Source: Ptychomitrium polyphyllum
Lineage: Eukaryota
NCBI GenBank assembly: GCA_973851085.1
Contig: OZ316775.1
Coordinates: 23,126,001-23,186,400 of the forward strand
DNA: 60,400 bases
Reading direction: 5' to 3'
The position numbers and the translations under genes were made by a program. Below are positions 1 through 60,400 of this stretch, one piece after another. The notes under the pieces were generated by a model. That model saw nothing but the letters and a program-made list of their open reading frames with translations. It ran no database searches and was not told the DNA's origin. Numbering within the stretch: the first letter of the stretch is position 1; every line of letters starts with the position of its first letter.

Positions 1-809
1 CCTCCTTACAAATATTCTGAAACTCAAGCCTAACATCAATGAGCTATACCTAACCTAAGCTTCCTACAGTGTCCTAGAGAATTATTGTACATTTTGAAAA
101 GAACAAACAAGGCACATAAAGTGGACATGAGCTAGCAATATCTTCTATAGACTGAAGAGAGGCACCAGAGACGTCAAGTGTACAGTAGTCGAATATTCAA
201 TCCCAGTGACTACGCCACCCTGGATTAGCCTGGAGCAAATTGTTGTGCTTCTGGAAGCAAAACTCTGTCTCGCATAACTCCACAGGGTTCCAAGTCGGAG
301 CACATTTTCAACACAGTTATGCACCCTACTATAGTGCTTGGACGAGAGAACACATTTTTGTAAGCTTGCGTATGCTCATATCGGAAGCTGAAGTAAGGTT
401 GACATAACAGTTGGTTGGGATCGGACCTCCATACAACACTCTTGTCTAGGACAATCATACTTGAATTATGGTCATCTTCCTCAGGAACATGTCTGGCGCC
501 TCCATATTCTCCTTCGCTAAGTTAGCCACTTCTCCAGATCCACCGACTTGGAAACCAATATGTCGTCGAGGAAGACCTCTCCACATATTGCTCCAAAACA
601 TGTCGTGAGATATATACCTTTGATTCCTTCCCTAATCCACTGATTGGATCACAAAACTAAATGTGTCTGTCAGTCGAAATATGAGGTGTAAACAGCAAAT
701 TTGCACACCTCAATCTACCTCTCTCTTGTCATCCAGCTGCTGCTAGCTTTGTAGATGCAATTGAACAGAAAATTGCTCGCAAAACTTGTCAACCAAAGAA
801 CCAACGCTA

Positions 810-3800
810 TCAAAGTCCAATGATTTTTTTCAGTACATAAATGATCAGCATGGCTGCACACAAGACGATGAGCACCAATATACAAGTCACCATGGCTCCT
901 CTTTTCTGGGTCTCCTCTGCCTGCAATCATCCAGCAAACCAGAACCATTACCAACCTTTATATGATAAACACACTGGGCACTTCCAGAAACTTCAAAAGA
1001 TACTGAACTGCAGTATACAAATAATTAATGAAAGTATAAAGAGGATCCTCACCTTCACAAGCTCCTTCACCCCCTGCTCTACTGAGGAAGCAACATTGGT
1101 GATGTTGTAATCAATACGATCAACTATTGTTCCCTGTTTGTATTGATCATACACAGATTCAGAGCCAGCCAGAAAGAACGAACTTAATATTTAGACAATG
1201 GCATGACAACCAATCCAGAAGAAAGTGCAGAGGAAAGATTTTATTTTCTCCAAACGAATCTTCATACTGTCATACCTGATCAATGACGAGAACAGATAGA
1301 TCCTTCATAATTTGTGCTAGGTCATTCACAGATTCCACAATCTGAATTAACATACGCGCAGCATGTTAATTTCAGGCACACTTCCTTTCTGAATTGGTGC
1401 ACAATACCAAGTCATCATTCGCCTTTATTCTCATATTAGAATAAGTAATCGGGAACACAAGGATCCAACAGAAAGAGATGCAGTAACCTTACAAGCCTAT
1501 ACACTATCTTCAAGCCACATTGGAATCATGCTGAGAAGCCTTATCCAAGAAAAAATACTTACCTGATTGATTTCCTTCTCTCGTTCAGCTGACAAAGCTT
1601 CATTCTGTCTTAATTGAACAAGGTGTTGATCTGAGAGACTCTGCAATAGAATGTGAAAATATGAGAAGCATGGTACACAATCACCTTTATAAGTCAAATA
1701 GCTCCAGCTAAAATTAAGAGCTGTAAAGGCAATCATACCAAACTCCCTAACAATGGCACTACCATCACTACCATCACTACCATCGAGACCTGTAAACTCA
1801 ACTAGGACCAGGATGGTGCTCCAGCCTGACAATTATGCAAAGTTGCCCACAGAAAATATCTGACTAATGTGTCTTCCAATTTCTTTTAATTTACAGATCC
1901 ACTTCTCCATACTACTGAATAACTGCAATACAAATCATAACATCACATCGCTCATATACACGAGTGTAATTGGTAGCAACCTGAGAGAAGTCATCGTCTT
2001 CACTCGGTTTTGACTGCTTTTTCAATCCAATTCCATCATCGACAGCTTGTCCCTAATTAAACAACAATAAAAAGGGCCACTTCAGCACAATGCAAACCCC
2101 AAACAGGCACAACCGTACTCTAAGCGGAATAGATGTGAACCAAAATATCACACACGAACCCGTGTCAAGGTATCCGGACAAACCTTGACCCTAACTGTAC
2201 AAGACCTTAAAATATATCTCACAGCTTTCACCTCTTCTGCCATATGTGTATCAGACAAAGGTGCAAAGGTCGATCCATGTATGTCCTCATTGAATAACAC
2301 TGGTAGTACCTGAACTATCCATTACAACAGCTGCTTTGAAGAAAGAATAAATGTGAACACTGCCGAAGTCAGATATGAAAGGCAAGAATTGCACCTCTTG
2401 CTGCCGTTGCAGTCTACTCAAGTACCCCTTTTGTTGCTTTCGAAAATCCATGGACAAAGTTTGCAAATCCGTTGCTAAAGATCTCTGAACGAATAAGGTA
2501 AGATGTAAGAGATAATTTGTAACACAGTCGATGACTACCAAAGATTAAGGTTGAGCATAACAACTCTTTTTCATCAACTCCATGGTTATAAGCACATAAC
2601 TCAACCACAGCAAGCTCTGATGCTTAAGAATAAGTACTTACTTGTACATTCTTGCGAATGTTAGCATCTTGTTCGCTTGAGCCAGTTGGTCTCGAGAGTT
2701 GCTGGAGCCTCTGCTCACACTTCTTTAACAACTTGGTGATTTGTTGAGACAACAACTCAATAGTATGTTCTTCCTTGGACGTGTCATCGAAGGAAGGCAT
2801 TAGAGCGCGACTATGAGCTTTCGCTAGCTCCGTCATTTTCGAGCGTGCCTGCTGCATATCTGCGGAGACTTGGTCCGAGATATCCACCCAACCTGGCGGC
2901 AGATTTATTGTAGATGACCCCATACTACAAAAGACAGGGTCATCAAAGCATGTAAGTGTACTGTAGACTAAGTACACCAACCTCAGGAAGACAAGATTCT
3001 GAAATACTTACCTTGTTTTCATTCTATCAGTTGTGAACACGAAAATATTCCAAACTCAGAGAATTCCTCTTTTCGCACATCAGAATGCGGGTCTAGGACA
3101 AGAATCGACTCTTCCCAATATAAAGTTAAGCTTAGCCGCTTGCCAAAAACCAACTTGCAAGATTTCTAGACCCTAGAGAACGGTCAAGGTTTTTAATTCA
3201 TCGAACCCTAAATCGCTACAGTATACAGAAATGTGTCGGTCATCTGACCAATTGGAGAAAAGCACCTCCTTAAACAATACACCTATAACTCTTAGAAACT
3301 TAATGCATAGATATTATAAAACATTAGATTTACTTGACACAGTGAACAAAAGTCTATGGTTCAATTCATGGATCGGGTGACCAATTCAAGTCGCAGGACT
3401 TCAAGATTCCAAATGATTCATTTCCTGCGGATTTGTAGCAGATTTTCCAGCTCTTCTCTCCACGCGTTGGTTACCAACTTTGTGAAAAGATGCGAGGACT
3501 TCCACTATAGCATCTCGATACTCCAGACATAAATAATTCCTCCACACGCGTCCCCTATTCTATTTTGCTGAATACCACATCCCTAGTTACTGTACCAACC
3601 AAGCATAGTCTAATGTGCAAGAAGAGAAAAAAGGCTGCACGAGCAGATCTACAATAATTTTTCTAAAAACCCTAACTGCAGAGGGACCTTCAAATCCGGA
3701 TGAATTAAATCCTGAATCATCAACATCAACACCTACTGCCCTGCTACTTCTTACAAACGCAGATTCGAACCTCTCGACACAGCGACAAATTGCATCCATC

Positions 3801-4037
3801 GATTACAAGAACAACGTAGGGTTACAAAACTACAAAAACAAACCTGGATTGCCCTGCATCGAGCTCTACACCACCAATCGCACTGTAACCCCGCGGCCTC
3901 CCTCGATTCAGCAAGGGCGCTTCCACGAGCTCGATCGCCCCGCCATGTGCTCCCGACGAGGTCGTCACATGCGGCCGGACGCTCCGTAACGCCTCCCGGT
4001 ACTTCCGGAACAACGCAGTCTGGTTTCTCGTCGCCAT
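810..4037 (-). CDS. SYP4: Qa-SNARE syntaxin of the SYP4 (SYP41/42/43, Tlg2/syntaxin-16) family; 8 exons, 324 aa
   Basis: Manually spliced GT-AG exons 4037-3844, 2924-2642, 2484-2395, 2052-1981, 1640-1563, 1341-1276, 1133-1053 and 920-810 join in frame (975 nt). N-peptide MATRNQT, LPPGWVD motif, SNARE helix IVESVNDLAQIMKDLSVLVIDQGTIVDRIDYNI and a C-terminal transmembrane segment. Confidence 0.95.
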
Positions 4038-4279
4038 TCTCCTCTCCTCTCAATTAATCTAATCGCAACAACAATCTCCACAATCCACCTCCTCCCTAAT
4101 CCCGCGCAGTTCTCCTCTACCGACAATCACACTATTCCGCTATTCCCTGTAATCTCACCATATCCTGGTTGCTCTTCATCAAACCTTCCTCTCCGTTCTG
4201 TTGATCCTCCTCCCTACAATCGCCATCTCCATCCCCCGCATCGAAACCCTGGCTCGATCCTCCCAATCCGCACCACCAC

Positions 4280-4622
4280 TAGGGTTTACAGAAAAACAAG
4301 ATGTCCTACCAATTCCTCTACAAACATCTAAATGCCTCCGCGATCTTTCTACAACATGAACATCAGAATGATATGCACGATCGCGAGATCCCAATTCAAA
4401 CAGGCGCAATCCTCCCAATCTGCAACATCGCTCCAGAACGAAGCTAGGGTTTACAAAAAAACCAAGATCTCCTCCGAATTCGTCCACAAATGTCCAAATG
4501 GCTCCGTGGTTCGTTCTACAACATGAAAACCAGGAGTGATGCGCAAGGTTACGAGCACGATTGGCAGAAAACCATGAAATCCGCCCAATCCGCAACACCA
4601 ATCCAAACCGAAGGTAGGGTTT
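4280..4622 (-). promoter_or_regulatory. Three telo-box (AAACCCTA) motifs in the 5' leader/promoter of the syntaxin gene
   Basis: TAGGGTTT on the + strand at 4280, 4445 and 4615, upstream of the ATG. This is a common plant promoter element. Confidence 0.5.
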
Positions 4623-6179
4623 AGCACCATCAAGAAGCAAAAATGTCGAAACAGCTCCGCATTCAGGTCAAAAGCTGGAGATTAGAGAGATGTACAAGAC
4701 TACGAGGAAGATTGGCGCATACGGCGGTTGTCCGATGCTGCGGAAGATGGGGAGTCTATGCCGGGGCAATGACCATCCTGTGGCACTCTGCATCTCAGAG
4801 TGCAGGCTGCAAGTTCGTCGAAGCCATTTGAGAATAAATGCATGCCATTTGTTGTTAAAAAAGGTCATGCTTGCGGAGACCGAAGGTTGAATGACAGGAC
4901 CAGGTGACCAGGTGTCTACGCGGAGGCCGGTGTCTGCTTAGGTCCGTGTCATGGTGTGTCAATTCAACTTACGGTCTTGGGAACTATCAAGGTTGACGAG
5001 CTAACGTACCAGCTGTCGCGCCCCTGAAAAGTTGGAAACCCATTCTTCAGCGACCCCACTAGGCTCCGATCACTCCCAATGGGATGAAGAAGAGGAACCT
5101 TGATCTCCAAAGGGAACTGGAATGAGTAAGTGTATAAGCTCATTCAACCTCTTAGCCCATGTCACAAGAAGAAAGAATAATGGTGTAGAATTACATTTTT
5201 TTTGTAAGGAAGTAAATATTATATGAAACAAATAATACTACAAATTTTCATAGTTAGTGACCAAAGTGCCAAAACATCATACAATACATAAAAATTATGT
5301 TGTACACATTGTAAATGTTAAATGCTTGTAAAATGTAGATGCCAAGCCACAAGTTGAGTTGTTGGTTGCTTATAATTGTGTATTACATTTGTTTTATCTA
5401 AATATAAACTTGGATGAACTTATATAAGCAGGATTGTATTATTATTTTGATTTGGCACTACAATATGATTATTTTGAAAAGAAAAAAAGATGTGCCAATT
5501 AACTAAAAAGAGTACCATAATAATTGTGGTCTATAAGACTAACAATAATAAAAATAGTTTATATTAATACATGTTTTTAGAATTTAAAAAGTGGTAATAA
5601 AAGTTGGTTATTTTCAAGTCTTCTTTTATGTAGAAATATGAACCAAATGCCTTGTATAACACTTGTGCTAATGTTTTTAAAGGTGGTTTTTTGTAGATTA
5701 TCATGGAATGTTGAATCTATCTATAAGAATTGTCATTGATGTTAAAAGTATTCCTCATAGTTCTAGTTGTTAGAATCAAAACTAAAAAAATAAAGTGCTT
5801 ATTGATCAATCAAAATATCATACTTGATAGTATTAAATGGAATACACTATAGAAAGAACTCAAAATAAAGAAGCTCATAACTAATGCAAAAAATTAACTG
5901 CAATGATTGCCTAATGTACTTTGTAAGATGCTTTGTGCCACCAAATAACATTACAATGATAAAGAGCAAGGCTCAAGACTTTGCACTTTTTAGACCTAAT
6001 TCTTAGGCAAGTTGTTAACTAATGCAAATTGGTTAAGCACCAAATTCCATCATAATTTGCATTTGTATAACACAAGTAGTAATAATACCTGTACGGCTAA
6101 TAACAAAAATATTTTTATCATTAATTAGCCGTACTATTTTTGGATGCAAGTTCAACCACTTCTATTTAAGTCTAATTGC

Positions 6180-6758
6180 TGTCACGGACATAGATCATGC
6201 AACATAGTCCTTAGAACATTCTAATACCTTCTAATATATTCTAATAGCTTTCAAAAATACCTTTAAATGTCTCCATAGCCATCCATATTCTAATAAAGCT
6301 TCCTAGGAAAGTTCTTCCACCTTAAGAAACTTCCTAAGAAGATTCTATCATCTAAGATAACTTCCTAAGAGACTAGGACAGTTCCATCATTTTTGGAAAC
6401 TTCCTAAAAAGGTTCCGCTACCTTAGGATATATCCATGAAAGGTCCCAAATCCTTGGAAGCCTCTTAAGAAGGTTCCAACATCTTAGGAATCTTCTTGGA
6501 AAGGTTCCTTAAACTTCCAAAACATTCTTAAGCCTTGTAGGAAGCTTCTTTAAAAGTATCCTAGGAGATACAAACGTCATAGTATAAATAGGAGGCAAGA
6601 CAAGGTATTCCTTAGTCTTGCCAACACAAGTTGTGGATCATCTTGAATTCTACCTTGTTCTAGTCTTTGTATCAAGTTCTTGTTAATCATTAGCTCTTTG
6701 GGAAGCTAATTCTTGGGAAACACTTCGTTTCTGCTTCTTGTTTCTTGTGTCCCTAATA
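6180..6758 (+). repeat. 5' LTR of gypsy element 1
   Basis: Homologous to 12142-12789; TATAAATA at 6583; internal degenerate ~30-bp repeats. Confidence 0.93.
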
Positions 6759-6994
6759 GTTTGGCAAGACTACTCTTCATCCTTGTCAGAGCTAAGGTTC
6801 TTTGAAGAAGATTGTGGATTACCCATCTTCTTTAGGATTCCATAGCGTCTTAGAGTTTGCAAATTACCCTCCTCTAAGCTGCCACCATAGAGTTGGTTTC
6901 TCCTTCTAGAACTAAGTATTACTTCTTTCAAAGGACGTGGATTTTCCTCCTTAAAACATATTCATAGTCTTCTTGGCTTTGCCAATCTTAAGAA

Positions 6995-8005
6995 ATGGAT
7001 AACGTGCTTGGAACATTAGAGAATATATTTGCAACTATTGTAGACCTTCAAGAATTGTTAAACACAGTTCAAACGGAACTTGCCTGTTTTAATATCACCA
7101 ACAATTTGGAGCAACACACTCGGCAAGCTGAAGAATCTAATGGTGATATTCAAAGCCTATATCAAGAGGTTGTTTGATTGCGAGAGAATAGTATTAAAAG
7201 GGAGAGCTTACATCAAACCCATGCAGAGCCAAAGATTAGCATGCTAGACAAGTTCCATGAATGAAGATCAAAATTGAGAGGCTTTGTTCAACAAGTAAGG
7301 CTCTTCCTTAGTTTGCATCAATCTCGTTATCCTGATGGCACAACTCAAGTGGGATTTGTGGCCACTCTTTTATCAAACAATGCACTATCGTAGTTTGCAC
7401 CACTAATGGAGAAGCAGTCACCATTATTGAACAACTTAGATGCTTTTATAGAAGCATTAACATCTACTTTTGGAGACACCGACCGAGAGAAGATGGCTGA
7501 AACAAGGATCCAGAGTCTCCAACAAGGACAGCGCTCAGCTACTACATATGCTACAGAGTTTCGACAATTAGCTTGCGACCTTGATTGGATTGATAAAGCC
7601 TTGGTCACACGATTTCAATGGGGCTTAAGAGAGAATGTAAAGGACTTGCTACTCACAATGCTAAGAGTTGAAACATTGGACGAATTCATCACTCAAGCAA
7701 TAGCAAATGACAATAGACTATTTGAGAGGCGCCAAGAACAACGCTTGAAATGGCGACCAGTACGTCAAAACATGGCTACCACTTCTTTAAGAATATTGGA
7801 AAGTCGACATCAAGGATTGAAACCTATACAAATTGATGCTGCCCAGGGCGAACGTTTGGCTCCAGAAGAAAAAGAAAGGCGTCGAAGAGAAAACCTATGT
7901 TTGTATTGTGGCAAGTCTAGACATAAAGTGCACGATTGCCAAATCAAAGGATTTACCTTTAAGGCTCAAAGCACAATGGTGGAGTTGGAAAACAAGGCTG
8001 TCTAG
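6995..8005 (+). pseudogene. gag with CCHC zinc knuckle, interrupted by stops
   Basis: Retrotransposon gag motifs LQQGQRSATTYATEF and CLYCGKSRHKVHDC; in-frame stops between 7177 and 7406. Confidence 0.9.
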
Positions 8006-8119
8006 TTATATTAGAGACTATGCGACTGGACACCACAAGGAAACCACCATCAAATTAAGGTCTCTTACTACCCTCAAGCCCTACCTCTTGTTTTACATTT
8101 TCTATCAAAAGTAAATAGT

Positions 8120-11100
8120 TAGATAGTGAGGCTCTATTAGACACTAGTGCAACGGCATGTTTCATGGACAAGGATTTTGCAACCAAACATCACATGGTGC
8201 TTCTGAATAAAAAATATCCTGCACCTGTTGAAGTTATTGATGGACGATCTCTTGCATCTGGCAATGTTATTAAAGAAACTCAACTCTTGCAGGTCATTTT
8301 AGGAGATCAGACATCTAAGATTGTCTTCAACATCATTCAATGCCAAAAAAATCCTATTGTCTTGGGCCTTCCTTGGTTTGAATTACATAATCCAGACATT
8401 GACTAGCGCTCACGGAGTGTGGTATTAAGGAAAAGACGTCAAGGTACGAGAAATCTTGGACCATCATTTATTAGAGCTAAGGCATTTATGAGAGCGGCAA
8501 AGGATGAATCAATCTATACCATTTATGCCACGCTAATGTCCAGCTCAACAATAGAGACTAATCAAAACATACCTCGTCAATATCAAGATTATAAAGACGT
8601 TTTTGAAAAGATGAATGCGGATATGTTACCAAAGCACCGGCCCTATGATTGTACCATTGAGTTGCAAGAAGGAGTCCAACCACCTTTTGGACCGATTTAT
8701 AATTTATCACAAACTGTATTGACTGCCTTGAGAGAATATATTGATGAAAACCTTGGAAAGGGTTTCATTCAGCACTCTAAATCACCTGTTGGAGCACCCA
8801 TTCTATTTGTAAAGAAGAAAGATGGATCATTACGTATGTGCGTGGACTATCGAGGCCTCAACAAAGTAACAAAAACAAATCGCTATCCATTACCATTAAT
8901 CTCAGGAATCCTACAACAACTTGGCCAAGCAAAGATATTCACCAAAATTGATCTTAGAGGAACCTACAACCTTGTACGCATCAAAGAAGGAGACAAGTGG
9001 AAGACAGCTTTTCAATCTAGGTATGGTCATTTTGAATACAATGTCATGCCTTTTGGCCTTACTAATGCTCCCGCAGTCTTCCAACATATGATGAATGATA
9101 TCTTCCATGAATATCTGGACGATTTTGTAGTCATTTATTTGGATGATATTTTGATATATTCAAAGGATGAACAAGTCCATGAATGTTATGTACAACTAGT
9201 CTTAGAAAAATTACGCCAGCAAGGACCACATGCCAAATTGGAGAAGTGCCTTTTCCATGAATCATTGGTTGAATTTTTAGGCTACATCATTTTTAAAGGA
9301 GGAATCCATATGAATAACAAGAAAATAAGCACTATCATAGAGTGGAGTACGCCAAGATCAATTCGAGATGTTCAGTGTTTCTTGGGATTTGCAAACTTCT
9401 ACAGAATATTCATCAAGAATTATTCCAAGGTTGCGGCACCATTACCACGTCTTACAGGGAAGCAAAAAATCATTTGGGATGAAGAAGCGGGAAAAGCATT
9501 TCAAAGTCTTAAAAAATCATTCACGTCGGCTCCAATTCTTATTCATCCAAATCCATCAAAGCCTTTCTATTTGGAAGCGGATGCCTCAGATTTTGCGCTT
9601 GGCTCAATACTCTCACAATATGATGAAGATGGCAGACTTCACCCTCTTGCCTTTCGTTCAAGGAAGTTCTCAGCGGCAAAGATCAACTATGATATACATG
9701 ATAAAAAACTACTTGCATTTGTGGATGCGTTTGAAGAATGGCGACACTTATTGGAAGGAGCTCAATATACCATTACGATATACAAAGACCACAAGAGCTT
9801 GGAGTATTTCATGAGTGCGCGCGTTTTGAATCGCCGTCAAGCAAGGTGGAGTATGTTGTTTTCCAGATTTGACTTTGTCATTACCTATCGATCTGGTAGC
9901 TTACAAGATAAGCTAGATGCCTTATCTCAAAGATCTTATTTAGCTCTCCAACTTGGGGATGATGTTTTGAATCAACAAACGGCTATTTTATTGAAGCCTG
10001 AGAATCTTCAATTGAAAGCAACGATTATTACAACAACATCCCATCTTGACAAAATTCGGAAGGCTTTGAACAATGACGTCTTTGTTTCAAATATAAAAAA
10101 GTGCCTCAAAGACAATGGAAATCCTTCAAATAGCAATGAGGACTTTGAATTCCAAGAGGGCCCACTTTATTACAAAAGACTTTTGTATCTACCTCCACGC
10201 CCTTTGCAGTTGAAGATCCTTCAAGCACGTCATGATTTTCCAGCAGCACGACATTTTGGATTCAATAAAACAATGAAGTTGATTGCTAGAGACTATTGGT
10301 GGCCACAAATGTGGAAGTACGTGAAGGACTTTATTTGATCATGCGACACTTGTGCAAGAGCCAAGGTACCAAGGCACCAACTTCATGGTCTCCTCCATCC
10401 GCTTCTAGTGCCAAAGGGCCCATGGTTGTCTCTATCAATGGGATTTATCATGGACCTTCCAAACTCCGATTCTAAGGATTCTATTTTGGTAGTGGTGGAT
10501 CAATTTACCAAAATGGCACATTTCATTGCATGCAATAAGACGGTAACGGGAGAAGAAACTGCCAAGTTGTTCCTAAACCACGTCTATCGCATACATGGAC
10601 TACCAGATGATATTGTATCCGATCGGGGACCGTAGTTCATTTCCAACTTTTGGAGGGCTCTATTCCAGCTGTTGCGTGTAAAGATCAATCTTTCTTTAGC
10701 ACACCATCCAGAAACTGATGGCCAAACGGAACTTGTGAATCAAATTTTGGAGCAGTATCTTTGTTGTAGCATAAACTACCAGCAAGACAACTGGATGGAT
10801 CTCTTGCCTTTGGCAGAATTTGCTTACAACAATACGGTGCATTTTTCAACAACTCAAAGTCCATTCTTTGCAAACTATGGCCATCATCCTCAAACACATC
10901 CATTTCAAGTGAAGCATGTTGGATGTCTTGCAGCAAAGGATTTTGCAATTCAACTTGCTAAAATCCATTAAGAAATTACCTTCCAGTTACAACAAGCTCA
11001 AGATCGTTACAAAACTTATGCAGACCGCCATCGGAAGGACCATCGAAAGTTCAAGGTTGGAGATAGCGTATGGCTCCTTTGACGAAATATACAGACAAAA

Positions 11101-11470
11101 AGACCATCAAAGAAGTTGGACTATCAAAGGTTGGGACCGTTTGAAATCAGCAAACAGATAAATCCGGTAAGTTATTGCCTAAAGCTACCACTAAGCTTGC
11201 AAATTCATCTGGTATTCCACGTATCGTTGTTGGAAATTTATAACAAATCATGTATACCAAAGAGAATTTTTTCACCGCCTTCTCTGTTAGAAATCAACAA
11301 TGAAATGAAATTTGAAGTAGAAGAGATCTTAAATTCACGCACCAAGAATGGACGTGTGGAGTACCTTATACATTGGCAAGGATATGGCATCAATGACCGA
11401 ACATGAGAACCTTCAACAAATGTAACAAATGCATCCAAGAAGGTACGCAAATTTCATCAAAGGTGTCTTT
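8120..11470 (+). pseudogene. pol (protease, RT, RNase H, integrase, chromodomain) with premature stops
   Basis: ALLDTSA protease site, RT YLDD, RNase H DASD, integrase HPETDGQTE, chromodomain FEVEEILNSR...YLIHWQGY. Stops at 8406, 10338, 10635, 10971 and 11406. Confidence 0.95.
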
Positions 11471-12141
11471 AAAAACTAGGTCAGTGATGATATGTCATCA
11501 GTAGCTGTTAGCTTCACAGAGAAGTTTTTCCTTCATAGACAAGTATAAGAAGAGAGTAGAAATATCCAAATCTCTAATTGTATGCAACATTATTTCCAAA
11601 ATAAATCATTTCTAGATCCTAGCTAGAATGTCAAATCTTTGCGTTATCATGGATATACCTGAAGAGCAATCAGCCATGCCTTCATCACCAACAGCATCTG
11701 TTGAGCCAACTTAACTTTCTCAGCCCTCGGTAACGGACGATCTAAGCCAAGATATGAAAGGGACATTCCAACGTCGAGTACAACCTCATACAAAAGTATT
11801 GGCTTGTTGCCCTTCACATTCTAGTCTTGATTCAGATGCTTGCGCTCAAGTCATCTTGTTAGAAATTAGAAGAGTCACTCCTAGAGGACCCGAAATCTTG
11901 TTTGGAAGATGTTTTGAAGGATTTAATCAAGATCAGATCTTGGGATGGAACATTTCAACAATAGAAGTCTTAGCTGGTGGTCATCGGCGCTTCTTGCAAG
12001 GACCAGTTGAACCAGTGAAGACAGAACAACGAGCAAAGTATGTTACTTCACTCTTTTGACAAATTTTGGAATTTGTAGAAATGTGACAAGCAAGCCAAGA
12101 AAAGAGCTCCTCATAGGACTTGTCGTTAAATGGGGAGGTGA

Positions 12142-12789
12142 TGTCACGGACATAGATCATGCAATATAGTCCTTAGAACATTCTAGAACCTTCTAATATA
12201 CTGTAATAGCTTCTTAGAATACCTTTAAATGTCTCCATAGCCTTTCTATGTTCTTAGGAAGCTTCCAAAGAAAGTTCTTTTACCTTAGGAAACTTCCTAG
12301 GAAGGTTCTATCATCTTAGGTAACTTCTTAGGAAACTTTGTAGGAAGTTTCCATCACCTTAGGAAACTTCCTAGGAGACGGTTCCATTATCTTAGGAAAC
12401 TTTCTAGGAAGGTTTTATTTCTTTAGGAATCTTCTTAAAAAGGTTCTGCTATCTGAAGAAATTTCCAAGGAAGGTTCCAATTCCTTGGATGCTTCTTTGG
12501 AAGGTTTTAACGTCTTAGGAAACTTCTTGGGAAGGTTCTCTAGACTACCAAAACATTTTTAAACCTTATAGGAAGCTTCTTTAGAAGTATTCTAGGAGAT
12601 ACAAACGTCATAGTATAAATAGAAGGCAAGGCAAGGTATTCTTTAGTCTTGCCAACACATATTGTGGATCATCTTGAATTCTGCCTTGTTGTAGTCTTTG
12701 TATCAAGTTCTTGTTAATCATTAGCTCTTTGGGAAGCTAATTCTTGGGAAACACTTCGTTTCTGCTTTTTGTTTCTTGTGTCCTCAACA
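12142..12789 (+). repeat. 3' LTR of gypsy element 1
   Basis: Begins TGTCACGGACATAG like the 5' LTR and ends in CA followed by the TSD. Confidence 0.93.
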
Positions 12790-15700
12790 ATTGCAACATC
12801 AACAAATAAATTATTTGTATTGTTGATAGTTCATTAAATAAAAGAATTGGCTTACTTTCTCAAAAGCACCTTCATTGAAGGAGGCAATGGCTTCTTTTAT
12901 AAATTTTTCTTGCAATCTGATCAAGTAATTATTTACAGATTTTCACTCACTACTTAAAAAATGGTAAATCTGCTTTGCTTTTTAACATCTTGTCAGTTAA
13001 GTGAATGACCCTTGCTAGCTTGAATTTGGCACCATTAACTCAATATTAGATAAAATGTTAGACATGTAAAATACCATGTGATCCAAAATATGTGCAAGAC
13101 TTCCACAAATTAGCCTTTTATGTGTTGAAGCTGGAAAGTAAGGCTAAGATATAAAACTATCATTTATAAGGCTAAATGAAAATGGCAACCAAATTTAGCC
13201 AATCTAGTCTCATAAGCCATTATAACATCTATACAAGCTTTCTTGTAGTTCATCCATAATGGATGTCATTGTTTTAGCTGATGTTTAGGTACTTGTGGCA
13301 ATTGCAACTACAATTTCACTTGATGCTTCAAAGATATAAACATGTGGAATAGAAGTGTTTGCTCCATTATCAAAAGTCACATAATACTATATAAATTGGT
13401 CCAACAAAATCACAATCTTGAATTTCTTCTTAAGCTTTAAAATCTTGGCTTTAGATGTTCTTTCCTTCTTTGACTTAAATTACTTTTATGGACGCAATAT
13501 GAAGCAATAATGTCTAGTGTGGATGAATTTACTATATTGAATACACTTCAATTATTTTGTCTTAGTTTTTTCCTCTAGCTTAGTGAACTTTGTCCTCTTT
13601 ATAAAATACCATATAATTAAGTTCAAATCATATTAGTTAAATTGATAAGTAATTTGAGTAATTATCTTATATACAAAAGCAATTGTATTGCATTCATATA
13701 CATCATCTGACTTCCATTGAATTAGGTTTAATTTATAAAGCTTAAATACAAAGATGTATTGGAAAAAATTTCAAATTATTTAAAAGTTAATGTGTCTATA
13801 GTGTATTTTTTATTTCAAGGATCAGTAATATGAAATAGTAATTTTTAAAATATATGTGTAAATATAATGTTTTTATCCAAATGATGGATCAGTTCAAAAA
13901 ATCATTAAAATAGGGCTGCATCTTTAATTCAACTTTTAAAAATGTTTTATCAATATTTTCATTAATATTACATTGAAAACTGAATGAATGAGTTAATTAA
14001 TCTTATTAATTAAATCACACAGGATTCTAAACTATTTAGAGTTTCAAAGTATCCAACAAAGTTCAAGCTTCGTTTGCAACATTGATGTCTTTTCTTGAAT
14101 TTTAAAAAATATTGGAAGATGTTGAAGGAAGCGTGCTTTCATCATCACTTCTTAAATCACCACTTTGAAATTTCTTGGCTATGTTTTGAAAAGAAACTCA
14201 TTGGTTAAAAGAAACAAAGGTGTGATTGAAATTGGCAAAGAAATTGAATCAGAAGACAAACCATTTGTTGAATTAATTGTTGAATTATTGTTAAGCTGAT
14301 TCATAAAAAACTCTTTTATTAATTCAAATGTTTGTAAAATAAAGCTTATATTAAGTGACCGTTTTTAATACATTTCAAATAAACCCTTTAATAATGATTC
14401 AAAAATTCAAGAATTGCTTTAAATTTGAAGTATTTAATTTATAAAAAATCGAGCACCAATGATTAGCTAAGAAAACAAAGTGAATCTAAACAATTTGTAA
14501 AATATACTCAATTTGATCTCTACTTCTTTATTATGTAAGGTAAGCTTGAATGCAACCTTCTATATCAAGAAGTCTGGCCATGGAGCAAGTTTGCTTCAAA
14601 GCTTTGCAATAATATTCTTCTAACAACAACAAAAGCTTTCAATTTTCTATAGAAGTTTATTGGAATTGGATTTGAATTAAGGTTAATACATCCATTATTT
14701 TATGAATACTTTTGGCAATTAGGTTTGGTTACAATTTTAAGATCAAATGTATTTTCACCAACTCTTATTGGCAATTGAAATAAAACATTAACAAAAATAG
14801 CATGCATATTTTGAACACCACATGAATAAATCATGAATTTTCAAACTTTTGAACATGGAATGCATCAAAAAATAACACTTAACTTGATGTCCAAATGGTT
14901 TATGTTTTAATAATTAGTATGTAGTTATTTCATAATATCATCATTAGCTACATATTAGTGAATGTTATATTTAATATTTAGGTTTTTGTGCTTACAAAAA
15001 GAAACCTTATAGTTCTATTGTTTGCCCTCACATATCAAGCTTACTTTTACTTAAATTTTTTAATCTTTTGTTGTTTTACAATTTTAAATTTTTGCTTTAA
15101 ATTTTTTACAAAAACTTGCTTTAAATGCCATTAAATAAAAGATGTGATGGTAGCCTTACTTGTTTCTCTTAAATGGCAGAAAAATGTCAACAAAAAATAA
15201 TGCAATTTCTCATTTTGGCTCTTTGCATCTAATTAGCGATGTATTTCCATAGACCATTTTTGCAGTTATGTGTGCTCCCATTTACAAAATTTTGTACGTT
15301 TTGGATATAGCACAACTTGTCCCTTTTTTGTGTTAAAAATATGAAATCCACCCGCCATTTTATTTTATAGACATCCCCGGCTTATTCCAACTCGGCTGAA
15401 CCTGCCGCATTCGTTTTTTTGCTTTTACCTAGTAAAAAGCCAGAACTACATTCCTCGCCAGAGAAAAACTACTGACATGCGGCCTTTTCTGTGGTAGGTT
15501 TTCTATTCATCCCCAAATGCTTACGAATGCGGTTTTGATCCTTTTGATGATGCCAGAAGTCGTTTTGGTATACGATTTTATCTCGTTTCTATTTTATTTA
15601 TTATATTTGATTTGGAAGTCACCTTTTTATTTCCTTGGTGCATTTGCACCATTTTTTTTATTTTTTATCTGAAACACTGGAAAAAAAAAATTCAATTGTT

Positions 15701-16125
15701 TGTGTCCTTTCCTTTTTTAAACAAAAAATTCCTACGTGCACTAGAAAGCTCCACATGAAAACACTCAAATATTTTTCATTATTATATTTTATAAATTTCT
15801 ACAATGTTCTTTTTATACTAAAAATTGATGTAAATGCACAAAGACTAATTTCCATAAATACTTGAGAACTTTGAGTATTTAGATCTTTGATGAGCCAATT
15901 AAAGAAACATACGAGATCATAATGAATATTTCAATAAAAAATAAGTAAGTATTTTAGATGGGTTGTAATTCTAATACAATTTCATATTCAAATTGATTCT
16001 CTAAACAATTGTTAAACAACATACATGTATTAATCATGCAATTATGAGTGCGTAAAATAATTTAAGGCTTGCTTCTACTTTTGTAATTATGAATAGTATT
16101 AGTGGTTTGTGACTGTTTTCTAAGT

Positions 16126-16271
16126 TGTAAATAGGTTCTTAATTCTAGTCCTCGTTTAATGAATTAAGTACTTATCATTTGCAATCTTAAAAGCTAGCTG
16201 TAAATAGGTTCTTAATTCTAGTCCTCGTTTAATGAATTAAGTACTTATCATTTGCAATCTTAAAAGCTAGC
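16126..16271. repeat. Perfect 73-bp tandem duplication
   Basis: TGTAAATAGG...AAGCTAGC occurs at 16126 and 16199. Confidence 0.9.
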
Positions 16272-19200
16272 AACCATTGATTGATTTCAAAAATTACCTA
16301 TCAATTTCAGCATGACAGAGTTAAATAATTATTAATTTTTATATTCAACAAAGCATTCAACTGCGTAAATATATAATTTTTCATTTCAGATATTTACTAA
16401 AATCCATTGTGATTATTTTTTTAAACAAAACTAAAGTTAGTAAAAACTATTATTTTTTATTTTTTTTAAAATGAATTTGGTTTTTTATTATAGAAGGGTT
16501 AAAATGTCATAATATCCAAATTTATCCATTTTGAATTCGTATGTAATCAATTTAAAAATCTTATAAAAATATCTTAATTCTCTTATAAATAATAGGATTG
16601 AATATAATTTTAGCAAATAATCTCACAATACATACATGTAATTCTTTTGCAACAAAATCAAATTAATCTAGTTTTAAAATAGATTTTGTAAACTCCATTA
16701 GGGTTTTAAGTGGTTTGGTGTCAAATTTCCAAAAAAACAAATATACACATTTGAAGTCTTAACAATTTGCATTGCAAAAGAAAACTAAAGAAATTATTTT
16801 TATTTTATTTTATCAATGTTAAACAATTGGATATTTTTAATTATCCATTATTTCAAATTTTAAATTTAAAGCGTGGTGTGTGGAAAATTTATTATTTGAT
16901 TGAATTTTACAAATGACGTCATTTTTATGTCATATTTCCAAAGAATGTTGTATGATTTTTACATTATATTTTTATATTATATTATATTATATATAACCAT
17001 TGAATATGTCAAATTATGTATCAATAATCAAGTATATTTTCTAACTCTTAACCTATTTCAGTAAGTATATAGATTTTTTTTGAAAAACTAGTATGATATT
17101 TTTAACAAACAAACAAAATCATTCAAAATACTTTTTAAAATGAATAAATGTAATCATTAAAGTTATTTATGTATTCATGTAATAATTTGATAAAAGTGAA
17201 ACATAAAAATTACAATAGATTTAAATATTAAAATATATACTATTTTGTTGTTAAAAGAATAATTATTATAATATTTATAGTTTATTTAATCAGCAATTTA
17301 TTCCTTCTGAAAATCCTTATTAATTGATAAGAAAAATAATCTTAATCCATAATGTTATACGCATTTTATAATAAACATATCATTAAAAGCAGCATATTTT
17401 AATGCTATCAGTCAATATGACTTCATTGATTTATAAAAATTAACTTGTGTAAATATTACTGAAAATAAATCTTCTAAATGATATATTCTACATTTTCATG
17501 TAGTCTGCAACATTAAAGCCACTCAATAACAATGAATATAAAATACAAAGTTTTAGAATGTTTTTATGATACTCGTTTTTGAAGCGAAGTTGAAAATCAC
17601 AATGTGAAACAAAGCTATTTTTGGTTGGATTTTACATGATGTCAGAAGGGACTGATGCAGAAACATGTGAGCCTATTAATGCAAAGATCAATTTAGATCC
17701 AACAATTCCAAGTAAATTTCCATTTGCTAGAGAAGTACACGAGCAAATTGATGCAAATACCAATACAATTGCAAGTGAAGTACAGTTTACTCATACAACA
17801 ACAAACACAGATTCCGAAGTTCCAGCTTCTACCTTTAATTTAAAACATGTTGAATTTGCAGATGTTGCTACAAGTACAACAGATATTACATCTGAAACGT
17901 TGATAGTAAATGATGATGATTCTGATGCAAAATCTTTGCATTCTATAATTCACAATTAGATGAAGAATTTTATGACCCAATTCGAAATGGTACAGAAATA
18001 GAAGATCCTTCAAAAGATGAACATTATTTAGTGCAGGATTTAGCATGTACAAAAGGTTCAAACGATAATGCTAAAAATGAGAATCATGCGAATGAATCAA
18101 AACCATCAAAGTCAACTTCTTTGCAGTGTGAACGTTCTAGAGCACCATCTCCTAAAAAAGTGATACCATTTTTTTTTAATAATTGAGAGGGTAAGAACAA
18201 AAAAAATGCAAAAAATATAGATAAACATTGTGGAGCTCCTCCAAAACATGTTGTAAATGATCTTTCGGTTAAAATAAATTTAGAAGATTTACATTGTAAA
18301 TCTCATCAAAATTTTGAAGAAGAATTATGGGAAATTTCTGATCAAAAACACATTACAAGAACTTTACCTTTTCGATCAAATAAAGTTGAGGGTTCTCCAA
18401 ACTCTCAACCAAACAAGTCTGATGAACATTGCAAATCACAGCATGATGAAGTTACAAAGGTGTTCAATGTTTCCAGTAAAATACAAGTTAATTCAGATCT
18501 ACCAAATTTTCAATCAAAATTATTAGACAAACATTGCAAATCTCATAAACCCGAATCACCTAAATCTGAAACTGAAACACCAAAGATTCTAAAATCTCAA
18601 TCTCCGTGCACAAAAGCGACCCTAAACCTATTTTAAAGGTTGGTGAAACAAAAGAGTTTGCTGTAAAAGAAAAGAAAAGGCTAGGCAATTTAATAAAAAT
18701 AAAAATAAATTTTGCTCAAAATCAAAAAGCCCAAGGTCTACTATTTTCAGATCTCCTAGGACTCCAATATCTCCTAGGTTTCTAAGATGTTCAAGGGATA
18801 GGAATCCTACACCACCAAGTTCAAGACATTATAACAATCCTAATGCTTTAAAACCACTTAAAGCATGTGCTTATAAACCAAATGTTGAATACCCTTATCT
18901 ATGGACTATGCCTTTTCTTAATGTGCATTATGATGACATTGAAGTTGATAGTTTGCCTACAATACCAAGATATTGTTTTCATGATAAAAAACCACTTCTT
19001 CAAAAAGATAGAAGATTTTCACCAAGATTGCAAGGTCAACCATATAAATTAATTAATGAATTGAATGATTCTTTATTATCATCTTTTTTGGATTGCCAAT
19101 GATGTCAAAGAATCGCAACACAAAAAAATAGCTAATTATATTGTTCAAGATTTTCCTTCATTAAAATTATCAAAAAAATCAAAATCATTGCAATCCTCAC

Positions 19201-20570
19201 CACTTTCAGAATTAGCTTCTATAACATCAAGAAAATTGTAAATATCACTAGTTTCATTATTAAATCAATCACAACAATAAATTGTGAATACAAAGTATGC
19301 ATGTGTATATTTTTATTTGATTTTTATTAATCTTTATAATTCCAATTTTGATTTTCAAGTATAATGACAAATATAAAATAATTTTGAAAACCATGATATA
19401 ATTTAAATGAATTGAATTTATTGTGAGTTTTTATTATTTTATCCATAATTATATGTATTGATTATAATTTAATTGATTATATTGTGCAAATGATGTAATT
19501 TATAATGTAGTGATGTAGATGACAAAAAATCTCCAACAAATGCTACATTATTGATTAACAAAAATAAAGATATATATGATAGTAATAAAGATTTTGATAA
19601 GTATTTGCTACTAAAACTTGGAACAAGTTTTAAAACATCCATTTGGAAATCAAATAAAAGTAATCCAAATTTAAATTCTAATCCATACGCTTGTGATTAT
19701 TGTGATTATCTGTCAAAGAAACCTAAAAACCTAAAGACCACATTTCACCTCCAACAAAGACCAAAAAAACAAAATACAAAATTAAAAAATCAACATGTGG
19801 ATGCAATTGTGGTAAAAGAAAACTATCTAAAAAACAGATTCAAAAGGAGGTCAATAAACATATTATTGATGAGGTTCCTAAAGACACGGTAATGGTTACG
19901 GAAGGAGAAAATAAAATTTCAAAAATAGTAAAAGTAAATGGAATGAAATTTAATGTAGCAGTTACTGGAGGAAAGAAAGGATCAATAGTTTCGTATAAGA
20001 TTTTAATTTTGATGCTAAAACATAAAAAGAATCTTCAAAAGACTATATCAAAAGATGATAGAATTAATATAAATAAAATTCCAAGTGGAGAGAAAAGCAT
20101 CTGTAGCTGTTTTGAACATTTAAAAAAATAAATCAAATTCAAACTCTATTCTAAATAATGAAGTTTCTTTTAAGTTCAAAATCTACTGAAAGCAATACTA
20201 TTTTGGTCGCAATACCAAAATTAAGGATTTCAAATGAAGTTCTATTATTTCACCAACCTTTTTCAGCTTGGGATGATGATTTTGAATAAAACCAACTTAC
20301 ATGGATAATACCAAGCAATAATTTGAAAGTTCAAACAAATTGGTATATGATATACAGAAAGAAAATGTTAAAAATGTAGCATTGTACATTGGATTTGTTG
20401 AAATTGATTTTTGTAAGAAAACCCTTTTGCAAAAGGAAATTGAAAATTTTATTCCTCATTTAATTTTATTCCATGTGCCAAGTTTAAATAGAAGGAGGCT
20501 AAGTTTTGATCTTATTTTTTAATGTGTCAAATTTGTTAGCCATCAAATTTTGCAAACCAAACTCTATACT

Positions 20571-20695
20571 TGGAGCTCAACTTTTAACCTTTTTCTGGAG
20601 CTCAACTTTTAACCTTTTTCTGGAGCTCAACTTTTAACCTTTTTCTGGAGCTCAACTTTTAACCTTTTTCTGGAGCTCAACTTTTAACCTTTTTC
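20571..20695. repeat. 25-bp minisatellite, 5 copies
   Basis: TGGAGCTCAACTTTTAACCTTTTTC repeated five times. Confidence 0.9.
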
Positions 20696-23158
20696 TGCTT
20701 TGTAAAGTCTTTTTGGTCTTTAATTATCTTGATAGATTTCAGTTTTATTATCAAATCAAATATTATATTTTGGCAAATGCTAATAATAAGAACTACCAAA
20801 TATTTTTCATTCAAATAAAATACACGTTTGATTATTTGATGATAGAAGATTTCTAAAAACATTTTGCTATATTAATTTAGGATTGATTTTTGTATTGTGT
20901 CTTAAATCATATCTAGTACATTTTGATTTGTTGATATTATGTGTTTGTTGTGGTCACATGAGTATATGAGACAGTATATAAATTACATCAAATGAAATTA
21001 AAATTATGATTGATTTTAAATGAAATTAAAATTGTATTGAACTCTAAAATCTACTCTTGTTTATACTTAAGAGCCCTAACATATCATAACATTTGTGTAT
21101 TTATACTTGATCCTTTAAGAATTAAAAAATTTTATTTCTTTTTTGAAAATTAATTTGAAAAAGATCTTGTAGGCAATTAAAAGAGGATGACATTCATTAT
21201 AAGATGCATCATTTAAATAAAATATAAATAATATATAATAATTCAAAAATATTAAGTTTGTGTATTATAAATGGATGTATTATACATAAATTTGAAGGTT
21301 TGTTATTTAGGTTGTATACACCCTTACATTAATGATGTTTACTTTCATAATCAATGTATGTTTATTTATCAAAATTTAATAAAAATTGTATTAAAAAATA
21401 GCTTTGTAGAAGAACCATACAATTCAATGTAAAATTATAATTACACATTTATAAAAACATATTTTTGGCTCTTAATGATGAAGATAGAAGATTGGCATTT
21501 TTTCACCTATAATTTAAGGTTATTCTAAATCAATTTTAAAGTTCATAAAACTCTAAATATTAAGAATTTGAGCCTTGATGTATCTATACATCACATTTGC
21601 ATCCTACACACTGAGTTTTTTAAATTTAAACAAATTAACAATAAAACTTGGTATTTTTTAGTATTATTTAAAAATAACATTTTAATTTAGACATAAAACA
21701 ATTATGCATACTTTAAATGAAAATAGCCAAGTAGATGTAATGATGATGTTCATCAAAATTATAATTTAAGAATCCTCTAACACTTCTAAAATAATGACAA
21801 TGAAAATAATGCATTTAAGATAAAGAAGGTTAATTTTGATTTGTTTAAATTCTAAAAGCATTTCAAAATAATAATTTCCATTTTAAAGCATCTTTTAACT
21901 TATCTATCTTTATTCAGCTTTAAAAAAATAAACAATCACTGCCTTTTTTAAATAGCTATATATAAATTAGAAGGATTTTATTTATTGTGACATCCTTGAA
22001 ACTTTAGGTGTTTATTGTTATTTTAAAATGTAATAATGAAATCTTCAAAGAAATATATTTGAAAACTCATAATTCACTCATATTGTCTTGAAAAATGATA
22101 AAATTCTTTGATTATGACTCACTATAAATAAAAAATAAGATAATTATTATGTTCTTTTTATGGTATAAAAAATGATATATTTTAGAATATTAGGCTTGAT
22201 TATTTAAAGAAATTAATTCAAATATTATAAATTTTAATTTATAAATCTATCTTTTAGAAAAATACAACCTATAAGCTTTATTTATGTTATTTTAATACAT
22301 TATCTATGGAATCGAATATAATTCTAGCAACTGTTCTTTGATAAATCAATCAATACTAACCATTTTAATGCTTACTACTTGTTTTTTAAAAGAATTGCTT
22401 GTGGTTGAATAATAATTCTTTTGAAAGATTTTTAAATACACTCCAATTCAATTAAGTAAAATTTTATACCAAATTTTAATTATATCAATTCAAATTAAAT
22501 TCCATAAAATGGACTTTTCAAAATAAAACAATTTGATGTTATTTTGATAATATAAAATATTTTATTTATAGAAGGTAATGATATCAATAAAAAGTTGCAA
22601 ATTCTATTTAATATAGATTCTAAAATACTTAATAAAATAATATGACGAATTATGAAATATTCTTTTTAAAATTATAAATTATGATTTTGATAAATATCTT
22701 TAGGCAAATTCTTTAAAAAGCACTATTTGAAGATATTAAACGTTTTTGAAAATTAAAAAGTACATGTGATTTTCACACATTATTCTTTAAAAATAAATTT
22801 TGTTAAAAATTTAGAAAAGGTGCACAAATCAAATACTATATTTTCCATTTTAATTTATTTGTATTCATTGGATATTTAGAGTTAATAACAAATTAATTGA
22901 ATGTAGTATTGAATTTGATTAATTTCTTAACTTGAAATAGTTTTTGGAAATTTCAATTTGATAATAAAAATATTGAAATGATTAAATGCTTTGACAATAT
23001 AAATTGGTTGGAGCATTATTACTTCTATGCAATTTTTGATTGCTTAGTGTTTTAAAGAAATATGGCAAAGAAACTTGCATGTATGATATTTTTGATTTAA
23101 AAAAACAATTTGGAATATTTATTAAAAAATTTAATATGAAATAGTTGCACATTGCACT

Positions 23159-26100
23159 TGTTAGGAACGTAAAAAATTAGAAGTAGAAACGAAGTGTTTT
23201 CCAAGAATTAACTTCTAAAGAGCTAATGATTAACAAAAACTTGATACAAAAACTAGAATAAGGCGGAATACAAGATGATCCACAACTTTTATTGGCAAGA
23301 CTAAAGAATACCTTGTTTTGCCTCTTATTTATACTATGAAGCTTGTATCTTCTAGAATATATCTAAAGAGGCTTCCTACAAGGCTTAAGAACGTTCTAAA
23401 AGTCTATGGAACCTTTCCAAGAAGTTTTCTAAGGTATTGGAACCTTCGTAAGAAACTTCCAAGGATTTGGAACCTTTATAGGAAATTTCCTAAGGTGGTA
23501 GAATCTTCTTAGGAAGTTTCCTAAAGAGCTAGAACCCTTGTAGGAAATTTCCTGAGGTAATGGAATTTTCTTAGGAAGTTTCTAGAGGTGGTAAAACCTA
23601 CTTAGGAAGTTTCCAAAGAACGTAGAAAGGGCTATGAAGACATTTGAAAGTATTATAAGAATCTACTATAGTATACTAGAAGATTCTAGAAGGTTCTAAA
23701 GACTATATTGTATAATCTATGTTCGTAACATCACCTTCCCATTTAACAACGAGGTATATCCATGATAACGCGAAGATTTGACATACTAGCTAGGATCTAG
23801 AAATGATTTATCTTGAAAATAATGTTGCATACAATTGGAGGTTTGGATATTTTTCCTCTCTTCTTATACTTGTCTATGAAGGAAAAAATTCTCTATGAAG
23901 CTAATAACTACTGATAATACGTTATCACTAACCTGATTTCTGAGGATATCTTTGATGAAATTTGCATATCGTCTCAAATGCATTTGTTATTTTATTGAAG
24001 GTTCTCATGTTTGGTCATTGATGCCATATCCTTATTAATGTATAAAATATTCCACACCTCAATTTTTGATGCATGAATCTAAGATTTCTTCGACTTCATA
24101 CTCCATTTCATTATTAATTTGTAGCAGAGGAGGCGGAGAAACAACCTTCTCCTGTATACATGACTTCTTGTAGGTTTTCAATAATGATACCTGAAACACT
24201 AGAAGAATTTGCATAGTTGGTGGAATTTGAGGTGATAACTGATTGGATTTATTTGTTTGTTGATTTCAAACAGTTCCAGCCTTTAATAGTCGAGCTTTTT
24301 TGACAGTCTTTTTGTTTGTATGTTTTGTCGTAGGAGCCATACGCTATTCCCAACCTTGAACTTTGGATGGTCCTTTTGATGATAATTTGTATAAGTTTTG
24401 TACCTATCTTGAGCTTATTGTAATTGAAAGCAAGTTTTTGGTGGATTTTAGTAAGTTGAGTTGTTAAATCTTTTGCTGTAGGACTTTCAACATGTTTGAT
24501 TTGAAATGGATCCGCTCGAGGATGATGGCCATAGTTTGCAAAGAATGAATTTTGAATTGTTGAAGAATGCATTGTATTGTTGTAAGCAAACTCTATTAAA
24601 GGCAAGAGGTTCATTCAATTGATTCACATGTTCGGTTTGACCATCAGGTTGTGGGTGGTTTGACCATCAGCCTTTGAAGAAAAATTGATCTTCATGTGCA
24701 ACAACTGGAAGAGAGCCCTCCAAAAGTTGGAATGAAATTGTGGCCCTTGATCAAATACAATATCATTTGGTAGTCCATGTATACGGTAGTCGTGATTTAG
24801 AAATAATTTGGTAGTTTCTTCTCTCGTTACTGTCTTGTTGCATGGAATGAAATGTGCCATTTTGATAAATTAAACTACCACTACTAAAATATAATCCTTA
24901 GAATCAAAGTTTGGAAGGTCTATGATATAATCCATTGATAATGACAACCATTGATCTTTTGGCATTGGAAGCGGATGGAGGAGACAATGAGGTTGTTGTC
25001 TTGGTATCTTGGCCTTTGCACAAGTGTCGCATGATCAAACAAAGTCCTTCACATATTTCCACATTTGCAGCTACTAATGGTCTTTAACAATCAACTCCAT
25101 TGTTTTATTAAATCCAATATGCCCTGCTGCTAGAAAATTATGACGTGCTTGGCGGATCTTCAATAACAAGGAACTTGGAGGTAGGTACAAAAGTTCTTTA
25201 TAATAAAGTAGGCCCTCTTGGAAATCAAAGTCCTCATCGCTATTTAAAAGAACTTTGTTGTCTTTGAGGCGGCTTCTTATATTTGAAACAAAGTTATCAT
25301 TCTTTAAGGCCCTCCAAATTTTGTCAAGATGGAATGTTGTGGTAATAATTGTTGCTTTCAATTGAAGATTATGTGGCTTTAATGAAATAGTCCTTTGTTG
25401 ATCTCAAACATCATCTCCAAGTTGAGGAACTAAGTAAGATCTTTGAGATTAAGGCATCTGGCTTATCTTGTAGGCTACCAGATTGATAGATAATGATAAA
25501 GTCAAATTTAAAAATCAACATATTTTACCTTGCTTGACGGCAAATCAAAACGCCGCACTCATGAAATACTCCAAGTTCTTGTGGTTTGTGTATGTCGTGA
25601 TGGTATATTGAGATCCTTCTAACAAATGTTGCCATTCCTTAAATGCATCTACAATTGCAAGTAATTCCTTATCATGTATATTATAATTAATCTTTGCTGC
25701 TGAGAACTACCTTGAACAAAAGGCAATAGGGTGGAGTCTCCCGTCTTTATCATATTGTGAGAGTACTGAGCCAAGTGCAAAATCTGAGGCATCCGCTTCT
25801 AAATAGAAAGGCTTTGATGGATTTGAATGAATAAGGATAGGAGCCGACGTGAATGACTTCTTAAGACTTTGAAATGCTTTTTCTACCTTTTCATTTCAAG
25901 TGAATTTTTGCTTTTCCGTAAGCCATGTCAATGATGCTATGATCTTAGAATAATCCTTGATGTGTATCCTATAGAAGTTTGCAAATTCCAAAAAGCATTG
26001 AACATTTTGAATTGACCTTGGCGTACTCCACTTCATGATAATGCTTATCTTTTTCTCATCCATATGGATTCCTCCTTTGAAAATGATGTAGTTTAAAAAT

Positions 26101-28958
26101 TCAACCAAAGATTCATAAAGGCACTTCTCCAATTTGGCATATAATCCTCGCTAATATAGTTTTTCTAAAACTAATTGTACATGACATTTGTGGTCTTATT
26201 CATCCTTTGAGTATATCAAAATGCCATCCAAGTAGATGACTAGAAACTCGTCCAAGTGTTCATAGAAGATATCATTTATCATGTATTAAAAGACTGTAGG
26301 GGCATTAATAAGGCCAAAAGATGAATTAGTATAGCAATTTTTTTTGGATACTTTATTGAAGCCTCAATAGCCCACACACATACGTAATGATCCATCTTTT
26401 TTCTTTATAAATAGAACGGGTGCTCTAGCAGATGATTTAGAGTGTTGAATAAAGCCATTTCCGAGGTTTTCATCAATATATTCTCTCAAGGCAGTAAACT
26501 TGGTTTGTGATAGGTTAGAAATAGATCCAAAAGGTGGTTGGACTCTTCTTGCAAGTCAATGGCACAATAATAAGATTAATGATTTGATAAAATGTTCGCA
26601 TTCTTTTTCTCAAAAATGTCTTTATAATTTTAATATTGACGAGGCATGTTTCAATCAGTCTCTACTATAGAATTGGACAGTGGTGTGGCATAAATGGCAT
26701 AGATTAATTCATCTTTTGCCGCTCTCATGAATGCCTTGGTTCCAATAAATGATGGCCCAAGATTTCTTGTAACTTGACGTTTTTTCTTTAAGACCACCAT
26801 CCGTAAACGCCAATTAGTGTTTGGATTATGTAATTCAAATCAAGGAAGGTCCAAAATAATAAGATTTGTTTAGCATTGAATGATATTGAATACAATTTTA
26901 CATGCTTAGTCCCCTAAAACAACCTCCAAGGATTGAGTTTCTTTAATAACGTTGCCAAATGCAAGAGATTGTTCATCAATAACTTCTGCAGGTGCAGAAT
27001 ATTTTTATTTACAAGCACCATGTGATGTTTGATTGCAAAATCCTTATCTATAAAGCATATTGTTGCATCAGTGTCCAAAAGAGCTTTATTAATTATCTCA
27101 TCATCTAACAATTTAATTTTGATAGGAAATGTAAAACAAGAGGTAAGGCTTGAAGGTAGTAAGAGACCTTGATTTGATGGTTGTTTTTTTGTGGTGTCCA
27201 GTTGCATAGTTCCTACTGTGATTGAATAACCTTATTTTTCAACTACACCATTGTGCTTTGAGCTGCAAAGGCAGATCCTTTGATTTGGCAACTATGCATT
27301 TTATGTCCAGATTTGTGACAATACAAATATAGGTTTCTTCTTTAATGCCTTTCATTTTCTTTTGGAGTCAATTGTCTTAACTCAGGCAACATCAATTTGC
27401 ATAGGTTCTAATGCTTGTGGTTGGTTTTTCAATACTTTTAAAGAAGTAGTTGCCATACTTTGATGTACTGGTCGCCATCCCAAGCATTGTTCTTGGTGCC
27501 TCTTAAATAATCTATTGTCATATGCTATTGCTTGAGTAATGAATTCGTCCAGTGATTCAACTTTTGGCATTGTGAGTTGCAAGTCCTTCACGTTCTCTCT
27601 TAAGCTCTATTGGAATCGTGTGACCAAGGCCTTATTATTCCAATGAAAGTTGCAAACTAGTTCTCAAAACTCTGTAGTATATGCAGCAGCTGAGCGCTGT
27701 CCTTGTTGTAGACTATGGATCCTTGTCTCAATTACCATTTCTTGGGCGGTGTCTCCAAAAGTAGATGTCAATGTTCTTATAAAAGCATCTAAGTTGCTCA
27801 ATAATGGTGATTGCTTTTTTATTAGTAATACAAACCACTATAGAACGTTGTTTGATAGAAAAGTAGCAAAAAACTCCACTTGAGTAGTACCATCATAATA
27901 ACAAAATTGATGCAAACTAAGGAAGAGCCTTACTTGTTAAATAAAGCCTCTCAACTTTGATCTTGATCTATTGAACTTGTCAAGCATGCTAATCTTTAAT
28001 TCTGCATGGATTTGACGTAAGCCTTTTCTTCCAATATTGGCCTCTTGCATATGAACAACCTCTTGATATAGACTTTGAATATTGCCATTGGATTATTCAG
28101 CTTGCCGAGTATATTGCTCTAAATTGTTTGTAGTGTTGAAGCTAGCGTATTCCATTCTAATTATGTTTAATAACTCTTAAAGGTCTGTAGTAATTGCAAA
28201 CCTATTCTTTAATGTTCCAGGTACATTATCCATTACTTAAAATTGTCAAAGACAAGAAGACTATAGATACCCTCAAAGAAGGGTCATTTGCAACTTTTAA
28301 GATGCTATGGAATCCTAAAGAAGAAAAATAATTGACAATCTCCTTCAAAGAACCTTAGCTCTGACAAAAAGTAGTCGTGCCAAATTGTTAAAAACATAAG
28401 AAATTAGAAGGAGAAACGAAGTATTTCTCAAGAATTAGCTTCCAAAGAGCTAATGATTAACAAGAGTTTAATACAAAGACTAGAACAAGGCAAAATACAA
28501 GATGATCCACAATTTATATTGGCAAGACTAAGGAATACCTTGTCTTGTTTTTTATTTATACTATGATGCTTGTATCTTCTAGGATACTTAAAAAGAAGCT
28601 CCCTATAAGGCTTAAGAATGTTCTAAAAGTATATGGAATCTTTTCAAGAAGTTTCCTAAGATGTTGGAACCTTCATAAGAAGCTTTTAGGGATTTGAAAC
28701 CTTCCTTGAGAGTTTTATAAGGTGGTGGAACCTTCTTAGGAAGTTTTCTAAAGAGCTAGAATCTTTATAGGAAGTTTTTTTGAGGTAATGGAATCTTTCT
28801 ATGAAGTTTTCTGAGGTGGTGAAATTTTCCTAGGAAGTTTCCAAAGAATGTAGAAACGACTATGGAGACATTTGAAAGTCTTATATGAAACAATTATAAT
28901 ATATTAGAAGGTTCTAGAATGTTCTAAAGGCTATGTTGCATGATTTATGTCCGTGACA
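23159..28958 (-). mobile_element. More decayed copy of the same gypsy chromovirus family, inverted
   Basis: LTRs 28386-28958 and 23159-23730, near-TSD GCACT/TCACT, polypurine tract next to 23730. Fragmented gag/pol ORFs match element 1, with an internal RT deletion near 26330. Confidence 0.93.
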
Positions 28959-31085
28959 TCACTTAATAGATTCAAGTCATTTAAAATAAATACATATAAT
29001 TAAAAAAATCCATTTGCTTAATACATTTTTTACTCATTTTAATATACCATATAAACATTCAATGAACTAAACATTACTTCTTTATAATCCATTTTATAAA
29101 ATTTTAAAGATTTTTTATTATTCCAAATTATAAATTTATATTTATATATCAGCTTTCTTTAATTTAAACTTAGAACTTTCTTTCCTTGTACGCATAGGTT
29201 TGTGGATATTCTGCAAGCATAATAATACATATTTGATTTTTAATTATCTTTGTTTAAATATTTATATAATTTCAACATATTTTACAAATTAATCTATTAA
29301 AAAAATAATTTTGGAATCAATAATAATAAATACATTATTTTTTAATAGTATTTTTTGTTAATCAAACAAATTAATGGTGTAAATATTTACTAAACGACAT
29401 TTGATTAATTTTAGATATATAAAAAAAATCAAAATTTATATGGGTCTGTAAGTTATTGTGGCATAAATTATAAATTCTAATGCAAAAGCAATGATGATGC
29501 AAGTTATTCATTAGGAATTTTTAGATAATAATTCATAATTTAAGATAATATAATATAATTGAAGAATAAAATTAATTAAAAAAAATATTATAAAAACTAA
29601 GATACCTGCTTATTAGGTCCTTTTGTTGAACTGGTGCATTACAAAGTAACCAAAAAAACATATTAGGCTCTTTAAATTGATTAAATTATACAAAATATGA
29701 CAAATTATAACATTAAAACATAATCAAATTTAATTTAGAAAATTATGGCTTTAAATTCTTTATTATTAGATCTTTAGCTATCAAATCAATCTTAAACTTG
29801 TCAAATGATGTTTAAAAAATCATAATTGATGAATTTAATAAGAATCTTTCAAATTTTCTTTAATTCTAATAAAAAATTTATAATATTGATAATAAAATTC
29901 TAAAATTAAAATATATTGTAATCATGACTAAAATAATTGGTAAAAGTTGATATACTAAAGAAAGTATTAAATTTAATTATATTGAGTTTTTTGAATTACA
30001 AAGGTTTAACGTTGAACATTTTATCTTGTTATTAATTAGAAGATTGAAGTTAATTAGCACATTTGTGAATCAAATTAACTACATCGCTAAGTAATGGACA
30101 CATATAAGACTTTAGTACTTTAGAAGCTTATTTTGAAGTGCATATCACATAATGAAAATTTTAAAAATAATTATAATATATGTTCCATGATAAGATTGTA
30201 TTTCATTATGTAGCAAAAAAAATATGATGGATTTAATAATCCATATTTTATAATCATGTAGTATATTTGTTGTAAGAAATTTAGATCAAATTCAAAAATT
30301 GTGAGGCCTTATTCATTTATAGAAATATTTGTTTTAACATCAAAATATGATTTTAACTTTTAGTTCTTTGGCACTATTAAATTCAAATTCTATTATTGAT
30401 ATCTTTTATTAAAATAAGTTTCAATTGAGATTTTATTTTAACATTGCTTCAAACTTTCATCACCATAAAAAATTATTATTTATTTTAATGCTTTAAAAAA
30501 TAGAATAGAATTTTCAAGAATGTCCAAACTTTAGAAAGCTAATGTGCTTTGAGATTAATTCTTGTTTCAAAATGCTCTCTAAATCTTCACAACACTTTGA
30601 AATAATGTAAGTTATTTTCAACAAAATATGAAATAAATTTAAGATTCAACTAGTTTTTTTTAATTGAAATTAGACATTGTTTGATAGAAAAAAAATTCTT
30701 TACAAATTTTATAATTTAAAGTTACAAAAATTTGTAAAACTCTTAGGATCTTTAGGAATTAATCAACTAAATTTGAAATTACCAAAATAGTAAAAATTAT
30801 ATATTAAATTTAATAATTTTTAAAAAGATCATAATTATGGAAGCCAATTATTGAGCATTTCATTTTAAATCCAGAATACAAATAGTTTTTACTTATTTTT
30901 TATAAACCTCCTATAAATTTTGGATCATTTAATAAATTTATAGATTCACAAATTTATTATATACATATTATTCTATAGTAATACTTCTAAAACTATTCTT
31001 GCATTTATTACTTAATTACTGGCAATGATTACATAGGCAACTTATTTTTTCTAAAAACAATCATTGTAATTTTAAAGTAGTGGTT

Positions 31086-31107
31086 TATATATATATATAT
31101 ATATATA
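31086..31107. repeat. (TA)11 microsatellite
   Basis: Direct reading. Confidence 0.9.
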
Positions 31108-32128
31108 GTTTCATTCAAATTATAACATTCCAAAAAATCCATCATTAAAAAGACTAATCTAAAATTTCCTTAAACTAGAGTTATTAAATAGGAAAAATTA
31201 TTAGTAGTAAAGATTGCCACCTATAAGGTAGAGGATTTTAAAACTAAGGATTTCAATTAATTGAAAAATGCAAAACAAATCAAAGATGAAAATGTGTAAA
31301 TTTGTACAAAGTTTATTTTAAAAAAAAGAATCTTATTCAATAAGAATATAGTTTTGAAATGTAAAGTGACTTTTAAAAGATTTTTGAACTTGAAACTTAG
31401 AAATTATAAGTTCTTACTACAAAATTAGATATTTAAATTTTTTTGTTCAATTTAAATTCATGGAAAGACAGTCTAATTGAGTTATAATATTCAAATTTTA
31501 AACATTATAATCGTTAATTGAATGTTAATGATGCCTAAAATTTGAAGTTCTAATTATTTTGGAATGATTCCATAAATTTGGTAGTTAAAAATTATAGAAT
31601 TGAAAAGAAAAAGCATATAACTACTTAGAAAATTCAAATAAAATTTGAAGATTTTCTATAAGTGCATTCCACTTATGAAAAACATTCAATATTCAAATAT
31701 GTCACATGCAATATTTAGAAAAGAAAATGATCTGTGTTATAGTAGGAACTATATTTGAATCAAAAATCTAATATTACCTATAGAATAAGAAGGCAACCAC
31801 AATATTCTATAAGAAGGCATTTGATCTCCTATAGGCTAAGCTCCCTTTAGTTTTCCTTTGTATCCTTTTTATTCCTTCCTTCAGAAAGGCTAGAATCAAG
31901 GAGGCTCACCCTCGTTCCCTCTAATGTGACTACTTGCCTTGGTAAAGAATGTCATGAATGTCATGCATGTCATGGAAGTCATGAAAATCCTTCCAAGTTT
32001 GCAGAGAACTTCATTAGTTCACTTTTTCGTTTTTACCTGGTGAGTTGTTTATTAGAACCCAATATAGTTACAGGGGGACACTTTAAATATTTGTTCCCTG
32101 CAAATCACACTGTCAATAAAACAGTCAG

Positions 32129-32204
32129 ACAATCAGAACAATCAGAACAATCAGAACAATCAGAACAATCAGAACAATCAGAACAATCAGAACAATCAGA
32201 ACAA
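32129..32204. repeat. 9-bp tandem repeat (ACAATCAGA)8 downstream of the acylphosphatase-like gene
   Basis: Direct reading; it explains the spurious SEQ and IVL repeat ORFs. Confidence 0.9.
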
Positions 32205-32323
32205 CCAAACAAGCAAAACAATCAAAACAAGCAAACAATCCTACAATCCTATCTAGTATGAAACGTATGGAAATGCAACCAAAGCTGGGGACGGGCAGGA
32301 AAGGACGGAGGAAGGTGAGAATA

Positions 32324-32950
32324 TCACTCGTAGTCGGGAAGCTGCTGGAAGCCGACGCCAGGCGGTGGGTCGCAAGCGTCGGCCTCGATTTCCTTGACCT
32401 GCGCGTAGCCGGGGCCCGTCTTGCACAGATCCAGCAAGCGGTCCACCGACGCGGGCTTGCCTGAGAACACGGCCTCCACGGATCCATCCTTCAGGTACCG
32501 GATCCACCCATTGATGGTCATGTGCTTTGCCTGCTCCCGCGCCCATGTCAAGAAGTGTACGCCCTGCACCTTCCCCGTGATCCGCACATGCACCTGCATG
32601 CATCCAACATCTACTTCCAGTCCTTAAAGGCGACCACTCAACAGCACGGCTCTTGCAATGGTTTTTGTGGAGACAACGCGAGTGATCTCGGGATGATTAT
32701 ACTGCTGCTTCATGCTTACTGACTCGACCTTCCACTCATTGTAAGCCCACTAAAATGGTTGATGTTACGGTCCAGAAGACTGGAGGTGGAGGCATAATCA
32801 CGTGCTTACCGATTCGACGGGATTTCCATGTGGGCATCGAACGGCGGTGGACATGCCATCGCTTTGGAAGCTGTGGGTCTTTTGCTCCTTCTCCAGGTGT
32901 TTGATGTATTCGTCATTTTTGCGAGTGGAGACGTGAAAGTGGGTGCACAT
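32324..32950 (-). CDS. Acylphosphatase-family protein, 2 exons (32950-32810, 32593-32324), about 136 aa
   Basis: VHVRITGKVQGV, GWIR and DGSVEAVFSG...GP motifs. A GTAAGC donor at 32809 and a TGCAG acceptor at 32594 join in phase 0 with an open upstream exon. The start codon is uncertain. Confidence 0.85.
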
Positions 32951-33899
32951 TCCTGAACACATTTTTTTATTTTAATAGCCTTCGCATACTTCGTTCATTA
33001 TTTTTTTGGTGCGGTCGCTGATAAGACTGAATGCTGAACATTACTCTTAGAATACGATCTCAGAGGTTACTTTGAAAAAGATGCGGATAGCAATATTTGA
33101 TGTTGTGATGGATTTGTTTTATATGTTTCCCGGTAGATGTGAAAACCCATCATGTGAGGACTGGTTTGCATTTAGAACCCTAATCTGCACTGTACATAGA
33201 GCTGAAGGGATGCGACTCTTCCTGATTAGTCTCTAGCTAAGCTAATAATCATATCTAGTCAACTTCGGATAACTAAATTGTAATTCTGCATAAGCTGATT
33301 GTCCTCATCAAGTTCTTAGTAGTGTAGTGCTCTACTTGTCTCAATTGCTTCTCAAACTTACATGCAAGTATTGATCATATTTGGTTTGACCTCGCTCTAC
33401 AGTGGTTTATTACTTGAAAGCTAACAGGCATTGTAACACTTGAACCTAATCGAGACATACTTGAACTCTCAACAATGTATGGATTTACAGAGGAGAGGGC
33501 TTAGTTCCCAGATTGTCCGGAGCAAGATCTATAAGATCTTGCTAATGAGGATCCTTAATTCCTCAAAAAAAATGAGCTTCACAGCATTCCAGAAGTACTA
33601 TTTCAGACCGAATTCCTTGTTTCTAGTTGTATATTATACTCGTAACTTAAGAACTTCCACAACTGCAGATTACGTAGTAAAGTTTGAGCTGAATTTTCCC
33701 ACTACTTGATAACTTGTCTTGAAGAATAATGCTGTCGAGCACCAAATTTCTATGCCCTTGAAGTAACGAGTTCTGCCTCAGACGGTAAGACATCATTAAG
33801 AACTAGGAATTGCTGATGCTCAGTCAGCACCAATGACCTTCATGAATGTTTCGCTGGAGTATATCCTTGTTATCAGTCGTCTGCCGCATCACGAGTGAT

Positions 33900-36800
33900 G
33901 TACGAGTGATGTATGAGTGACGTCTATCTTCGTGTTTTTAGTCTGTTTGTCAATCTCCGGTAAGCGTGGCGACGATTGCTAGAATGTGGTATCTCCATAG
34001 ATGCCTTTTTGGGTACTGCCGTAAATCTTGGCCTCGCTCCAATCCCAACCTCCTTTATGACGTGTTAACGTCTTTGTAGGTGTAGATTTGGTCAATCCTG
34101 CACGAATTGCAACGATATCTTTACTTCGTGAACATCAAGCTCATGATCAACCCATTTCTAGTTGATTTATCTGGTCTAGAGAAAGCAGAAAGCGATTTTT
34201 TCTTGGTGTTTGGACTCTGTAAAGAACTTTAGCCATATCAAGGATGAGGATCCAGATTCCGAAGGTGATGAGGGAGAGCTTTGGTTTGTAAATTTTGAAC
34301 TCCTAGCTTTTAGCAGGCTTGGGTCAACTTGGCTGTCTGAAAGATCGACGTTGCTTGCTTGCTCGAAATAGATACTATCTAGAATGAAGTTTCAATGCAG
34401 AAAATAGAATGTTACTCACGTTTTTTCCGTGATAAGGGCAAGCTACGGCGTCCTGTGTCCAGTGGCTCAAGTTGACGGTGTCCATGCTCATATTTTTCAA
34501 TATCGTATCCATACCCACAGTCCAGAAATTCTTGTGCTGTCAAATCTTGCACCTGAGTTGCCATCTCTTCGTTGAACTTGGTGGCCACCAGTCTCTGGAA
34601 GGCGAAACTACACATTTTCTCCGTTGATGTATTTTGGTCCAGAGCAATGGTCATTCTTCCCCTGGCCATGCCACTAAAGCTCATGCTCTTCTCTCGAGAT
34701 GAAGCAATTAGCCCTTATAATTTAGGCATCATCTCTTCACTTATATATGACAAAGTTTCAACCCATACAAGCCAAGTGGATATGGCCGCCATTTACCAAA
34801 ACCACATTCCTCATGGTTGGCTCATTTCGTCTACTTCAGCCAAGTAATTTAACTGAATAACGATTCCCAAAACAATAATCAATGCCACGCTAGAGCGTCA
34901 GCAAATTTCATAGCATCAGGAAAAGGCACCATTTTTAGTTTCGAACTGAGTGCTTTTACGTAGCTCATTTTTCTCTTCTTTGGATTCATTTCTGTTGCAT
35001 GTAAGTGGGTGTCCTGGAGATTGCAAAGCACAAGGAGCTCCAAAATATTTTGAGCAGAGGAAATTACTCGAATCTCAACCGCCACTTGCTCAATTGGACT
35101 AATAGCTCACCAGTTCAGGGTTCCTCTGATACCCAGTGTACTTCTTATTACCATAACCCTTGCAATCCATTCGGACAGGCATCCTTAACCGTTACATCCT
35201 TGTCATTTCGAAAAGCCAGGACCATTAGAATCATCTCTCAATGAGCATCATCCAGCACAACCCGATGCAACTCATCTCGTCATGGCCTGCACCTAAAGAG
35301 CCACGCTTGCAACCAAGGACTAGGAGTTGGAACTAAGCAAAGAAGTTCAAGGCACATGGCGGAATATACACGGACGAGAAGTTTCTGTATATTATTCACA
35401 AGGTACATCCATTGTTCTTCCAAGTTCATAGCAAAACCAAGATAATCTGCAAACTATGCAAGAAGGCCATATCATAATTTACATGGAAACAAGCCAACTC
35501 CGATCCTACAGTTACTCGATGCTGTTGCCATTGGCAATAAGTGGAGTATTTGACTTGAGTCTCATCTTTTAGCCAGTTGTCACACGCCTTATTATTTGAA
35601 GTGCATCTGTCTTTGCGGGAAGTTTTCGAAATGGAGTGCTGCAATGCGGCTGTGGTTACCTCGTCATCTGCTGGTAGAAAGAAAGAAAACCTCTCTGTAA
35701 AATCCTAGAGATAAACGCAAGTATGTCACACTAGGTAGTCAGCCTATGATCAAGCCCAGGGTTGGATCCAAGATGATTGTTTACCCAATTGACAGTTTTC
35801 ATAATTGGAGGTGAAGGGCTAGCTAGCTGCGAGGCCGCCAAGGCTTCCCTCCAACTTCACCATTAACCTCGTGTCGTACAGGCTTGCCGTCCGGAGGCAA
35901 TGGAGAGCTGGATCCAGCTCCAGGCGTCTGGCCATTGAAGCTGCTAAAACACTGGGTTTCTTGGAAGACTTGCATGATGAGGCAATCTGCACCCACGTAG
36001 CACTAGTTTGGAATCAAAACCATCATTTTTCGCTGCAAATCGTGTAACTAATGGGAAAAAAGAGAAACGAAAGAACAGCATGTTGCACAAGCTGTCTTGA
36101 AAGCAATGGAACCAATTCCTCCCCTTTCTTCACAAAAAAAAGTCACGTGTAATGCAAACCAGCCAACAGCCGTTATAAGTACAGCAATAATGGAGGAGAT
36201 TAAACTTGCTGAAAGAAAGACCGTGACATCATGAAATCGAAGTTTCAGCAGCAACTTACAAATACAAGTCACGGAACAAAACAAGTGCCAAGTAGTTGCT
36301 AAGTGGATACCAACCAAAACAAGGGTGGAGCAGGTCACAGACACGTAAACAGAAGAGCCTCGCTTGATGTCAGCCTGGTTACAAAGCGAAAGAGCGAGGC
36401 AATATGAGCAAACACAAGTAGCAACCTTGACCCAAACTTGTAGCTATAGGTAGAAGATTGCCCTGTTATATATTAGCTCATGAATGAAGCATGGTTCTGA
36501 TTGCACATTATATGATTCTGTGCCGACGACTGCCGACGAAGAAAAGTACTTGTCGCAAGATTTTTTGCAAGTAGACTGGCACTGGTTGCATAAATCTCGG
36601 GGAAAGACACACTAATCACAGAACTCACGATTGTTTCCAAAGCAGTGAAAAGACATAAAAGCAACCTCTAGTATGAGAATTAAATTCCGAATTTTGATTG
36701 ATATTAATTGAGTTGAAGAGAAGATTTCAGTTAAATCACGAAAGATTTAACGGTACTAACTGTGCATCACGTGTTTGATCAGGTCGTAGATGTGTGCTGC

Positions 36801-39800
36801 TAGGGCAACTTCCGCACTGAAGAGTCGAGGCCATGACACTGATCAAGGTGCACCACACAACCCAAGGCTATCCTGAAACAAGTCTGTCTTAAAACACTCA
36901 ATCAATTAGTAGCAATGATAAGGGGTGATGGAAGAGGACAAAGCAAGATATCTGGAACCCTGTAGAAGCTACGACCTATAAATCCCCCGTAAAACTCGAT
37001 CCAAAAAAAAATCCACAAGTTTCGACCAAAACCATGCACATTAAAATCTTGATGAATCTACATGCAACACATTGCATTCATTAATCTGAACCATTCATAG
37101 GCCTTTGGTAGATCGTGCAAATGCACGATCTAAACTGTTAATGCATGTGGCTCTTCCAGGTAGACATAGCCCTGGATGCAGATAACCTAGCCTTGCTCAG
37201 TCAATTGCAGCCATGAGTTACCGTGATCGCTCATCTGACTTGTCGAATTAGGGCGAGCCATGACAACATCACATGTTGGATCGCGGATTGGTTTGCGCAA
37301 CTTGGTCCTGTTGTGGGCCACATCCCAATTGATATTGAGAGAATTCTGTCAAAGTTAATAGTTCCTTCTTGTCCTCGAGGCCTCTCTAGCTTTGCAAAGT
37401 TGCAAGCAAGAGATGAGAGTGGATTGATATTCAGGACCACACAGATTCACGTACCGTCATTGGTTTATCTGTTTCGTAACCCACAATCTCTGTAGAAGCT
37501 ATAGTACTTGTAATTCTTTTTTATGATTGCCACTTGTTCTTTACGAAAGAAGAAGACAAAAGGGAAACAGTAAAATTGTGGAGAAGCGTGAGACCGGTTT
37601 GTACGTGTGTACCTCCATGCACTTCTTTGGCCCCCACTTTCAGGGCGCCTCATGAGCCGCGGCAAGAGTTGTATACACTAGGAGCTGAATCTCAAGAAAT
37701 GGGTTGAAAATTATGCAAACAGAGGGTGTATTGATTTATTAGTTTCCAGGTCAAAGAGACCTAATGCAGATGACAGAATAATGCTTTGAGTTGAACTGAA
37801 AACGAGGAAAACGGAGTGAAATTTTTGACAAAGCATACTGAAAAAGCAAATCCTTGATAGAAGGGTGTAAACAGTCAAATTTCAGATAATCATACATTAT
37901 CAAGAATTTACATACTAATCCTCTTAAAGTCAACTGAATGGTTAGCTATATCATTCACAAAACCACGACTGCAAGCCACTGTAACGGAGCAGATAGTTTT
38001 GGATTGTTTCAGTAAGCTGGGTAGAGGAGACATTTTAATCACCAACACCTTCAGTCTACCATAGAGACCCTCTTGCTCCCATACATCGACAAGAAAATCC
38101 ACCATCTCCTGCAATTTCGCCCAATGGTGGTACTGAAAGTGCAGGATCACAACTGGTAAATAGTGCTGGGTGTTGGCATTACCTTACTATCCTCTTGTTA
38201 CTGACCACGATAAGACCTACTTCATAAAACAAGTTCTCCTTCATCACAACACAAAAATTGGGTGAGATACAGGGCGATTTGAATTCACGCACATACTAGG
38301 AAAAATGTTCTTGAAACTTACTGGTAAGAGAATCGGCTTTGTAAACGGTCTGTTTGTCCCAGGTAAGCCTTCACATGATGTACTCCAACTGGAATCCCAA
38401 GCCACCAGTCTCCACACATCAATCTTCAAACTATAACAGCTCTTGCACACCACTCATGGACGCAATTTTCCAGGACCAGCACGGGCAGTTCAACTATATA
38501 AAAAGCATCTCATAACGTCCTGCATAGTACGTGCCATAACCTAAATATCAAGAGTGGGGCCTGAGCTATGAAGGATCCCAGTCTGCAGTAGGATTTATGC
38601 TACTATCTTCCTATAAAAGCTTGAACGAACGGTTTTGAGGAAAAGTAGGATTGCACCTGATCACTGGTTCTCTGCGTTCAGCAGGTCGAGGCCTCTCTCG
38701 AGTCCCTACCCACTCTCGCCATCTCTCTGTCCACAACCTCAATGCTGCACATGCCGCAACCACATTATATACAAAATCGTCACACAACACGTTACATGAT
38801 GAATACGAAAAGCACTGAAAAGTGATGTGGATTTTACTCTTGGGGCTGAATTTAGAACGTTCATGCATAGCTCTTCAGGAAAGAGTCATGGTAACAAACT
38901 AGCGTACGACATAAATGAGGTCATCAGGCAACCAGCACCTCTAACTGACCACCCAAGTGCTAACTACTCTAGAACGTTCTCTCTTTATACAACTTATTGT
39001 GCATGCAAGGTAAACTTATTGCAATATAAGAATGTAACAAGACGTAGTTAAGATGTAGAAGGCAAGAGGTACCATGATTTACGTATAGACTATTTCCATA
39101 ACTTGACTCAGCAGGTGCCTGGGTCTCTGAAATACGGTGGTTAGAAGTAGCTGTGCTGGAAAACCTTTGTTGGCGAGAACTGCTGCCTTTATTTTCCATC
39201 TCATTGCAACTCGAGATTTCCAAGGGCTTGTTGAGAGGTGCCGCTTCACCTTTGTCGGCTCCCCTGTAGTCTTTGGTTGACCTTGACAAGTTTCCCGGGT
39301 CTAGTTTCTGCAACTTGGCAAACCATTCAAAGCAATTGCCACACTGTTGTCACTCAACGACCAAGACCATAGGCGTAGATCTGAGGATAGTGAATCGATG
39401 CACCAAGAAAGGAAAGGTACAGGCCTCTAAAACAGCAATGCAAGATTCCTCTGTAGCAAACTACAATTGGTGCAAGGATATAAAATGCATCTGTGAATTC
39501 ACTTACAGGCATTATCCCAATCTGACATCCGCACGTGACTTGTAAGATCAAATAAGGAAGATATAGACCGGCCCCTCTTCTGTGATCTCAGAATGATGCA
39601 CACGCTTTACGTTCTGATTATGAACACTGCCACATGGACTGCAACGAAGGCTCTACACGAAAAACTAATCCCCTACCACGGGAAGATATTTTCAAAACAG
39701 AACAGGAGAAAGGAAGTTACGCACCCCACACATACATCGAACACAAAGAAATGCAAACTCAACCATCCAAGACCGGTCTAGCATCTTATACAACCTTAGA

Positions 39801-40800
39801 TGCTTCTGCTATTGCTATCGATGTAGCAACCGGGGCCACATTAGGCCCAACGCAAGATGGGGTATTTTTATCATCCTCCGCTGCAATGTGTCCCATCACT
39901 ACAAGTAAACGTCACAATAATGAACTAGGGTTTAACTGCGGAAAGCTTCAGTAGACTCGGGACAGTGCAATGGGCAGACAACAGACTGACAGGATCACGA
40001 TGTATAGCATAGAAGAACAAAAACCCTGCTGCATTTGGTAACTCCCTGAGATACACTATTTTATTAAGAAGAGGGACATAAATGGTTCATTTAGAACAAT
40101 TACAACCAACTACACCCAAAAACGATGATAGCCAAAGACGATAACTACTTAGGGTTTATGAGTAGCACTACAAACCATCGCCTTTCAATAATTCTCCTGA
40201 TGACCTTCTACAAAACCAAAGCTATACCTGGCCACAAACTATAGTATGTGTCATTTGAAATAGCACGAAGCAACATTTTAGATTTTCGGTAAACCTTAAC
40301 ACTAAAAAATAGTATCCATTACGTGTCCAAAAAAAGAGATCAGAGGGATGAAAGAAAATTAGTCTACCAGCCTGAACAACGGACAAACAGCTCTTGACAA
40401 AATGAAATGTAACTTGGGAAAAATAATTACTGAAAGACTCGGGGGAAGATAGAGACTGGGGATAGTGAGAAATTCAAAAGTGCAGCACTAATATAAAATT
40501 CTTTTGTATATTTCATGTAGGCTTCCAAAGGTCTGTGGAAAAGAAAGTAGTATTCAAGCTCCTCTTCTACCGGAACACAAAAGAAGAAACCACGCACAAC
40601 ATTCTCACTGCAACAAACTACAAGAGATCCCACCTGCTCCGGTAATATTCAATGCAGATCCTGGGTGCAAAAACGGGACTGAATCACAAAAGGAGAAACT
40701 AAGAGACAGAAAATCACAGCTAGCAATTCCAATATAGTACAACTGCAGCTCGACACCGAAACCAAAATGAAAACAGACAAACCTTCACAATAGTCCGAAT
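33900..40800 (-). other. Probable multi-exon gene or pseudogene of unknown function
   Basis: Genic base composition, many minus-strand splice-like signals, exon-like ORF pieces (34412-34684, 37231-37440, 38244-38453, 39354-39551) and a CT/C-rich leader at 40900-41200. Some segments contain in-frame stops. No family recognised and boundaries approximate. Confidence 0.4.
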
Positions 40801-42977
40801 TACTTGGAACGGCCCACCCAGCTTCGAAGGCTCCCCCAATCGAGAGACTGCCAAACTCTGTCGTTCATGCTATGGCTTTCTCGCCAAAAACAAATCCGGG
40901 AAAGACAAAGCGAAAGGAAAAGAAAGGAGCACGGGATTAGAGGGGGGGGGGGGGGGGGGGGGGCAAGACAGAAATGGTGACGATGTGGAACGACGTGCAG
41001 GGAGTGAGCATGGGCAGTGGGGGTGGGGTGCGGGTGGGGCACAAGAGTGCTGTGTGTGGTGTGGGGCAGGTGATTGGATCTACCGACAGTTCTCACAGAC
41101 AGGCAGACAGACACAGCGACATACCCAGCGACGTTATCACAGAGGGGGGGGGGGTGGGGGGGGGTGGGGGGGTTGCTGCAGCGGCCTTGCTCCTCCGCTC
41201 CCTTTCTCTTCTACCACCATTCTTTTGACACCTCTCAGTTGATGTATTTCAACTTTTGTTCTTATTATCTCATTGTTCTGCGTGTTTTCTTAACTCTGCT
41301 CTTAATGATGGCAATACTTGGTGTCCATTTGAAAAAACATGTATCTCCTCTATCTACATACAAATATCACATACAAAGGAAAATCACTTTTAAATAATTC
41401 TAAGAACAATAACCTTTTCAATGACACATATTTAATAATTTTCTTGTAAAATAAATACATATTGCTTATGAGAATATATAACATTTAGATGTAACTATGA
41501 TGTGAGCAATGAGCAATGAACAATGAGTCATAATATGTGAGCATTGAGCACTAAGATGTGAGTCGTGAATAGTAAGATGTAAGTCTTTTATGGCTACAGA
41601 TTGAGAACAATCAAATTTTCCAAATTGCGCTTTCAAAAATTTGAAGAATATGAATAAATTAATGAGAGAATATGTAATGAGAAGAAAAACTAAGGATGGC
41701 AAAAAAAAGTAGACTTCAAACCATGGACACATTTTCATTGTAGATAAAGTTATTGACAAAGGAAATTATAAATTGGAGTCCATACTTGTAAGAGCACTTA
41801 AACCTTACATTTGATTGCAAAAGGGAAACAACATAAGGTGGAAGGCAATGGAAAGACTCTAGAGCATTACAACATCAAATACTTTAGCTTTAGCAATATT
41901 TCAGAGTTCAAGTACTTGCATTATTTCAAAAAAACTAAAAGTAGGACTATGCATGAAGGAATAGGTGGCGTATTTCAACTTGTTATAATATCTAAATACA
42001 TAACAGAGGTGCTTATATGGAATCCTCTTACTAGACCTTCCAAAGGTTGTTATTTCCAACTTCTTGAAATTTAGGCAAGTATAAGTTAGGCAAGCATTGA
42101 ATATAATAAGGTAAGTTTTCCCGGAGTTGGAAATAAGGATAATGATGGCACCATATCTTGAATCAAGGATGGCCATGATTCCTATAACGTAGTAGCCATC
42201 TGTAAAGGCTACATTCTTCCATTTATTCCTATAGTTTATAATAGGGCTGATATTTGTGCAACAAACCTTCTTGCTATGCAATTGTGTTGGATGTGCCATA
42301 TGAGCTTTAGGAATGTAAAATTTAGATTTAGAAATGAGCAGGTTCAAAATGGATCTGAACATTTAATGCGGTGATATGACATTGTGCTATTGCAAGTGGA
42401 AGTAGACATCTTTTAAAGCAAGTACTTCTTCAACAAGTACTTCTTCCTAATTAAGATTGATTTCAAGTTTCATTGGTCGGTAATGGCAATAGGAGAGAAG
42501 TCAACAACATAACTTCCATATTTTGTTCCTTGAACATAGCGATGGATGTTGTTAGGAGAGAAACAAAATTATACCTACACTTTCTTTTATAAATGATAGT
42601 TACATTTATTACCAAAGAATGTGGGATAAGGAATATCAAAGAAGCACTTGCTTAGGGTGGTCTTAGAAATCTTTCAATGGAAACCTACAAGGTTTGGTTG
42701 GCCTTGCGTAAAATCTTATGAAGTCTAGCAATGTGCTATTTTACTACATTGATATCCATTTTATGGACAACAATAGTGTAAGCACCTCTGTGTAGAGGAA
42801 CTTGAAGGCATTCCTCAATTTGTGCCTTTATTCACCTTATGCTTGGACGTAAAATGGAATAATTTATTCTATCAGACTTATATTTGTCAAATATTGAACC
42901 ATGAGCCATACTTAACTTTTGTTTTGCTATATCATAAATCTTGGCACCCTATAAAAGAACCAAATGAGCTATAAGAT

Positions 42978-44090
42978 TGTTACTACAAGGAATGAATTCC
43001 ATGGCCTCCTTAAAGACCTTAGAATTTCCAATTTGTGTAAAGGCCTTTAATTTAAAGGATGCATGATTTAGGCATTTTTTTGAGGAACCACCTATCACAA
43101 ATATATATATTAGAAGCATTAAGAAAGGTTCTTAGAAAATTTAAGAAGCTTCTAAGAAAGTTATTTCGGCTTAGGAAGCTTCCAAAGAAATTACATTGGT
43201 TCAAAAAGTTTCCAAGGAAGTTACTTTGGCTTAAGAAGTCTCCATGGAAGTTACTTTGGCTTAAGAAGCTTTTAAGGAAGCAATTCAAGGTTGCTTGAGT
43301 ATGATGTAATGCAATAGAAGCTTCCTAAGAAGCTTCTAAGGCTTGTAGTTTTAGATTATATAAGAAATCAAGGCTATAGGAATCTCTAGTCTTAACAATG
43401 CATCTCTTGTGATCTAGCTTAGATTTTTTGACCTTGTCTATGTACCTTGTTATAACTCTTTACTTCTATTATACTTGCACATATCTTGTTTTACATCCTG
43501 GAATCTTGAAGCCTTATCTTGTAGTTACTCTATTTGTAACAGTTTCTCAAAACTGTCATACAACAATACCAAAGCTTGGTCCTTTTTGATAGAGAACAGA
43601 TCACCCCTCTTCTTGAAAGCACTATAGCACTCTAGAAGTTGCGGATTACCCTCCTCTAGGCTGATATTGCCTCTTGAATTTTCTTTGGTTTTTTGTATAT
43701 TTAGTAATTTTTATCTGTTTCCATTTCATTTTTATGCCAAGAGGTAAAGATGTTAATACTGATTCAAAAGAAGCTAAGTTAAATTCCATTATTAATGCCT
43801 TTGAAGCATTGAGGATCAACATCGAGACTTTATCTAAGCAAAACAAAGAATTACACTTGACCATATATAATGGTCAAGGAGCAGAAGCACCGCAATTGTT
43901 ATTCCAAGTTAACTTATGTGCTTCATCATCTAGACTTGATTTTGTAGAAGATAGACAAGTTCAAGCCGAGAATTCAATGTCAACAGCCAAAGAATCAAGA
44001 ATCAGTGTTTTGAAGAAATTTGACAATATACATTCAAAATTTCAAGGCTTTATAAACCAAGTTCAATTTATTACTTTTATTTCAATCTTG
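42978..44090 (+). mobile_element. Truncated gypsy element: one LTR (about 42978-43541) plus the start of gag
   Basis: TG...CA-bounded segment with 30-bp internal repeats and a TATA box like the other LTRs, followed by gag-like KESRISVLKKFDNIHSKFQGFINQV. Confidence 0.7.
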
Positions 44091-46547
44091 ACAGTACCCT
44101 ACAAATTCCTTACATTGTTGTAATGCTATTAATAATTTGATTTAAAATGTAGCAAATTTTTGTTATTTTGTAAATTTTAGTTTATTGTATTTAAAAGGGA
44201 ATTTTAGCACAAGAGAAATGAAGGTTGAATGAAAGGGATCATGGTAAAACCATGGTTTTATTTAGCTTGGAGGTGGAATTGCATCTTGTTTTAGTTTAAG
44301 GTGAGAGGGACCTTTTGATTGTAGTGCTTTTTTGCATGCTTTTCTTATTAGCAGTATTAAGTCACTCGCTACCATTCTACTTAATGAATTCAATAGGAAT
44401 CCAGCTCGGATTGATTTAACAGCTCAAACTTATCCAGTCAACTAAATTCTTGACTTAATGTTTGATTTTGTCTTGACAATCTCTTTATTCTTATTTTGTT
44501 TAACTCCAATTCTTTATTTGTTTTTATTTTAGTTCATTTTCTTATTTTGGATTTATAAAAGTTGGCTTTGTTTTTTTTTTGGAATTTGAATCTAAAAATT
44601 TCTTTCAAAAGAAAGAAAAGATTTACAATATTCTTTTTGATGATGTAGGAAGATAAGAAGCTAAAATAGGAGGATAAGAAGCTGATGTGGAAGTTTGACT
44701 TCCATTTTTTATTTTTATTTTATTGGCATCTTCAACTTAGTATATAAGGCCGTCCTTCTTTGGCCAATATCTAATAGCATACTTTTTAGTTTGAGTTGAA
44801 TTTTGTTTAATTTTTTTTCTTTGATTATAAGCTTTTCAAAATGCCATCACATGCTCCATTTGAAACTAATAAATAACCATGGCTCTAATTTGAATAAAAT
44901 TGATTCAATTGCCTTAAGTTTTAAGAGGAGCTGCTTTGAGTGCTTATAAGTTCTTATAGAAATGATTGTTTTTATGAAAAAATTTAAATGGTATCATCTT
45001 AATTACTTCAATACAAATAATGTAAAAATTTGAAAAACAAAAGGCTTATATGATGAGACATATGAGGTATTTGATGAATAATATACAACAGAGATTGAGT
45101 TGTACTTTTTAGGCTATAGGAGTTGAATGGACAAATTTATAAGGCTGATATTTTGGAAAATATTATTAATAAGATAAAAAAAATGAATATAAAAGTTCAT
45201 ATCTAAATTCACAATAAAAAAAGAGTTATGAGGTGTTCAAGAAGAAGGGGTCTACAAGTTACGGCAGTGGTTTCTCAATTATGATCTGAATTCTTCAACT
45301 TGGATATATTTGTACCCTAAATTTGTTGTAACCTTCAAAAGCTTATAAAATATGCTTCAATGACTCTGTGAGCTGTAGAATCAGTTCATTATAGATTTTT
45401 TTTTTAAATCATGATAAAATTTAACATTGTAGAAGAGATTAGGTCTAATTAGGGTAAAAGAAGTTGAATTATAGTTGTTATTAAAAGAAGTATAAGACAA
45501 GTGGGCAGATGGTCATGGTCCATGACACTTAAGGCCAATGCAAGAATGGAATTATAGAAAGAAAGATGAAATATACAACTTGAATATATTTTTTGCAGAT
45601 TTTAGAGCAGCAACTAAATTTAGAATGATAGTCAAAATTTATAACTGCTGCTAATTTTAGATTTATAGCTATATTTAGCAATTTTAGAGTTAAGAAAAAT
45701 TATTGTTACAATTTGATTAGGAAATTCAAGAATTAGAGGAAGGTATTTAAAGAGTAGTTAGAGTAGTTTAAAGGGGGCTTGGAGGAGCAAGATTTAAAGA
45801 ATTGGAAGTACAAAGAATTGAATTAGTAATATAAAAAGAAAAAGAAATTTCTTAGAAGAAAATCTTAGAAGAAGAGTTTTTGAGAGAATGAGAGAATAGC
45901 AAATAAGTTTAATAGAAGTAGAAAAGAAATAAGTAAGAATTAAGGTTGATGTAGTAGTTTTAGGAAGGAATAGGTGGAGTAAGAGTTAGTAAGTATTTAT
46001 AAGAGTGTAGAAGAGGAGAACAGCTCTAATTTAGTTAGAATTTTGTAGTTTTGTTTTCCATTCTTTCCTTGCAAGCTTGGGGAGAAACGGTACCATGCCA
46101 GCTGGAATGCAAGGCCAACCAGGCTGAGATCTCCGAAGGCGGAACCAGTGGAGTAAAGATTGGTTATGTGAAGATCCATCGCAACTTGTGGAGCTGGAGT
46201 GAAATAGAAAGCAGAAAATGATGGAAGAATCAGCAGCCCTACACTAAATCCACACTATACCAGAGGCAGAAATTGCTTCAAAACGCAAGATTCTCAACTG
46301 CGGAACTGGCAAAGCTGCAAGTACAAGCAAAAGTAATATAGTAGAATTCGGCCATGCGGAGGATCTATTGAGACTTGCGGAGTTGGAATAGAGAACAAAA
46401 AACGGCAAAGGATCCAGCAGTAAGAGAAGTTAAAGGTTTGTTGTAATCTAGTTAGCACAACTTAAGAAACAACAGCCCAAAGAAAAACAACTAGGCCTTG
46501 CTGTCATTTGATTATCACAAAAGAGTAGTCACAAAGCTCACTAAAAG

Positions 46548-46635
46548 TTTAGGGTTTAGGGTTTTAGGATTTAGGGTTTAGGGTTTAGGGTTTAGGGTTT
46601 AGGGTTTAGGGTTTAGGGTTTAGGGTTTAGGGTTA
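46548..46635 (+). repeat. Telomeric tract 1, (TTTAGGG) about 12 units
   Basis: Arabidopsis-type repeat with one TTTTAGGA variant; G-rich strand points towards the window end. Confidence 0.98.
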
Positions 46636-49600
46636 CAAGAGCGTCCTAGAGGTTTTAGGTGTGGCTGGATTCTAAGGTTCTGCGCGACATCTGCACACCA
46701 CGGGATTCGCAATGCCACAAGGATTCCAAAAACCCCAAGCTTTTTTGAAAATTTCAGGTTCTGCAAGAATTAGGGTTTAGGGTTTCGGGCGAGGAATTAC
46801 CCTCGTTCTGACCCTAAATCGGCCCGGGTTCACACACATTCCAAGCACAAGGTTCGAAATTGCAAGTCACCTGTGTAAAGCAAGATCAGATTGACAAGAC
46901 CGTCTACAAATTGAACCCAACTGAGGAGAGCAAAATCAGTTTCACAAGACCGTCCACAAATTGAACCCAACTGAGGAGAGCAAAATCAGTTTCACAAGAC
47001 CGTCCACAAATTGAACCCAACTGAGGAGAGCAAAATCAGTTTCACAAGACCACTGCGGCTATGTCTCAGTCACCCCTGCATAGAGCACAGCACTGCTCCA
47101 CCCGAATGCCACCGGCTTACTGCACTGTCTGGGACCAGGGGCCAGTATCATAGAACGGCCCCATTGTCCACATTAAGCATTGGGCCCGGCGAGTATTCAA
47201 GTAGGGGAGAAATGTGGACCAGAACGGAACCGGCCGTCCTCCAGTGGCGTGAAGACCAGGTCCAAGACGACAGAAATAAAGGGTTCACGGACACCAGCGA
47301 AGAAGCCATAGTTTCTTGTGAAACGGGGACAGAATGCGAGCAATATCCAGGTTGGCCAGTAGTATCTACAGCCCTCATCCCAGGTTCCATCATAGTGCGC
47401 ATGGGCAACCAATTTAGCAAGAATTGAGTTGGAAGAACAAATCTAGAATTTAAACGATCCCAATGGGAAAAGAGCGGTGAGATGGTGAACCTGGGCATTT
47501 TTTCCCGTGAAAGCCGGCCCGTCTTCGTCGCGAAAAGGTCCCAGCTCACGCTCTTCGCGTAATCCCGTCATCGACTGCGTCAATTACGGAATATTTTAGC
47601 GGAGCAGACTCACAGTTGTATCCGTCCTCAGTACTTCGTGCACGCCACCGAGCAGGTCGGAGACACAGGAACCGGGAGAGAATGAGTTCAAAATAAAAAA
47701 TCGTCCAATAACCTGGTCCCCGAGCGAGTGACGCAACTGTCCGCACTTCTGGAATTGGATCAACGAGAACCTAGTTACAACAGAATTACAAAACCAATGA
47801 GCGTCCTGTCGAATGAGCGACCATGAGAACTGGAGAAACGACTCCGTATACAACCATACTAACCCCAACATTGGTGTCGGGTGTCACGTACCTTCTTCCC
47901 TTCGAGACGACGCAGACCAGGATTCGGAAGCATGTCCTCATGCTGCCAAGAGATGAGGGGCGAGGGGGGGTGGGCAAGAAACCGTAGAGGGGACGGAGGA
48001 CGGGACATCGCCAGACCGTAAACCCGGTGCCGCTGCTGGACAGCGGACTGGAATCTCGAGAGCGCAACCCGCAGAAACGTGATACCCCTGGCCTTGTGCA
48101 CACACAGCCCCGGCGGTGCAGAAACGAAGCAGGAGTAAGGTAGTACCACCACCGGTTGCGTCGAAGTCGAGCGCCCCAACCAGGCAGGGCCGGACACAGA
48201 GGTTCACGCAAGCGGGCAGGCAGGCGAAGCGGATAGGCAGGCGAAGGAGGCGAGGGGGCAAGTGCGGAGGGCGTGCGGCGCTCCCAACACCGCACGCTGG
48301 GAGGGGCTGTCACACCCACTCCGTGACGCAACTGCACCACAGTTTTCGGCCGAGCTCCAGTCCACGGGCACTTTTAGGCGGAGCTCCAGTTCACCGGCGG
48401 TGTAGTGGCAGTTCAAGGGCTTTTCCCCTCTTACGCTTGCCACTACGAGTGGTTTTCCTCTTTCTCTTCGCATTGCGAGCGCCCTTCCTCGCACCTTTCA
48501 TACTGCCGGTGGTCGCCCTTTCACTCTCCTACGCTCTGCTGTAAAAATCGGGAGGACCCTGAACCTGGTACGGTCGGAAGGGGTAGGGTCGGAATTGGGT
48601 CTGCAAGGACGGACCGGCTTCCGATACCGGGAGTACTGGTGGGGCCGAAATTGGTCCGGGCTCGCCCCGTACTGGCCGTGACCGTCTCGCACCTACCGGT
48701 TCGTCCAATACCGGAATTGGACCGGGCTGATTCCCCGTAAGAACGGGTGGGACCGCCTAAACCCAATGAATTGGGATTCCTGCGGCCTCGTACCCGTCTC
48801 TTCTCCGATCCCGGTCATCAAAGTGCAACGGGGCATTGCACCGTGGATTAGAGGCTCTCCACGCCAGTTAGGATCTCCGCATGTTGGAGCGTAATCATGG
48901 CGAGCTCTCGGATGGGGACATCCGCCGGCCCGGTGACCGATCCGGCAGGGCTGTGGCATCCCATCCGCGGCGCAAGTCCACCGCAGTTCCAGGCCGAGCT
49001 CCAGTTCACCGGCAGCCTCGGGCGGAGCTTCCGTTGACCGTCGGTGCAGTGGCAGTTCCATGGCATCTTTCTCCCGCTTTTCGCATCGCAAGTGACTGTG
49101 CTTCTGCTCCCCTACGCTCTTCTGTAAGGGTAGGCACCACCGTGTAAGGCACTTGTATATTGTCCTGGGCGGCTCATATCTGCGATGTATTTTCAATTTA
49201 TTTTGCATATATATATTTTCGGTTCATTTTCTCCCAATTCTGTGATGCTGGATCCCTCCGTTACGGCAATCTCCGTGCACATCTGATGGTATCGCATCGC
49301 TCCGTTGGTATCACTCCGTTGGTGTCGGTCGAAGTGTGACGGCTTTACGGTTCTGACTGTGATTTCCATGCTCCGATTTAGGGGGACCGGGGTCGTGCAA
49401 GCGCTCCAGGTGTGGGGGATTTTCGCGTTCTCACCGTGACCCCGCACGTTCCCTGCGTAGTTCTGGTTCACGTTCTGTGCACGTTCAATATATCATCTGC
49501 GAAGGACGGTACCTCGTGGGTCGTACCATCCTCATATGTAGGTCATCCGCATATGTTCCGACAAACAAAAGAATAAGGACGTGGAGCGCTTCGACGTATT

Positions 49601-50086
49601 TCGAATGCATGCCGACAGTATACGCCACATTATCGGAGGAGGTGTGGGACCTGCGATGGGGACCTCCTGATTCCGTGCGGATCGTGACCCACGTTCTTCG
49701 GCGTTCGGAGATCAGGATTCCAGGATGGACGCTGTTGCGAATGTCAGCGGGCGTCCCGGGCGTCAGCCCGGGTTGGGGACCGGATCCACCACCGCCGACC
49801 CACTCCATACAGATATCGACTCCGCGTGCTTCATGATGGATCTCCGTGATCTACACGGCTTGGTCGGAGAGATCGTGCGTCCAGCCAACCGCAGAATCCG
49901 CGTGAAGGATTCCGAATTCTACAGGGAGTGGTTGCACGTCATATCCGACCCGATCGTCGTGAAGGTGGATGCAGGGCTCTCGGATGCGGAGAGGGAGGAC
50001 CAGAAGCGTTCCATCTGCCAGGAATTGCGAAGGGGCCATGGGCTGGCGCTGACTCTCAGCAACCACGACATGGTCCTCGCCAGGAG
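46636..50086. mobile_element. Telomere-embedded GC-rich element, copy 1 (distally truncated)
   Basis: Near-identical to 50228-53878, flanked by telomeric tracts, and ends inside the 517-aa ORF. Confidence 0.85.
46894..47051. repeat. 50-bp tandem repeat, 3 units, in copy 1
   Basis: ACAAGACCGTCCACAAATTGAACCCAACTGAGGAGAGCAAAATCAGTTTC. Confidence 0.95.
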
Positions 50087-50105
50087 TTTAGGGTTTAGGG
50101 TTTAG
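49725..50105 (+). pseudogene. Truncated copy of the 517-aa ORF fused to telomeric repeats
   Basis: First 121 aa match 53517..; the tail LGFRV* is read from TTTAGGG. Confidence 0.9.
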
Positions 50106-50227
50106 GGTTTAGGGTTTTAGGGTTTTAGGGTTTTAGGGTTTTAGGGTTTTAGGGTTTAGGGTTTAGGGTTTAGGGTTTAGGGTTTAGGGTTTAGGGTTTA
50201 GGGTTTAGGGTTTAGGGTTTAGGGTTA
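50087..50227 (+). repeat. Telomeric tract 2, 19 units including five consecutive TTTTAGGG variants
   Basis: 4x TTTAGGG, 5x TTTTAGGG, 10x TTTAGGG, then TTA. Confidence 0.98.
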
Positions 50228-50485
50228 CAAGAGCGTCCTAGAGGTTTTAGGTATGGCTGGATTCTAAGGTTCTGCGCGACATCTGCACACCACGGGATTC
50301 GCAATGCCACAAGGATTCCAAAAACCCCAAGCTTTTTTGAAAATTTCAGGTTCTGCAAGAATTAGGGTTTAGGGTTTCGGGCGATGAATTACCCTCGTTC
50401 TGACCCTAAATCAGCCCGGGTTCACACACATTCCAAGCACAAGGTTCGAAAGTGCAACTCAACTGTGTAAAGCAAGATCAGATTG

Positions 50486-50843
50486 ACAAGACCGTCTACA
50501 AATTGAACCCAACTGAGGAGAGCAAAATCAGTTTCACAAGACCGTCCACAAATTGAACCCAACTGAGGAGAGCAAAATCAGTTTCACAAGACCGTCCACA
50601 AATTGAACCCAACTGAGGAGAGCAAAATCAGTTTCACAAGACCGTCCACAAATTGAACCCAACTGAGGAGAGCAAAATCAGTTTCACAAGACCGTCCACA
50701 AATTGAACCCAACTGAGGAGAGCAAAATCAGTTTCACAAGACCGTCCACAAATTGAACCCAACTGAGGAGAGCAAAATCAGTTTCACAAGACCGTCCACA
50801 AATTGAACCCAACTGAGGAGAGCAAAATCAGTTTCACAAGACC
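50486..50843. repeat. 50-bp tandem repeat, 7 units, in copy 2
   Basis: Same unit as 46894; the copy offset changes from 3592 to 3792 across the array. Confidence 0.95.
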
Positions 50844-53516
50844 ACTGCGGCTATGTCTCAGTCACCCCTGCATAGAGCACAGCACTGCTCCACCCGAATG
50901 CCACCGGCTTACTGCACTGTCTGGGACCAGGGGCCAGTATCATAGAACGGCCCCATTGTCCACATTAAGCATTGGGCCCGGCGAGTATTCAAGTAGGGGA
51001 GAAATGTGGACCAGAACGGAACCGGCCGTCCTCCAGTGGCGTGAAGACCAGGTCCAAGACGACAGAAATAAAGGGTTCACGGACACCAGCGAAGAAGCCA
51101 TAGTTTCTTGTGAAACGGGGACAGAATGCGAGCAATATCCAGGTTGGCCAGTAGTATCTACAGCCCTCATCCCAGGTTCCATCATAGTGCGCATGGGCAA
51201 CCAATTTAGCAAGAATTGAGTTGGAAGAACAAATCTAGAATTTAAACGATCCCAATGGGAAAAGAGCGGTGAGATGGTGAACCTGGGCATTTTTTCCCGT
51301 GAAAGCCGGCCCGTCTTCGTCGCGAAAAGGTTCCAGCTCACGCTCTTCGCGTAATCCCGTCATCGACTGCGTCAATTACGGAATATTTTAGCGGAGCAGA
51401 CTCACAGTTGTATCCGTCCTCAGTACTTCGTGCACGCCACCGAGCAGGTCGGAGACACAGGAACCGGGAGAGAATGAGTTCAAAATAAAAAATCGTCCAA
51501 TAACCTGGTCCCCGAGCGAGTGACGCAACTGTCCGCACTTCTGGAATTGGATCAACGAGAACCTAGTTACAACAGAATTACAAAACCAATGAGCGTCCTG
51601 TCGAATGAGCGACCATGAGAACTGGAGAAACGACTCCGTATACAACCATACTAACCCCAACATTGGTGTCGGGTGTCACGTACCTTCTTCCCTTCGAGAC
51701 GACGCAGACCAGGATTCGGAAGCATGTCCTCATGCTGCCAAGAGATGAGGGGCGAGGGGGGGTGGGCAAGAAACCGTAGAGGGGACGGAGGACGGGACAT
51801 CGCCAGACCGTAAACCCGGTGCCGCTGCTGGACAGCGGACTGGAATCTCGAGAGCGCAACCCGCAGAAACGTGATACCCCTGGCCTTGTGCACACACAGC
51901 CCCGGCGGTGCAGAAACGAAGCAGGAGTAAGGTAGTACCACCACCGGTTGCGTCGAAGTCGAGCGCCCCAACCAGGCAGGGCCGGACACAGAGGTTCACG
52001 CAAGCGGGCAGGCAGGCGAAGCGGATAGGCAGGCGAAGGAGGCGAGGGGGCAAGTGCGGAGGGCGTGCGGCGCTCCCAACACCGCACGCTGGGAGGGGCT
52101 GTCACACCCACTCCGTGACGCAACTGCACCACAGTTTTCGGCCGAGCTCCAGTCCACGGGCACTTTTAGGCGGAGCTCCAGTTCACCGGCGGTGTAGTGG
52201 CAGTTCAAGGGCTTTTCCCCTCTTACGCTTGCCACTACGAGTGGTTTTCCTCTTTCTCTTCGCATTGCGAGCGCCCTTCCTCGCACCTTTCATACTGCCG
52301 GTGGTCGCCCTTTCACTCTCCTACGCTCTGCTGTAAAAATCGGGAGGACCCTGAACCTGGTACGGTCGGAAGGGGTAGGGTCGGAATTGGGTCTGCAAGG
52401 ACGGACCGGCTTCCGATACCGGGAGTACTGGTGGGGCCGAAATTGGTCCGGGCTCGCCCCGTACTGGCCGTGACCGTCTCGCACCTACCGGTTCGTCCAA
52501 TACCGGAATTGGACCGGGCTGATTCCCCGTAAGAACGGGTGGGACCGCCTAAACCCAATGAATTGGGATTCCTGCGGCCTCGTACCCGTCTCTTCTCCGA
52601 TCCCGGTCATCAAAGTGCAACGGGGCATTGCACCGTGGATTAGAGGCTCTCCACGCCAGTTAGGATCTCCGCATGTTGGAGCGTAATCATGGCGAGCTCT
52701 CGGATGGGGACATCCGCCGGCCCGGTGACCGATCCGGCAGGGCTGTGGCATCCCATCCGCGGCGCAAGTCCACCGCAGTTCCAGGCCGAGCTCCAGTTCA
52801 CCGGCAGCCTCGGGCGGAGCTTCCGTTGACCGTCGGTGCAGTGGCAGTTCCATGGCATCTTTCTCCCGCTTTTCGCATCGCAAGTGACTGTGCTTCTGCT
52901 CCCCTACGCTCTTCTGTAAGGGTAGGCACCACCGTGTAAGGCACTTGTATATTGTCCTGGGCGGCTCATATCTGCGATGTATTTTCAATTTATTTTGCAT
53001 ATATATATTTTCGGTTCATTTTCTCCCAATTCTGTGATGCTGGATCCCTCCGTTACGGCAATCTCCGTGCACATCTGATGGTATCGCATCGCTCCGTTGG
53101 TATCACTCCGTTGGTGTCGGTCGAAGTGTGACGGCTTTACGGTTCTGACTGTGATTTCCATGCTCCGATTTAGGGGGACCGGGGTCGTGCAAGCGCTCCA
53201 GGTGTGGGGGATTTTCGCGTTCTCACCGTGACCCCGCACGTTCCCTGCGTAGTTCTGGTTCACGTTCTGTGCACGTTCAATATATCATCTGCGAAGGACG
53301 GTACCTCGTGGGTCGTACCATCCTCATATGTAGGTCATCCGCATATGTTCCGACAAACAAAAGAATAAGGACGTGGAGCGCTTCGACGTATTTCGAATGC
53401 ATGCCGACAGTATACGCCACATTATCGGAGGAGGTGTGGGACCTGCGATGGGGACCTCCTGATTCCGTGCGGATCGTGACCCACGTTCTTCGGCGTTCGG
53501 AGATCAGGATTCCAGG

Positions 53517-55070
53517 ATGGACGCTGTTGCGAATGTCAGCGGGCGTCCCGGGCGTCAGCCCGGGTTGGGGACCGGATCCACCACCGCCGACCCACTCCAT
53601 ACAGATATCGACTCCGCGTGCTTCATGATGGATCTCCGTGATCTACACGGCCTGGTCGGAGAGATCGTGCGTCCAGCCAACCGCAGAATCCGCGTGAAGG
53701 ATTCCGAATTCTACAGGGAGTGGTTGCACGTCATATCCGACCCGATCGTCGTGAAGGTGGATGCAGGGCTCTCGGATGCGGAGAGGGAGGACCAGAAGCG
53801 TTCCATCTGCCAGGAGTTGCGAAGGGGCCATGGGCTGGCGCTGACTCTCAGCAACCACGACATGGTCCTCGCCAGGAGCCAGGTGAACGTCCCCCTCCGA
53901 GCGATGGTGGAAGCGCTCCGGGCGTGCGGCCATGTGGAATGCCGGGTGGGGTTCTATGGCATGAAGTGGGCCTACCAGAAAGCCCAGCCTAGAATCGACC
54001 GCTTCGTGCAGTACCACACGGCCCTCCGCGGGAGAGTAGCTGTGGGGAGGAGGAACCAATTCGACATCGGGACGCTGCTGCCTGCAGCGACGATAGATGT
54101 CCTCTGCTTCGGCGAGGGTCAGTTCGGTCCCGTTCGAAGATTCAGGCAGGGCAAAATACACGAGATGTTCGACATTCCCAACCACGGCTCCCTGGAGTTC
54201 TACCTATCGGGCCACGAAGGGATCGGGAAGGTCAAAATCTACCACGAGCCGTGCCATGATGTCCTGTCCGCCATACCGAGGCACAGCCTGGACGACATGC
54301 CCAAGACGATCCGCACCATGCGCATCCGGGCGGAGCAGATGGAGAAACTATTACGAGCATGGGAAGGGTACGACGGTGCGACGTTGAGGGAACGCCTGCT
54401 GGGCACCAGGATCGAAGTGTCCATCGCACGTGCCCACACAGTCGCGGAGGCCCACCGTATGTGTTCGGACCTGGGGCTGCTGCAATTGCAGGGCATCGAG
54501 AGATTGCTGGGGGGGCCGTTCCGCACCCAAAGCATTTCCGCCCACGAAGTCCTGCACAACCTCAGATCGAAGGTCCGGATACTGCAAGGCCTGGTACTGG
54601 GCGGGAACGATTGCACGCCGAGCATCGCGATGCGGTCCGCCCTCACGAGGGCTCGCCAGGCAGTCGGATGGAGCGGCAAACACATGCGGCGTCACCTCAA
54701 GGACGCTCGGAATTGGGGGGGGGCTGTGGTGGATCAGCAGGTACGGAAAGAGCGTCCGTTGTTCCACTACGACGGTTGGGAGCTGGATGATGCGCACAAC
54801 CGGCCCGTGATCCAGGACTTCCTGGACAACGCGTCCTGGCAGAATCACAGTCGGGCGAGGGAGAGGGACCCCCATCCCACCATGCTGCAGAAGGTGAGAG
54901 GAGGCGGGTACTGGAAAATGGAAGGGGTGTACGTGGATCGGGTCACCGGCGCCCGCCACTTCATCAACAAATACGGCAGGAATTGGAGGAGACATGTGAA
55001 GGCCAAGCCAGAGGGTTTAGGGTCGGACAATGAAACATTCCGTTGTCCAGTGGACTCATTCGAGACGTAG
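53517..55070 (+). CDS. Intronless 517-aa protein of unknown family (possible nuclease or replication initiator)
   Basis: Long intact ORF with globular composition. The two substitutions noticed against copy 1 are both synonymous. Motifs DIDS, FYGMK, FDIG, KIYH and GTRIEV. Confidence 0.85.
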   Translation: MDAVANVSGRPGRQPGLGTGSTTADPLHTDIDSACFMMDLRDLHGLVGEIVRPANRRIRVKDSEFYREWLHVISDPIVVKVDAGLSDAEREDQKRSICQELRRGHGLALTLSNHDMVLARSQVNVPLRAMVEALRACGHVECRVGFYGMKWAYQKAQPRIDRFVQYHTALRGRVAVGRRNQFDIGTLLPAATIDVLCFGEGQFGPVRRFRQGKIHEMFDIPNHGSLEFYLSGHEGIGKVKIYHEPCHDVLSAIPRHSLDDMPKTIRTMRIRAEQMEKLLRAWEGYDGATLRERLLGTRIEVSIARAHTVAEAHRMCSDLGLLQLQGIERLLGGPFRTQSISAHEVLHNLRSKVRILQGLVLGGNDCTPSIAMRSALTRARQAVGWSGKHMRRHLKDARNWGGAVVDQQVRKERPLFHYDGWELDDAHNRPVIQDFLDNASWQNHSRARERDPHPTMLQKVRGGGYWKMEGVYVDRVTGARHFINKYGRNWRRHVKAKPEGLGSDNETFRCPVDSFET

Positions 55071-56432
55071 CGAAACCGGGCCGCATCTGGTCGTGCAGTG
55101 ATCACGTGCATCGGATACTGATGTCCAAATTGCCCCGGGATACTCGGCGTCTGTCGCCGGTGTCCACCTCCGACCACCGTCCGCGTGGTCCCTCAACATG
55201 CGGATCTCCAAAGTTCCGTCGTTGCAAGATGCCGACGTCTCGTCCAGTAGCTAACCCAGCGTAGGGGGGTGCGGGACCCGGAGATGCCGGTTGCTCCAAA
55301 AAGAACCCAGCGCTCGTCGGCTGGCATTACAGTCCGCCGCAGGTTCAGGCAGAGCGACAAGTTCACCTGCGTCTTTTACGCACAGCTTCAGTTCACCGGC
55401 AGTTCTAGGCAGAGCTTCAGTTCACAGCCGGTGCAGCGGCAGTGTCGACGGCCCTCTGTTCCCAACAATGATTCACCAGATGAACTCGGCTCTCTTCCAA
55501 GAGGGTCGAATGTCATTCCCCAGTCAGCCCAAGGAGGCCATAGAGGAGACAGCTGCTGACCGTCGAACGATGATATGTATCGAGGTCTTTCATGCAGTGC
55601 ATTGATGTCCCCAATAAGCTTCGGAGGTGCATCCGGGATTGGCCCCGGTGGAACCGGTATCTCGGTACCGGGTCCGAATTGGGTCGCTTGGACGGACCGG
55701 CTATCCAGTACTGGGGTACGGGTTCCGGAGCCGGTACTCGGTCATGCTCGCCCTGACCCGCAACTCCGAAATCGCAAGATACTGGGAGGACTCTGAGGAT
55801 TGGGAGGAAGTTGGAATGGAACGTAGGTAACCCTGTTTTGATTTCTAGTTTTCCATCCGTCTTCGGGCTCAGGGAATCAGGGGTTTAGGGTACTGGGCTT
55901 CGGGTTTAGGGTACTGGGTTTCTAGGGTTTAGGGTTTCGGAATGGGTCGCCAGGACGGACCGGCCATCCAGTATAGTACCGGGGTTTAGGGGTTGAGGAC
56001 CCGATACTGGTCGGCGCCCTCCTTGAGCCGGTCGTCGTATCCTCGCACTTATATGTCAAATGTGTGTTTGAATGTCCACCTTCCCGTCCCATTTTGTGTA
56101 TCAAGTACGTTCATGGAATATATATCAGATTTTGGATTCGCTTTCGAATTTTTCTTCAGGTGATGGTCCGATGTTCACACTGTCGGAGGTTGAGGGTGGT
56201 TTGGCTCCTTCTCATCCGGTTGTGGCGATTGAAGAATGCAGTTGAGTCAGACCTACATAATCCGCCGGTCTCATGTTCTGTGGATTATATGAACGCCACA
56301 GCTATGAGGCCTTCCGTGCAGTGACGAGAAACTTATACTCAACCATTCACTGTTTCGATTCATAACGCCAAAAACTCCGAGGCTATACAAAAACATCGGA
56401 ATACCTGAACGTGGGCTCGTGGGTTGACGGCA

Positions 56433-56645
56433 TAGTCCGCCGCAGGATTGGGCAGAGTGACCAATTCACCTTCAATTTGTAGGCACAGCTTCACTTCACC
56501 TGCAATTTTTAGGCACAGCTTCACTTCACCTGCAATTTTTAGGCACAGCTTCACTTCACCTGCAAATTTTAGGCACAGCTTCAGTTCACCGGTAGTTTCT
56601 AGGCAGAGCCTCAGTTCACAGCCGGTGCAGCGGCAGTTTGGACGG
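56433..56645. repeat. 30-bp tandem repeat (AGGCACAGCTTCACTTCACCTGCAATTTTT-type) of the intergenic module
   Basis: About 6 units here; diverged versions at 52133-52205, 52770-52850 and 55331-55455. Confidence 0.85.
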
Positions 56646-57297
56646 CTTTTTCTTCTCTTACCGTTCATATCGCAGAGTGATTTTCCTTTTACTTTCCTAC
56701 GCTCCTCCCTGAATAGAGTCACCACACTTGTAGGCGCTATTATATACCATGTGCTCAGTTTATATTGTGGATATGTTTTCAATTCATTTTTGGTGCGGCA
56801 CGTGCTGGTGGGTCCTCTGCCACTGCCGTCCGGGCACATAGTTGATGGTAATGTACCCCTCCATCCGCACGACCCATGGTTTTGATGGAAGTCTCGTGGC
56901 TTTCGCATTCATGGGGATTTCCGTGGTCCGATCGTAGTGTCCAGACCCGATCCTAGAGGTCTCCGACTTGTGCGAGTTTCCGCAGGTCCAGGGGATTTCG
57001 CGGTTCCGATCGTGACTGCAAGTTTTGAGTGTGTTCCCAATCGATGTCCTCTATGTATTCAGTATATTCCCTGTTCACCTCCCACGGACGGCATCTTCTC
57101 GGTCGTACCCATTCCTCCTGTAAGGTATCTGCTCATTCCGAAATAAACCCCCCCCCCCCCCATTACTGCGGCCTGTTTTGATTTTATTTTGATCCGGTCC
57201 GGCAGATCTTGGTGTGAACCACGCCGATCTCTTGACCCGTGACTTTGCAAGCATTCCCTGATCTCCGGGATCCGCTGCAAGGAGGTCGCAATTGCGG

Positions 57298-58480
57298 ATG
57301 GCGCCCATCGAGTGCAGGCAGGATTCCTGGCTCTGGTCGCGAGAGTTGTGGGTTTGGGAATTCATGTTAAAGTGCACGGATGGAGTTCTAGTGCTGGAGG
57401 AGTTCCGGAAGGAAGTGCCCTTTCCAGAAGGAGTTCCCCGACTGACTCAGATGTCCATAATCAGAGATGTCACCGGTCTACTGTCGACTCCTCCGCTCGA
57501 AAGGCACAGCATCAAGCAAGTCAAGCGACTCCTGCGAACCCTCACATATACGATGCTCGTCGGCAAGGATGAGGTGAAGCTGAAGGATACGGTGGTCGGG
57601 GGGCGCCTGAGACATGCCCTACAACCGGAGGACTTCCTCGATCCCATCCGGGAGCTGAAAAACGAGCTCAGAGGGTGGATTCCAGGCGCACAGGACAATC
57701 CCAGACAATACGAGGCCATCCGGGACAAGCTCTCCATACTGGCACAGAGAGCTTGGGCTTCGTTCGGATCCTTGGCGCTCGACGCACCCATACAAACCGC
57801 CGTTGTTGGGAGGCGCCCCCCGGAAGTCCAGCCGCCAGGAGCAGCTCCAGGAGATGGGCCTCCCCTTGCAGGAGCCAGCGGCATCTGCGAAGCTACCAGG
57901 TTGAATGACCTGGAGAACCATTTCAACAGAAGATGCTCCCAACTGGAGCAGCTCATCGCGGAGCAAGCCGACCAGCATCAGCAAGATATCCGAGCTCTAG
58001 GGGCTGCGGGGTTCGCAGTCGGCTCGAGGCAGACCTCCACCGACCAGGAACTGTCGGATCCAGGATCTCCCCCTCCGTTAGTGGGCCCACACCGTGCCGT
58101 GTTCGGCCCCCCCGTGTGCCTGCCTGAAGATGGGCCGAGCCGGGAGGCACACCAGCAGAACGGGAAGCGACTTCTCGAGGAGGACGACCTGCAGCCCAAA
58201 AGCGGCCGAGCGAAGCCTCGAACCCACCAGCGATGAATCCGCCGACCATTTCGTGGCGCCCCCAGCATCCGGTTCGACACAGGGAAGGCAGAGAAGGAAG
58301 TGGACGGACCGGGAGGTAGAGGTACTGAGGGCCGGCGTCAGAAAATACGGTATTGGAAAATGGAAGCAGATCTTGACCAGGTTTCAAGACGAACTACCCG
58401 GCCGCACCAATGTGGATATCAAGGATAAGTACATGGCTCTCATAGGCGTCAAGAAGAAGTACATTAAGAAGGAGGCTTAG
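57298..58480 (+). CDS. Protein with a helical N-terminal region, coiled coil and C-terminal telobox-type Myb domain, split across two frames
   Basis: ORF 57298-58236 overlaps ORF 58094-58480 in the +1 frame. The latter contains RRKWTDREVEVLRAGVRKYGIGKWKQILTRFQDELPGRTNVDIKDKY, matching TRF/TRB-type Myb domains. Likely 5'UTR intron at 57125-57205. Confidence 0.8.
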
Positions 58481-59254
58481 ATTGTAGAGAGTGTGTCGCC
58501 GGAGGGTTCACACCCGCTGTCGTGCTCCCCGTCGGAGACTCGTATGTGGCCACCGGCCCCATTTTGGAATAAGGAAGACGGCGTCCATTACTCGCCGTCT
58601 CTGTATGGGGCCCGAGCGACCAGGTTCGGGCACTCCCACGCGGAACACGACCGGTCTCGAAAGTCGGACGGGATCGGTATCGGTGCAGCCGGAATCGGTC
58701 GCCGCGGAACCCATGTCCCGGTACGGGGTCCGAATTGGGTAGCCAGGACGGAACAGCCACCCGGTACCGGGCTACGGTTCACGGGTTCAGGGTCTACGGC
58801 TCCGGGTTTAGGGTCCGGTATTTCGGTCCAGCGTTCGAATTGGGTCGCCTAGACGGACCAGTCATCCAGTACCGCGGTACGGGAGCCGGGTTCGGGGTAT
58901 CGGGTTCATGGTATCGGGTTCAGGGTATTGGGTTCGAAGTTTCGGTACTGGGTTCGAATCGGGTCGCCCGGACTGGCCAGCCATCCAGTACAGTGCCGGG
59001 GTAGGGGTTCGGGGCCCGATACTGGCCATTTTGTATGTGAAATACGTTCATGAAGTATACATGAGATTTTGGATTCGCTTCTAAATTTTCCTTCGGGTGA
59101 TGATCTGATGTCCGTACCGTCGACCAGGTTTTAGGGTGGTTCGGCTTCTTTGCACCCAACTGTGACGACATCAGAATGTTGTTGAATTAGACTCACATAA
59201 TCCGTCGGCCTCACTGGCTACTGTCGACATTACGTTCCAATGTATACTGTTATC

Positions 59255-59553
59255 TTTATTGTGTATACTCATGCTTCCGGAGAAGGTGTAAGTACGATAC
59301 TGTCACAATCGATGATGAAGGTCATGATCGACTGATGTATTATGCAAGTCGGCAATTGACATCAACCGAAGGGAGTGACACAGTTATGTAGAGAGAAGAA
59401 TCGGCAATTATTTTTGCCTCGGGGAAACCCCTTCATCATATATTCGGAAACAAGACCAGTATCAAGATAAATCACCAAGCACTAGGCTATCGTATCAATA
59501 AATGCAATATTGTAAGCCGAACTGCTCGGTGGATAATACTAGTGCATGTTTTC
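59255..59553 (+). pseudogene. Degenerate Ty3/gypsy-type RNase H fragment
   Basis: Manual translation: FIVYTHASGEGVSTILSQ / (frameshift) DDEGHDRLMYYASRQLTSTEGSDTVM*REESAIIFASGKPLHHIFGNKTSIKINHQALGYRINKCNIVSRTARWIIL. Confidence 0.8.
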
Positions 59554-59680
59554 AGGAGGAGTTATCTCTCTGACTGTGCTTAGAGTGCTGACATTACCTT
59601 CCATCGTCGTACTTGTTGCAACATAAGAAATCAGTGTTCAAGTGGACCAGGGGTTGTAGTAATAGAGTTCATCACTGTCA

Positions 59681-60055
59681 GTGAGGAAAACAAGGGGAAA
59701 CGAGATTCATTTCATCATCACTGGGCACTGGGATTCGGAACGCCGTGTGCCAAGGCGCCCACATTGTGCTCCAGGGTGGTTTGGGGTCATACGACAATGC
59801 AGTGAGAAAGTCAACATGTGTGACGGCACATGCGGCCATGCAGTGGGGGGGGGGGGGAGTCACTTGTGTGACCGGGTTCTCCCACGGTGTAGGAGCTCCG
59901 AACGGGAGTTCGGAATGGTATGGCTTTCGTTCACCGGGCTCAACATGCCCGAGTTGTGGACGGATGAAGTTAAGGCCCGTCATACTTCATCCTCTCGTGA
60001 CGGCCTCATGCGGTATCGGATGAAGACGCGCGAGGCCTTTTCCGAAAGAGCATGA
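59681..60055 (+). other. Possible small ORF or exon of a third element gene
   Basis: Open frame in GC-rich sequence spanning a G homopolymer; no recognisable motif. Confidence 0.25.
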
Positions 60056-60367
60056 AGAATGCAAGTTGATGGTCCATTTCGGGGACCGGGTCTGAGCGAC
60101 CACGAAAACATCAGAACTGTCGAGTGTAAGAACTGTCGAGTGACCAGGTTTAACTGGGTGCCGAAATTCGCCCACAACAGGCACGAAATTCCGAAATTCC
60201 GGGCGCATGCACGTAGGCGCATGCTGACGGACGTGACGGACATGTCGGGTAGAGGGGAAAGCCAGGCCGGATGACATGGCACTGGAGGCGCGGAGAACTG
60301 AGCACAGGACTGAAGATACCGCCATGTGTCAAACCCGGATTGGAACGCCGCAGACGACACCCGCATC

Positions 60368-60400
60368 TAGGATTTAGGGTTTTAGGGTTTAGGGTTAGGG
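60368..60400 (+). repeat. Telomeric tract 3 running to the window end (probable chromosome terminus)
   Basis: TAGGA TTTAGGG TTTTAGGG TTTAGGG TTAGGG. Confidence 0.9.

What the first reader, a model, noticed from the sequence alone, without database searches (positions are those of the whole stretch)
46548..60400. Chain of a large telomere-resident element: telomere / copy / telomere / copy / telomere
Seen: two head-to-tail copies of one GC-rich element, separated and capped by short TTTAGGG tracts. They share an identical proximal end and have different distal ends (3.45 vs 10.1 kb). Known: constant proximal ends with variable telomere-capped distal ends typify terminally added elements such as Drosophila HeT-A/TART, endonuclease-deficient Penelope-like Athena/Terminons and Magnaporthe MoTeR. 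Inference: this is a telomere-specific mobile element added serially to the end and re-capped by telomerase. Unlike HeT-A/TART and Terminons, its intact genes point towards the telomere and no RT is visible, so it may be a new class or a non-autonomous or truncated member.
Basis: partly seen in the sequence, partly recalled or inferred. Interest (0 to 1): 0.95.

Follow-up and report, generated by a model that had tools for sequence, protein, structure and literature searches.

The report
Moss telomere element with rolling-circle nickase
Copies of a mobile DNA element sit in a chain at a plant (likely moss) chromosome end, separated by telomere repeats; its one conserved gene is predicted to encode a bacterial-plasmid-type DNA-nicking enzyme that likely pastes DNA copies onto telomeres, which would be a new kind of eukaryotic transposon.

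Summary
The chain is real: tract (85 bp) / copy 1 (3,454 bp, cut inside ORF-A) / tract (138 bp) / copy 2 (10,148 bp) / tract. It belongs to a conserved family. ORF-A relatives are the first gene models on Ceratodon chromosomes. In metagenome contigs of a distant plant they lie in the same telomere/copy chains, behind the same 14-bp start motif (TTACAWGRGYGTYC). No reverse transcriptase, helicase or hammerhead ribozyme was found, including in a 3.2-kb telomere-to-telomere unit of the relative. A confident ORF-A model (pLDDT 89) has Rep_trans rolling-circle initiators as top hit in both PDB searches. Scores are moderate (Z 6.2-6.9; Foldseek E 6e-3), and sequence profiles show no match. The Rep_trans catalytic set is conserved: D32, D183, Y242 (64/65), R298-x-E300. 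A second gene ends in a TRF-type telomere-binding Myb domain. Best reading: a DNA element that nicks at its fixed start and transfers one strand onto G-rich telomere DNA, with telomerase capping the variable far end. Nicking and transposition are untested. The main rivals are spread by recombination and a longer unseen retroelement.

The parts
46548..46632 (+). First (innermost) TTTAGGG tract, 12 units with one TTTTAGGA variant, joined directly to AT-rich host DNA ending ...AAAAG
46633..50086 (+). Copy 1: proximal 3,454 bp of the element, cut inside ORF-A
46633..46646 (+). Conserved proximal terminal motif TTACAAGAGCGTCC; likely nick site or origin (inferred)
46879..47051 (+). 50-bp subterminal tandem repeat, 3.5 units
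49725..50086 (+). 5' part (about 120 codons) of ORF-A, running into the telomere tract
50087..50224 (+). Second TTTAGGG tract, 19 units of which 5 are TTTTAGGG
50225..60372 (+). Copy 2, 10,148 bp; may itself be truncated
50225..50238 (+). Conserved proximal terminal motif, second copy
50456..50843 (+). 50-bp subterminal tandem repeat, 7.8 units
52740..52996 (+). Repeated CAGTTCAC-motif module about 520 bp before the ORF-A start; similar modules at 52096-52226, 55312-55452 and 56415-56790; possibly promoter-like (inferred)
53517..55070 (+). ORF-A, 517 aa: predicted TBP-like Rep_trans-type domain (about residues 27-335) with D32, D183, Y242, R298, E300, followed by a helical part and a small C-terminal domain
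55626..56273 (+). Flank with degenerate telomere-like repeats, about 75% like 58682-59213
56415..56790 (+). CAGTTCAC-motif module with a 30-bp tandem repeat, about 510 bp before the ORF-B start
57298..58236 (+). ORF-B, 5' frame (312 aa as read in the window); no homolog found
58082..58480 (+). Second frame carrying a TRF/telobox-type Myb domain (about 58292-58435). Contigs of 3 of 4 runs have one base fewer at 58198, which makes ORF-B and the Myb one gene of about 393 aa
58682..59213 (+). Flank after ORF-B with degenerate telomere-like repeats
60373..60400 (+). Terminal TTTAGGG tract at the window end

Best explanation
This is a telomere-resident multicopy DNA element of mosses whose conserved gene ORF-A is predicted to encode a Rep_trans-type (TBP-fold, non-HUH) tyrosine nicking enzyme that likely moves copies by single-strand, rolling-circle-like transfer onto G-rich telomere DNA, after which telomerase likely caps the variable far end. 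Steps: (1) shown: fixed start motif directly behind TTTAGGG, conserved between distant plants; (2) predicted: ORF-A fold and D/D/Y/E catalytic set; (3) inferred: ORF-A nicks the G-rich strand at the tract/TTACA boundary and stays bound to the 5' end through Y242; (4) inferred: host replication displaces that strand, and a telomeric 3'-OH (the natural overhang or a nick in a tract) attacks the phosphotyrosine and joins the element's 5' end to the chromosome; (5) inferred: copying stops, or the copy later breaks, at variable points and telomerase adds repeats at AG/AGG-like seeds; (6) inferred: in this lineage the Myb protein of ORF-B helps target telomere repeats. Recombination between ends probably also reshuffles the chains.
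For: Fold: model pLDDT 88.8 from 134 sequences. Rank 1 of 48,161 chains is RepSTK1 4cij (Z 6.2, rmsd 4.4, 188 aligned). Second look: Z 6.9, rmsd 4.0, 184 aligned, next rows 4.8, with TBP itself at Z 3.3-3.8. Foldseek ranks 1-2 are Rep_trans 4cwe and 4cwc (E 6.4e-3 and 1.3e-2, prob 0.93 and 0.96). Viral library rows include inovirus Reps. The Rep_trans idea was noted from motifs (note) before these results. Residues: Y242 64/65, D32 32/34, D183 51/60, R298 55/62, E300 59/62, K240 60/64, H247 59/64, in the order of Rep_trans motifs N', I, III, IV (PMC5714925). Both structural alignments start 23 residues apart, which puts D32 opposite RepSTK1 D9 if that strand has no gap. Archaeal Rep-Arvir was recognised on equally weak scores and also has K-x-Y (PMC13107129). 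Telomere link: Ceratodon homologs KC19_8G000100, 8G000200, M758_3G000300, M758_8G000500, VG001200; 10 of 32 metagenome loci carry TTTAGGG-TTACA junctions (15 junctions, about 12 distinct), 8 of 11 internal tracts are followed by TTACA, and 9 of 12 non-telomeric motif positions match the window while only 6 of the next 26 do. DNA rather than RNA route: L001 is a 3.2-kb telomere-to-telomere unit whose only ORF of 150 aa or more is the ORF-A relative; the gene cassette is inverted relative to the terminus in L001 versus L004; no RT in 50 of 67 ORFs scanned from those loci. dN/dS between L001 and L003 is 0.039/0.143. The Myb's best PDB matches are TRF1/TRF2/TBP1 types.
Against: The structural scores are in the range the tool calls middling (Z under 8), and no Foldseek PDB match reaches E 0.001. 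The first, shallower model gave no match. Profile-profile comparison with RepSTK1 alone and with a 7-sequence Rep_trans alignment gave nothing, and no Pfam or PHROG Rep family was hit by 22 members. The R of RxD and the K of YxKxxE are not kept. Active-site geometry could not be measured on the model. Viral early transcription factor subunits also appear among the fold hits, so a non-catalytic TBP-like protein is possible. No origin hairpin was found in the first 230 bases. Intact relatives L001 and L003 have the orientation expected of a retroelement. One high-depth contig runs 108 letters past 60366, so the element may be longer than seen. Both window copies share a base (49274/53066) that differs from the contigs of all 4 runs, which fits local duplication as well as repeated use of one donor. 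Degenerate copies also lie away from long tracts in long contigs (L009, L021, L022, L029-L032).
Confidence: 0.6

Rival explanations
1. A Y'-like subtelomeric repeat that spreads between chromosome ends only by host recombination or break-induced replication using the internal telomere tracts, with breaks healed by telomerase; ORF-A is a passenger or only makes or resolves circles.
For: Short internal tracts of unequal length; two 99.7% identical neighbours that share a base not seen in the contigs of 4 runs; MoTeR arrays expand in this way (PMC7367193 passages). Yeast Y' behaviour is recalled, from no call.
Against: Recombination alone would not conserve a 14-bp motif at the junction between plants whose other non-coding DNA does not align, nor a tyrosine/acidic catalytic set.
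Confidence: 0.2
2. The 3'-terminal part of a longer endonuclease-less Penelope/Terminon-like retroelement, or a non-autonomous element copied by an RT in trans; its RNA would be the minus strand ending in CCCTAAA, and ORF-A an accessory Rep.
For: Terminons form head-to-tail chains cut by telomeric repeats, were first seen only as 3' fragments and can carry Rep proteins (PMC6431247 passages). L001 and L003 genes point away from the telomere. A contig runs 108 letters past 60366.
Against: No RT in 10.1 kb or in the relatives' units. No hammerhead: 1 core-like hit without a stem in the window, 0 in 11 relative loci, 0 Rfam matches. L001, L003 and L009 all end in the same CTAGA-rich repeat, so about 3.2 kb looks like a whole unit. 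Window genes are antisense to the required RNA.
Confidence: 0.13
3. ORF-A is a non-catalytic TBP-like DNA-binding protein (for example of large-virus origin) in a subtelomeric gene family, and the chain is an amplified host repeat.
For: TBP structures align at Z 3.3-3.8; viral early transcription factor subunits are among the fold hits.
Against: Rep initiators score higher than TBP. The best-kept residue is the tyrosine at the catalytic-motif position. No relative in viral contigs.
Confidence: 0.05
4. Misassembly or a contaminant joined to the contig end.
For: The junction was not tested on reads; the window has a probable homopolymer error at 58198.
Against: The same architecture occurs in independent contigs of another plant; homologs are annotated on chromosome-scale moss records; none in prokaryote genomes or viral contigs; the two copies and the tracts differ from each other.
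Confidence: 0.02

Closest known systems
Rep_trans initiators (PF02486; pT181/pC221 RepD, pSTK1 Rep, inovirus Reps, MOBT relaxases) and archaeal Rep-Arvir
   Same: Predicted TBP-like sheet, tyrosine on a beta strand, D...D...R-x-E in the same order (PMC5714925, PMC4797284, PMC13107129).
   Different: No sequence-level match; about 35 extra residues between the tyrosine and R-x-E; RxD and YxK only partly kept; sits in a eukaryotic chromosome end, not a plasmid or virus. PMC13107129 describes the group in bacteria and archaea only (passages read).
Telomeric Helitrons of Paramecium (PMC13085455)
   Same: Rolling-circle-type elements confined to chromosome ends, flanked by telomere repeats of variable length, with satellites inside, ORF orientation varying between families and short derivatives.
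   Different: Helitrons use an HUH Rep-helicase of 9-10 kb, with the initiating end outermost and insertion proposed on the C-rich strand. Here there is a 517-aa non-HUH protein, no helicase, and the fixed end is innermost.
Endonuclease-less Penelope-like elements and Terminons (Athena, Coprina)
   Same: Head-to-tail chains at telomeres, fixed inner end, outer ends cut by telomere repeats (PMC6431247, PMC8557442).
   Different: No RT and no hammerhead found; window genes point outwards; a whole unit in the relative is 3.2 kb with one gene.
Magnaporthe MoTeR (PMC7367193); HeT-A/TART and TRAS/SART (recalled)
   Same: Arrays separated by short telomere tracts; truncated copies capped by new telomere.
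   Different: These are non-LTR retrotransposons with an RT or dependent on one; none was found here.
Replitrons and IS91 (HUH transposons; PMC10288648, PMC5714925)
   Same: Small Rep-only transposase without helicase (Replitrons, partly recalled); one precise end and one imprecise end; Replitrons occur in mosses.
   Different: They use the HUH fold; Replitrons have short terminal direct repeats, and the term 'telomer' does not occur in that paper.
Yeast Y' elements (recalled, no call)
   Same: Tandem subtelomeric copies separated by telomere tracts, gene pointing outwards.
   Different: Y' encodes a helicase and spreads by recombination; no helicase was found here.

Membership tests
Rep_trans superfamily | TBP-like catalytic fold | tested here: met
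   Top hit, with TBP hits below; scores moderate (Z 6.2-6.9, rmsd 4.0-4.4, 184-188 aligned)
Rep_trans superfamily | Catalytic tyrosine on a beta strand (motif III YxKxxE) | tested here: inconclusive
   Y242 64/65 on strand 236-243; the context is K-x-Y-x-E-x-x-H, without K at +2; K-x-Y as in Rep-Arvir
Rep_trans superfamily | Three acidic metal ligands (motif N' D, motif I D, motif IV E) | tested here: met
   D32 32/34, D183 51/60, E300 59/62 in the expected order, each on a strand; spatial clustering not measured
Rep_trans superfamily | Arginines of RxD and RxE | tested here: inconclusive
   R298 55/62 kept; the position two before D183 is variable
Rep_trans family PF02486 / Phage_CRI PF05144 (sequence level) | Profile match | tested here: not met
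   No such Pfam or PHROG hit for 22 members; hhalign probability under 1%. The Atlas listed a cluster with Phage_CRI on 16% of members at rank 10, a weak lead
Rep_trans superfamily | Site-specific nicking with a 5'-phosphotyrosine adduct | not testable with these tools
   Needs biochemistry
EN- Penelope-like / Terminon | PLE reverse transcriptase in the element | tested here: not met
   None in copy 2 or in the relatives' units; DNA beyond 60372 was not seen
EN- Penelope-like / Terminon | Hammerhead ribozyme next to the 3' telomeric repeats | tested here: not met
   divergent ribozymes could be missed
EN- Penelope-like / Terminon | Head-to-tail chains with a fixed inner end and telomere-cut outer ends | tested here: met
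Helitron | HUH Rep plus helicase | tested here: not met
   No helicase or Helitron domain in 106 frames; the fold hits are Rep_trans/TBP
Helitron | TC...hairpin-CTRR termini | tested here: inconclusive
   Starts TTACA; CTAG lies just before the last tract but there is no significant hairpin, and the true distal end is unknown
Telomeric non-LTR retrotransposons (MoTeR, TART, TRAS/SART) | RT with APE or restriction-like endonuclease | tested here: not met
TRF/telobox Myb | Myb repeat closest to telomere-binding proteins | tested here: met
   Pfam Myb E 7e-9; the nine best PDB sequences are TRF1/Terfa/TBP1-type telomere proteins; binding not tested

The most novel reading that the evidence does not exclude
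A new class of eukaryotic transposon: the first to use a Rep_trans/TBP-fold (non-HUH) tyrosine nickase, extending that enzyme group to eukaryotes. It would join its own DNA strand directly to the free 3' end of telomeres without cutting the target, carry a telomere-binding Myb in some lineages, and have capped bryophyte chromosomes, including those of Physcomitrium and Ceratodon, unnoticed.
Probability: 0.5. Interest if true: 0.95.

Novelty: categorically new. Interest (0 to 1): 0.87.

Why it matters
The rolling-circle transposons covered by the papers read (IS91, Helitrons, Replitrons) use HUH enzymes, and most telomere-specific elements are retroelements. A 2026 paper places Rep_trans-fold initiators in bacteria and archaea only (PMC13107129). 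A telomere-resident eukaryotic element built on that fold would add a transposon class and a possible RT-free route to extend chromosome ends alongside telomerase. It is directly testable: intact homologs are annotated in Physcomitrium patens and Ceratodon purpureus, both easy to edit. It could also account for the unexplained internal telomere-repeat bands reported in moss telomere blots (PMC10856949; inference).

Tried and rejected
No whole genome was held, so copy number, insertion sites and other chromosome ends could not be tabulated. No RNA holder was listed. Rfam: 0 matches. ORF-B 5' frame: no homolog at lengths 171-546, no usable Atlas hit, no tblastn hit for ORF-B or the Myb frame in the 32 relative loci. 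The Myb search among longer proteins gave 2 hits, P0176 and P0177, two-Myb proteins that look fungal and are probably not element genes. The Atlas top hits for ORF-A were RdRP clusters at a recognition score below the reliable range; the fold searches did not support them. ORF-A profile against PDB sequences: 0. First model: no fold match. No relatives in viral contigs or prokaryote genomes; these pattern scans reach close relatives only. Terminal hairpins: none better than shuffles in 7 stretches. The 50-bp repeat holds CTGAGGA but no matching GAAA, so it was rejected as a hammerhead. A weak RT_RNaseH hit (E 0.015, below cut-off) at 59392-59580 was treated as chance. A CTAG just before the last tract was considered as a Helitron end and left undecided. 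The C-terminal domain of ORF-A looks AP2-like by eye (recalled motif) but was not folded alone. Contig depth is not a copy number and is used only as a hint. The original Terminon paper was not held and the P. patens near-T2T paper (Bi 2024) was not read; no supplements were opened, so a repeat-library entry or supplementary note on this element may exist. Earlier findings of the scan: none.


Full report
Observation. The window ends in three TTTAGGG tracts (46548-46632, 50087-50224, 60373-60400) enclosing two head-to-tail copies of a GC-rich element of 3,454 and 10,148 bp. The copies differ by 9 substitutions and 4 units of a 50-bp repeat. Copy 1 stops inside ORF-A and passes straight into telomere repeats. 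All three tracts follow an AG or AGGA, as expected where telomerase starts on a short telomere-like seed (established knowledge, recalled). The host part is AT-rich and holds Ty3/gypsy remains. The host is likely a moss; this is inferred from the telomere type and from 60% protein identity to Physcomitrium patens.

Other data sets. Eleven of 15 listed runs, from 9 studies, hold part of the element. I laid 50850-60366 on 4 of them. All 4 cover it (30, 30, 25 and 25 of 30 bins). In run X1, which may be the window's source, summed depth falls in steps from about 4,600-4,900 at the inner end to about 1,800-1,900 at the outer end, while diverged copies show depth 49-80. This hints at tens of copies with a shared inner end and varied outer ends, but the tool warns that such depth is not a copy number. 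Three of 4 runs lack one base at 58198, so ORF-B and the Myb frame form one gene of about 393 aa in most copies. One deep contig of run X2 continues 108 letters past 60366, whereas the window has only 6 non-telomeric bases there, so copy 2 may also be truncated. The junction with host DNA was not tested on reads.

Genes. Of 106 frames scanned, only the Myb passed a Pfam cut-off. Its best solved relatives are TRF1, TRF2 and plant TBP1-type telomere proteins. ORF-A (517 aa) has no Pfam or PHROG family but has 8 close relatives and 432 clusters at E<=0.001 in a profile search. Named members are multicopy hypothetical proteins of P. patens (8 PHYPA locus tags listed) and Ceratodon purpureus. The Ceratodon tags KC19_8G000100, 8G000200, M758_3G000300, M758_8G000500 and VG001200 place them among the first gene models of a chromosome; this is inferred from the numbering, and I could not read those genomes. 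No relative was found in viral contigs or prokaryote genomes.

The same architecture in a distant plant. A metagenome scan gave 32 loci with ORF-A relatives at 35-55% identity, several of them redundant. Ten of the 32 carry TTTAGGG followed by TTACA (15 junctions, about 12 distinct), and 8 of 11 internal tracts of three or more repeats are followed by TTACA. The window's start matches their majority at 9 of 12 positions after the TT (rough p 7e-4) and at only 6 of the next 26. The derived pattern occurs exactly twice in the window, at the two copy starts, and never in 100 shuffles; the pattern was built from these sequences, so this shows specificity, not independent support. Apart from telomere-like repeats, one weak subterminal hit and short stretches inside ORF-A, the DNA does not align between the two plants. 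L001 is a 3.2-kb unit between two tracts whose only ORF of 150 aa or more is the ORF-A relative. L001, L003 and the internal relic L009 all end in the same CTAGA-rich repeat before telomere repeats, so that unit looks complete. Its gene points away from the chromosome end, while L004-L007 and the window point towards it; L001 and L004 share both parts, with the gene cassette inverted against the terminus. dN/dS between L001 and L003 is 0.039/0.143. A Pfam scan of 50 of 67 ORFs from these loci (17 mostly redundant ones left out) found no RT or helicase. Broken copies also lie in long contigs among host genes, so telomere residence is a strong preference or a starting point, not absolute.

What ORF-A is. 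From the alignment and a weak Atlas lead I noted a Rep_trans-like motif order before any positive fold result (note). A model from 9 sequences was mediocre and matched nothing. A model from 134 sequences reached pLDDT 88.8. It ranked the pSTK1 Rep first of 48,161 chains (Z 6.2, rmsd 4.4, 188 aligned) and at Z 6.9, rmsd 4.0 in the second look, with staphylococcal Reps at 4.7-4.8 and TBP at 3.3-3.8. Foldseek ranked two staphylococcal Reps first (E 6.4e-3 and 1.3e-2), and the viral library gave 2 unnamed hits below E 0.001 plus named inovirus Reps lower down. These scores are moderate; other rows (helical bundles) reach Z 5.0-5.5 but cover about 100 residues. The best-kept residue is Y242 (64/65), with D32, D183, R298 and E300 in the order of motifs N', I, III and IV (PMC5714925 section 10). 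The alignments start with an offset of 23, which pairs D32 with RepSTK1 D9 if that strand has no gap. Against this reading: no profile match, missing R and K positions, and no measured active-site geometry. The archaeal Rep-Arvir family was assigned on similar evidence (rmsd 4.47, no sequence match, K-x-Y) and its tyrosine proved essential (PMC13107129 passages).

Mechanism. Rep_trans enzymes nick one strand, hold its 5' end on a tyrosine, and can be released by a free 3'-OH (PMC5714925). The fixed end of this element is a 5' end on the G-rich strand, always joined to telomere repeats. I infer that ORF-A nicks at that junction and that the displaced strand is joined to a telomeric 3'-OH, either the natural overhang or a nick in a tract. 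Poor termination is known for rolling-circle transposases; it, or later breakage, would give the variable outer ends that telomerase then caps. This accounts for the conserved start motif, the polarity, the lack of RT and the freedom of gene orientation. It does not by itself explain the shortness of the internal tracts or the base shared by the two neighbours, so recombination probably acts as well. I give the whole model 0.6, the Rep_trans-type fold about 0.8, and a real telomere-resident family over 0.9.

Known systems. It works most like the telomeric Helitrons of Paramecium (PMC13085455; abstract, section 14 and part 1 of section 18 read) but has a different enzyme and the opposite polarity. 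It looks like Terminons and MoTeRs (PMC6431247, PMC8557442, PMC7367193; passages read) but fails their RT and hammerhead tests. Terminons can carry Rep genes and were first seen as fragments, which keeps that rival at about 0.13. Replitrons are HUH elements (PMC10288648, passages).

Novelty. Ten literature searches (listings only) showed no paper describing this element or a eukaryotic Rep_trans transposon. Passages read in three moss papers (PMC10856949, PMC11871058, PMC12616469) do not mention it. The library lacks most subscription papers, the Terminon paper was not held, the P. patens near-T2T paper was not read and no supplements were opened, so a prior mention cannot be excluded. Verdict: observation confirmed; probably a new class of telomere-resident DNA element; interest 0.87.

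Noticed in passing
window 6173-12796 (+) and 23152-28965 (-): Two diverged Ty3/gypsy LTR retrotransposon copies in opposite orientation, about 81% alike; the first keeps gag and a 643-aa pol frame.
   Followed up: partly
window 43119-46547: An LTR-type 30-bp repeat and a possible gag start lie 2-3 kb before the first tract, and no subtelomeric satellite is seen, so this end may be a healed break in retrotransposon-rich DNA (Pfam did not confirm the ORF).
   Followed up: partly
window 52740-56273 versus 56415-59213: ORF-A and ORF-B have similar upstream modules at about the same distance, and similar telomere-like flanks follow, as if one expression cassette was duplicated and given a new gene.
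   Followed up: partly
L001, L006, L007, L009, L019, L023, L026, L027 junctions: The sequence just before a telomere tract often ends in CAGG or CCCAGG(G). PMC11871058 reports unusual (CCCAGGG)n ends in Funaria; a link is untested.
   Followed up: partly
L002 1754-1946 and L007 1-5565: Piles of very short terminus fragments separated by a few telomere repeats (7 termini in L007), which suggests repeated abortive additions.
   Followed up: partly
P0169, P0171: Two distant ORF-A relatives (about 20% identity, unnamed) keep D, Y and R-x-E; P0169 adds a CxxC...CxxC motif. They may come from outside mosses.
   Followed up: partly
window 49274 and 53066: Both copies have C where the contigs of all 4 runs have G, pointing to a common recent donor or a local duplication.
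   Followed up: partly
window 16126-16271 and 20571-20697: Perfect tandem duplications (73 bp x 2; 25 bp x 5.1) in AT-rich host DNA.
   Followed up: no

Follow-up and report, generated by a model that had tools for sequence, protein, structure and literature searches.

At a chromosome end of Ptychomitrium polyphyllum, a DNA element is stacked in two copies whose starts are fixed. Most likely, the junction at which each copy leaves the telomere repeat serves as origin for a telomere-targeted DNA element of a kind that apparently is undescribed. The window, i.e. the whole stretch of DNA that was analysed, has 60,400 nucleotides (GCA_973851085.1 OZ316775.1:23126001-23186400; one strand, 5' to 3'; positions are counted from its first letter). 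Its 3' part leads from AT-rich host DNA through telomere tract 1, unit A, tract 2 and unit B into the terminal telomere:

46548..46634, + strand: telomere tract 1, about 12 TTTAGGG units, with host DNA on its left; ends in GGGTT
46635..50086, + strand: unit A, 3.45 kb, the first part of the element, telomere-capped
46879..47051, + strand: 50-bp array in unit A, 3.5 copies
50087..50226, + strand: telomere tract 2, made of about 19 units, with an extra T in five of these; ends in GGGTT
50227..60367, + strand: unit B, 10.1 kb; may continue past the window
50456..50843, + strand: 50-bp array in unit B, 7.8 copies
53517..55070, + strand: ORF517, 517 amino acids, the longest open reading frame of unit B, with a predicted Rep_trans/Phage_CRI-like domain at residues 27-334
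60368..60400, + strand: terminal telomere tract, reaching the end of the window

Unit A is truncated within the Rep-like gene at about codon 120, and telomere repeat follows directly. Unit B has a GC content of 55% and a CpG observed/expected ratio of 0.93; for the left flank the values are 34% and 0.52. Over 3487 aligned bases the units differ by nine mismatches (99.7% identity), six of which fall within the initial 240 bases, and unit B has four more units of the 50-bp array. At 53066 both carry the same letter, and there the contigs of all four sequencing runs differ from them. Because of this shared letter and the near-identity, the two copies may equal a single duplication; alone they prove little about any junction rule. 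The far ends differ. In unit B coordinates unit A stops at 53878 and unit B at 60367, and a contig of sequencing run X1 ends at 52988; all three run into telomere repeat. Variable, capped far ends fit the healing on short seeds that is described for MoTeR truncations (PMC7367193). In run X1 the contig depth steps down outward from 3738 through 2906 and 2309 to 1921. These values are no copy numbers; the steps are compatible with nested truncations and were not counted as evidence.

Several smaller features of the array were seen. Host DNA passes into tract 1 at 46530-46548 without degenerate subtelomere, resembling a healed break, and the tract includes one TTTTAGGA variant. Repeats of 29-30 bp with the core CAGTTCAC lie upstream of or between the unit B genes (52096-52212, 52740-52856, 55312-55452 and 56415-56646). 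A further internal repeat family with telomere-like letters occupies 55626-56010 and 58682-59025.

The argument centers on the junction and on a motif that follows it:

46630..46637, + strand: junction core GGGTT/ACA of unit A, the proposed nick and joining site
50222..50229, + strand: junction core GGGTT/ACA of unit B
46741..46785, + strand: subterminal motif copy of unit A, from sequence comparison
50333..50377, + strand: subterminal motif of unit B, about 45 bases, shared with a distant family; a candidate Rep-binding site

The original prediction stated that the junction is present in both copies in the same register. An exact sequence scan confirmed this: the 14-letter junction occurs exactly twice in the window, at 46630-46643 and 50222-50235, only on the + strand. 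The claim that poly(A) is missing was likewise borne out, as neither poly(A) nor poly(T) stands beside either junction. The tract had further been described as ending in a non-canonical TTA. The shared register holds; TTA/C, however, is only one of two readings of the boundary. Telomere-compatible letters stop at T46634 and T50226 and ACA comes next. The simpler boundary, and the better reading, is GGGTT/ACA, i.e. the tract ends with GGGTT and the element begins with ACA, because the letters beyond ACA differ between the window and the distant family. The final repeat of the window (60388-60400) is TTAGGG. Thus, six-base variants exist in this telomere and a TTA/C boundary is formally possible.

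The distant family was found among metagenome contigs. Thirty-two loci carried ORF517 homologs at 35-55% identity, and 22 were kept after 10 near-duplicates had been dropped. The proteins of the distant family are about 44% identical to ORF517, with little DNA similarity beyond the gene. Where a tract of at least two telomere units entered unique DNA in these 22 loci, nine of ten tracts ended in TT-ACA; the remaining tract leads into a start of this distant family that is degenerate. Such junctions were present in 7/22 loci, six of them in a single locus (L007), and 15/22 were without one. All nine TT-ACA tracts come from one family, therefore the independent evidence amounts to two families. 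For a match of register and letters by chance a rough estimate is 0.002-0.009. As a control, GGGTT was followed by ACA in 2/40 cases in positions 1-46500 of the window. The junction core is shared by the window and the distant family. A 24-letter pattern from the unit start had no match among the metagenome contigs. The tracts in front of the junctions range in length between about 1 and 19 units.

In the distant family the subterminal motif lies 255-300 bases past the junction. None of 300 shuffles reached its score in three of five comparisons and 92/300 and 21/300 did so in the remaining two; the five comparisons are not independent and the tail of the motif is telomere-like. An imperfect palindrome at 50338-50348 overlaps the motif. 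No common hairpin at the junction emerged when the first 120 or so bases were folded (without shuffle control). Three metagenome loci (L007, 1-5420; L019, 2843-3153; L027, 741-1051) contain stacks of short units that belong to the second, distant family, are non-coding and have just 1-5 telomere units between them. About 310 bases inside these units, directly after the shared motif, a second junction core is located.

What ORF517 might do at such a site was approached via its fold. The alignment for modeling comprised 141 sequences: the one of the window, the seven closely related homologs and 133 from a list of 146 additional matches, 13 fragments, mostly N-terminal, being omitted. The resulting model had a pLDDT of 91.5. 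An earlier model from eight sequences (pLDDT 48) was not used. Among 48,161 representative chains RepSTK1 (4cij), a bacterial initiator of rolling-circle replication, ranked third, with Z 6.7, an rmsd of 4.1 and 187/267 residues aligned to residues 27-334 of the model; the other 49 of the best 50 rows aligned at most 116 residues and were mostly helical bundles. RepSTK1 came first among the best 993 Foldseek matches (Z 6.8, rmsd 4.0, 183 residues aligned). Six TBP-containing entries aligned over the same range with Z 3.4-3.8. According to the structure-comparison tool, Z values under 8 are middling. TBP is the fold given for the Rep_trans family (PMC13107129). Language-model neighbours of residues 24-345 agreed: the best stood at 0.94 with 180 features in common, and the 10 best neighbours bearing a family were Phage_CRI/Rep_trans, with family shares of 10-67%; a third of shuffled proteins likewise yield ten concordant families. 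The C-terminal part of ORF517 is helical.

The Rep_trans site is described as D, RxD, T/SxY/ExG, YxKxxE and RxE with the tyrosine on a strand (PMC5714925, section 10). In alignment A2 of ORF517, candidates for the metal site are D30 (36/38), D32 (35/37) and D183 (44/51). Tyrosine Y242 (59/60), in the context K240-x-Y242, is located on strand 236-243 of the model. Motif IV, RxE, is present as R298 (53/60) and E300 (56/59), and E300 would be the candidate glutamate of a D-D-E metal triad. The order of the conserved residues, D-D-Y-E, matches that in PMC5714925. Motifs I and III are unmatched: RxD is replaced by N-x-F-D with a variable position 181, and YxKxxE by Y-x-E/K-x-x-H with K in 12/58. 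Searches at the level of sequence and profile were negative. No Pfam Rep family was found in any of the 141 alignment members, hhalign of profiles against RepC and six Rep_trans proteins gave probabilities of 0.2 or less, and scans of viral contigs to enrich the Rep-side profile yielded 0 and 1 loci. Foldseek against PDB and viral libraries gave no match with E as low as 0.001; the third-ranking match (E 0.055), an Inoviridae protein without characterisation, is a lead only. A whole-protein Atlas search had ranked clusters labelled RdRP first (0.93, low recognition); the label was dropped because no fold search backed it. We assign a Rep_trans/TBP-like fold with good confidence and predict from the model that ORF517 functions in the manner of Rep_trans proteins. 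Formal membership in the family is not assigned to it because a Pfam or profile match is missing.

The relatives of ORF517 are the 7 close homologs and, with E no worse than 0.001, 181 cluster representatives; those bearing names are from Physcomitrium patens, Ceratodon purpureus and one chytrid. The chytrid homolog (P0110), from Fimicolochytrium jonesii (E 2e-10), is found in two adjacent genes and keeps D-x-D, N-x-F-D, Y and R-x-E. In Ceratodon the homologs KC19_8G000100, 8G000200, VG001200, M758_3G000300 and 8G000500, two of them adjacent, bear numbers which suggest that these five genes sit at chromosome starts. Further homologs are two genes on Ceratodon chromosome 6 and five in P. patens. 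No ORF517 relative was found in viral contigs, plasmids or PDB sequences, nor in PHROGs, where three homologs gave weak matches (E 0.01 or worse). Among the 22 metagenome loci, open frames of at least 489 amino acids occurred in 3/6 loci with a telomere tract and in 0/16 without one (Fisher p 0.013; 0.025 when four short contigs are left out). Such an association is what active copies residing at chromosome ends would produce. In two of these three loci, L001 and L003, the gene is directed away from the terminal tract. Broken gene copies were seen far from tracts in L009, L021, L029 and other long loci, two of them with ordinary genes nearby, a GST in L009 and an enoyl-CoA hydratase in L021. 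Such copies distant from telomeres are likely internalised relics. In sequencing run X1 a low-depth contig is about 88% identical across ORF517 (53616-55007), so the sample seems to contain another subfamily as well. Contigs of run X5 gave short matches resembling a more distant homolog.

Downstream of ORF517 the unit carries a Myb-type sequence:

57292..58236, + strand: ORF314; the homolog search was empty
58292..58435, + strand: Myb domain of the TRF/telobox type, Pfam PF00249, E 7e-9

The frame containing the Myb domain (58082-58480) overlaps the end of ORF314, which is probably the upstream portion of the Myb gene, linked via an intron or a frameshift. Telomere-repeat-binding proteins make up the best 17 of the PDB matches of the domain and 21/33 overall. 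With respect to the Myb proteins TRF1, TRF2 and TBP1, the matches have KDRWR whereas KDKYM is present here (one motif residue differs). In contrast to these proteins, the Myb domain sits within a mobile unit and its upstream part is without homolog. Three matches (P0168-P0170) share the Myb domain with the frame of the window. Homologs of ORF314 were not found, and the two of the three matches that were compared shared nothing with it. In the homolog loci, which are mostly short, no Myb gene was seen.

Taken together, the junction, the fold and the far ends are best accommodated by a telomere-targeted rolling-circle DNA element in which a predicted tyrosine nickase joins the 5' end to a telomeric 3'-OH and telomerase heals distal breaks; we consider this rather probable. 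The original prediction had offered two mechanisms, and the one supported is a nuclease acting at a fixed telomere register, since ORF517 in the unit is predicted to be a tyrosine nickase and the distant family has the same register. Rep_trans enzymes nick one strand, hold on to its 5' phosphate and are able to link this to a 3'-OH again (PMC5714925). ORF517 would cut the G-rich strand at GGGTT/ACA and Tyr242 would remain attached to the 5' end (ACA...). A host polymerase would extend the freed GGGTT-3'OH. The + strand would be displaced either as far as the chromosome end, in which case it would bring its cap along, or up to the next junction, giving a circle. The bound 5' end would be joined to a telomeric 3'-OH of the same register, again ending in GGGTT, on the same or another chromosome; the transfer may be direct or proceed through a circle. 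Because the left half of the origin is telomere repeat, each insertion would rebuild a full origin. Joining in the same register would thus produce the observed junction, restore the origin, make poly(A) unneeded and leave the far end variable. A terminator would not be required as telomerase would heal broken far ends. The Myb protein may help to direct the complex to telomeres. Copying onto telomeres would likely follow a DNA route that is, as far as is apparent, undescribed. Whichever model applies, recombination probably contributes to the shape of the arrays.

The nearest known systems are Rep_trans (PF02486; pT181 RepC, RepSTK1 and the ICEBs1/Tn916 relaxases), Phage_CRI (PF05144; M13) and archaeal Rep-Arvir. 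With these, ORF517 shares the predicted TBP-like fold, the tyrosine on a strand and the order D-D-Y-RxE. It differs from them by its eukaryotic chromosomal host, the missing Pfam or profile match, altered motifs I and III, long insertions, the helical C-terminal part and an origin of which one half is telomere repeat. Rep_trans is described as confined to bacteria, its sister family being archaeal (PMC13107129, 2026). The logic proposed for the element resembles that of IS91, Helitrons and Replitrons, transposons mobilised by Rep proteins, which have one fixed end and insert in an oriented, site-specific manner, usually without target duplication (PMC10288648). A fixed register as in these systems is present here, and a target duplication would be indiscernible inside telomere repeats. 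They use HUH endonucleases (PMC10288648), however, whereas the fold of ORF517 is predicted to be unrelated and TBP-like; an HUH Rep transposase was not matched by Pfam in the frames of unit B. The target also sets the element apart, since it is the telomere and the string "telomer" does not occur in the main text of the Replitron paper (PMC10288648). In the open-licence literature, supplements and repeat databases aside, we found no report of a eukaryotic or telomeric Rep_trans-like element.

Alternatively, the units could be a subtelomeric repeat comparable to yeast Y', spread by break-induced replication or gene conversion of the host, with the Rep-like gene as a passenger or relic and the junction merely copied along with the unit. 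Y' also forms tandems of kb-size units that alternate with interstitial telomeric tracts; it contains a short internal array as well as an open reading frame of its own, and spreads by recombination (PMC13177704); similar recombination-spread tandem arrays are reported for MoTeR (PMC7367193). The near-identity of units A and B and the clustering of their mismatches at the start suggest conversion. Y', however, encodes a helicase, and none was detected in the 106 frames of unit B (10.1 kb; the unit may continue), the copies of which are variably truncated. Recombination would leave the same register, the ACA and the subterminal motif in a distant family unexplained, as well as the kept putative catalytic residues and the open frames at telomeres, and we consider this explanation unlikely. 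Still less probable is a plasmid- or virus-like circle with a telomere-containing rolling-circle origin, which would enter telomeres by homologous recombination while the enzyme serves replication only. Rep_trans proteins initiate the replication of plasmids and phages (PMC5714925), the unit is distinguished from its flank by high GC and lack of CpG depletion, and the tract length ahead of the junction varies, all of which would suit such a circle. Against it, neither a defined right end nor a circle joint was seen (in contigs covering 50850-55870 only), and searches of viral contigs, plasmids and PHROGs yielded no ORF517 relative.

The other mechanism in the original prediction was annealing of the chromosome overhang to the terminus of the element, which then would prime copying of RNA. 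That the minus strand can pair with the overhang is true of anything adjoining a telomere tract. This option was not supported. A reverse transcriptase was detected neither in the 106 frames of at least 55 amino acids in unit B (the 10.1 kb in the window; the unit may continue) nor in 51 frames of at least 110 amino acids in 17 homolog loci (most frames inside the homolog gene were omitted). Rfam families had no match at E 1 in 44000-60400, a hammerhead core was absent from both strands of the first 1.6 kb, and the genes read toward the chromosome end. These results equally bear on an endonuclease-free Penelope-like element (Athena, Coprina, Terminon) or another telomeric retroelement, whose minus-strand RNA would anneal to the overhang, with the reverse transcriptase encoded further out or in trans. 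Such elements, and MoTeR, share with the units telomere targeting, a fixed end and truncated ends healed on short seeds (PMC8557442, PMC7367193); the layout with a fixed telomere end, truncated and capped other ends and no poly(A) is the same, and the mode of attachment is reported in PMC8557442. The absence of a reverse transcriptase and of a hammerhead in the frames and region searched, together with the gene orientation, separates the units from these elements. Telomeric elements of the Penelope-like type carry the reverse transcriptase beside the fixed end. Here, the 3.3 kb beside the fixed end are without one, and the RdRP feature match was unsupported by fold searches. Such a retroelement is very improbable. 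An assembly artefact or a chance register, finally, is hardly credible. The truncation point of unit A is absent among the 19 of 40 loose ends that were listed, and assembly ends are error-prone; yet unrelated metagenome contigs have the same structure, units A and B differ at nine sites and the unit is present in four runs.

In the cited papers the telomere-targeting elements are retroelements or repeats spread by recombination, and the eukaryotic rolling-circle transposons are of the HUH type. We regard it as evenly balanced whether the element represents a new class of eukaryotic mobile DNA, a rolling-circle type with a non-HUH tyrosine nickase of TBP fold, a telomere half-origin and, here, its own telomere-binding Myb protein, lengthening chromosome ends by its copies, widespread in mosses and with relatives in fungi. 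If so, telomeres would be targeted by a DNA-based process and the Rep_trans superfamily would extend to the third domain of life. It would also mean a telomerase-free route of chromosome-end extension and a nickase-ligase with a telomere-register target. BAL31-resistant telomeric bands have been reported in mosses (PMC10856949); as a hypothesis, such arrays might be behind them.

Other observations concern the neighborhood and variant copies. Left of tract 1, at 7406-10338, the window contains gag and pol frames of an ordinary Ty3-type LTR retrotransposon (Pfam Retrotrans_gag, RVT_1, RNase H and integrase zinc finger). A contig of run X2 joins position 51247 to the reverse complement of about 56945-56972 and thus is a rearranged copy. 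In runs X1 and X2 a high-depth contig exits the unit at 55711 into C-rich telomere repeat; read on the minus strand, this is a telomere tract followed by GGGTACTGG. The exit may represent another type of junction, or else a portion of the full element in inverted orientation.

Follow-up and report, generated by a model that had tools for sequence, protein, structure and literature searches.

The Y' elements of yeast encode a helicase and are spread by host recombination. They lie as tandem subtelomeric units with short telomere tracts between them, the pattern of type I survivors (PMC4222662). Athena and Terminon Penelope-like retroelements form head-to-tail telomeric arrays with one fixed end and one (5') end truncated by telomere repeats; they encode reverse transcriptase (RT), carry hammerhead motifs and reverse-complement telomere repeats at their end, and hold accessory ORFs, which can include Rep ORFs (PMC6431247). 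The eukaryotic tyrosine-nickase transposons described in the literature consulted, namely Helitrons (PMC13085455) and Replitrons (PMC10288648), use HUH enzymes. The telomeric Helitrons of Paramecium have telomere repeats on both sides, stack at chromosome ends, are rich in satellites and internal duplications, hold their ORF in either orientation and have transposase ORFs of 9-10 kb (PMC13085455). Replitrons are small single-ORF tyrosine-transposase elements with HUH/HUQ and GYxxK motifs and short terminal direct repeats, present in tens of copies in mosses, and the word "telomere" occurs zero times in the main text of their description (PMC10288648). Rep_trans enzymes, by a 2026 account, appear restricted to bacteria, with a sister family in archaea (PMC13107129); their motifs are ordered N', I, III, IV, and they keep hold of the 5' end (PMC5714925).

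The DNA analysed here (the window) is 60,400 nt of the moss Ptychomitrium polyphyllum (OZ316775.1), the last ~14 kb of which are occupied by a repeated element and a truncated copy of it. The element has telomere repeats on both sides, end stacking, satellites, internal duplications and an ORF in either orientation in common with the Paramecium Helitrons, but its ORF1 encodes only 517 residues, with no conserved HUH motif, no helicase match and a predicted TBP-type sheet; its likeness to Replitrons lies in their small single-ORF form and their tens of copies in mosses. The balance tips, in our judgement slightly, towards a DNA element that targets telomeres and owes its movement to a Rep_trans-like tyrosine nickase.

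Stacked copies and the fixed telomere junction

The full-length element (50228..60367, 10.1 kb, forward strand, as are all features below) has TTTAGGG arrays on both flanks. An interstitial array of ~12 units (46547..46634) joins host DNA to the first copy, which is truncated (46635..50086): it retains the head, module 1 and the first third of ORF1, is cut inside ORF1 and is capped by telomere repeats. A second interstitial array of ~19 units (50087..50226) separates both copies, and further telomere repeats (60368..60400) close the window. The copies lie head to tail, both starting TTTAGGG-TTACA; this fixed left junction, TAGGGTTACA, stands at 50220..50229 and again at 46628, and recurs in related loci. 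Compared with 50228-53878, the truncated copy is 99.6% identical, with 9 substitutions and four fewer units of a 50-bp tandem repeat (50456..50843; 7.8 copies, as opposed to 3.5). The element is multicopy and stacked between telomere repeats, and the 10-kb repeat likely sits at a moss chromosome end. It stands apart in base composition (55% GC, CpG observed/expected 0.93, where the host portion of the window has 34% and 0.52), and depth in public contigs falls from left to right along it. A further TAGGGTTACA at 3817, with no repeat array before it, was taken as chance. The left junction has no poly(A), and neither terminus has a hairpin of note (z -1.1 to +1.8), in contrast to the nick site of the pT181 family, modelled within a hairpin (PMC4797284).

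A (TTTAGGG)n-TTACA start is common to the element and its distant relatives. Telomere arrays occur in 11 of 27 related loci (the other 16 show none) and nowhere in 46.5 kb of host window; the terminus motif is found in 10 of the 27, counts that are not independent since several loci are near-identical to one another. TTACA follows the array at 14 of the 29 array ends examined, 12 of them in the loci and 2 in the window, and telomere-like repeats are the only non-coding DNA that the loci share with the element. One relative (L012) is a complete terminus-to-terminus unit of 3.35 kb that holds ORF1 only. In two others (L009 and L011) the ORF is inverted relative to the terminus, with different joints; inverted copies with different joints are also typical of reverse-transcribed elements.

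ORF1 and its candidate active site

ORF1 (53517..55070, 517 aa) is predicted to encode a Rep_trans-like tyrosine nickase built on a TBP-type sheet, with D32, D183, Y242, R298 and E300 as candidate active site. Its named homologs are moss proteins from Physcomitrium and Ceratodon, several of them numbered among the first loci of a chromosome (e.g. KC19_8G000100, M758_3G000300), and Physcomitrium patens has several near-identical ones. Among three related copies omega is 0.16-0.26. The structural model (mean pLDDT 82-84) finds its best match among 48,161 chains in RepSTK1, the sole chain at Z of at least 5, although the Z of 7.1 for the core (185 aligned residues, rmsd 4.2) falls below 8 and, by the standards of the comparison tool, indicates possibly a common arrangement; the full model agrees (RepSTK1, Z 7.0). 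RepDE follows at Z 4.8, then TBPs at 4.2-4.4. Foldseek likewise matches RepDE (probability 0.77) and models of inovirus Rep proteins, with E-values of 0.028 (PDB) and 0.001-0.003 (viral), while models of TBP-like viral transcription factors score similarly to the Rep models. HUH proteins are not among the best structure-comparison rows listed. We read the fold as a predicted, Rep_trans-like extended TBP-like beta-sheet catalytic domain.

Among alignment rows spanning each column, Y242, the most conserved tyrosine, is kept in 83/84, D32 in 67/70, D183 in 72/82, R298 in 75/80 and E300 in 78/81, and all five lie on predicted strands. By the start of the aligned ranges, and if these are ungapped, D32 coincides with a metal ligand in both proteins, D9 in RepSTK1 and D46 in RepDE (PMC4797284). 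By order and conservation only, the two Asp, the Tyr and the Glu match Rep_trans motifs N', I, III and IV. The same D, D, E, Tyr and RxE, ordered alike and on strands, characterise the best fold matches, namely Rep_trans initiators (PF02486: RepSTK1, 4CIJ; RepDE, 4CWC; MOB_T relaxases), Phage_CRI (PF05144)/inovirus gpII and archaeal Rep-Arvir (PMC13107129).

Unlike these proteins, ORF1 belongs to a nuclear eukaryotic element and has no profile link to Rep_trans. The consensus RxD (motif I) and YxKxxE (motif III) are replaced by N-Q-F-D and K-I-Y-H/Q-E-x-x-H, and Tyr and Glu are 58 residues apart, as against 23 in RepDE. Profile searches of Pfam (including 13 family members), PHROGs and NCBIfam returned nothing relevant, the profile had no match below E 0.3 among PDB sequences, and an hhalign comparison of 160 family rows with 7 Rep_trans proteins gave 14.0, inside the range of shuffled controls. 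An Atlas search gave weak leads only (RdRP 0.91, Phage_CRI/Rep_trans clusters 0.90-0.91), with recognition under threshold. A pattern-based search, which can miss distant relatives, found none in viral or prokaryotic contigs, and homodimer prediction for residues 26-495 scored 0.00, with the alignment not used and the fold uncertain. There is no conserved HUH/HUQ or YxxK; H247 is the only His column at 90%, and no H-x-H/Q pair occurs among conserved columns. No helicase match was found in ORF1, in the 13-member alignment or in the other scanned ORFs of the element. ORF1 is thus predicted to work like Rep_trans enzymes, and is not filed as a member because the RxD and YxKxxE consensus motifs are unmatched; its catalysis would comprise site-specific nicking and formation of a 5'-phosphotyrosine adduct.

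Duplicated upstream DNA and a second gene

The first-pass annotation of this DNA had proposed that a homologous module of 1.2-1.8 kb precedes each of two unrelated genes. The shared order of parts on which it drew is present: every motif it listed occurs at least once in each region and in the stated order, namely GAATTGGGTC (52384 in module 1, 55676 in module 2), GGACGGACCGGC (52399, 55690), CCTACGCT (52903, 56696, and also 52320), CACCAC (52927, 56720), TTTTCAATTYATTTT (52982, 56776), GATTTCC..TCCGAT (53153, 56916), GGGGATTT..CGCG (53207, 56991) and GGTCGTACC (53311, 57101). The collinear self-alignment that it set as a test was also found, local alignment of 52700-53520 with 56380-57300 scoring 817 where the best of 100 dinucleotide shuffles reached 272. 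Continuous, collinear homology is limited to ~600 bp next to the genes (52740-53340 and 56415-57126; 72% of 514 ungapped columns, with 32 gaps), and here the proposal of homologous modules holds; farther from the genes, the regions are patched together from repeats (alignment score of the distal halves 485, vs at most 285 for shuffles). With block boundaries set by the analysts, the share of a module that is matched in its partner comes to 79% for module 1 and 64% for module 2.

Four kinds of block, arranged as a mosaic, make up the regions: A (29-30-bp repeats, present 4 times), B (the GAATTGGGT block, 6 times), C (twice) and D (gene-proximal, twice). The distal part of module 1 (52096..52480) consists of block A1, with 29-bp repeats up to CCTACGCT, and block B1; that of module 2 (55312..56414) runs A3, filler, B2, filler, B3, C1, with degenerate telomere-like repeats in B3 (55881-55940). 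The gene-proximal units, A2+D1 in module 1 (52740..53340) and A4+D2 in module 2 (56415..57126, with 5.2 copies of the 30-bp repeat), would likely serve as the promoter and 5' leader of ORF1 and ORF2, respectively. Block D occurs exactly twice, once ahead of each ORF. A third partial module, made up of three B blocks plus a single C block, follows the second gene (58661..59213), and no ORF with a Pfam match lies behind it. A candidate 5'-UTR intron at the end of module 2 (57120..57205) would begin at GT 57120 or 57125 and run through a T-rich stretch to a CAG ending at 57205; the candidate donor at the end of module 1 (GT at 53330 or 53334) faces weak acceptors only (53507, 53515).

ORF2 (57298..58480) encodes a telobox-type Myb domain at its C-terminus (PF00249, E 7e-9), whose best PDB matches are Terfa, TRF1 and plant telomere-binding proteins (E 1e-7 to 1e-5); telomere-repeat binders make up 19 of the best 20 solved-structure rows. 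The frame is split at 58198 in the window copy, where contigs of 4/4 runs are one base shorter, and a programmed frameshift is ruled out by the absence of the extra base from those contigs. A single C-terminal Myb domain is common to ORF2 and TRFL/TRF telobox proteins, but ORF2 stops ~13 residues past the Myb match, without the Myb extension, which Arabidopsis TRFLs need to bind telomeric DNA in vitro (PMC10167121). The N-terminal part, a further difference from TRFLs, is without detected relatives: no homolog and no Atlas match was found, and Sec10_N matched below threshold only. ORF1 and ORF2 are unrelated, as had been proposed (hhalign probability 0.18%). ORF2 has no tblastn match in any of the 27 related loci, the upstream modules are also found in none, and the complete 3.35-kb relative holds ORF1 alone; the telobox-Myb gene and the duplicated region are therefore likely a later addition.

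Competing explanations and what the element may mean

The two look-alike regions are diverged duplicates of what is likely a promoter and 5' leader. The first-pass annotation went further, envisaging a complete 1.2-1.8-kb expression cassette that was duplicated, received unrelated ORFs and gave co-regulation through conserved motifs, a model compatible with either a Y'-like or a Terminon-like mechanism. Identical motif order, significant collinearity, the two D blocks, the unrelatedness of the ORFs and the ORF1-only relative speak for it, and modular growth, with a gene added behind duplicated upstream DNA, is likely. Copying of the cassette as a whole is not supported: A blocks are more alike within modules (A3/A4 94%, A1/A2 82%) than between them (75-78%), B and C blocks also occur without a gene, and further B/C pieces lie in a different order in public contigs, those of runs X5-X8 holding scattered short pieces only. 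Identical runs of at least 7 bases number 8, against 9.0 +/- 2.3 in 182 matched neutral simulations, so that the listed motifs cluster no more than neutral decay gives, in a two-copy comparison of little power. The full cassette model is doubtful. Mis-joined reads as the source of the modules or the tandem copy are largely refuted and very improbable; the extra base at 58198 does imply at least one error or private change in the window, but the modules differ by ~28% with many indels, 9 substitutions and unequal repeat numbers set the element copies apart, and public contigs span long parts (e.g. 51389-52988, 54978-56509) with 0-2 differences.

For movement, the tandem copies with short telomere tracts between them recall yeast Y', from which the moss element differs in having no helicase match, and a passive subtelomeric repeat could have been spread through its telomere spacers by host recombination or break-induced replication, with ORF1 a TBP-fold DNA-binding protein or an enzyme dispensable for movement. 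TBP and viral TBP-like proteins are indeed the next-best fold matches, and ORF1 lacks a sequence link to Rep_trans; yet recombination by itself does not easily account for a single TTACA junction shared by lineages whose flanks are otherwise unrelated, or for D, D, Y, R and E that hardly vary and follow the catalytic order. We regard this account as unlikely. Unlikelier still is a unit of Athena/Terminon type, copied from minus-strand RNA by an RT that acts in trans and takes the telomeric overhang as its primer; ORF1 and ORF2 would then be cargo. The moss element has head-to-tail arrays cut short by telomere repeats, one fixed and one truncated end and accessory ORFs in common with these retroelements. 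Such a unit would fit the fixed left and variable right end, the falling depth and the inverted copies, but the junction without poly(A) counts against it, as does the lack of an RT match in the element ORFs scanned and in the scanned frames of related loci (51/82 listed frames in one scan). Rfam, which can miss divergent ribozymes, gave no match, whether in 46000-60400 with E allowed to reach 1 or in 6 related loci with E of at most 0.1, and hammerhead motifs were not detected.

Under the favoured Rep_trans-like reading, the 517-aa protein likely pastes or copies the element onto chromosome ends. On a donor copy, its nick would fall in the G-rich strand, at the (TTTAGGG)n-TTACA junction, and the protein would remain attached to the 5' end via Y242; the displaced strand would be joined to a telomeric 3'-OH, the second strand being made by host enzymes; the hold of Rep_trans enzymes on the 5' end agrees with the G-rich strand having a fixed 5' end. 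Copying would either reach a defined end near 60367 or stop early and be capped by telomerase, which would yield head-to-tail stacks with telomere spacers. As to the order of events, we infer an ancestral unit with, likely, ORF1 only; in the P. polyphyllum lineage ~600 bp of upstream DNA would have been duplicated, the telobox-Myb gene coming to lie behind the copy, and the A/B/C spacer repeats may later have been reshuffled and homogenised among many copies. The Myb protein may, speculatively, help to tether the element to telomeres.

The duplicated module by itself is of modest interest, as a record of how the element gained a second gene; the surrounding element matters more. The fuller proposal, which we hold at about even chances, is an undescribed class of eukaryotic transposons in mosses: telomere-specific rolling-circle elements with a Rep_trans-type (TBP-fold, non-HUH) tyrosine transposase, with a fixed junction, TTTAGGG-TTACA, between the telomeric G-strand and their 5' end, stacked at chromosome ends and here with a telobox-Myb gene gained behind a duplicated promoter. 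No report of a Rep_trans-type nickase from eukaryotes was found in the literature searched. If the proposal is true, ORF1 would give eukaryotes their first Rep_trans enzyme, the element would be a DNA-based analogue of HeT-A/TART, and a nuclear Rep_trans-like transposase would bring new chemistry into eukaryotic transposon classification. Such elements may also bear, as a candidate link, on the unexplained interstitial or end-linked telomere bands that one study reports from moss telomere blots (PMC10856949). Land plants would, on this proposal, have a telomere-specialised element, directly testable in Physcomitrium patens.

The duplicated modules

Every motif listed by the first-pass annotation is present, in the order it gave, in both upstream regions, and the gene-proximal halves of the two modules (A2 and D1 ahead of ORF1, 53517-55070; A4 and D2 ahead of the telobox-Myb gene ORF2, 57298-58480) align collinearly, with a local alignment score of 817 against a maximum of 272 in 100 dinucleotide shuffles; the distal halves score 485 against 285 in shuffles. 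The similarity between the two modules is genuine and well above chance. The annotation had further proposed that unrelated ORFs were slotted into a duplicated, co-regulated expression cassette of 1.2-1.8 kb: the duplication stands, but a single uniform cassette does not, as 22 manually drawn blocks, each compared with every other, fall into four block types, of which only A and D form a continuous, collinear duplicate (~600 bp; 72% identity over 514 ungapped columns). Block A (29-30-bp repeats) occurs four times, block B (the GAATTGGGT block) six times, and blocks C and D twice each, with one D ahead of each ORF. Of these, three B and one C are found past the Myb gene, where no recognised gene follows, and further B and C pieces occur in a different order in public contigs. 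The A cores are closer within modules (94% and 82% identity) than between them (75-78%), which points to the cores having been homogenised or separately duplicated once the modules had diverged.

Identical runs of at least 7 bases number 8 between the modules, against 9.0 +/- 2.3 in 182 neutral simulations matched to the modules for identity and gap count, and 5 in block D alone, against 6.1 +/- 1.9 in 119 such simulations. At this neutral level, the run counts give no sign of motif conservation beyond decay, in a two-copy comparison of little power; the motifs are as expected of the remnants of a decaying duplicate. Promoter function of the modules is likely from their position alone. Module 2 holds a plausible short intron, running from a candidate GT at 57120 or 57125 to an AG at 57205; module 1 has candidate donors at 53330 and 53334 with only weak acceptors, and several upstream ATGs lie in the leaders of both.

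Public contigs at about the depth of the element's right half carry reordered B/C paralogs (58719-58768, 59046-59214, 56328-56415, 55470-55738), in one case with CCCTAAA repeats adjoining a B block, and these indicate that a sister element or further segment exists outside the window. Within block B3, degenerate telomere-like 21-bp repeats (55881-55940) are a possible binding site for the element-encoded Myb protein.

ORF1 and its relatives

Sequence searches with ORF1 (517 aa) against Pfam, PHROGs, NCBIfam and PDB sequences returned nothing relevant. AlphaFold2 models built from 18 sequences were confident (pLDDT 82 for the full protein, 84 for the core), and among 48,161 solved chains the core best matched the Rep_trans initiator RepSTK1 (Z 7.1 over 185 residues, rmsd 4.2; Z 7.0 for the full model), the sole chain at Z of at least 5, followed by a second such initiator, RepDE, at 4.8 and then by three TBPs. 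Foldseek returned RepDE (E 0.028, probability 0.77), with inovirus Rep models intermixed with viral TBP-like factors. Rep_trans catalysis, in the relevant passages of PMC5714925 and PMC4797284, employs a tyrosine on a beta-sheet with D, D and E ligands. Across 183 aligned rows, counting only those that span a given column, D32 of ORF1 is kept in 67/70, D183 in 72/82, Y242 in 83/84, R298 in 75/80 and E300 in 78/81; all five lie on predicted strands in the order seen in Rep_trans, and from the starts of the structural ranges D32 would fall on RepSTK1 D9 and RepDE D46, if these are ungapped. The RxD and YxK motifs of Rep_trans are unmatched in ORF1, and a profile comparison of its family with 7 Rep_trans proteins stayed at background level. 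Given the fold and residue order, yet a mismatch in motifs and profile and a best-match Z below 8, ORF1 is best called Rep_trans-like, a predicted likeness that falls outside family membership. In passages of PMC13107129, similar grounds first led to recognition of the archaeal Rep-Arvir family, which mutagenesis later backed.

An initial search recovered 12 homologs at 39-60% identity, the four named ones coming from Physcomitrium patens and Ceratodon purpureus, and several Ceratodon homologs have locus numbers at the beginning of the chromosome numbering. These homologs make a moss the likely host. A profile search returned 527 cluster representatives (E up to 0.001), mostly fragments and lacking taxonomy. 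The window ORF1 falls, in a 25-row tree, within a starred group of 6 that includes a Physcomitrium protein and two Ceratodon proteins. Among 27 metagenome loci with ORF1 relatives, several of them near-identical to one another, telomere arrays occur in 11, against none in the 46.5 kb host part of the window, and the terminus motif in 10; TTACA continues 14 of the 29 array ends examined. Beyond telomere-like repeats, no non-coding DNA is common to these loci and the window element, and tblastn found no ORF2 match in any of the 27. One locus is a 3.35 kb terminus-to-terminus unit (L012) with ORF1 only, interrupted by stops. In two others the ORF1 segment is inverted relative to the left terminus (L009, 281-2301; L011, 435-2307), with differing joints and long intact frames of 580 and 549 codons. 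Omega among three related copies is 0.16-0.26 by simple count.

Elsewhere, the homolog P0008 has a weak N-terminal match to an OTU-like protease (E 0.008). Another locus (L015:1-8838) packs seven terminus motifs into 8.8 kb; a short truncated arm comes after most of them and telomere repeats ahead of several, which makes it a stack of incomplete copies. A distant ORF1 relative (26% identity) lies on a 149-kb contig (L033:2935-3346 and 10001-11190), in the vicinity of host-type genes and 7 kb from a degenerate telomere-like satellite.

Setting and copy number

The element (50228-60367) is GC-rich (55% GC, CpG o/e 0.93, vs 34% and 0.52 in the host part) and bounded by TTTAGGG arrays. The preceding copy (46635-50086) is 99.6% identical, broken within ORF1 and capped by telomere repeats, and both copies start with TTTAGGG-TTACA. 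Since the window terminates in telomere repeats, it is likely to be a chromosome end. In the public sequencing run X1, contig depths sum to ~1,750-2,400 over the greater part of the right half and reach 7,300 at the element's left end, whereas rare diverged contigs sit near 50. If the depth-50 contigs are single-copy, full copies would number in the tens and left ends would outnumber right ends, a rough estimate given that depth does not equal copy number. In the window copy ORF2 is split at 58198, and because the contigs of four out of four runs are one base shorter there, other copies likely encode an intact, single protein of ~393 aa with a C-terminal telobox-type Myb domain and no Myb extension.

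The plus strand of the left arm (50850-52095) is purine-rich, with an AT skew of +0.24, and its minus strand holds frames of 139 and 195 aa with no Pfam match; the arm may be transcribed from the minus strand by a divergent promoter. The host part carries Ty3/Gypsy-type gag and RT-RNase H-integrase frames at 7394-10338.

Proposed mobility, history and significance

After nicking, Rep_trans enzymes remain attached to the 5' end and release a 3'-OH, as passages of PMC5714925 describe. The element's 5' end is fixed on the G-rich strand, with telomere repeats ahead in one phase, and its far end is variable and telomere-capped, an arrangement that fits a nick-and-join model. We infer that ORF1 would nick a donor copy at the junction, cutting somewhere within GGGTTACA, and would attach the displaced strand to a 3'-OH at a telomere, leaving host synthesis and telomerase to complete the insertion. 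By way of comparison, such an element would be a DNA-based counterpart of HeT-A/TART; Y' elements encode a helicase, and inverted copies like those of L009 and L011 are also typical of reverse-transcribed elements, where twin priming gives inversions. We lean slightly towards the nickase model. Passive, Y'-type recombination yields part of the same geometry (in passages of PMC4222662) and is considered unlikely, whilst reverse transcription in trans, a Terminon-like copying of minus-strand RNA, would yield the same geometry (in passages of PMC6431247) but is quite unlikely, with neither an RT nor an Rfam ribozyme detected in the element or related-locus sequences scanned.

A complete relative with ORF1 alone and different upstream satellites makes a history of A+D duplication the simplest: the A+D region upstream of ORF1 would have been duplicated first, the Myb gene then gained behind the copy, and the spacer repeats shuffled later, an order that is drawn from one complete relative and is unrooted. 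The first-pass observation holds with corrections, and its cassette reading is supported in part. Telomeric Helitrons of Paramecium, in part of PMC13085455, likewise have many satellites and non-contiguous duplications.

A duplicated module by itself is ordinary. Literature searches at the level of titles and abstract openings turned up no published description of such an element or of a eukaryotic Rep_trans, though a prior entry in Repbase, Dfam or a subscription journal may exist, and the element goes unmentioned in telomere passages of PMC11871058, PMC10856949 and bioRxiv 10.1101/2023.05.19.541548. Replitrons differ in being HUH elements (part of PMC10288648). The element is a candidate for a new kind of telomere-specific eukaryotic transposon. 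According to the telomere passages of PMC10856949, P. patens shows a sharp interstitial telomere band at 0.5 kb, and Sphagnum fallax a strong end-linked one at 2.1 kb; elements like the one described here could generate such bands.

What the first reader, a model, noticed from the sequence alone, without database searches (positions are those of the whole stretch)
53517..55070. Orphan 517-aa protein with a candidate Rep_trans-like catalytic layout
Seen: an intact ORF with spaced motifs HTDIDS, GFYGMK, QFDIG, GSLEFY, KVKIYH and GTRIEVSI. Known: non-HUH rolling-circle initiators (Rep_trans/pT181, inovirus gpII type) use metal-binding Asp residues, a catalytic Tyr in a beta-strand IY motif and a downstream R-x-E. 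Inference, weak and from motif spacing only: this could be the nicking or mobilising enzyme, implying DNA-based rather than RT-based addition to telomeres.
Basis: inference. Interest (0 to 1): 0.8.

Follow-up and report, generated by a model that had tools for sequence, protein, structure and literature searches.

The report
Rolling-circle nickase element at moss telomeres
A DNA unit stacked head-to-tail between telomere repeats, likely in a moss, has no detectable reverse transcriptase but encodes a protein predicted to share the fold and catalytic residues of bacterial rolling-circle nicking enzymes, so it likely adds itself to chromosome ends as DNA.

Summary
The 517-aa ORF is intact, but it is not an orphan: 182 relatives were found, named ones in mosses and one chytrid. 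A confident model of its core (pLDDT 94) best matches the two solved Rep_trans initiators, RepSTK1 (Z 7.2, the only chain of 48,161 at Z>=5) and RepDE. D32, D183, Y242, R298 and E300 are conserved and lie on predicted strands in RepD order. Pfam and motifs I and III do not match, so it is Rep_trans-like, not a PF02486 member. The gene sits in a ~10.1-kb unit between TTTAGGG tracts, next to a 99.6% identical copy broken inside the ORF and capped with repeats. The unit also carries a telomere-type Myb domain. No RT, helicase, HUH motif or hammerhead was found. Related elements start with the same TAGGGTT-ACA junction, vary at the far end, and carry the gene in either orientation. Best reading: a telomere-appending DNA element whose nickase likely cuts that junction and joins copies to chromosome ends (0.6). 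Nicking is untested. A 2026 paper places Rep_trans-type enzymes only in bacteria and archaea.

The parts
46547..46634 (+). Telomere-repeat tract (TTTAGGG)n joining AT-rich host DNA to the first element copy; ends GGGTT before the element's ACA
46635..50086 (+). Element copy 1, truncated at its far end inside the Rep-like ORF (after 120 codons; ORF start 49725). 9 substitutions against copy 2 over 3452 aligned nt, 2 of them in the ORF, both synonymous; 4 fewer units of the 50-bp repeat
50087..50226 (+). Telomere-repeat tract capping the broken copy 1 (inferred telomerase healing) and preceding copy 2
50220..50229 (+). Conserved junction TAGGGTT-ACA, candidate nick or joining site (cut position inferred)
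50227..60367 (+). Element copy 2, about 10.1 kb, GC 47-61% against 18-49% in the host flank; may itself be truncated at the far end
50456..50843 (+). 50-bp tandem array (7.8 units; 3.5 in copy 1), about 230 nt inside the start; related loci carry a ~59-bp array inside their start; candidate Rep binding site (inferred)
53517..55070 (+). Rep_trans-like (TBP-fold, non-HUH) nickase gene, 517 aa: core about aa 24-345, then a helical and mixed C-terminal part of no assigned fold
53604..53612 (+). D30-x-D32; D32 is the predicted equivalent of RepD D46 / RepSTK1 D9 (metal ligand)
   Evidence: range offsets, assuming no gap in the first strand
54063..54065 (+). D183, predicted second metal ligand (RepD D142)
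   Evidence: equivalence inferred from order
54234..54242 (+). K240-x-Y242, predicted catalytic tyrosine on a beta-strand (RepD R189-x-Y191)
54408..54416 (+). R298-x-E300 (RepD R212-x-E214, third metal ligand)
57298..58236 (+). Second ORF (312 aa from ATG), no relatives found; in runs X1, X2 and X4 one letter at 58198 is absent, which puts it in the frame of the Myb domain
58292..58435 (+). Telomere-repeat-binding-type Myb domain (frame 58082-58480)
   Evidence: PF00249, E 7e-9; top 21 of 29 PDB hits are TRF1/TRF2/Terfa/plant TBP1-type telomere binders
52096..52856 (+). Two copies (52096-52212, 52740-52856, 77% alike) of an internal repeat that recurs at 55344-55452 and 56538-56646, upstream of the two ORFs; role unknown
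55626..56273 (+). Repeat module downstream of the Rep-like ORF with degenerate telomere-like units, paralogous to 58682-59213 downstream of the Myb
59320..59553 (+). Degenerate Ty3/gypsy-type RNase H fragment with a stop codon; likely captured cargo
   Evidence: PF17917, E 0.0095, below cut-off
60368..60400 (+). Telomere repeats at the window end

Best explanation
This gene lies in a DNA unit that is stacked head-to-tail between telomere-repeat tracts, and it encodes a predicted Rep_trans-fold tyrosine nickase that likely mobilises the unit to chromosome ends without reverse transcription. Shown: the array structure, a fixed inner junction (TAGGGTT-ACA on the G-rich strand), variable outer ends capped by TTTAGGG, conserved D/D/Y/RxE residues, and a telomere-type Myb in the same unit. 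Predicted: the TBP-like Rep_trans fold. Inferred mechanism: the enzyme nicks the G-rich strand of a donor at the repeat/element junction (GGGTT^ACA) and stays bound to the element's 5' end through Y242. Host replication from the free 3'-OH displaces the element strand. The bound 5' end is then joined to a telomeric 3'-OH, either a natural end or a nick in the repeats, directly or through a circle. The outer end breaks or stops at random and telomerase caps it, giving the next target. The Myb protein would help targeting where present; the 3.3-kb units of the related lineage show none, so it is accessory.
For: Fold: VIA wide on the core model gives RepSTK1 Z 7.2, rmsd 3.9, 180 aligned, the only one of 48,161 chains at Z>=5; RepDE is second (Z 4.9, 159 aligned) and TBP fifth and sixth. 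The independent full-length model gave RepDE as Foldseek rank 1 (E 0.04) and RepSTK1 Z 7.3. Language-model features of aa 24-345 point to Phage_CRI and Rep_trans clusters at 0.92-0.94 (family shares 10-67%). Residues: compared with RepD D46/D142/E214/Y191. Telomere link: the window array. 9 of 13 metagenome loci carry a telomere tract or the junction in or beside the unit. 4 of 7 Ceratodon locus tags are among the first five of their chromosome (position inferred from numbering). Fixed start: TAGGGTTACA at 2 of 2 window starts and 14 of 15 starts marked by an independent motif in the loci (12 distinct), although the two lineages share about 44% protein identity and little else in DNA. L006 holds six successive starts 526, 1180, 1439, 2023 and 141 nt apart. 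No RT or helicase among 97 window and 91 locus frames. No hammerhead core in the first 600 nt of 12 starts or by Rfam. The gene faces the telomere in the window but away from it in L001 and L002. A T^A cut would match the CT'AA nic site of Rep_trans and MOBT enzymes.
Against: No activity is shown. Foldseek gives no PDB match at E<=0.001, and a PP2C phosphatase outranks RepDN by E-value for the core, though with probability 0.10 against 0.77. The tool notes that Z under 8 can be a common arrangement. RepD R140 and K193 have no conserved counterpart, and K193A impairs RepD. No hairpin at the junction: z +0.7 to +1.5 for four stretches, whereas known nic sites sit in hairpin loops. The shared junction is only 3 letters beyond the repeat (1 in 64 by chance), and the 13 loci are one lineage (80-97% DNA identity), so this is one comparison of two lineages. 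A fixed inner end with ragged outer ends is also what telomeric retroelements give, and copying by recombination between repeat tracts would give arrays too. An RT partner elsewhere in the genome could not be sought (no genome held). L008 and L009 are decayed copies with no tract beside them.
Confidence: 0.6

Rival explanations
1. A Y'-like subtelomeric repeat (yeast Y' recalled, no call): units spread by break-induced copying or recombination between telomere tracts. The Rep-like enzyme only amplifies excised circles from some other origin, or nicks telomeres to provoke recombination, and does not make the junction.
For: Copies 1 and 2 are adjacent and 99.6% identical. Each unit is flanked by repeat tracts that could recombine. 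No hairpin at the junction.
Against: Recombination alone puts no constraint on the first letters after the tract, yet ACA is shared by two distant lineages. Tracts between units are often only 9-39 nt, which is short for homologous recombination (inference). No helicase is encoded.
Confidence: 0.2
2. A non-autonomous telomeric retroelement (Terminon/Athena-like): an RT supplied in trans copies a C-strand RNA onto the chromosome end, and the Rep-like gene is cargo.
For: Same polarity and array type. Terminons are capped by short telomeric stretches, form head-to-tail arrays and can carry Rep genes. The unit holds an RNase H relic, so it captures retro sequence.
Against: No RT in any frame scanned. 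No hammerhead core at 12 starts or by Rfam. The Rep-like gene is the only long ORF seen in the 3.3-kb units L001 and L005 and is under purifying selection. Its orientation varies, and in the window both ORFs would be antisense to such an RNA.
Confidence: 0.13
3. A domesticated host gene pair (nickase plus Myb) for telomere upkeep, multiplied passively in subtelomeric duplications.
For: Purifying selection; a telomere-type Myb; relatives in several mosses.
Against: Many copies are broken or frameshifted and interrupted by telomere tracts. At least two deep clades occur within one species (P0002 and P0021 in P. patens). The GC content differs from the host flank.
Confidence: 0.07

Closest known systems
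Rep_trans initiators RepSTK1 and RepD/RepDE (pT181 family, PF02486), Phage_CRI/gpII (PF05144), MOBT relaxases
   Same: Predicted TBP-like fold across the whole core; D...D...Y...RxE in the same order on strands; no HUH
   Different: No Pfam match. RxD and YxKxxE are not kept. Y to RxE spacing is 56 residues against 21, through a helical insertion. Eukaryotic, chromosomal and telomere-linked. No hairpin at the presumed nick.
Rep-Arvir / RepSNJ2 (archaea, PMC13107129)
   Same: A Rep_trans relative recognisable only by structure, with a divergent K-x-Y motif and a spaced acidic triad
   Different: Replicates viruses and plasmids from a hairpin origin and has a wHTH domain; no direct comparison with this protein was run
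Helitrons and Replitrons (eukaryotic rolling-circle transposons)
   Same: Tyrosine-nickase DNA transposition (inferred here), gene-fragment capture, presence in mosses for Replitrons
   Different: They use HUH enzymes, which are unrelated in fold. 'telomer' and 'Rep_trans' do not occur in the Replitron paper's text. No helicase here.
Terminons/Athena, MoTeR, HeT-A/TART (telomeric retroelements)
   Same: Head-to-tail arrays at ends, short telomeric tracts between units, fixed inner and ragged outer ends (HeT-A/TART from recall and search listings)
   Different: They depend on RT, and Terminons on a 3' hammerhead; neither was found. Which Rep class Terminons carry could not be checked (paper not held).
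Yeast Y' elements (recalled)
   Same: Tandem subtelomeric units separated by telomere repeats, with no RT
   Different: Y' encodes a helicase; this unit encodes a predicted nickase and a Myb

Membership tests
Rep_trans (PF02486) / Phage_CRI (PF05144) | Match to the Pfam profile above its cut-off | tested here: not met
   0 families for P0001 and 4 relatives; none of 20 aligned members hits either family at E<=1
Rep_trans (PF02486) / Phage_CRI (PF05144) | TBP-like fold of the catalytic domain | tested here: met
   On a predicted model: RepSTK1 Z 7.2, rmsd 3.9, 180 aligned; RepDE Z 4.9, rmsd 5.1, 159 aligned; TBP Z 4.6 and 4.5. Foldseek not significant.
Rep_trans (PF02486) / Phage_CRI (PF05144) | Invariant tyrosine on a beta-strand | tested here: met
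   Y242 60/61; strand 213-220 of the core model = aa 236-243
Rep_trans (PF02486) / Phage_CRI (PF05144) | D, D, E metal ligands, each on a separate strand, in order | tested here: met
   D32 45/48, D183 44/51, E300 56/58 on three strands
Rep_trans (PF02486) / Phage_CRI (PF05144) | D, D, E and Y clustered in one site in 3D | not testable with these tools
   Model coordinates and residue-level structural alignments are not returned
Rep_trans (PF02486) / Phage_CRI (PF05144) | Motif IV RxE | tested here: met
   R298 51/57, E300 56/58; motif list
Rep_trans (PF02486) / Phage_CRI (PF05144) | Motif I RxD and motif III YxKxxE | tested here: not met
   Position 181 is variable; position 244 is E 36/60, K 12/60; position 247 is H 52/58
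Rep_trans (PF02486) / Phage_CRI (PF05144) | Nick site in a hairpin loop | tested here: inconclusive
   No folding better than shuffles at the junction, but the nick site is only presumed
Rep_trans (PF02486) / Phage_CRI (PF05144) | Metal-dependent nicking with a 5'-phosphotyrosine adduct | not testable with these tools
   Needs a bench assay
HUH rolling-circle transposons (Helitron, Replitron) | Conserved HUH motif | tested here: not met
   H-hydrophobic-H in 2 of 22 proteins, at unrelated places
HUH rolling-circle transposons (Helitron, Replitron) | Helicase domain (Helitron) | tested here: not met
Terminon/Athena telomeric retroelements | Reverse transcriptase in the unit | tested here: not met
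   0 of 97 window frames >=60 aa and 0 of 91 locus frames >=85 aa (10 of 13 loci scanned); the unit may extend beyond the window
Terminon/Athena telomeric retroelements | Hammerhead ribozyme next to the telomeric repeats | tested here: not met
   0 of 12 starts; Rfam none at E<=5
Terminon/Athena telomeric retroelements | Head-to-tail arrays capped by short telomeric stretches | tested here: met
Telomere-binding (telobox) Myb domains | Closest solved relatives are TRF/TBP1-type domains | tested here: met
   Top 21 of 29 hits
Telomere-binding (telobox) Myb domains | Binds telomeric repeats | not testable with these tools
   Needs a binding assay

The most novel reading that the evidence does not exclude
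A new order of eukaryotic DNA transposon: the first with a Rep_trans/TBP-fold transposase, and one that needs no target-site cut because it ligates its 5' end straight onto the 3' end of a telomere. It builds head-to-tail arrays at moss chromosome ends, recruits its own telomere-binding Myb, and has distant relatives in a chytrid fungus.
Probability: 0.45. Interest if true: 0.93.

Novelty: categorically new. Interest (0 to 1): 0.86.

Why it matters
Of the two unrelated rolling-circle nickase folds, only HUH is described in eukaryotic mobile elements. A 2026 paper states that Rep_trans enzymes appear restricted to bacteria and extends them to archaea. This family would put the fold in eukaryotes and add a transposase chemistry to the eukaryotic list. 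The telomere-specific elements of eukaryotes seen in the searches are retroelements; a DNA nick-and-join route to chromosome ends would be a different way of extending and reshaping telomeres. It is testable in P. patens and Ceratodon, which carry relatives. It also offers a candidate cause for discrete telomere-hybridising bands reported in moss blots (link not tested).

Tried and rejected
Pfam and PDB sequence searches gave nothing useful. The Atlas search with the whole protein ranked two RdRP-labelled clusters first (0.93, recognition 1742, below the tool's mark); rejected because the core-only search and the fold searches point to Rep_trans/Phage_CRI, and no RdRP appears among the listed PDB fold hits. 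PP2C hits in Foldseek have TM about 0.10 and probability <=0.10. Helical-bundle ties for the full-length model cover only aa 243-386. BFVD top hits (E 2.5e-4 and 5.6e-4) are unnamed in the tool; only A0A345MNV4, rank 22, is named as an inovirus Rep_trans by a paper. No relative was found by pattern scans of viral contigs or prokaryotic genomes; these find close relatives only. A profile search added nothing. The second ORF has no relatives at 172-550 aa. No RNA holder listed. The homodimer job gave no answer. Contig depth falls along the unit in X1, but the tool says depth cannot rank parts, so it was not used. No hairpin at either end. DNA similarity between the first 330 nt of the two lineages is marginal and involves a telomere-like stretch (4 of 300 shuffles reach it). 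TAGGGTTACA at window 3817-3826 has no tract or element beside it and is taken as chance. A residue-level alignment to RepD was not obtained (record not found). One tree run failed. Earlier scan notes: nothing by sequence, place or words. Literature searches listed no paper describing this element or a eukaryotic Rep_trans. The library lacks most subscription papers; Repbase, the P. patens near-T2T paper and the 2017 Terminon paper were not seen, and no supplements were read.

Full report
1. Observation. The ORF at 53517-55070 (+) is intact, 517 aa, and holds the quoted motifs. Pfam and PDB sequence searches are blank. The protein has relatives: 8 close ones at 42-60% identity and 182 representatives at E<=0.001, of which the best 150 were listed. 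Named relatives are hypothetical proteins of Physcomitrium patens and Ceratodon purpureus and, distantly (E 2e-10), two adjacent genes of the chytrid Fimicolochytrium jonesii. The host is therefore likely a moss (inferred from the relatives, the TTTAGGG repeat and a Ty3/gypsy element at 7406-10338). No genome is held.

2. The protein. In 157 aligned rows (174 less 17 near-duplicate cluster members; many fragments) the best kept residues include D30 45/48, D32 45/48, K150 51/55, D183 44/51, K240 57/61, Y242 60/61, H247 52/58, R298 51/57 and E300 56/58. Among 20 mostly long and diverse members only G224, Y242, R298 and E300 are invariant. RepD uses Y191 as nucleophile and D46, D142 and E214 as metal ligands, each on its own strand, with R140, R189, K193 and R212 conserved (PMC4797284, passages; motif list in PMC5714925, passages). 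A full-length model (17 rows, pLDDT 75.5) and a core model (aa 24-345, 133 rows, pLDDT 94.2, pTM 0.89) place D30/D32, D183, Y242 and R298/E300 on four strands in that order.

3. Fold searches. Aligned in full to 48,161 chains, the core model gives RepSTK1 first (Z 7.2, rmsd 3.9, 180 aligned, the only chain at Z>=5), RepDE second (Z 4.9, rmsd 5.1, 159 aligned), and TBP fifth and sixth. The starts of both Rep alignments put D32 on RepSTK1 D9 and RepD D46 if the first strand has no gap. Foldseek is weaker. For the full model RepDE is rank 1 at E 0.04. For the core RepDN is rank 2 (E 0.0099, probability 0.77) behind a PP2C (E 0.0088, probability 0.10). Atlas features of the core point to Phage_CRI and Rep_trans clusters (0.92-0.94), while the whole protein first hit RdRP-labelled clusters. 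Against membership: no Pfam match, no RxD, no YxKxxE, and a longer Y-to-RxE spacing. There is no conserved HUH. So it is predicted to work like a Rep_trans enzyme but is a separate family, much as the archaeal Rep-Arvir family is (PMC13107129, abstract, sections 4 and 26).

4. The element. AT-rich host DNA ends at a TTTAGGG tract (46547-46634). Copy 1 (46635-50086) follows, breaks inside the ORF after 120 codons and is capped by a second tract (50087-50226). Copy 2 (50227-60367) holds the whole ORF and ends in repeats at the window edge. The copies differ by 9 substitutions and 4 units of a 50-bp array. Copy 2 also holds a second ORF and a Myb domain whose top 21 of 29 solved relatives are telomere binders. 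In 3 of 4 runs one letter at 58198 is absent, which puts ORF and Myb in one frame; the fourth run does not show it. A decayed RNase H fragment lies at 59320-59553. None of 97 frames of 60 aa or more matches an RT or helicase.

5. Relatives in context. Thirteen metagenome loci encode relatives at 35-58% identity; they are 80-97% alike in DNA and count as one lineage. Eight carry telomere tracts of two or more units in or beside the unit, L013 has the junction with a shorter tract, L010 and L011 are short, and L008 and L009 are decayed copies with no tract beside them. L012 repeats the window's pattern: ORF broken, repeats added, new start. L006 has six starts in a row at uneven spacing. Of 15 starts found by an internal motif, 14 read TAGGGTT-ACA and one is degenerate; 3 of the 14 duplicate another locus, and one more start in L003 was found by the junction itself, giving 12 distinct. 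Both window starts read the same, though the two lineages share little other DNA. In L001 and L002 the gene is inverted relative to the telomere strand. L001 and L005 hold units of about 3.3 kb with no other long ORF, and no Myb, RT or helicase was found in 91 frames from 10 of the 13 loci. dN/dS for L001 v L002 is 0.039/0.144. Four of 7 Ceratodon tags are among the first five of a chromosome, one is twelfth, and two are high numbers whose distance to the end is unknown; the P. patens tags give no position.

6. Mechanism. Rep_trans enzymes nick one strand, bind the 5' end through tyrosine and free a 3'-OH. MOBT members also do strand transfer and cut at CT'AA (PMC9371924, passages). An element whose 5' end lies on the G-rich strand directly after telomere repeats has the polarity such an enzyme needs to join it to a telomeric 3'-OH. 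This explains the fixed inner end, the ragged outer end and the free orientation of the gene. The outer breaks end in one to three G before the new repeats in the cases checked, as telomerase healing would give (inference). All steps after the fold are inferred. The main weaknesses are the short (3-letter) junction signal from only two lineages, the lack of a hairpin, and the fact that retroelements give the same polarity (PMC6431247, passages and section 8; PMC7367193, abstract and outline). Odds: Rep_trans-like fold and active site about 0.9; telomere-targeted mobile element about 0.9; Rep-driven DNA addition 0.6; recombination-driven spread 0.2; retro passenger 0.13; domesticated gene 0.07.

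7. Novelty. PMC13107129 says HUH enzymes occur in all three domains while Rep_trans enzymes appear restricted to bacteria, and it adds archaea. Replitrons occur in mosses but are HUH, and that paper's text has no 'telomer' or 'Rep_trans' (PMC10288648, passages). Passages of two moss telomere and genome papers mention unusual repeats and discrete telomeric bands but no such element (PMC11871058; PMC10856949). Passages of a telomere review added nothing (PMC9498494). Eight searches listed no description. Repbase, subscription papers, the 2017 Terminon paper and all supplements were not seen, so an earlier repeat-library entry is possible. Y' elements and HeT-A/TART details are recalled.

8. Verdict. 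It is best filed as a telomere-appending mobile element with a eukaryotic Rep_trans-like nickase, mechanism untested. Interest 0.86.

Noticed in passing
window 7406-10338: Ty3/gypsy LTR retrotransposon gag and pol (RT, RNase H, integrase zinc finger) in the host flank.
   Followed up: no
window 6381-6508, 12244-12414, 23407-23618, 28634-28840, 43119-43280: A dispersed family of 30-33-bp degenerate tandem repeats in the AT-rich host DNA.
   Followed up: no
window 52096-52856, 55344-55452, 56415-56646; 55626-56273 and 58682-59213: Each ORF has a paralogous upstream module and a paralogous downstream module, as if the Myb cassette was built by duplicating the Rep cassette's flanks; two upstream modules have no long ORF after them.
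   Followed up: partly
window 58719-59046: In runs X1 and X2, loose ends here continue into CCCTAAA repeats and into unrelated DNA, so this module also occurs in other settings or in the opposite orientation.
   Followed up: no
window 53640-54843: One contig of run X2 joins these places on opposite strands: an inversion within the Rep-like gene in some copy.
   Followed up: no
L013 2688-3497: About 800 nt inserted inside the Rep-like gene.
   Followed up: no
P0120: The chytrid relative carries a cysteine-rich insertion after the helical region and is encoded by two adjacent identical genes.
   Followed up: no
window 57148-57176 and 59828-59856: Weak 29-nt inverted repeat with poly-C and poly-G runs, 72% complementary; likely chance.
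   Followed up: no
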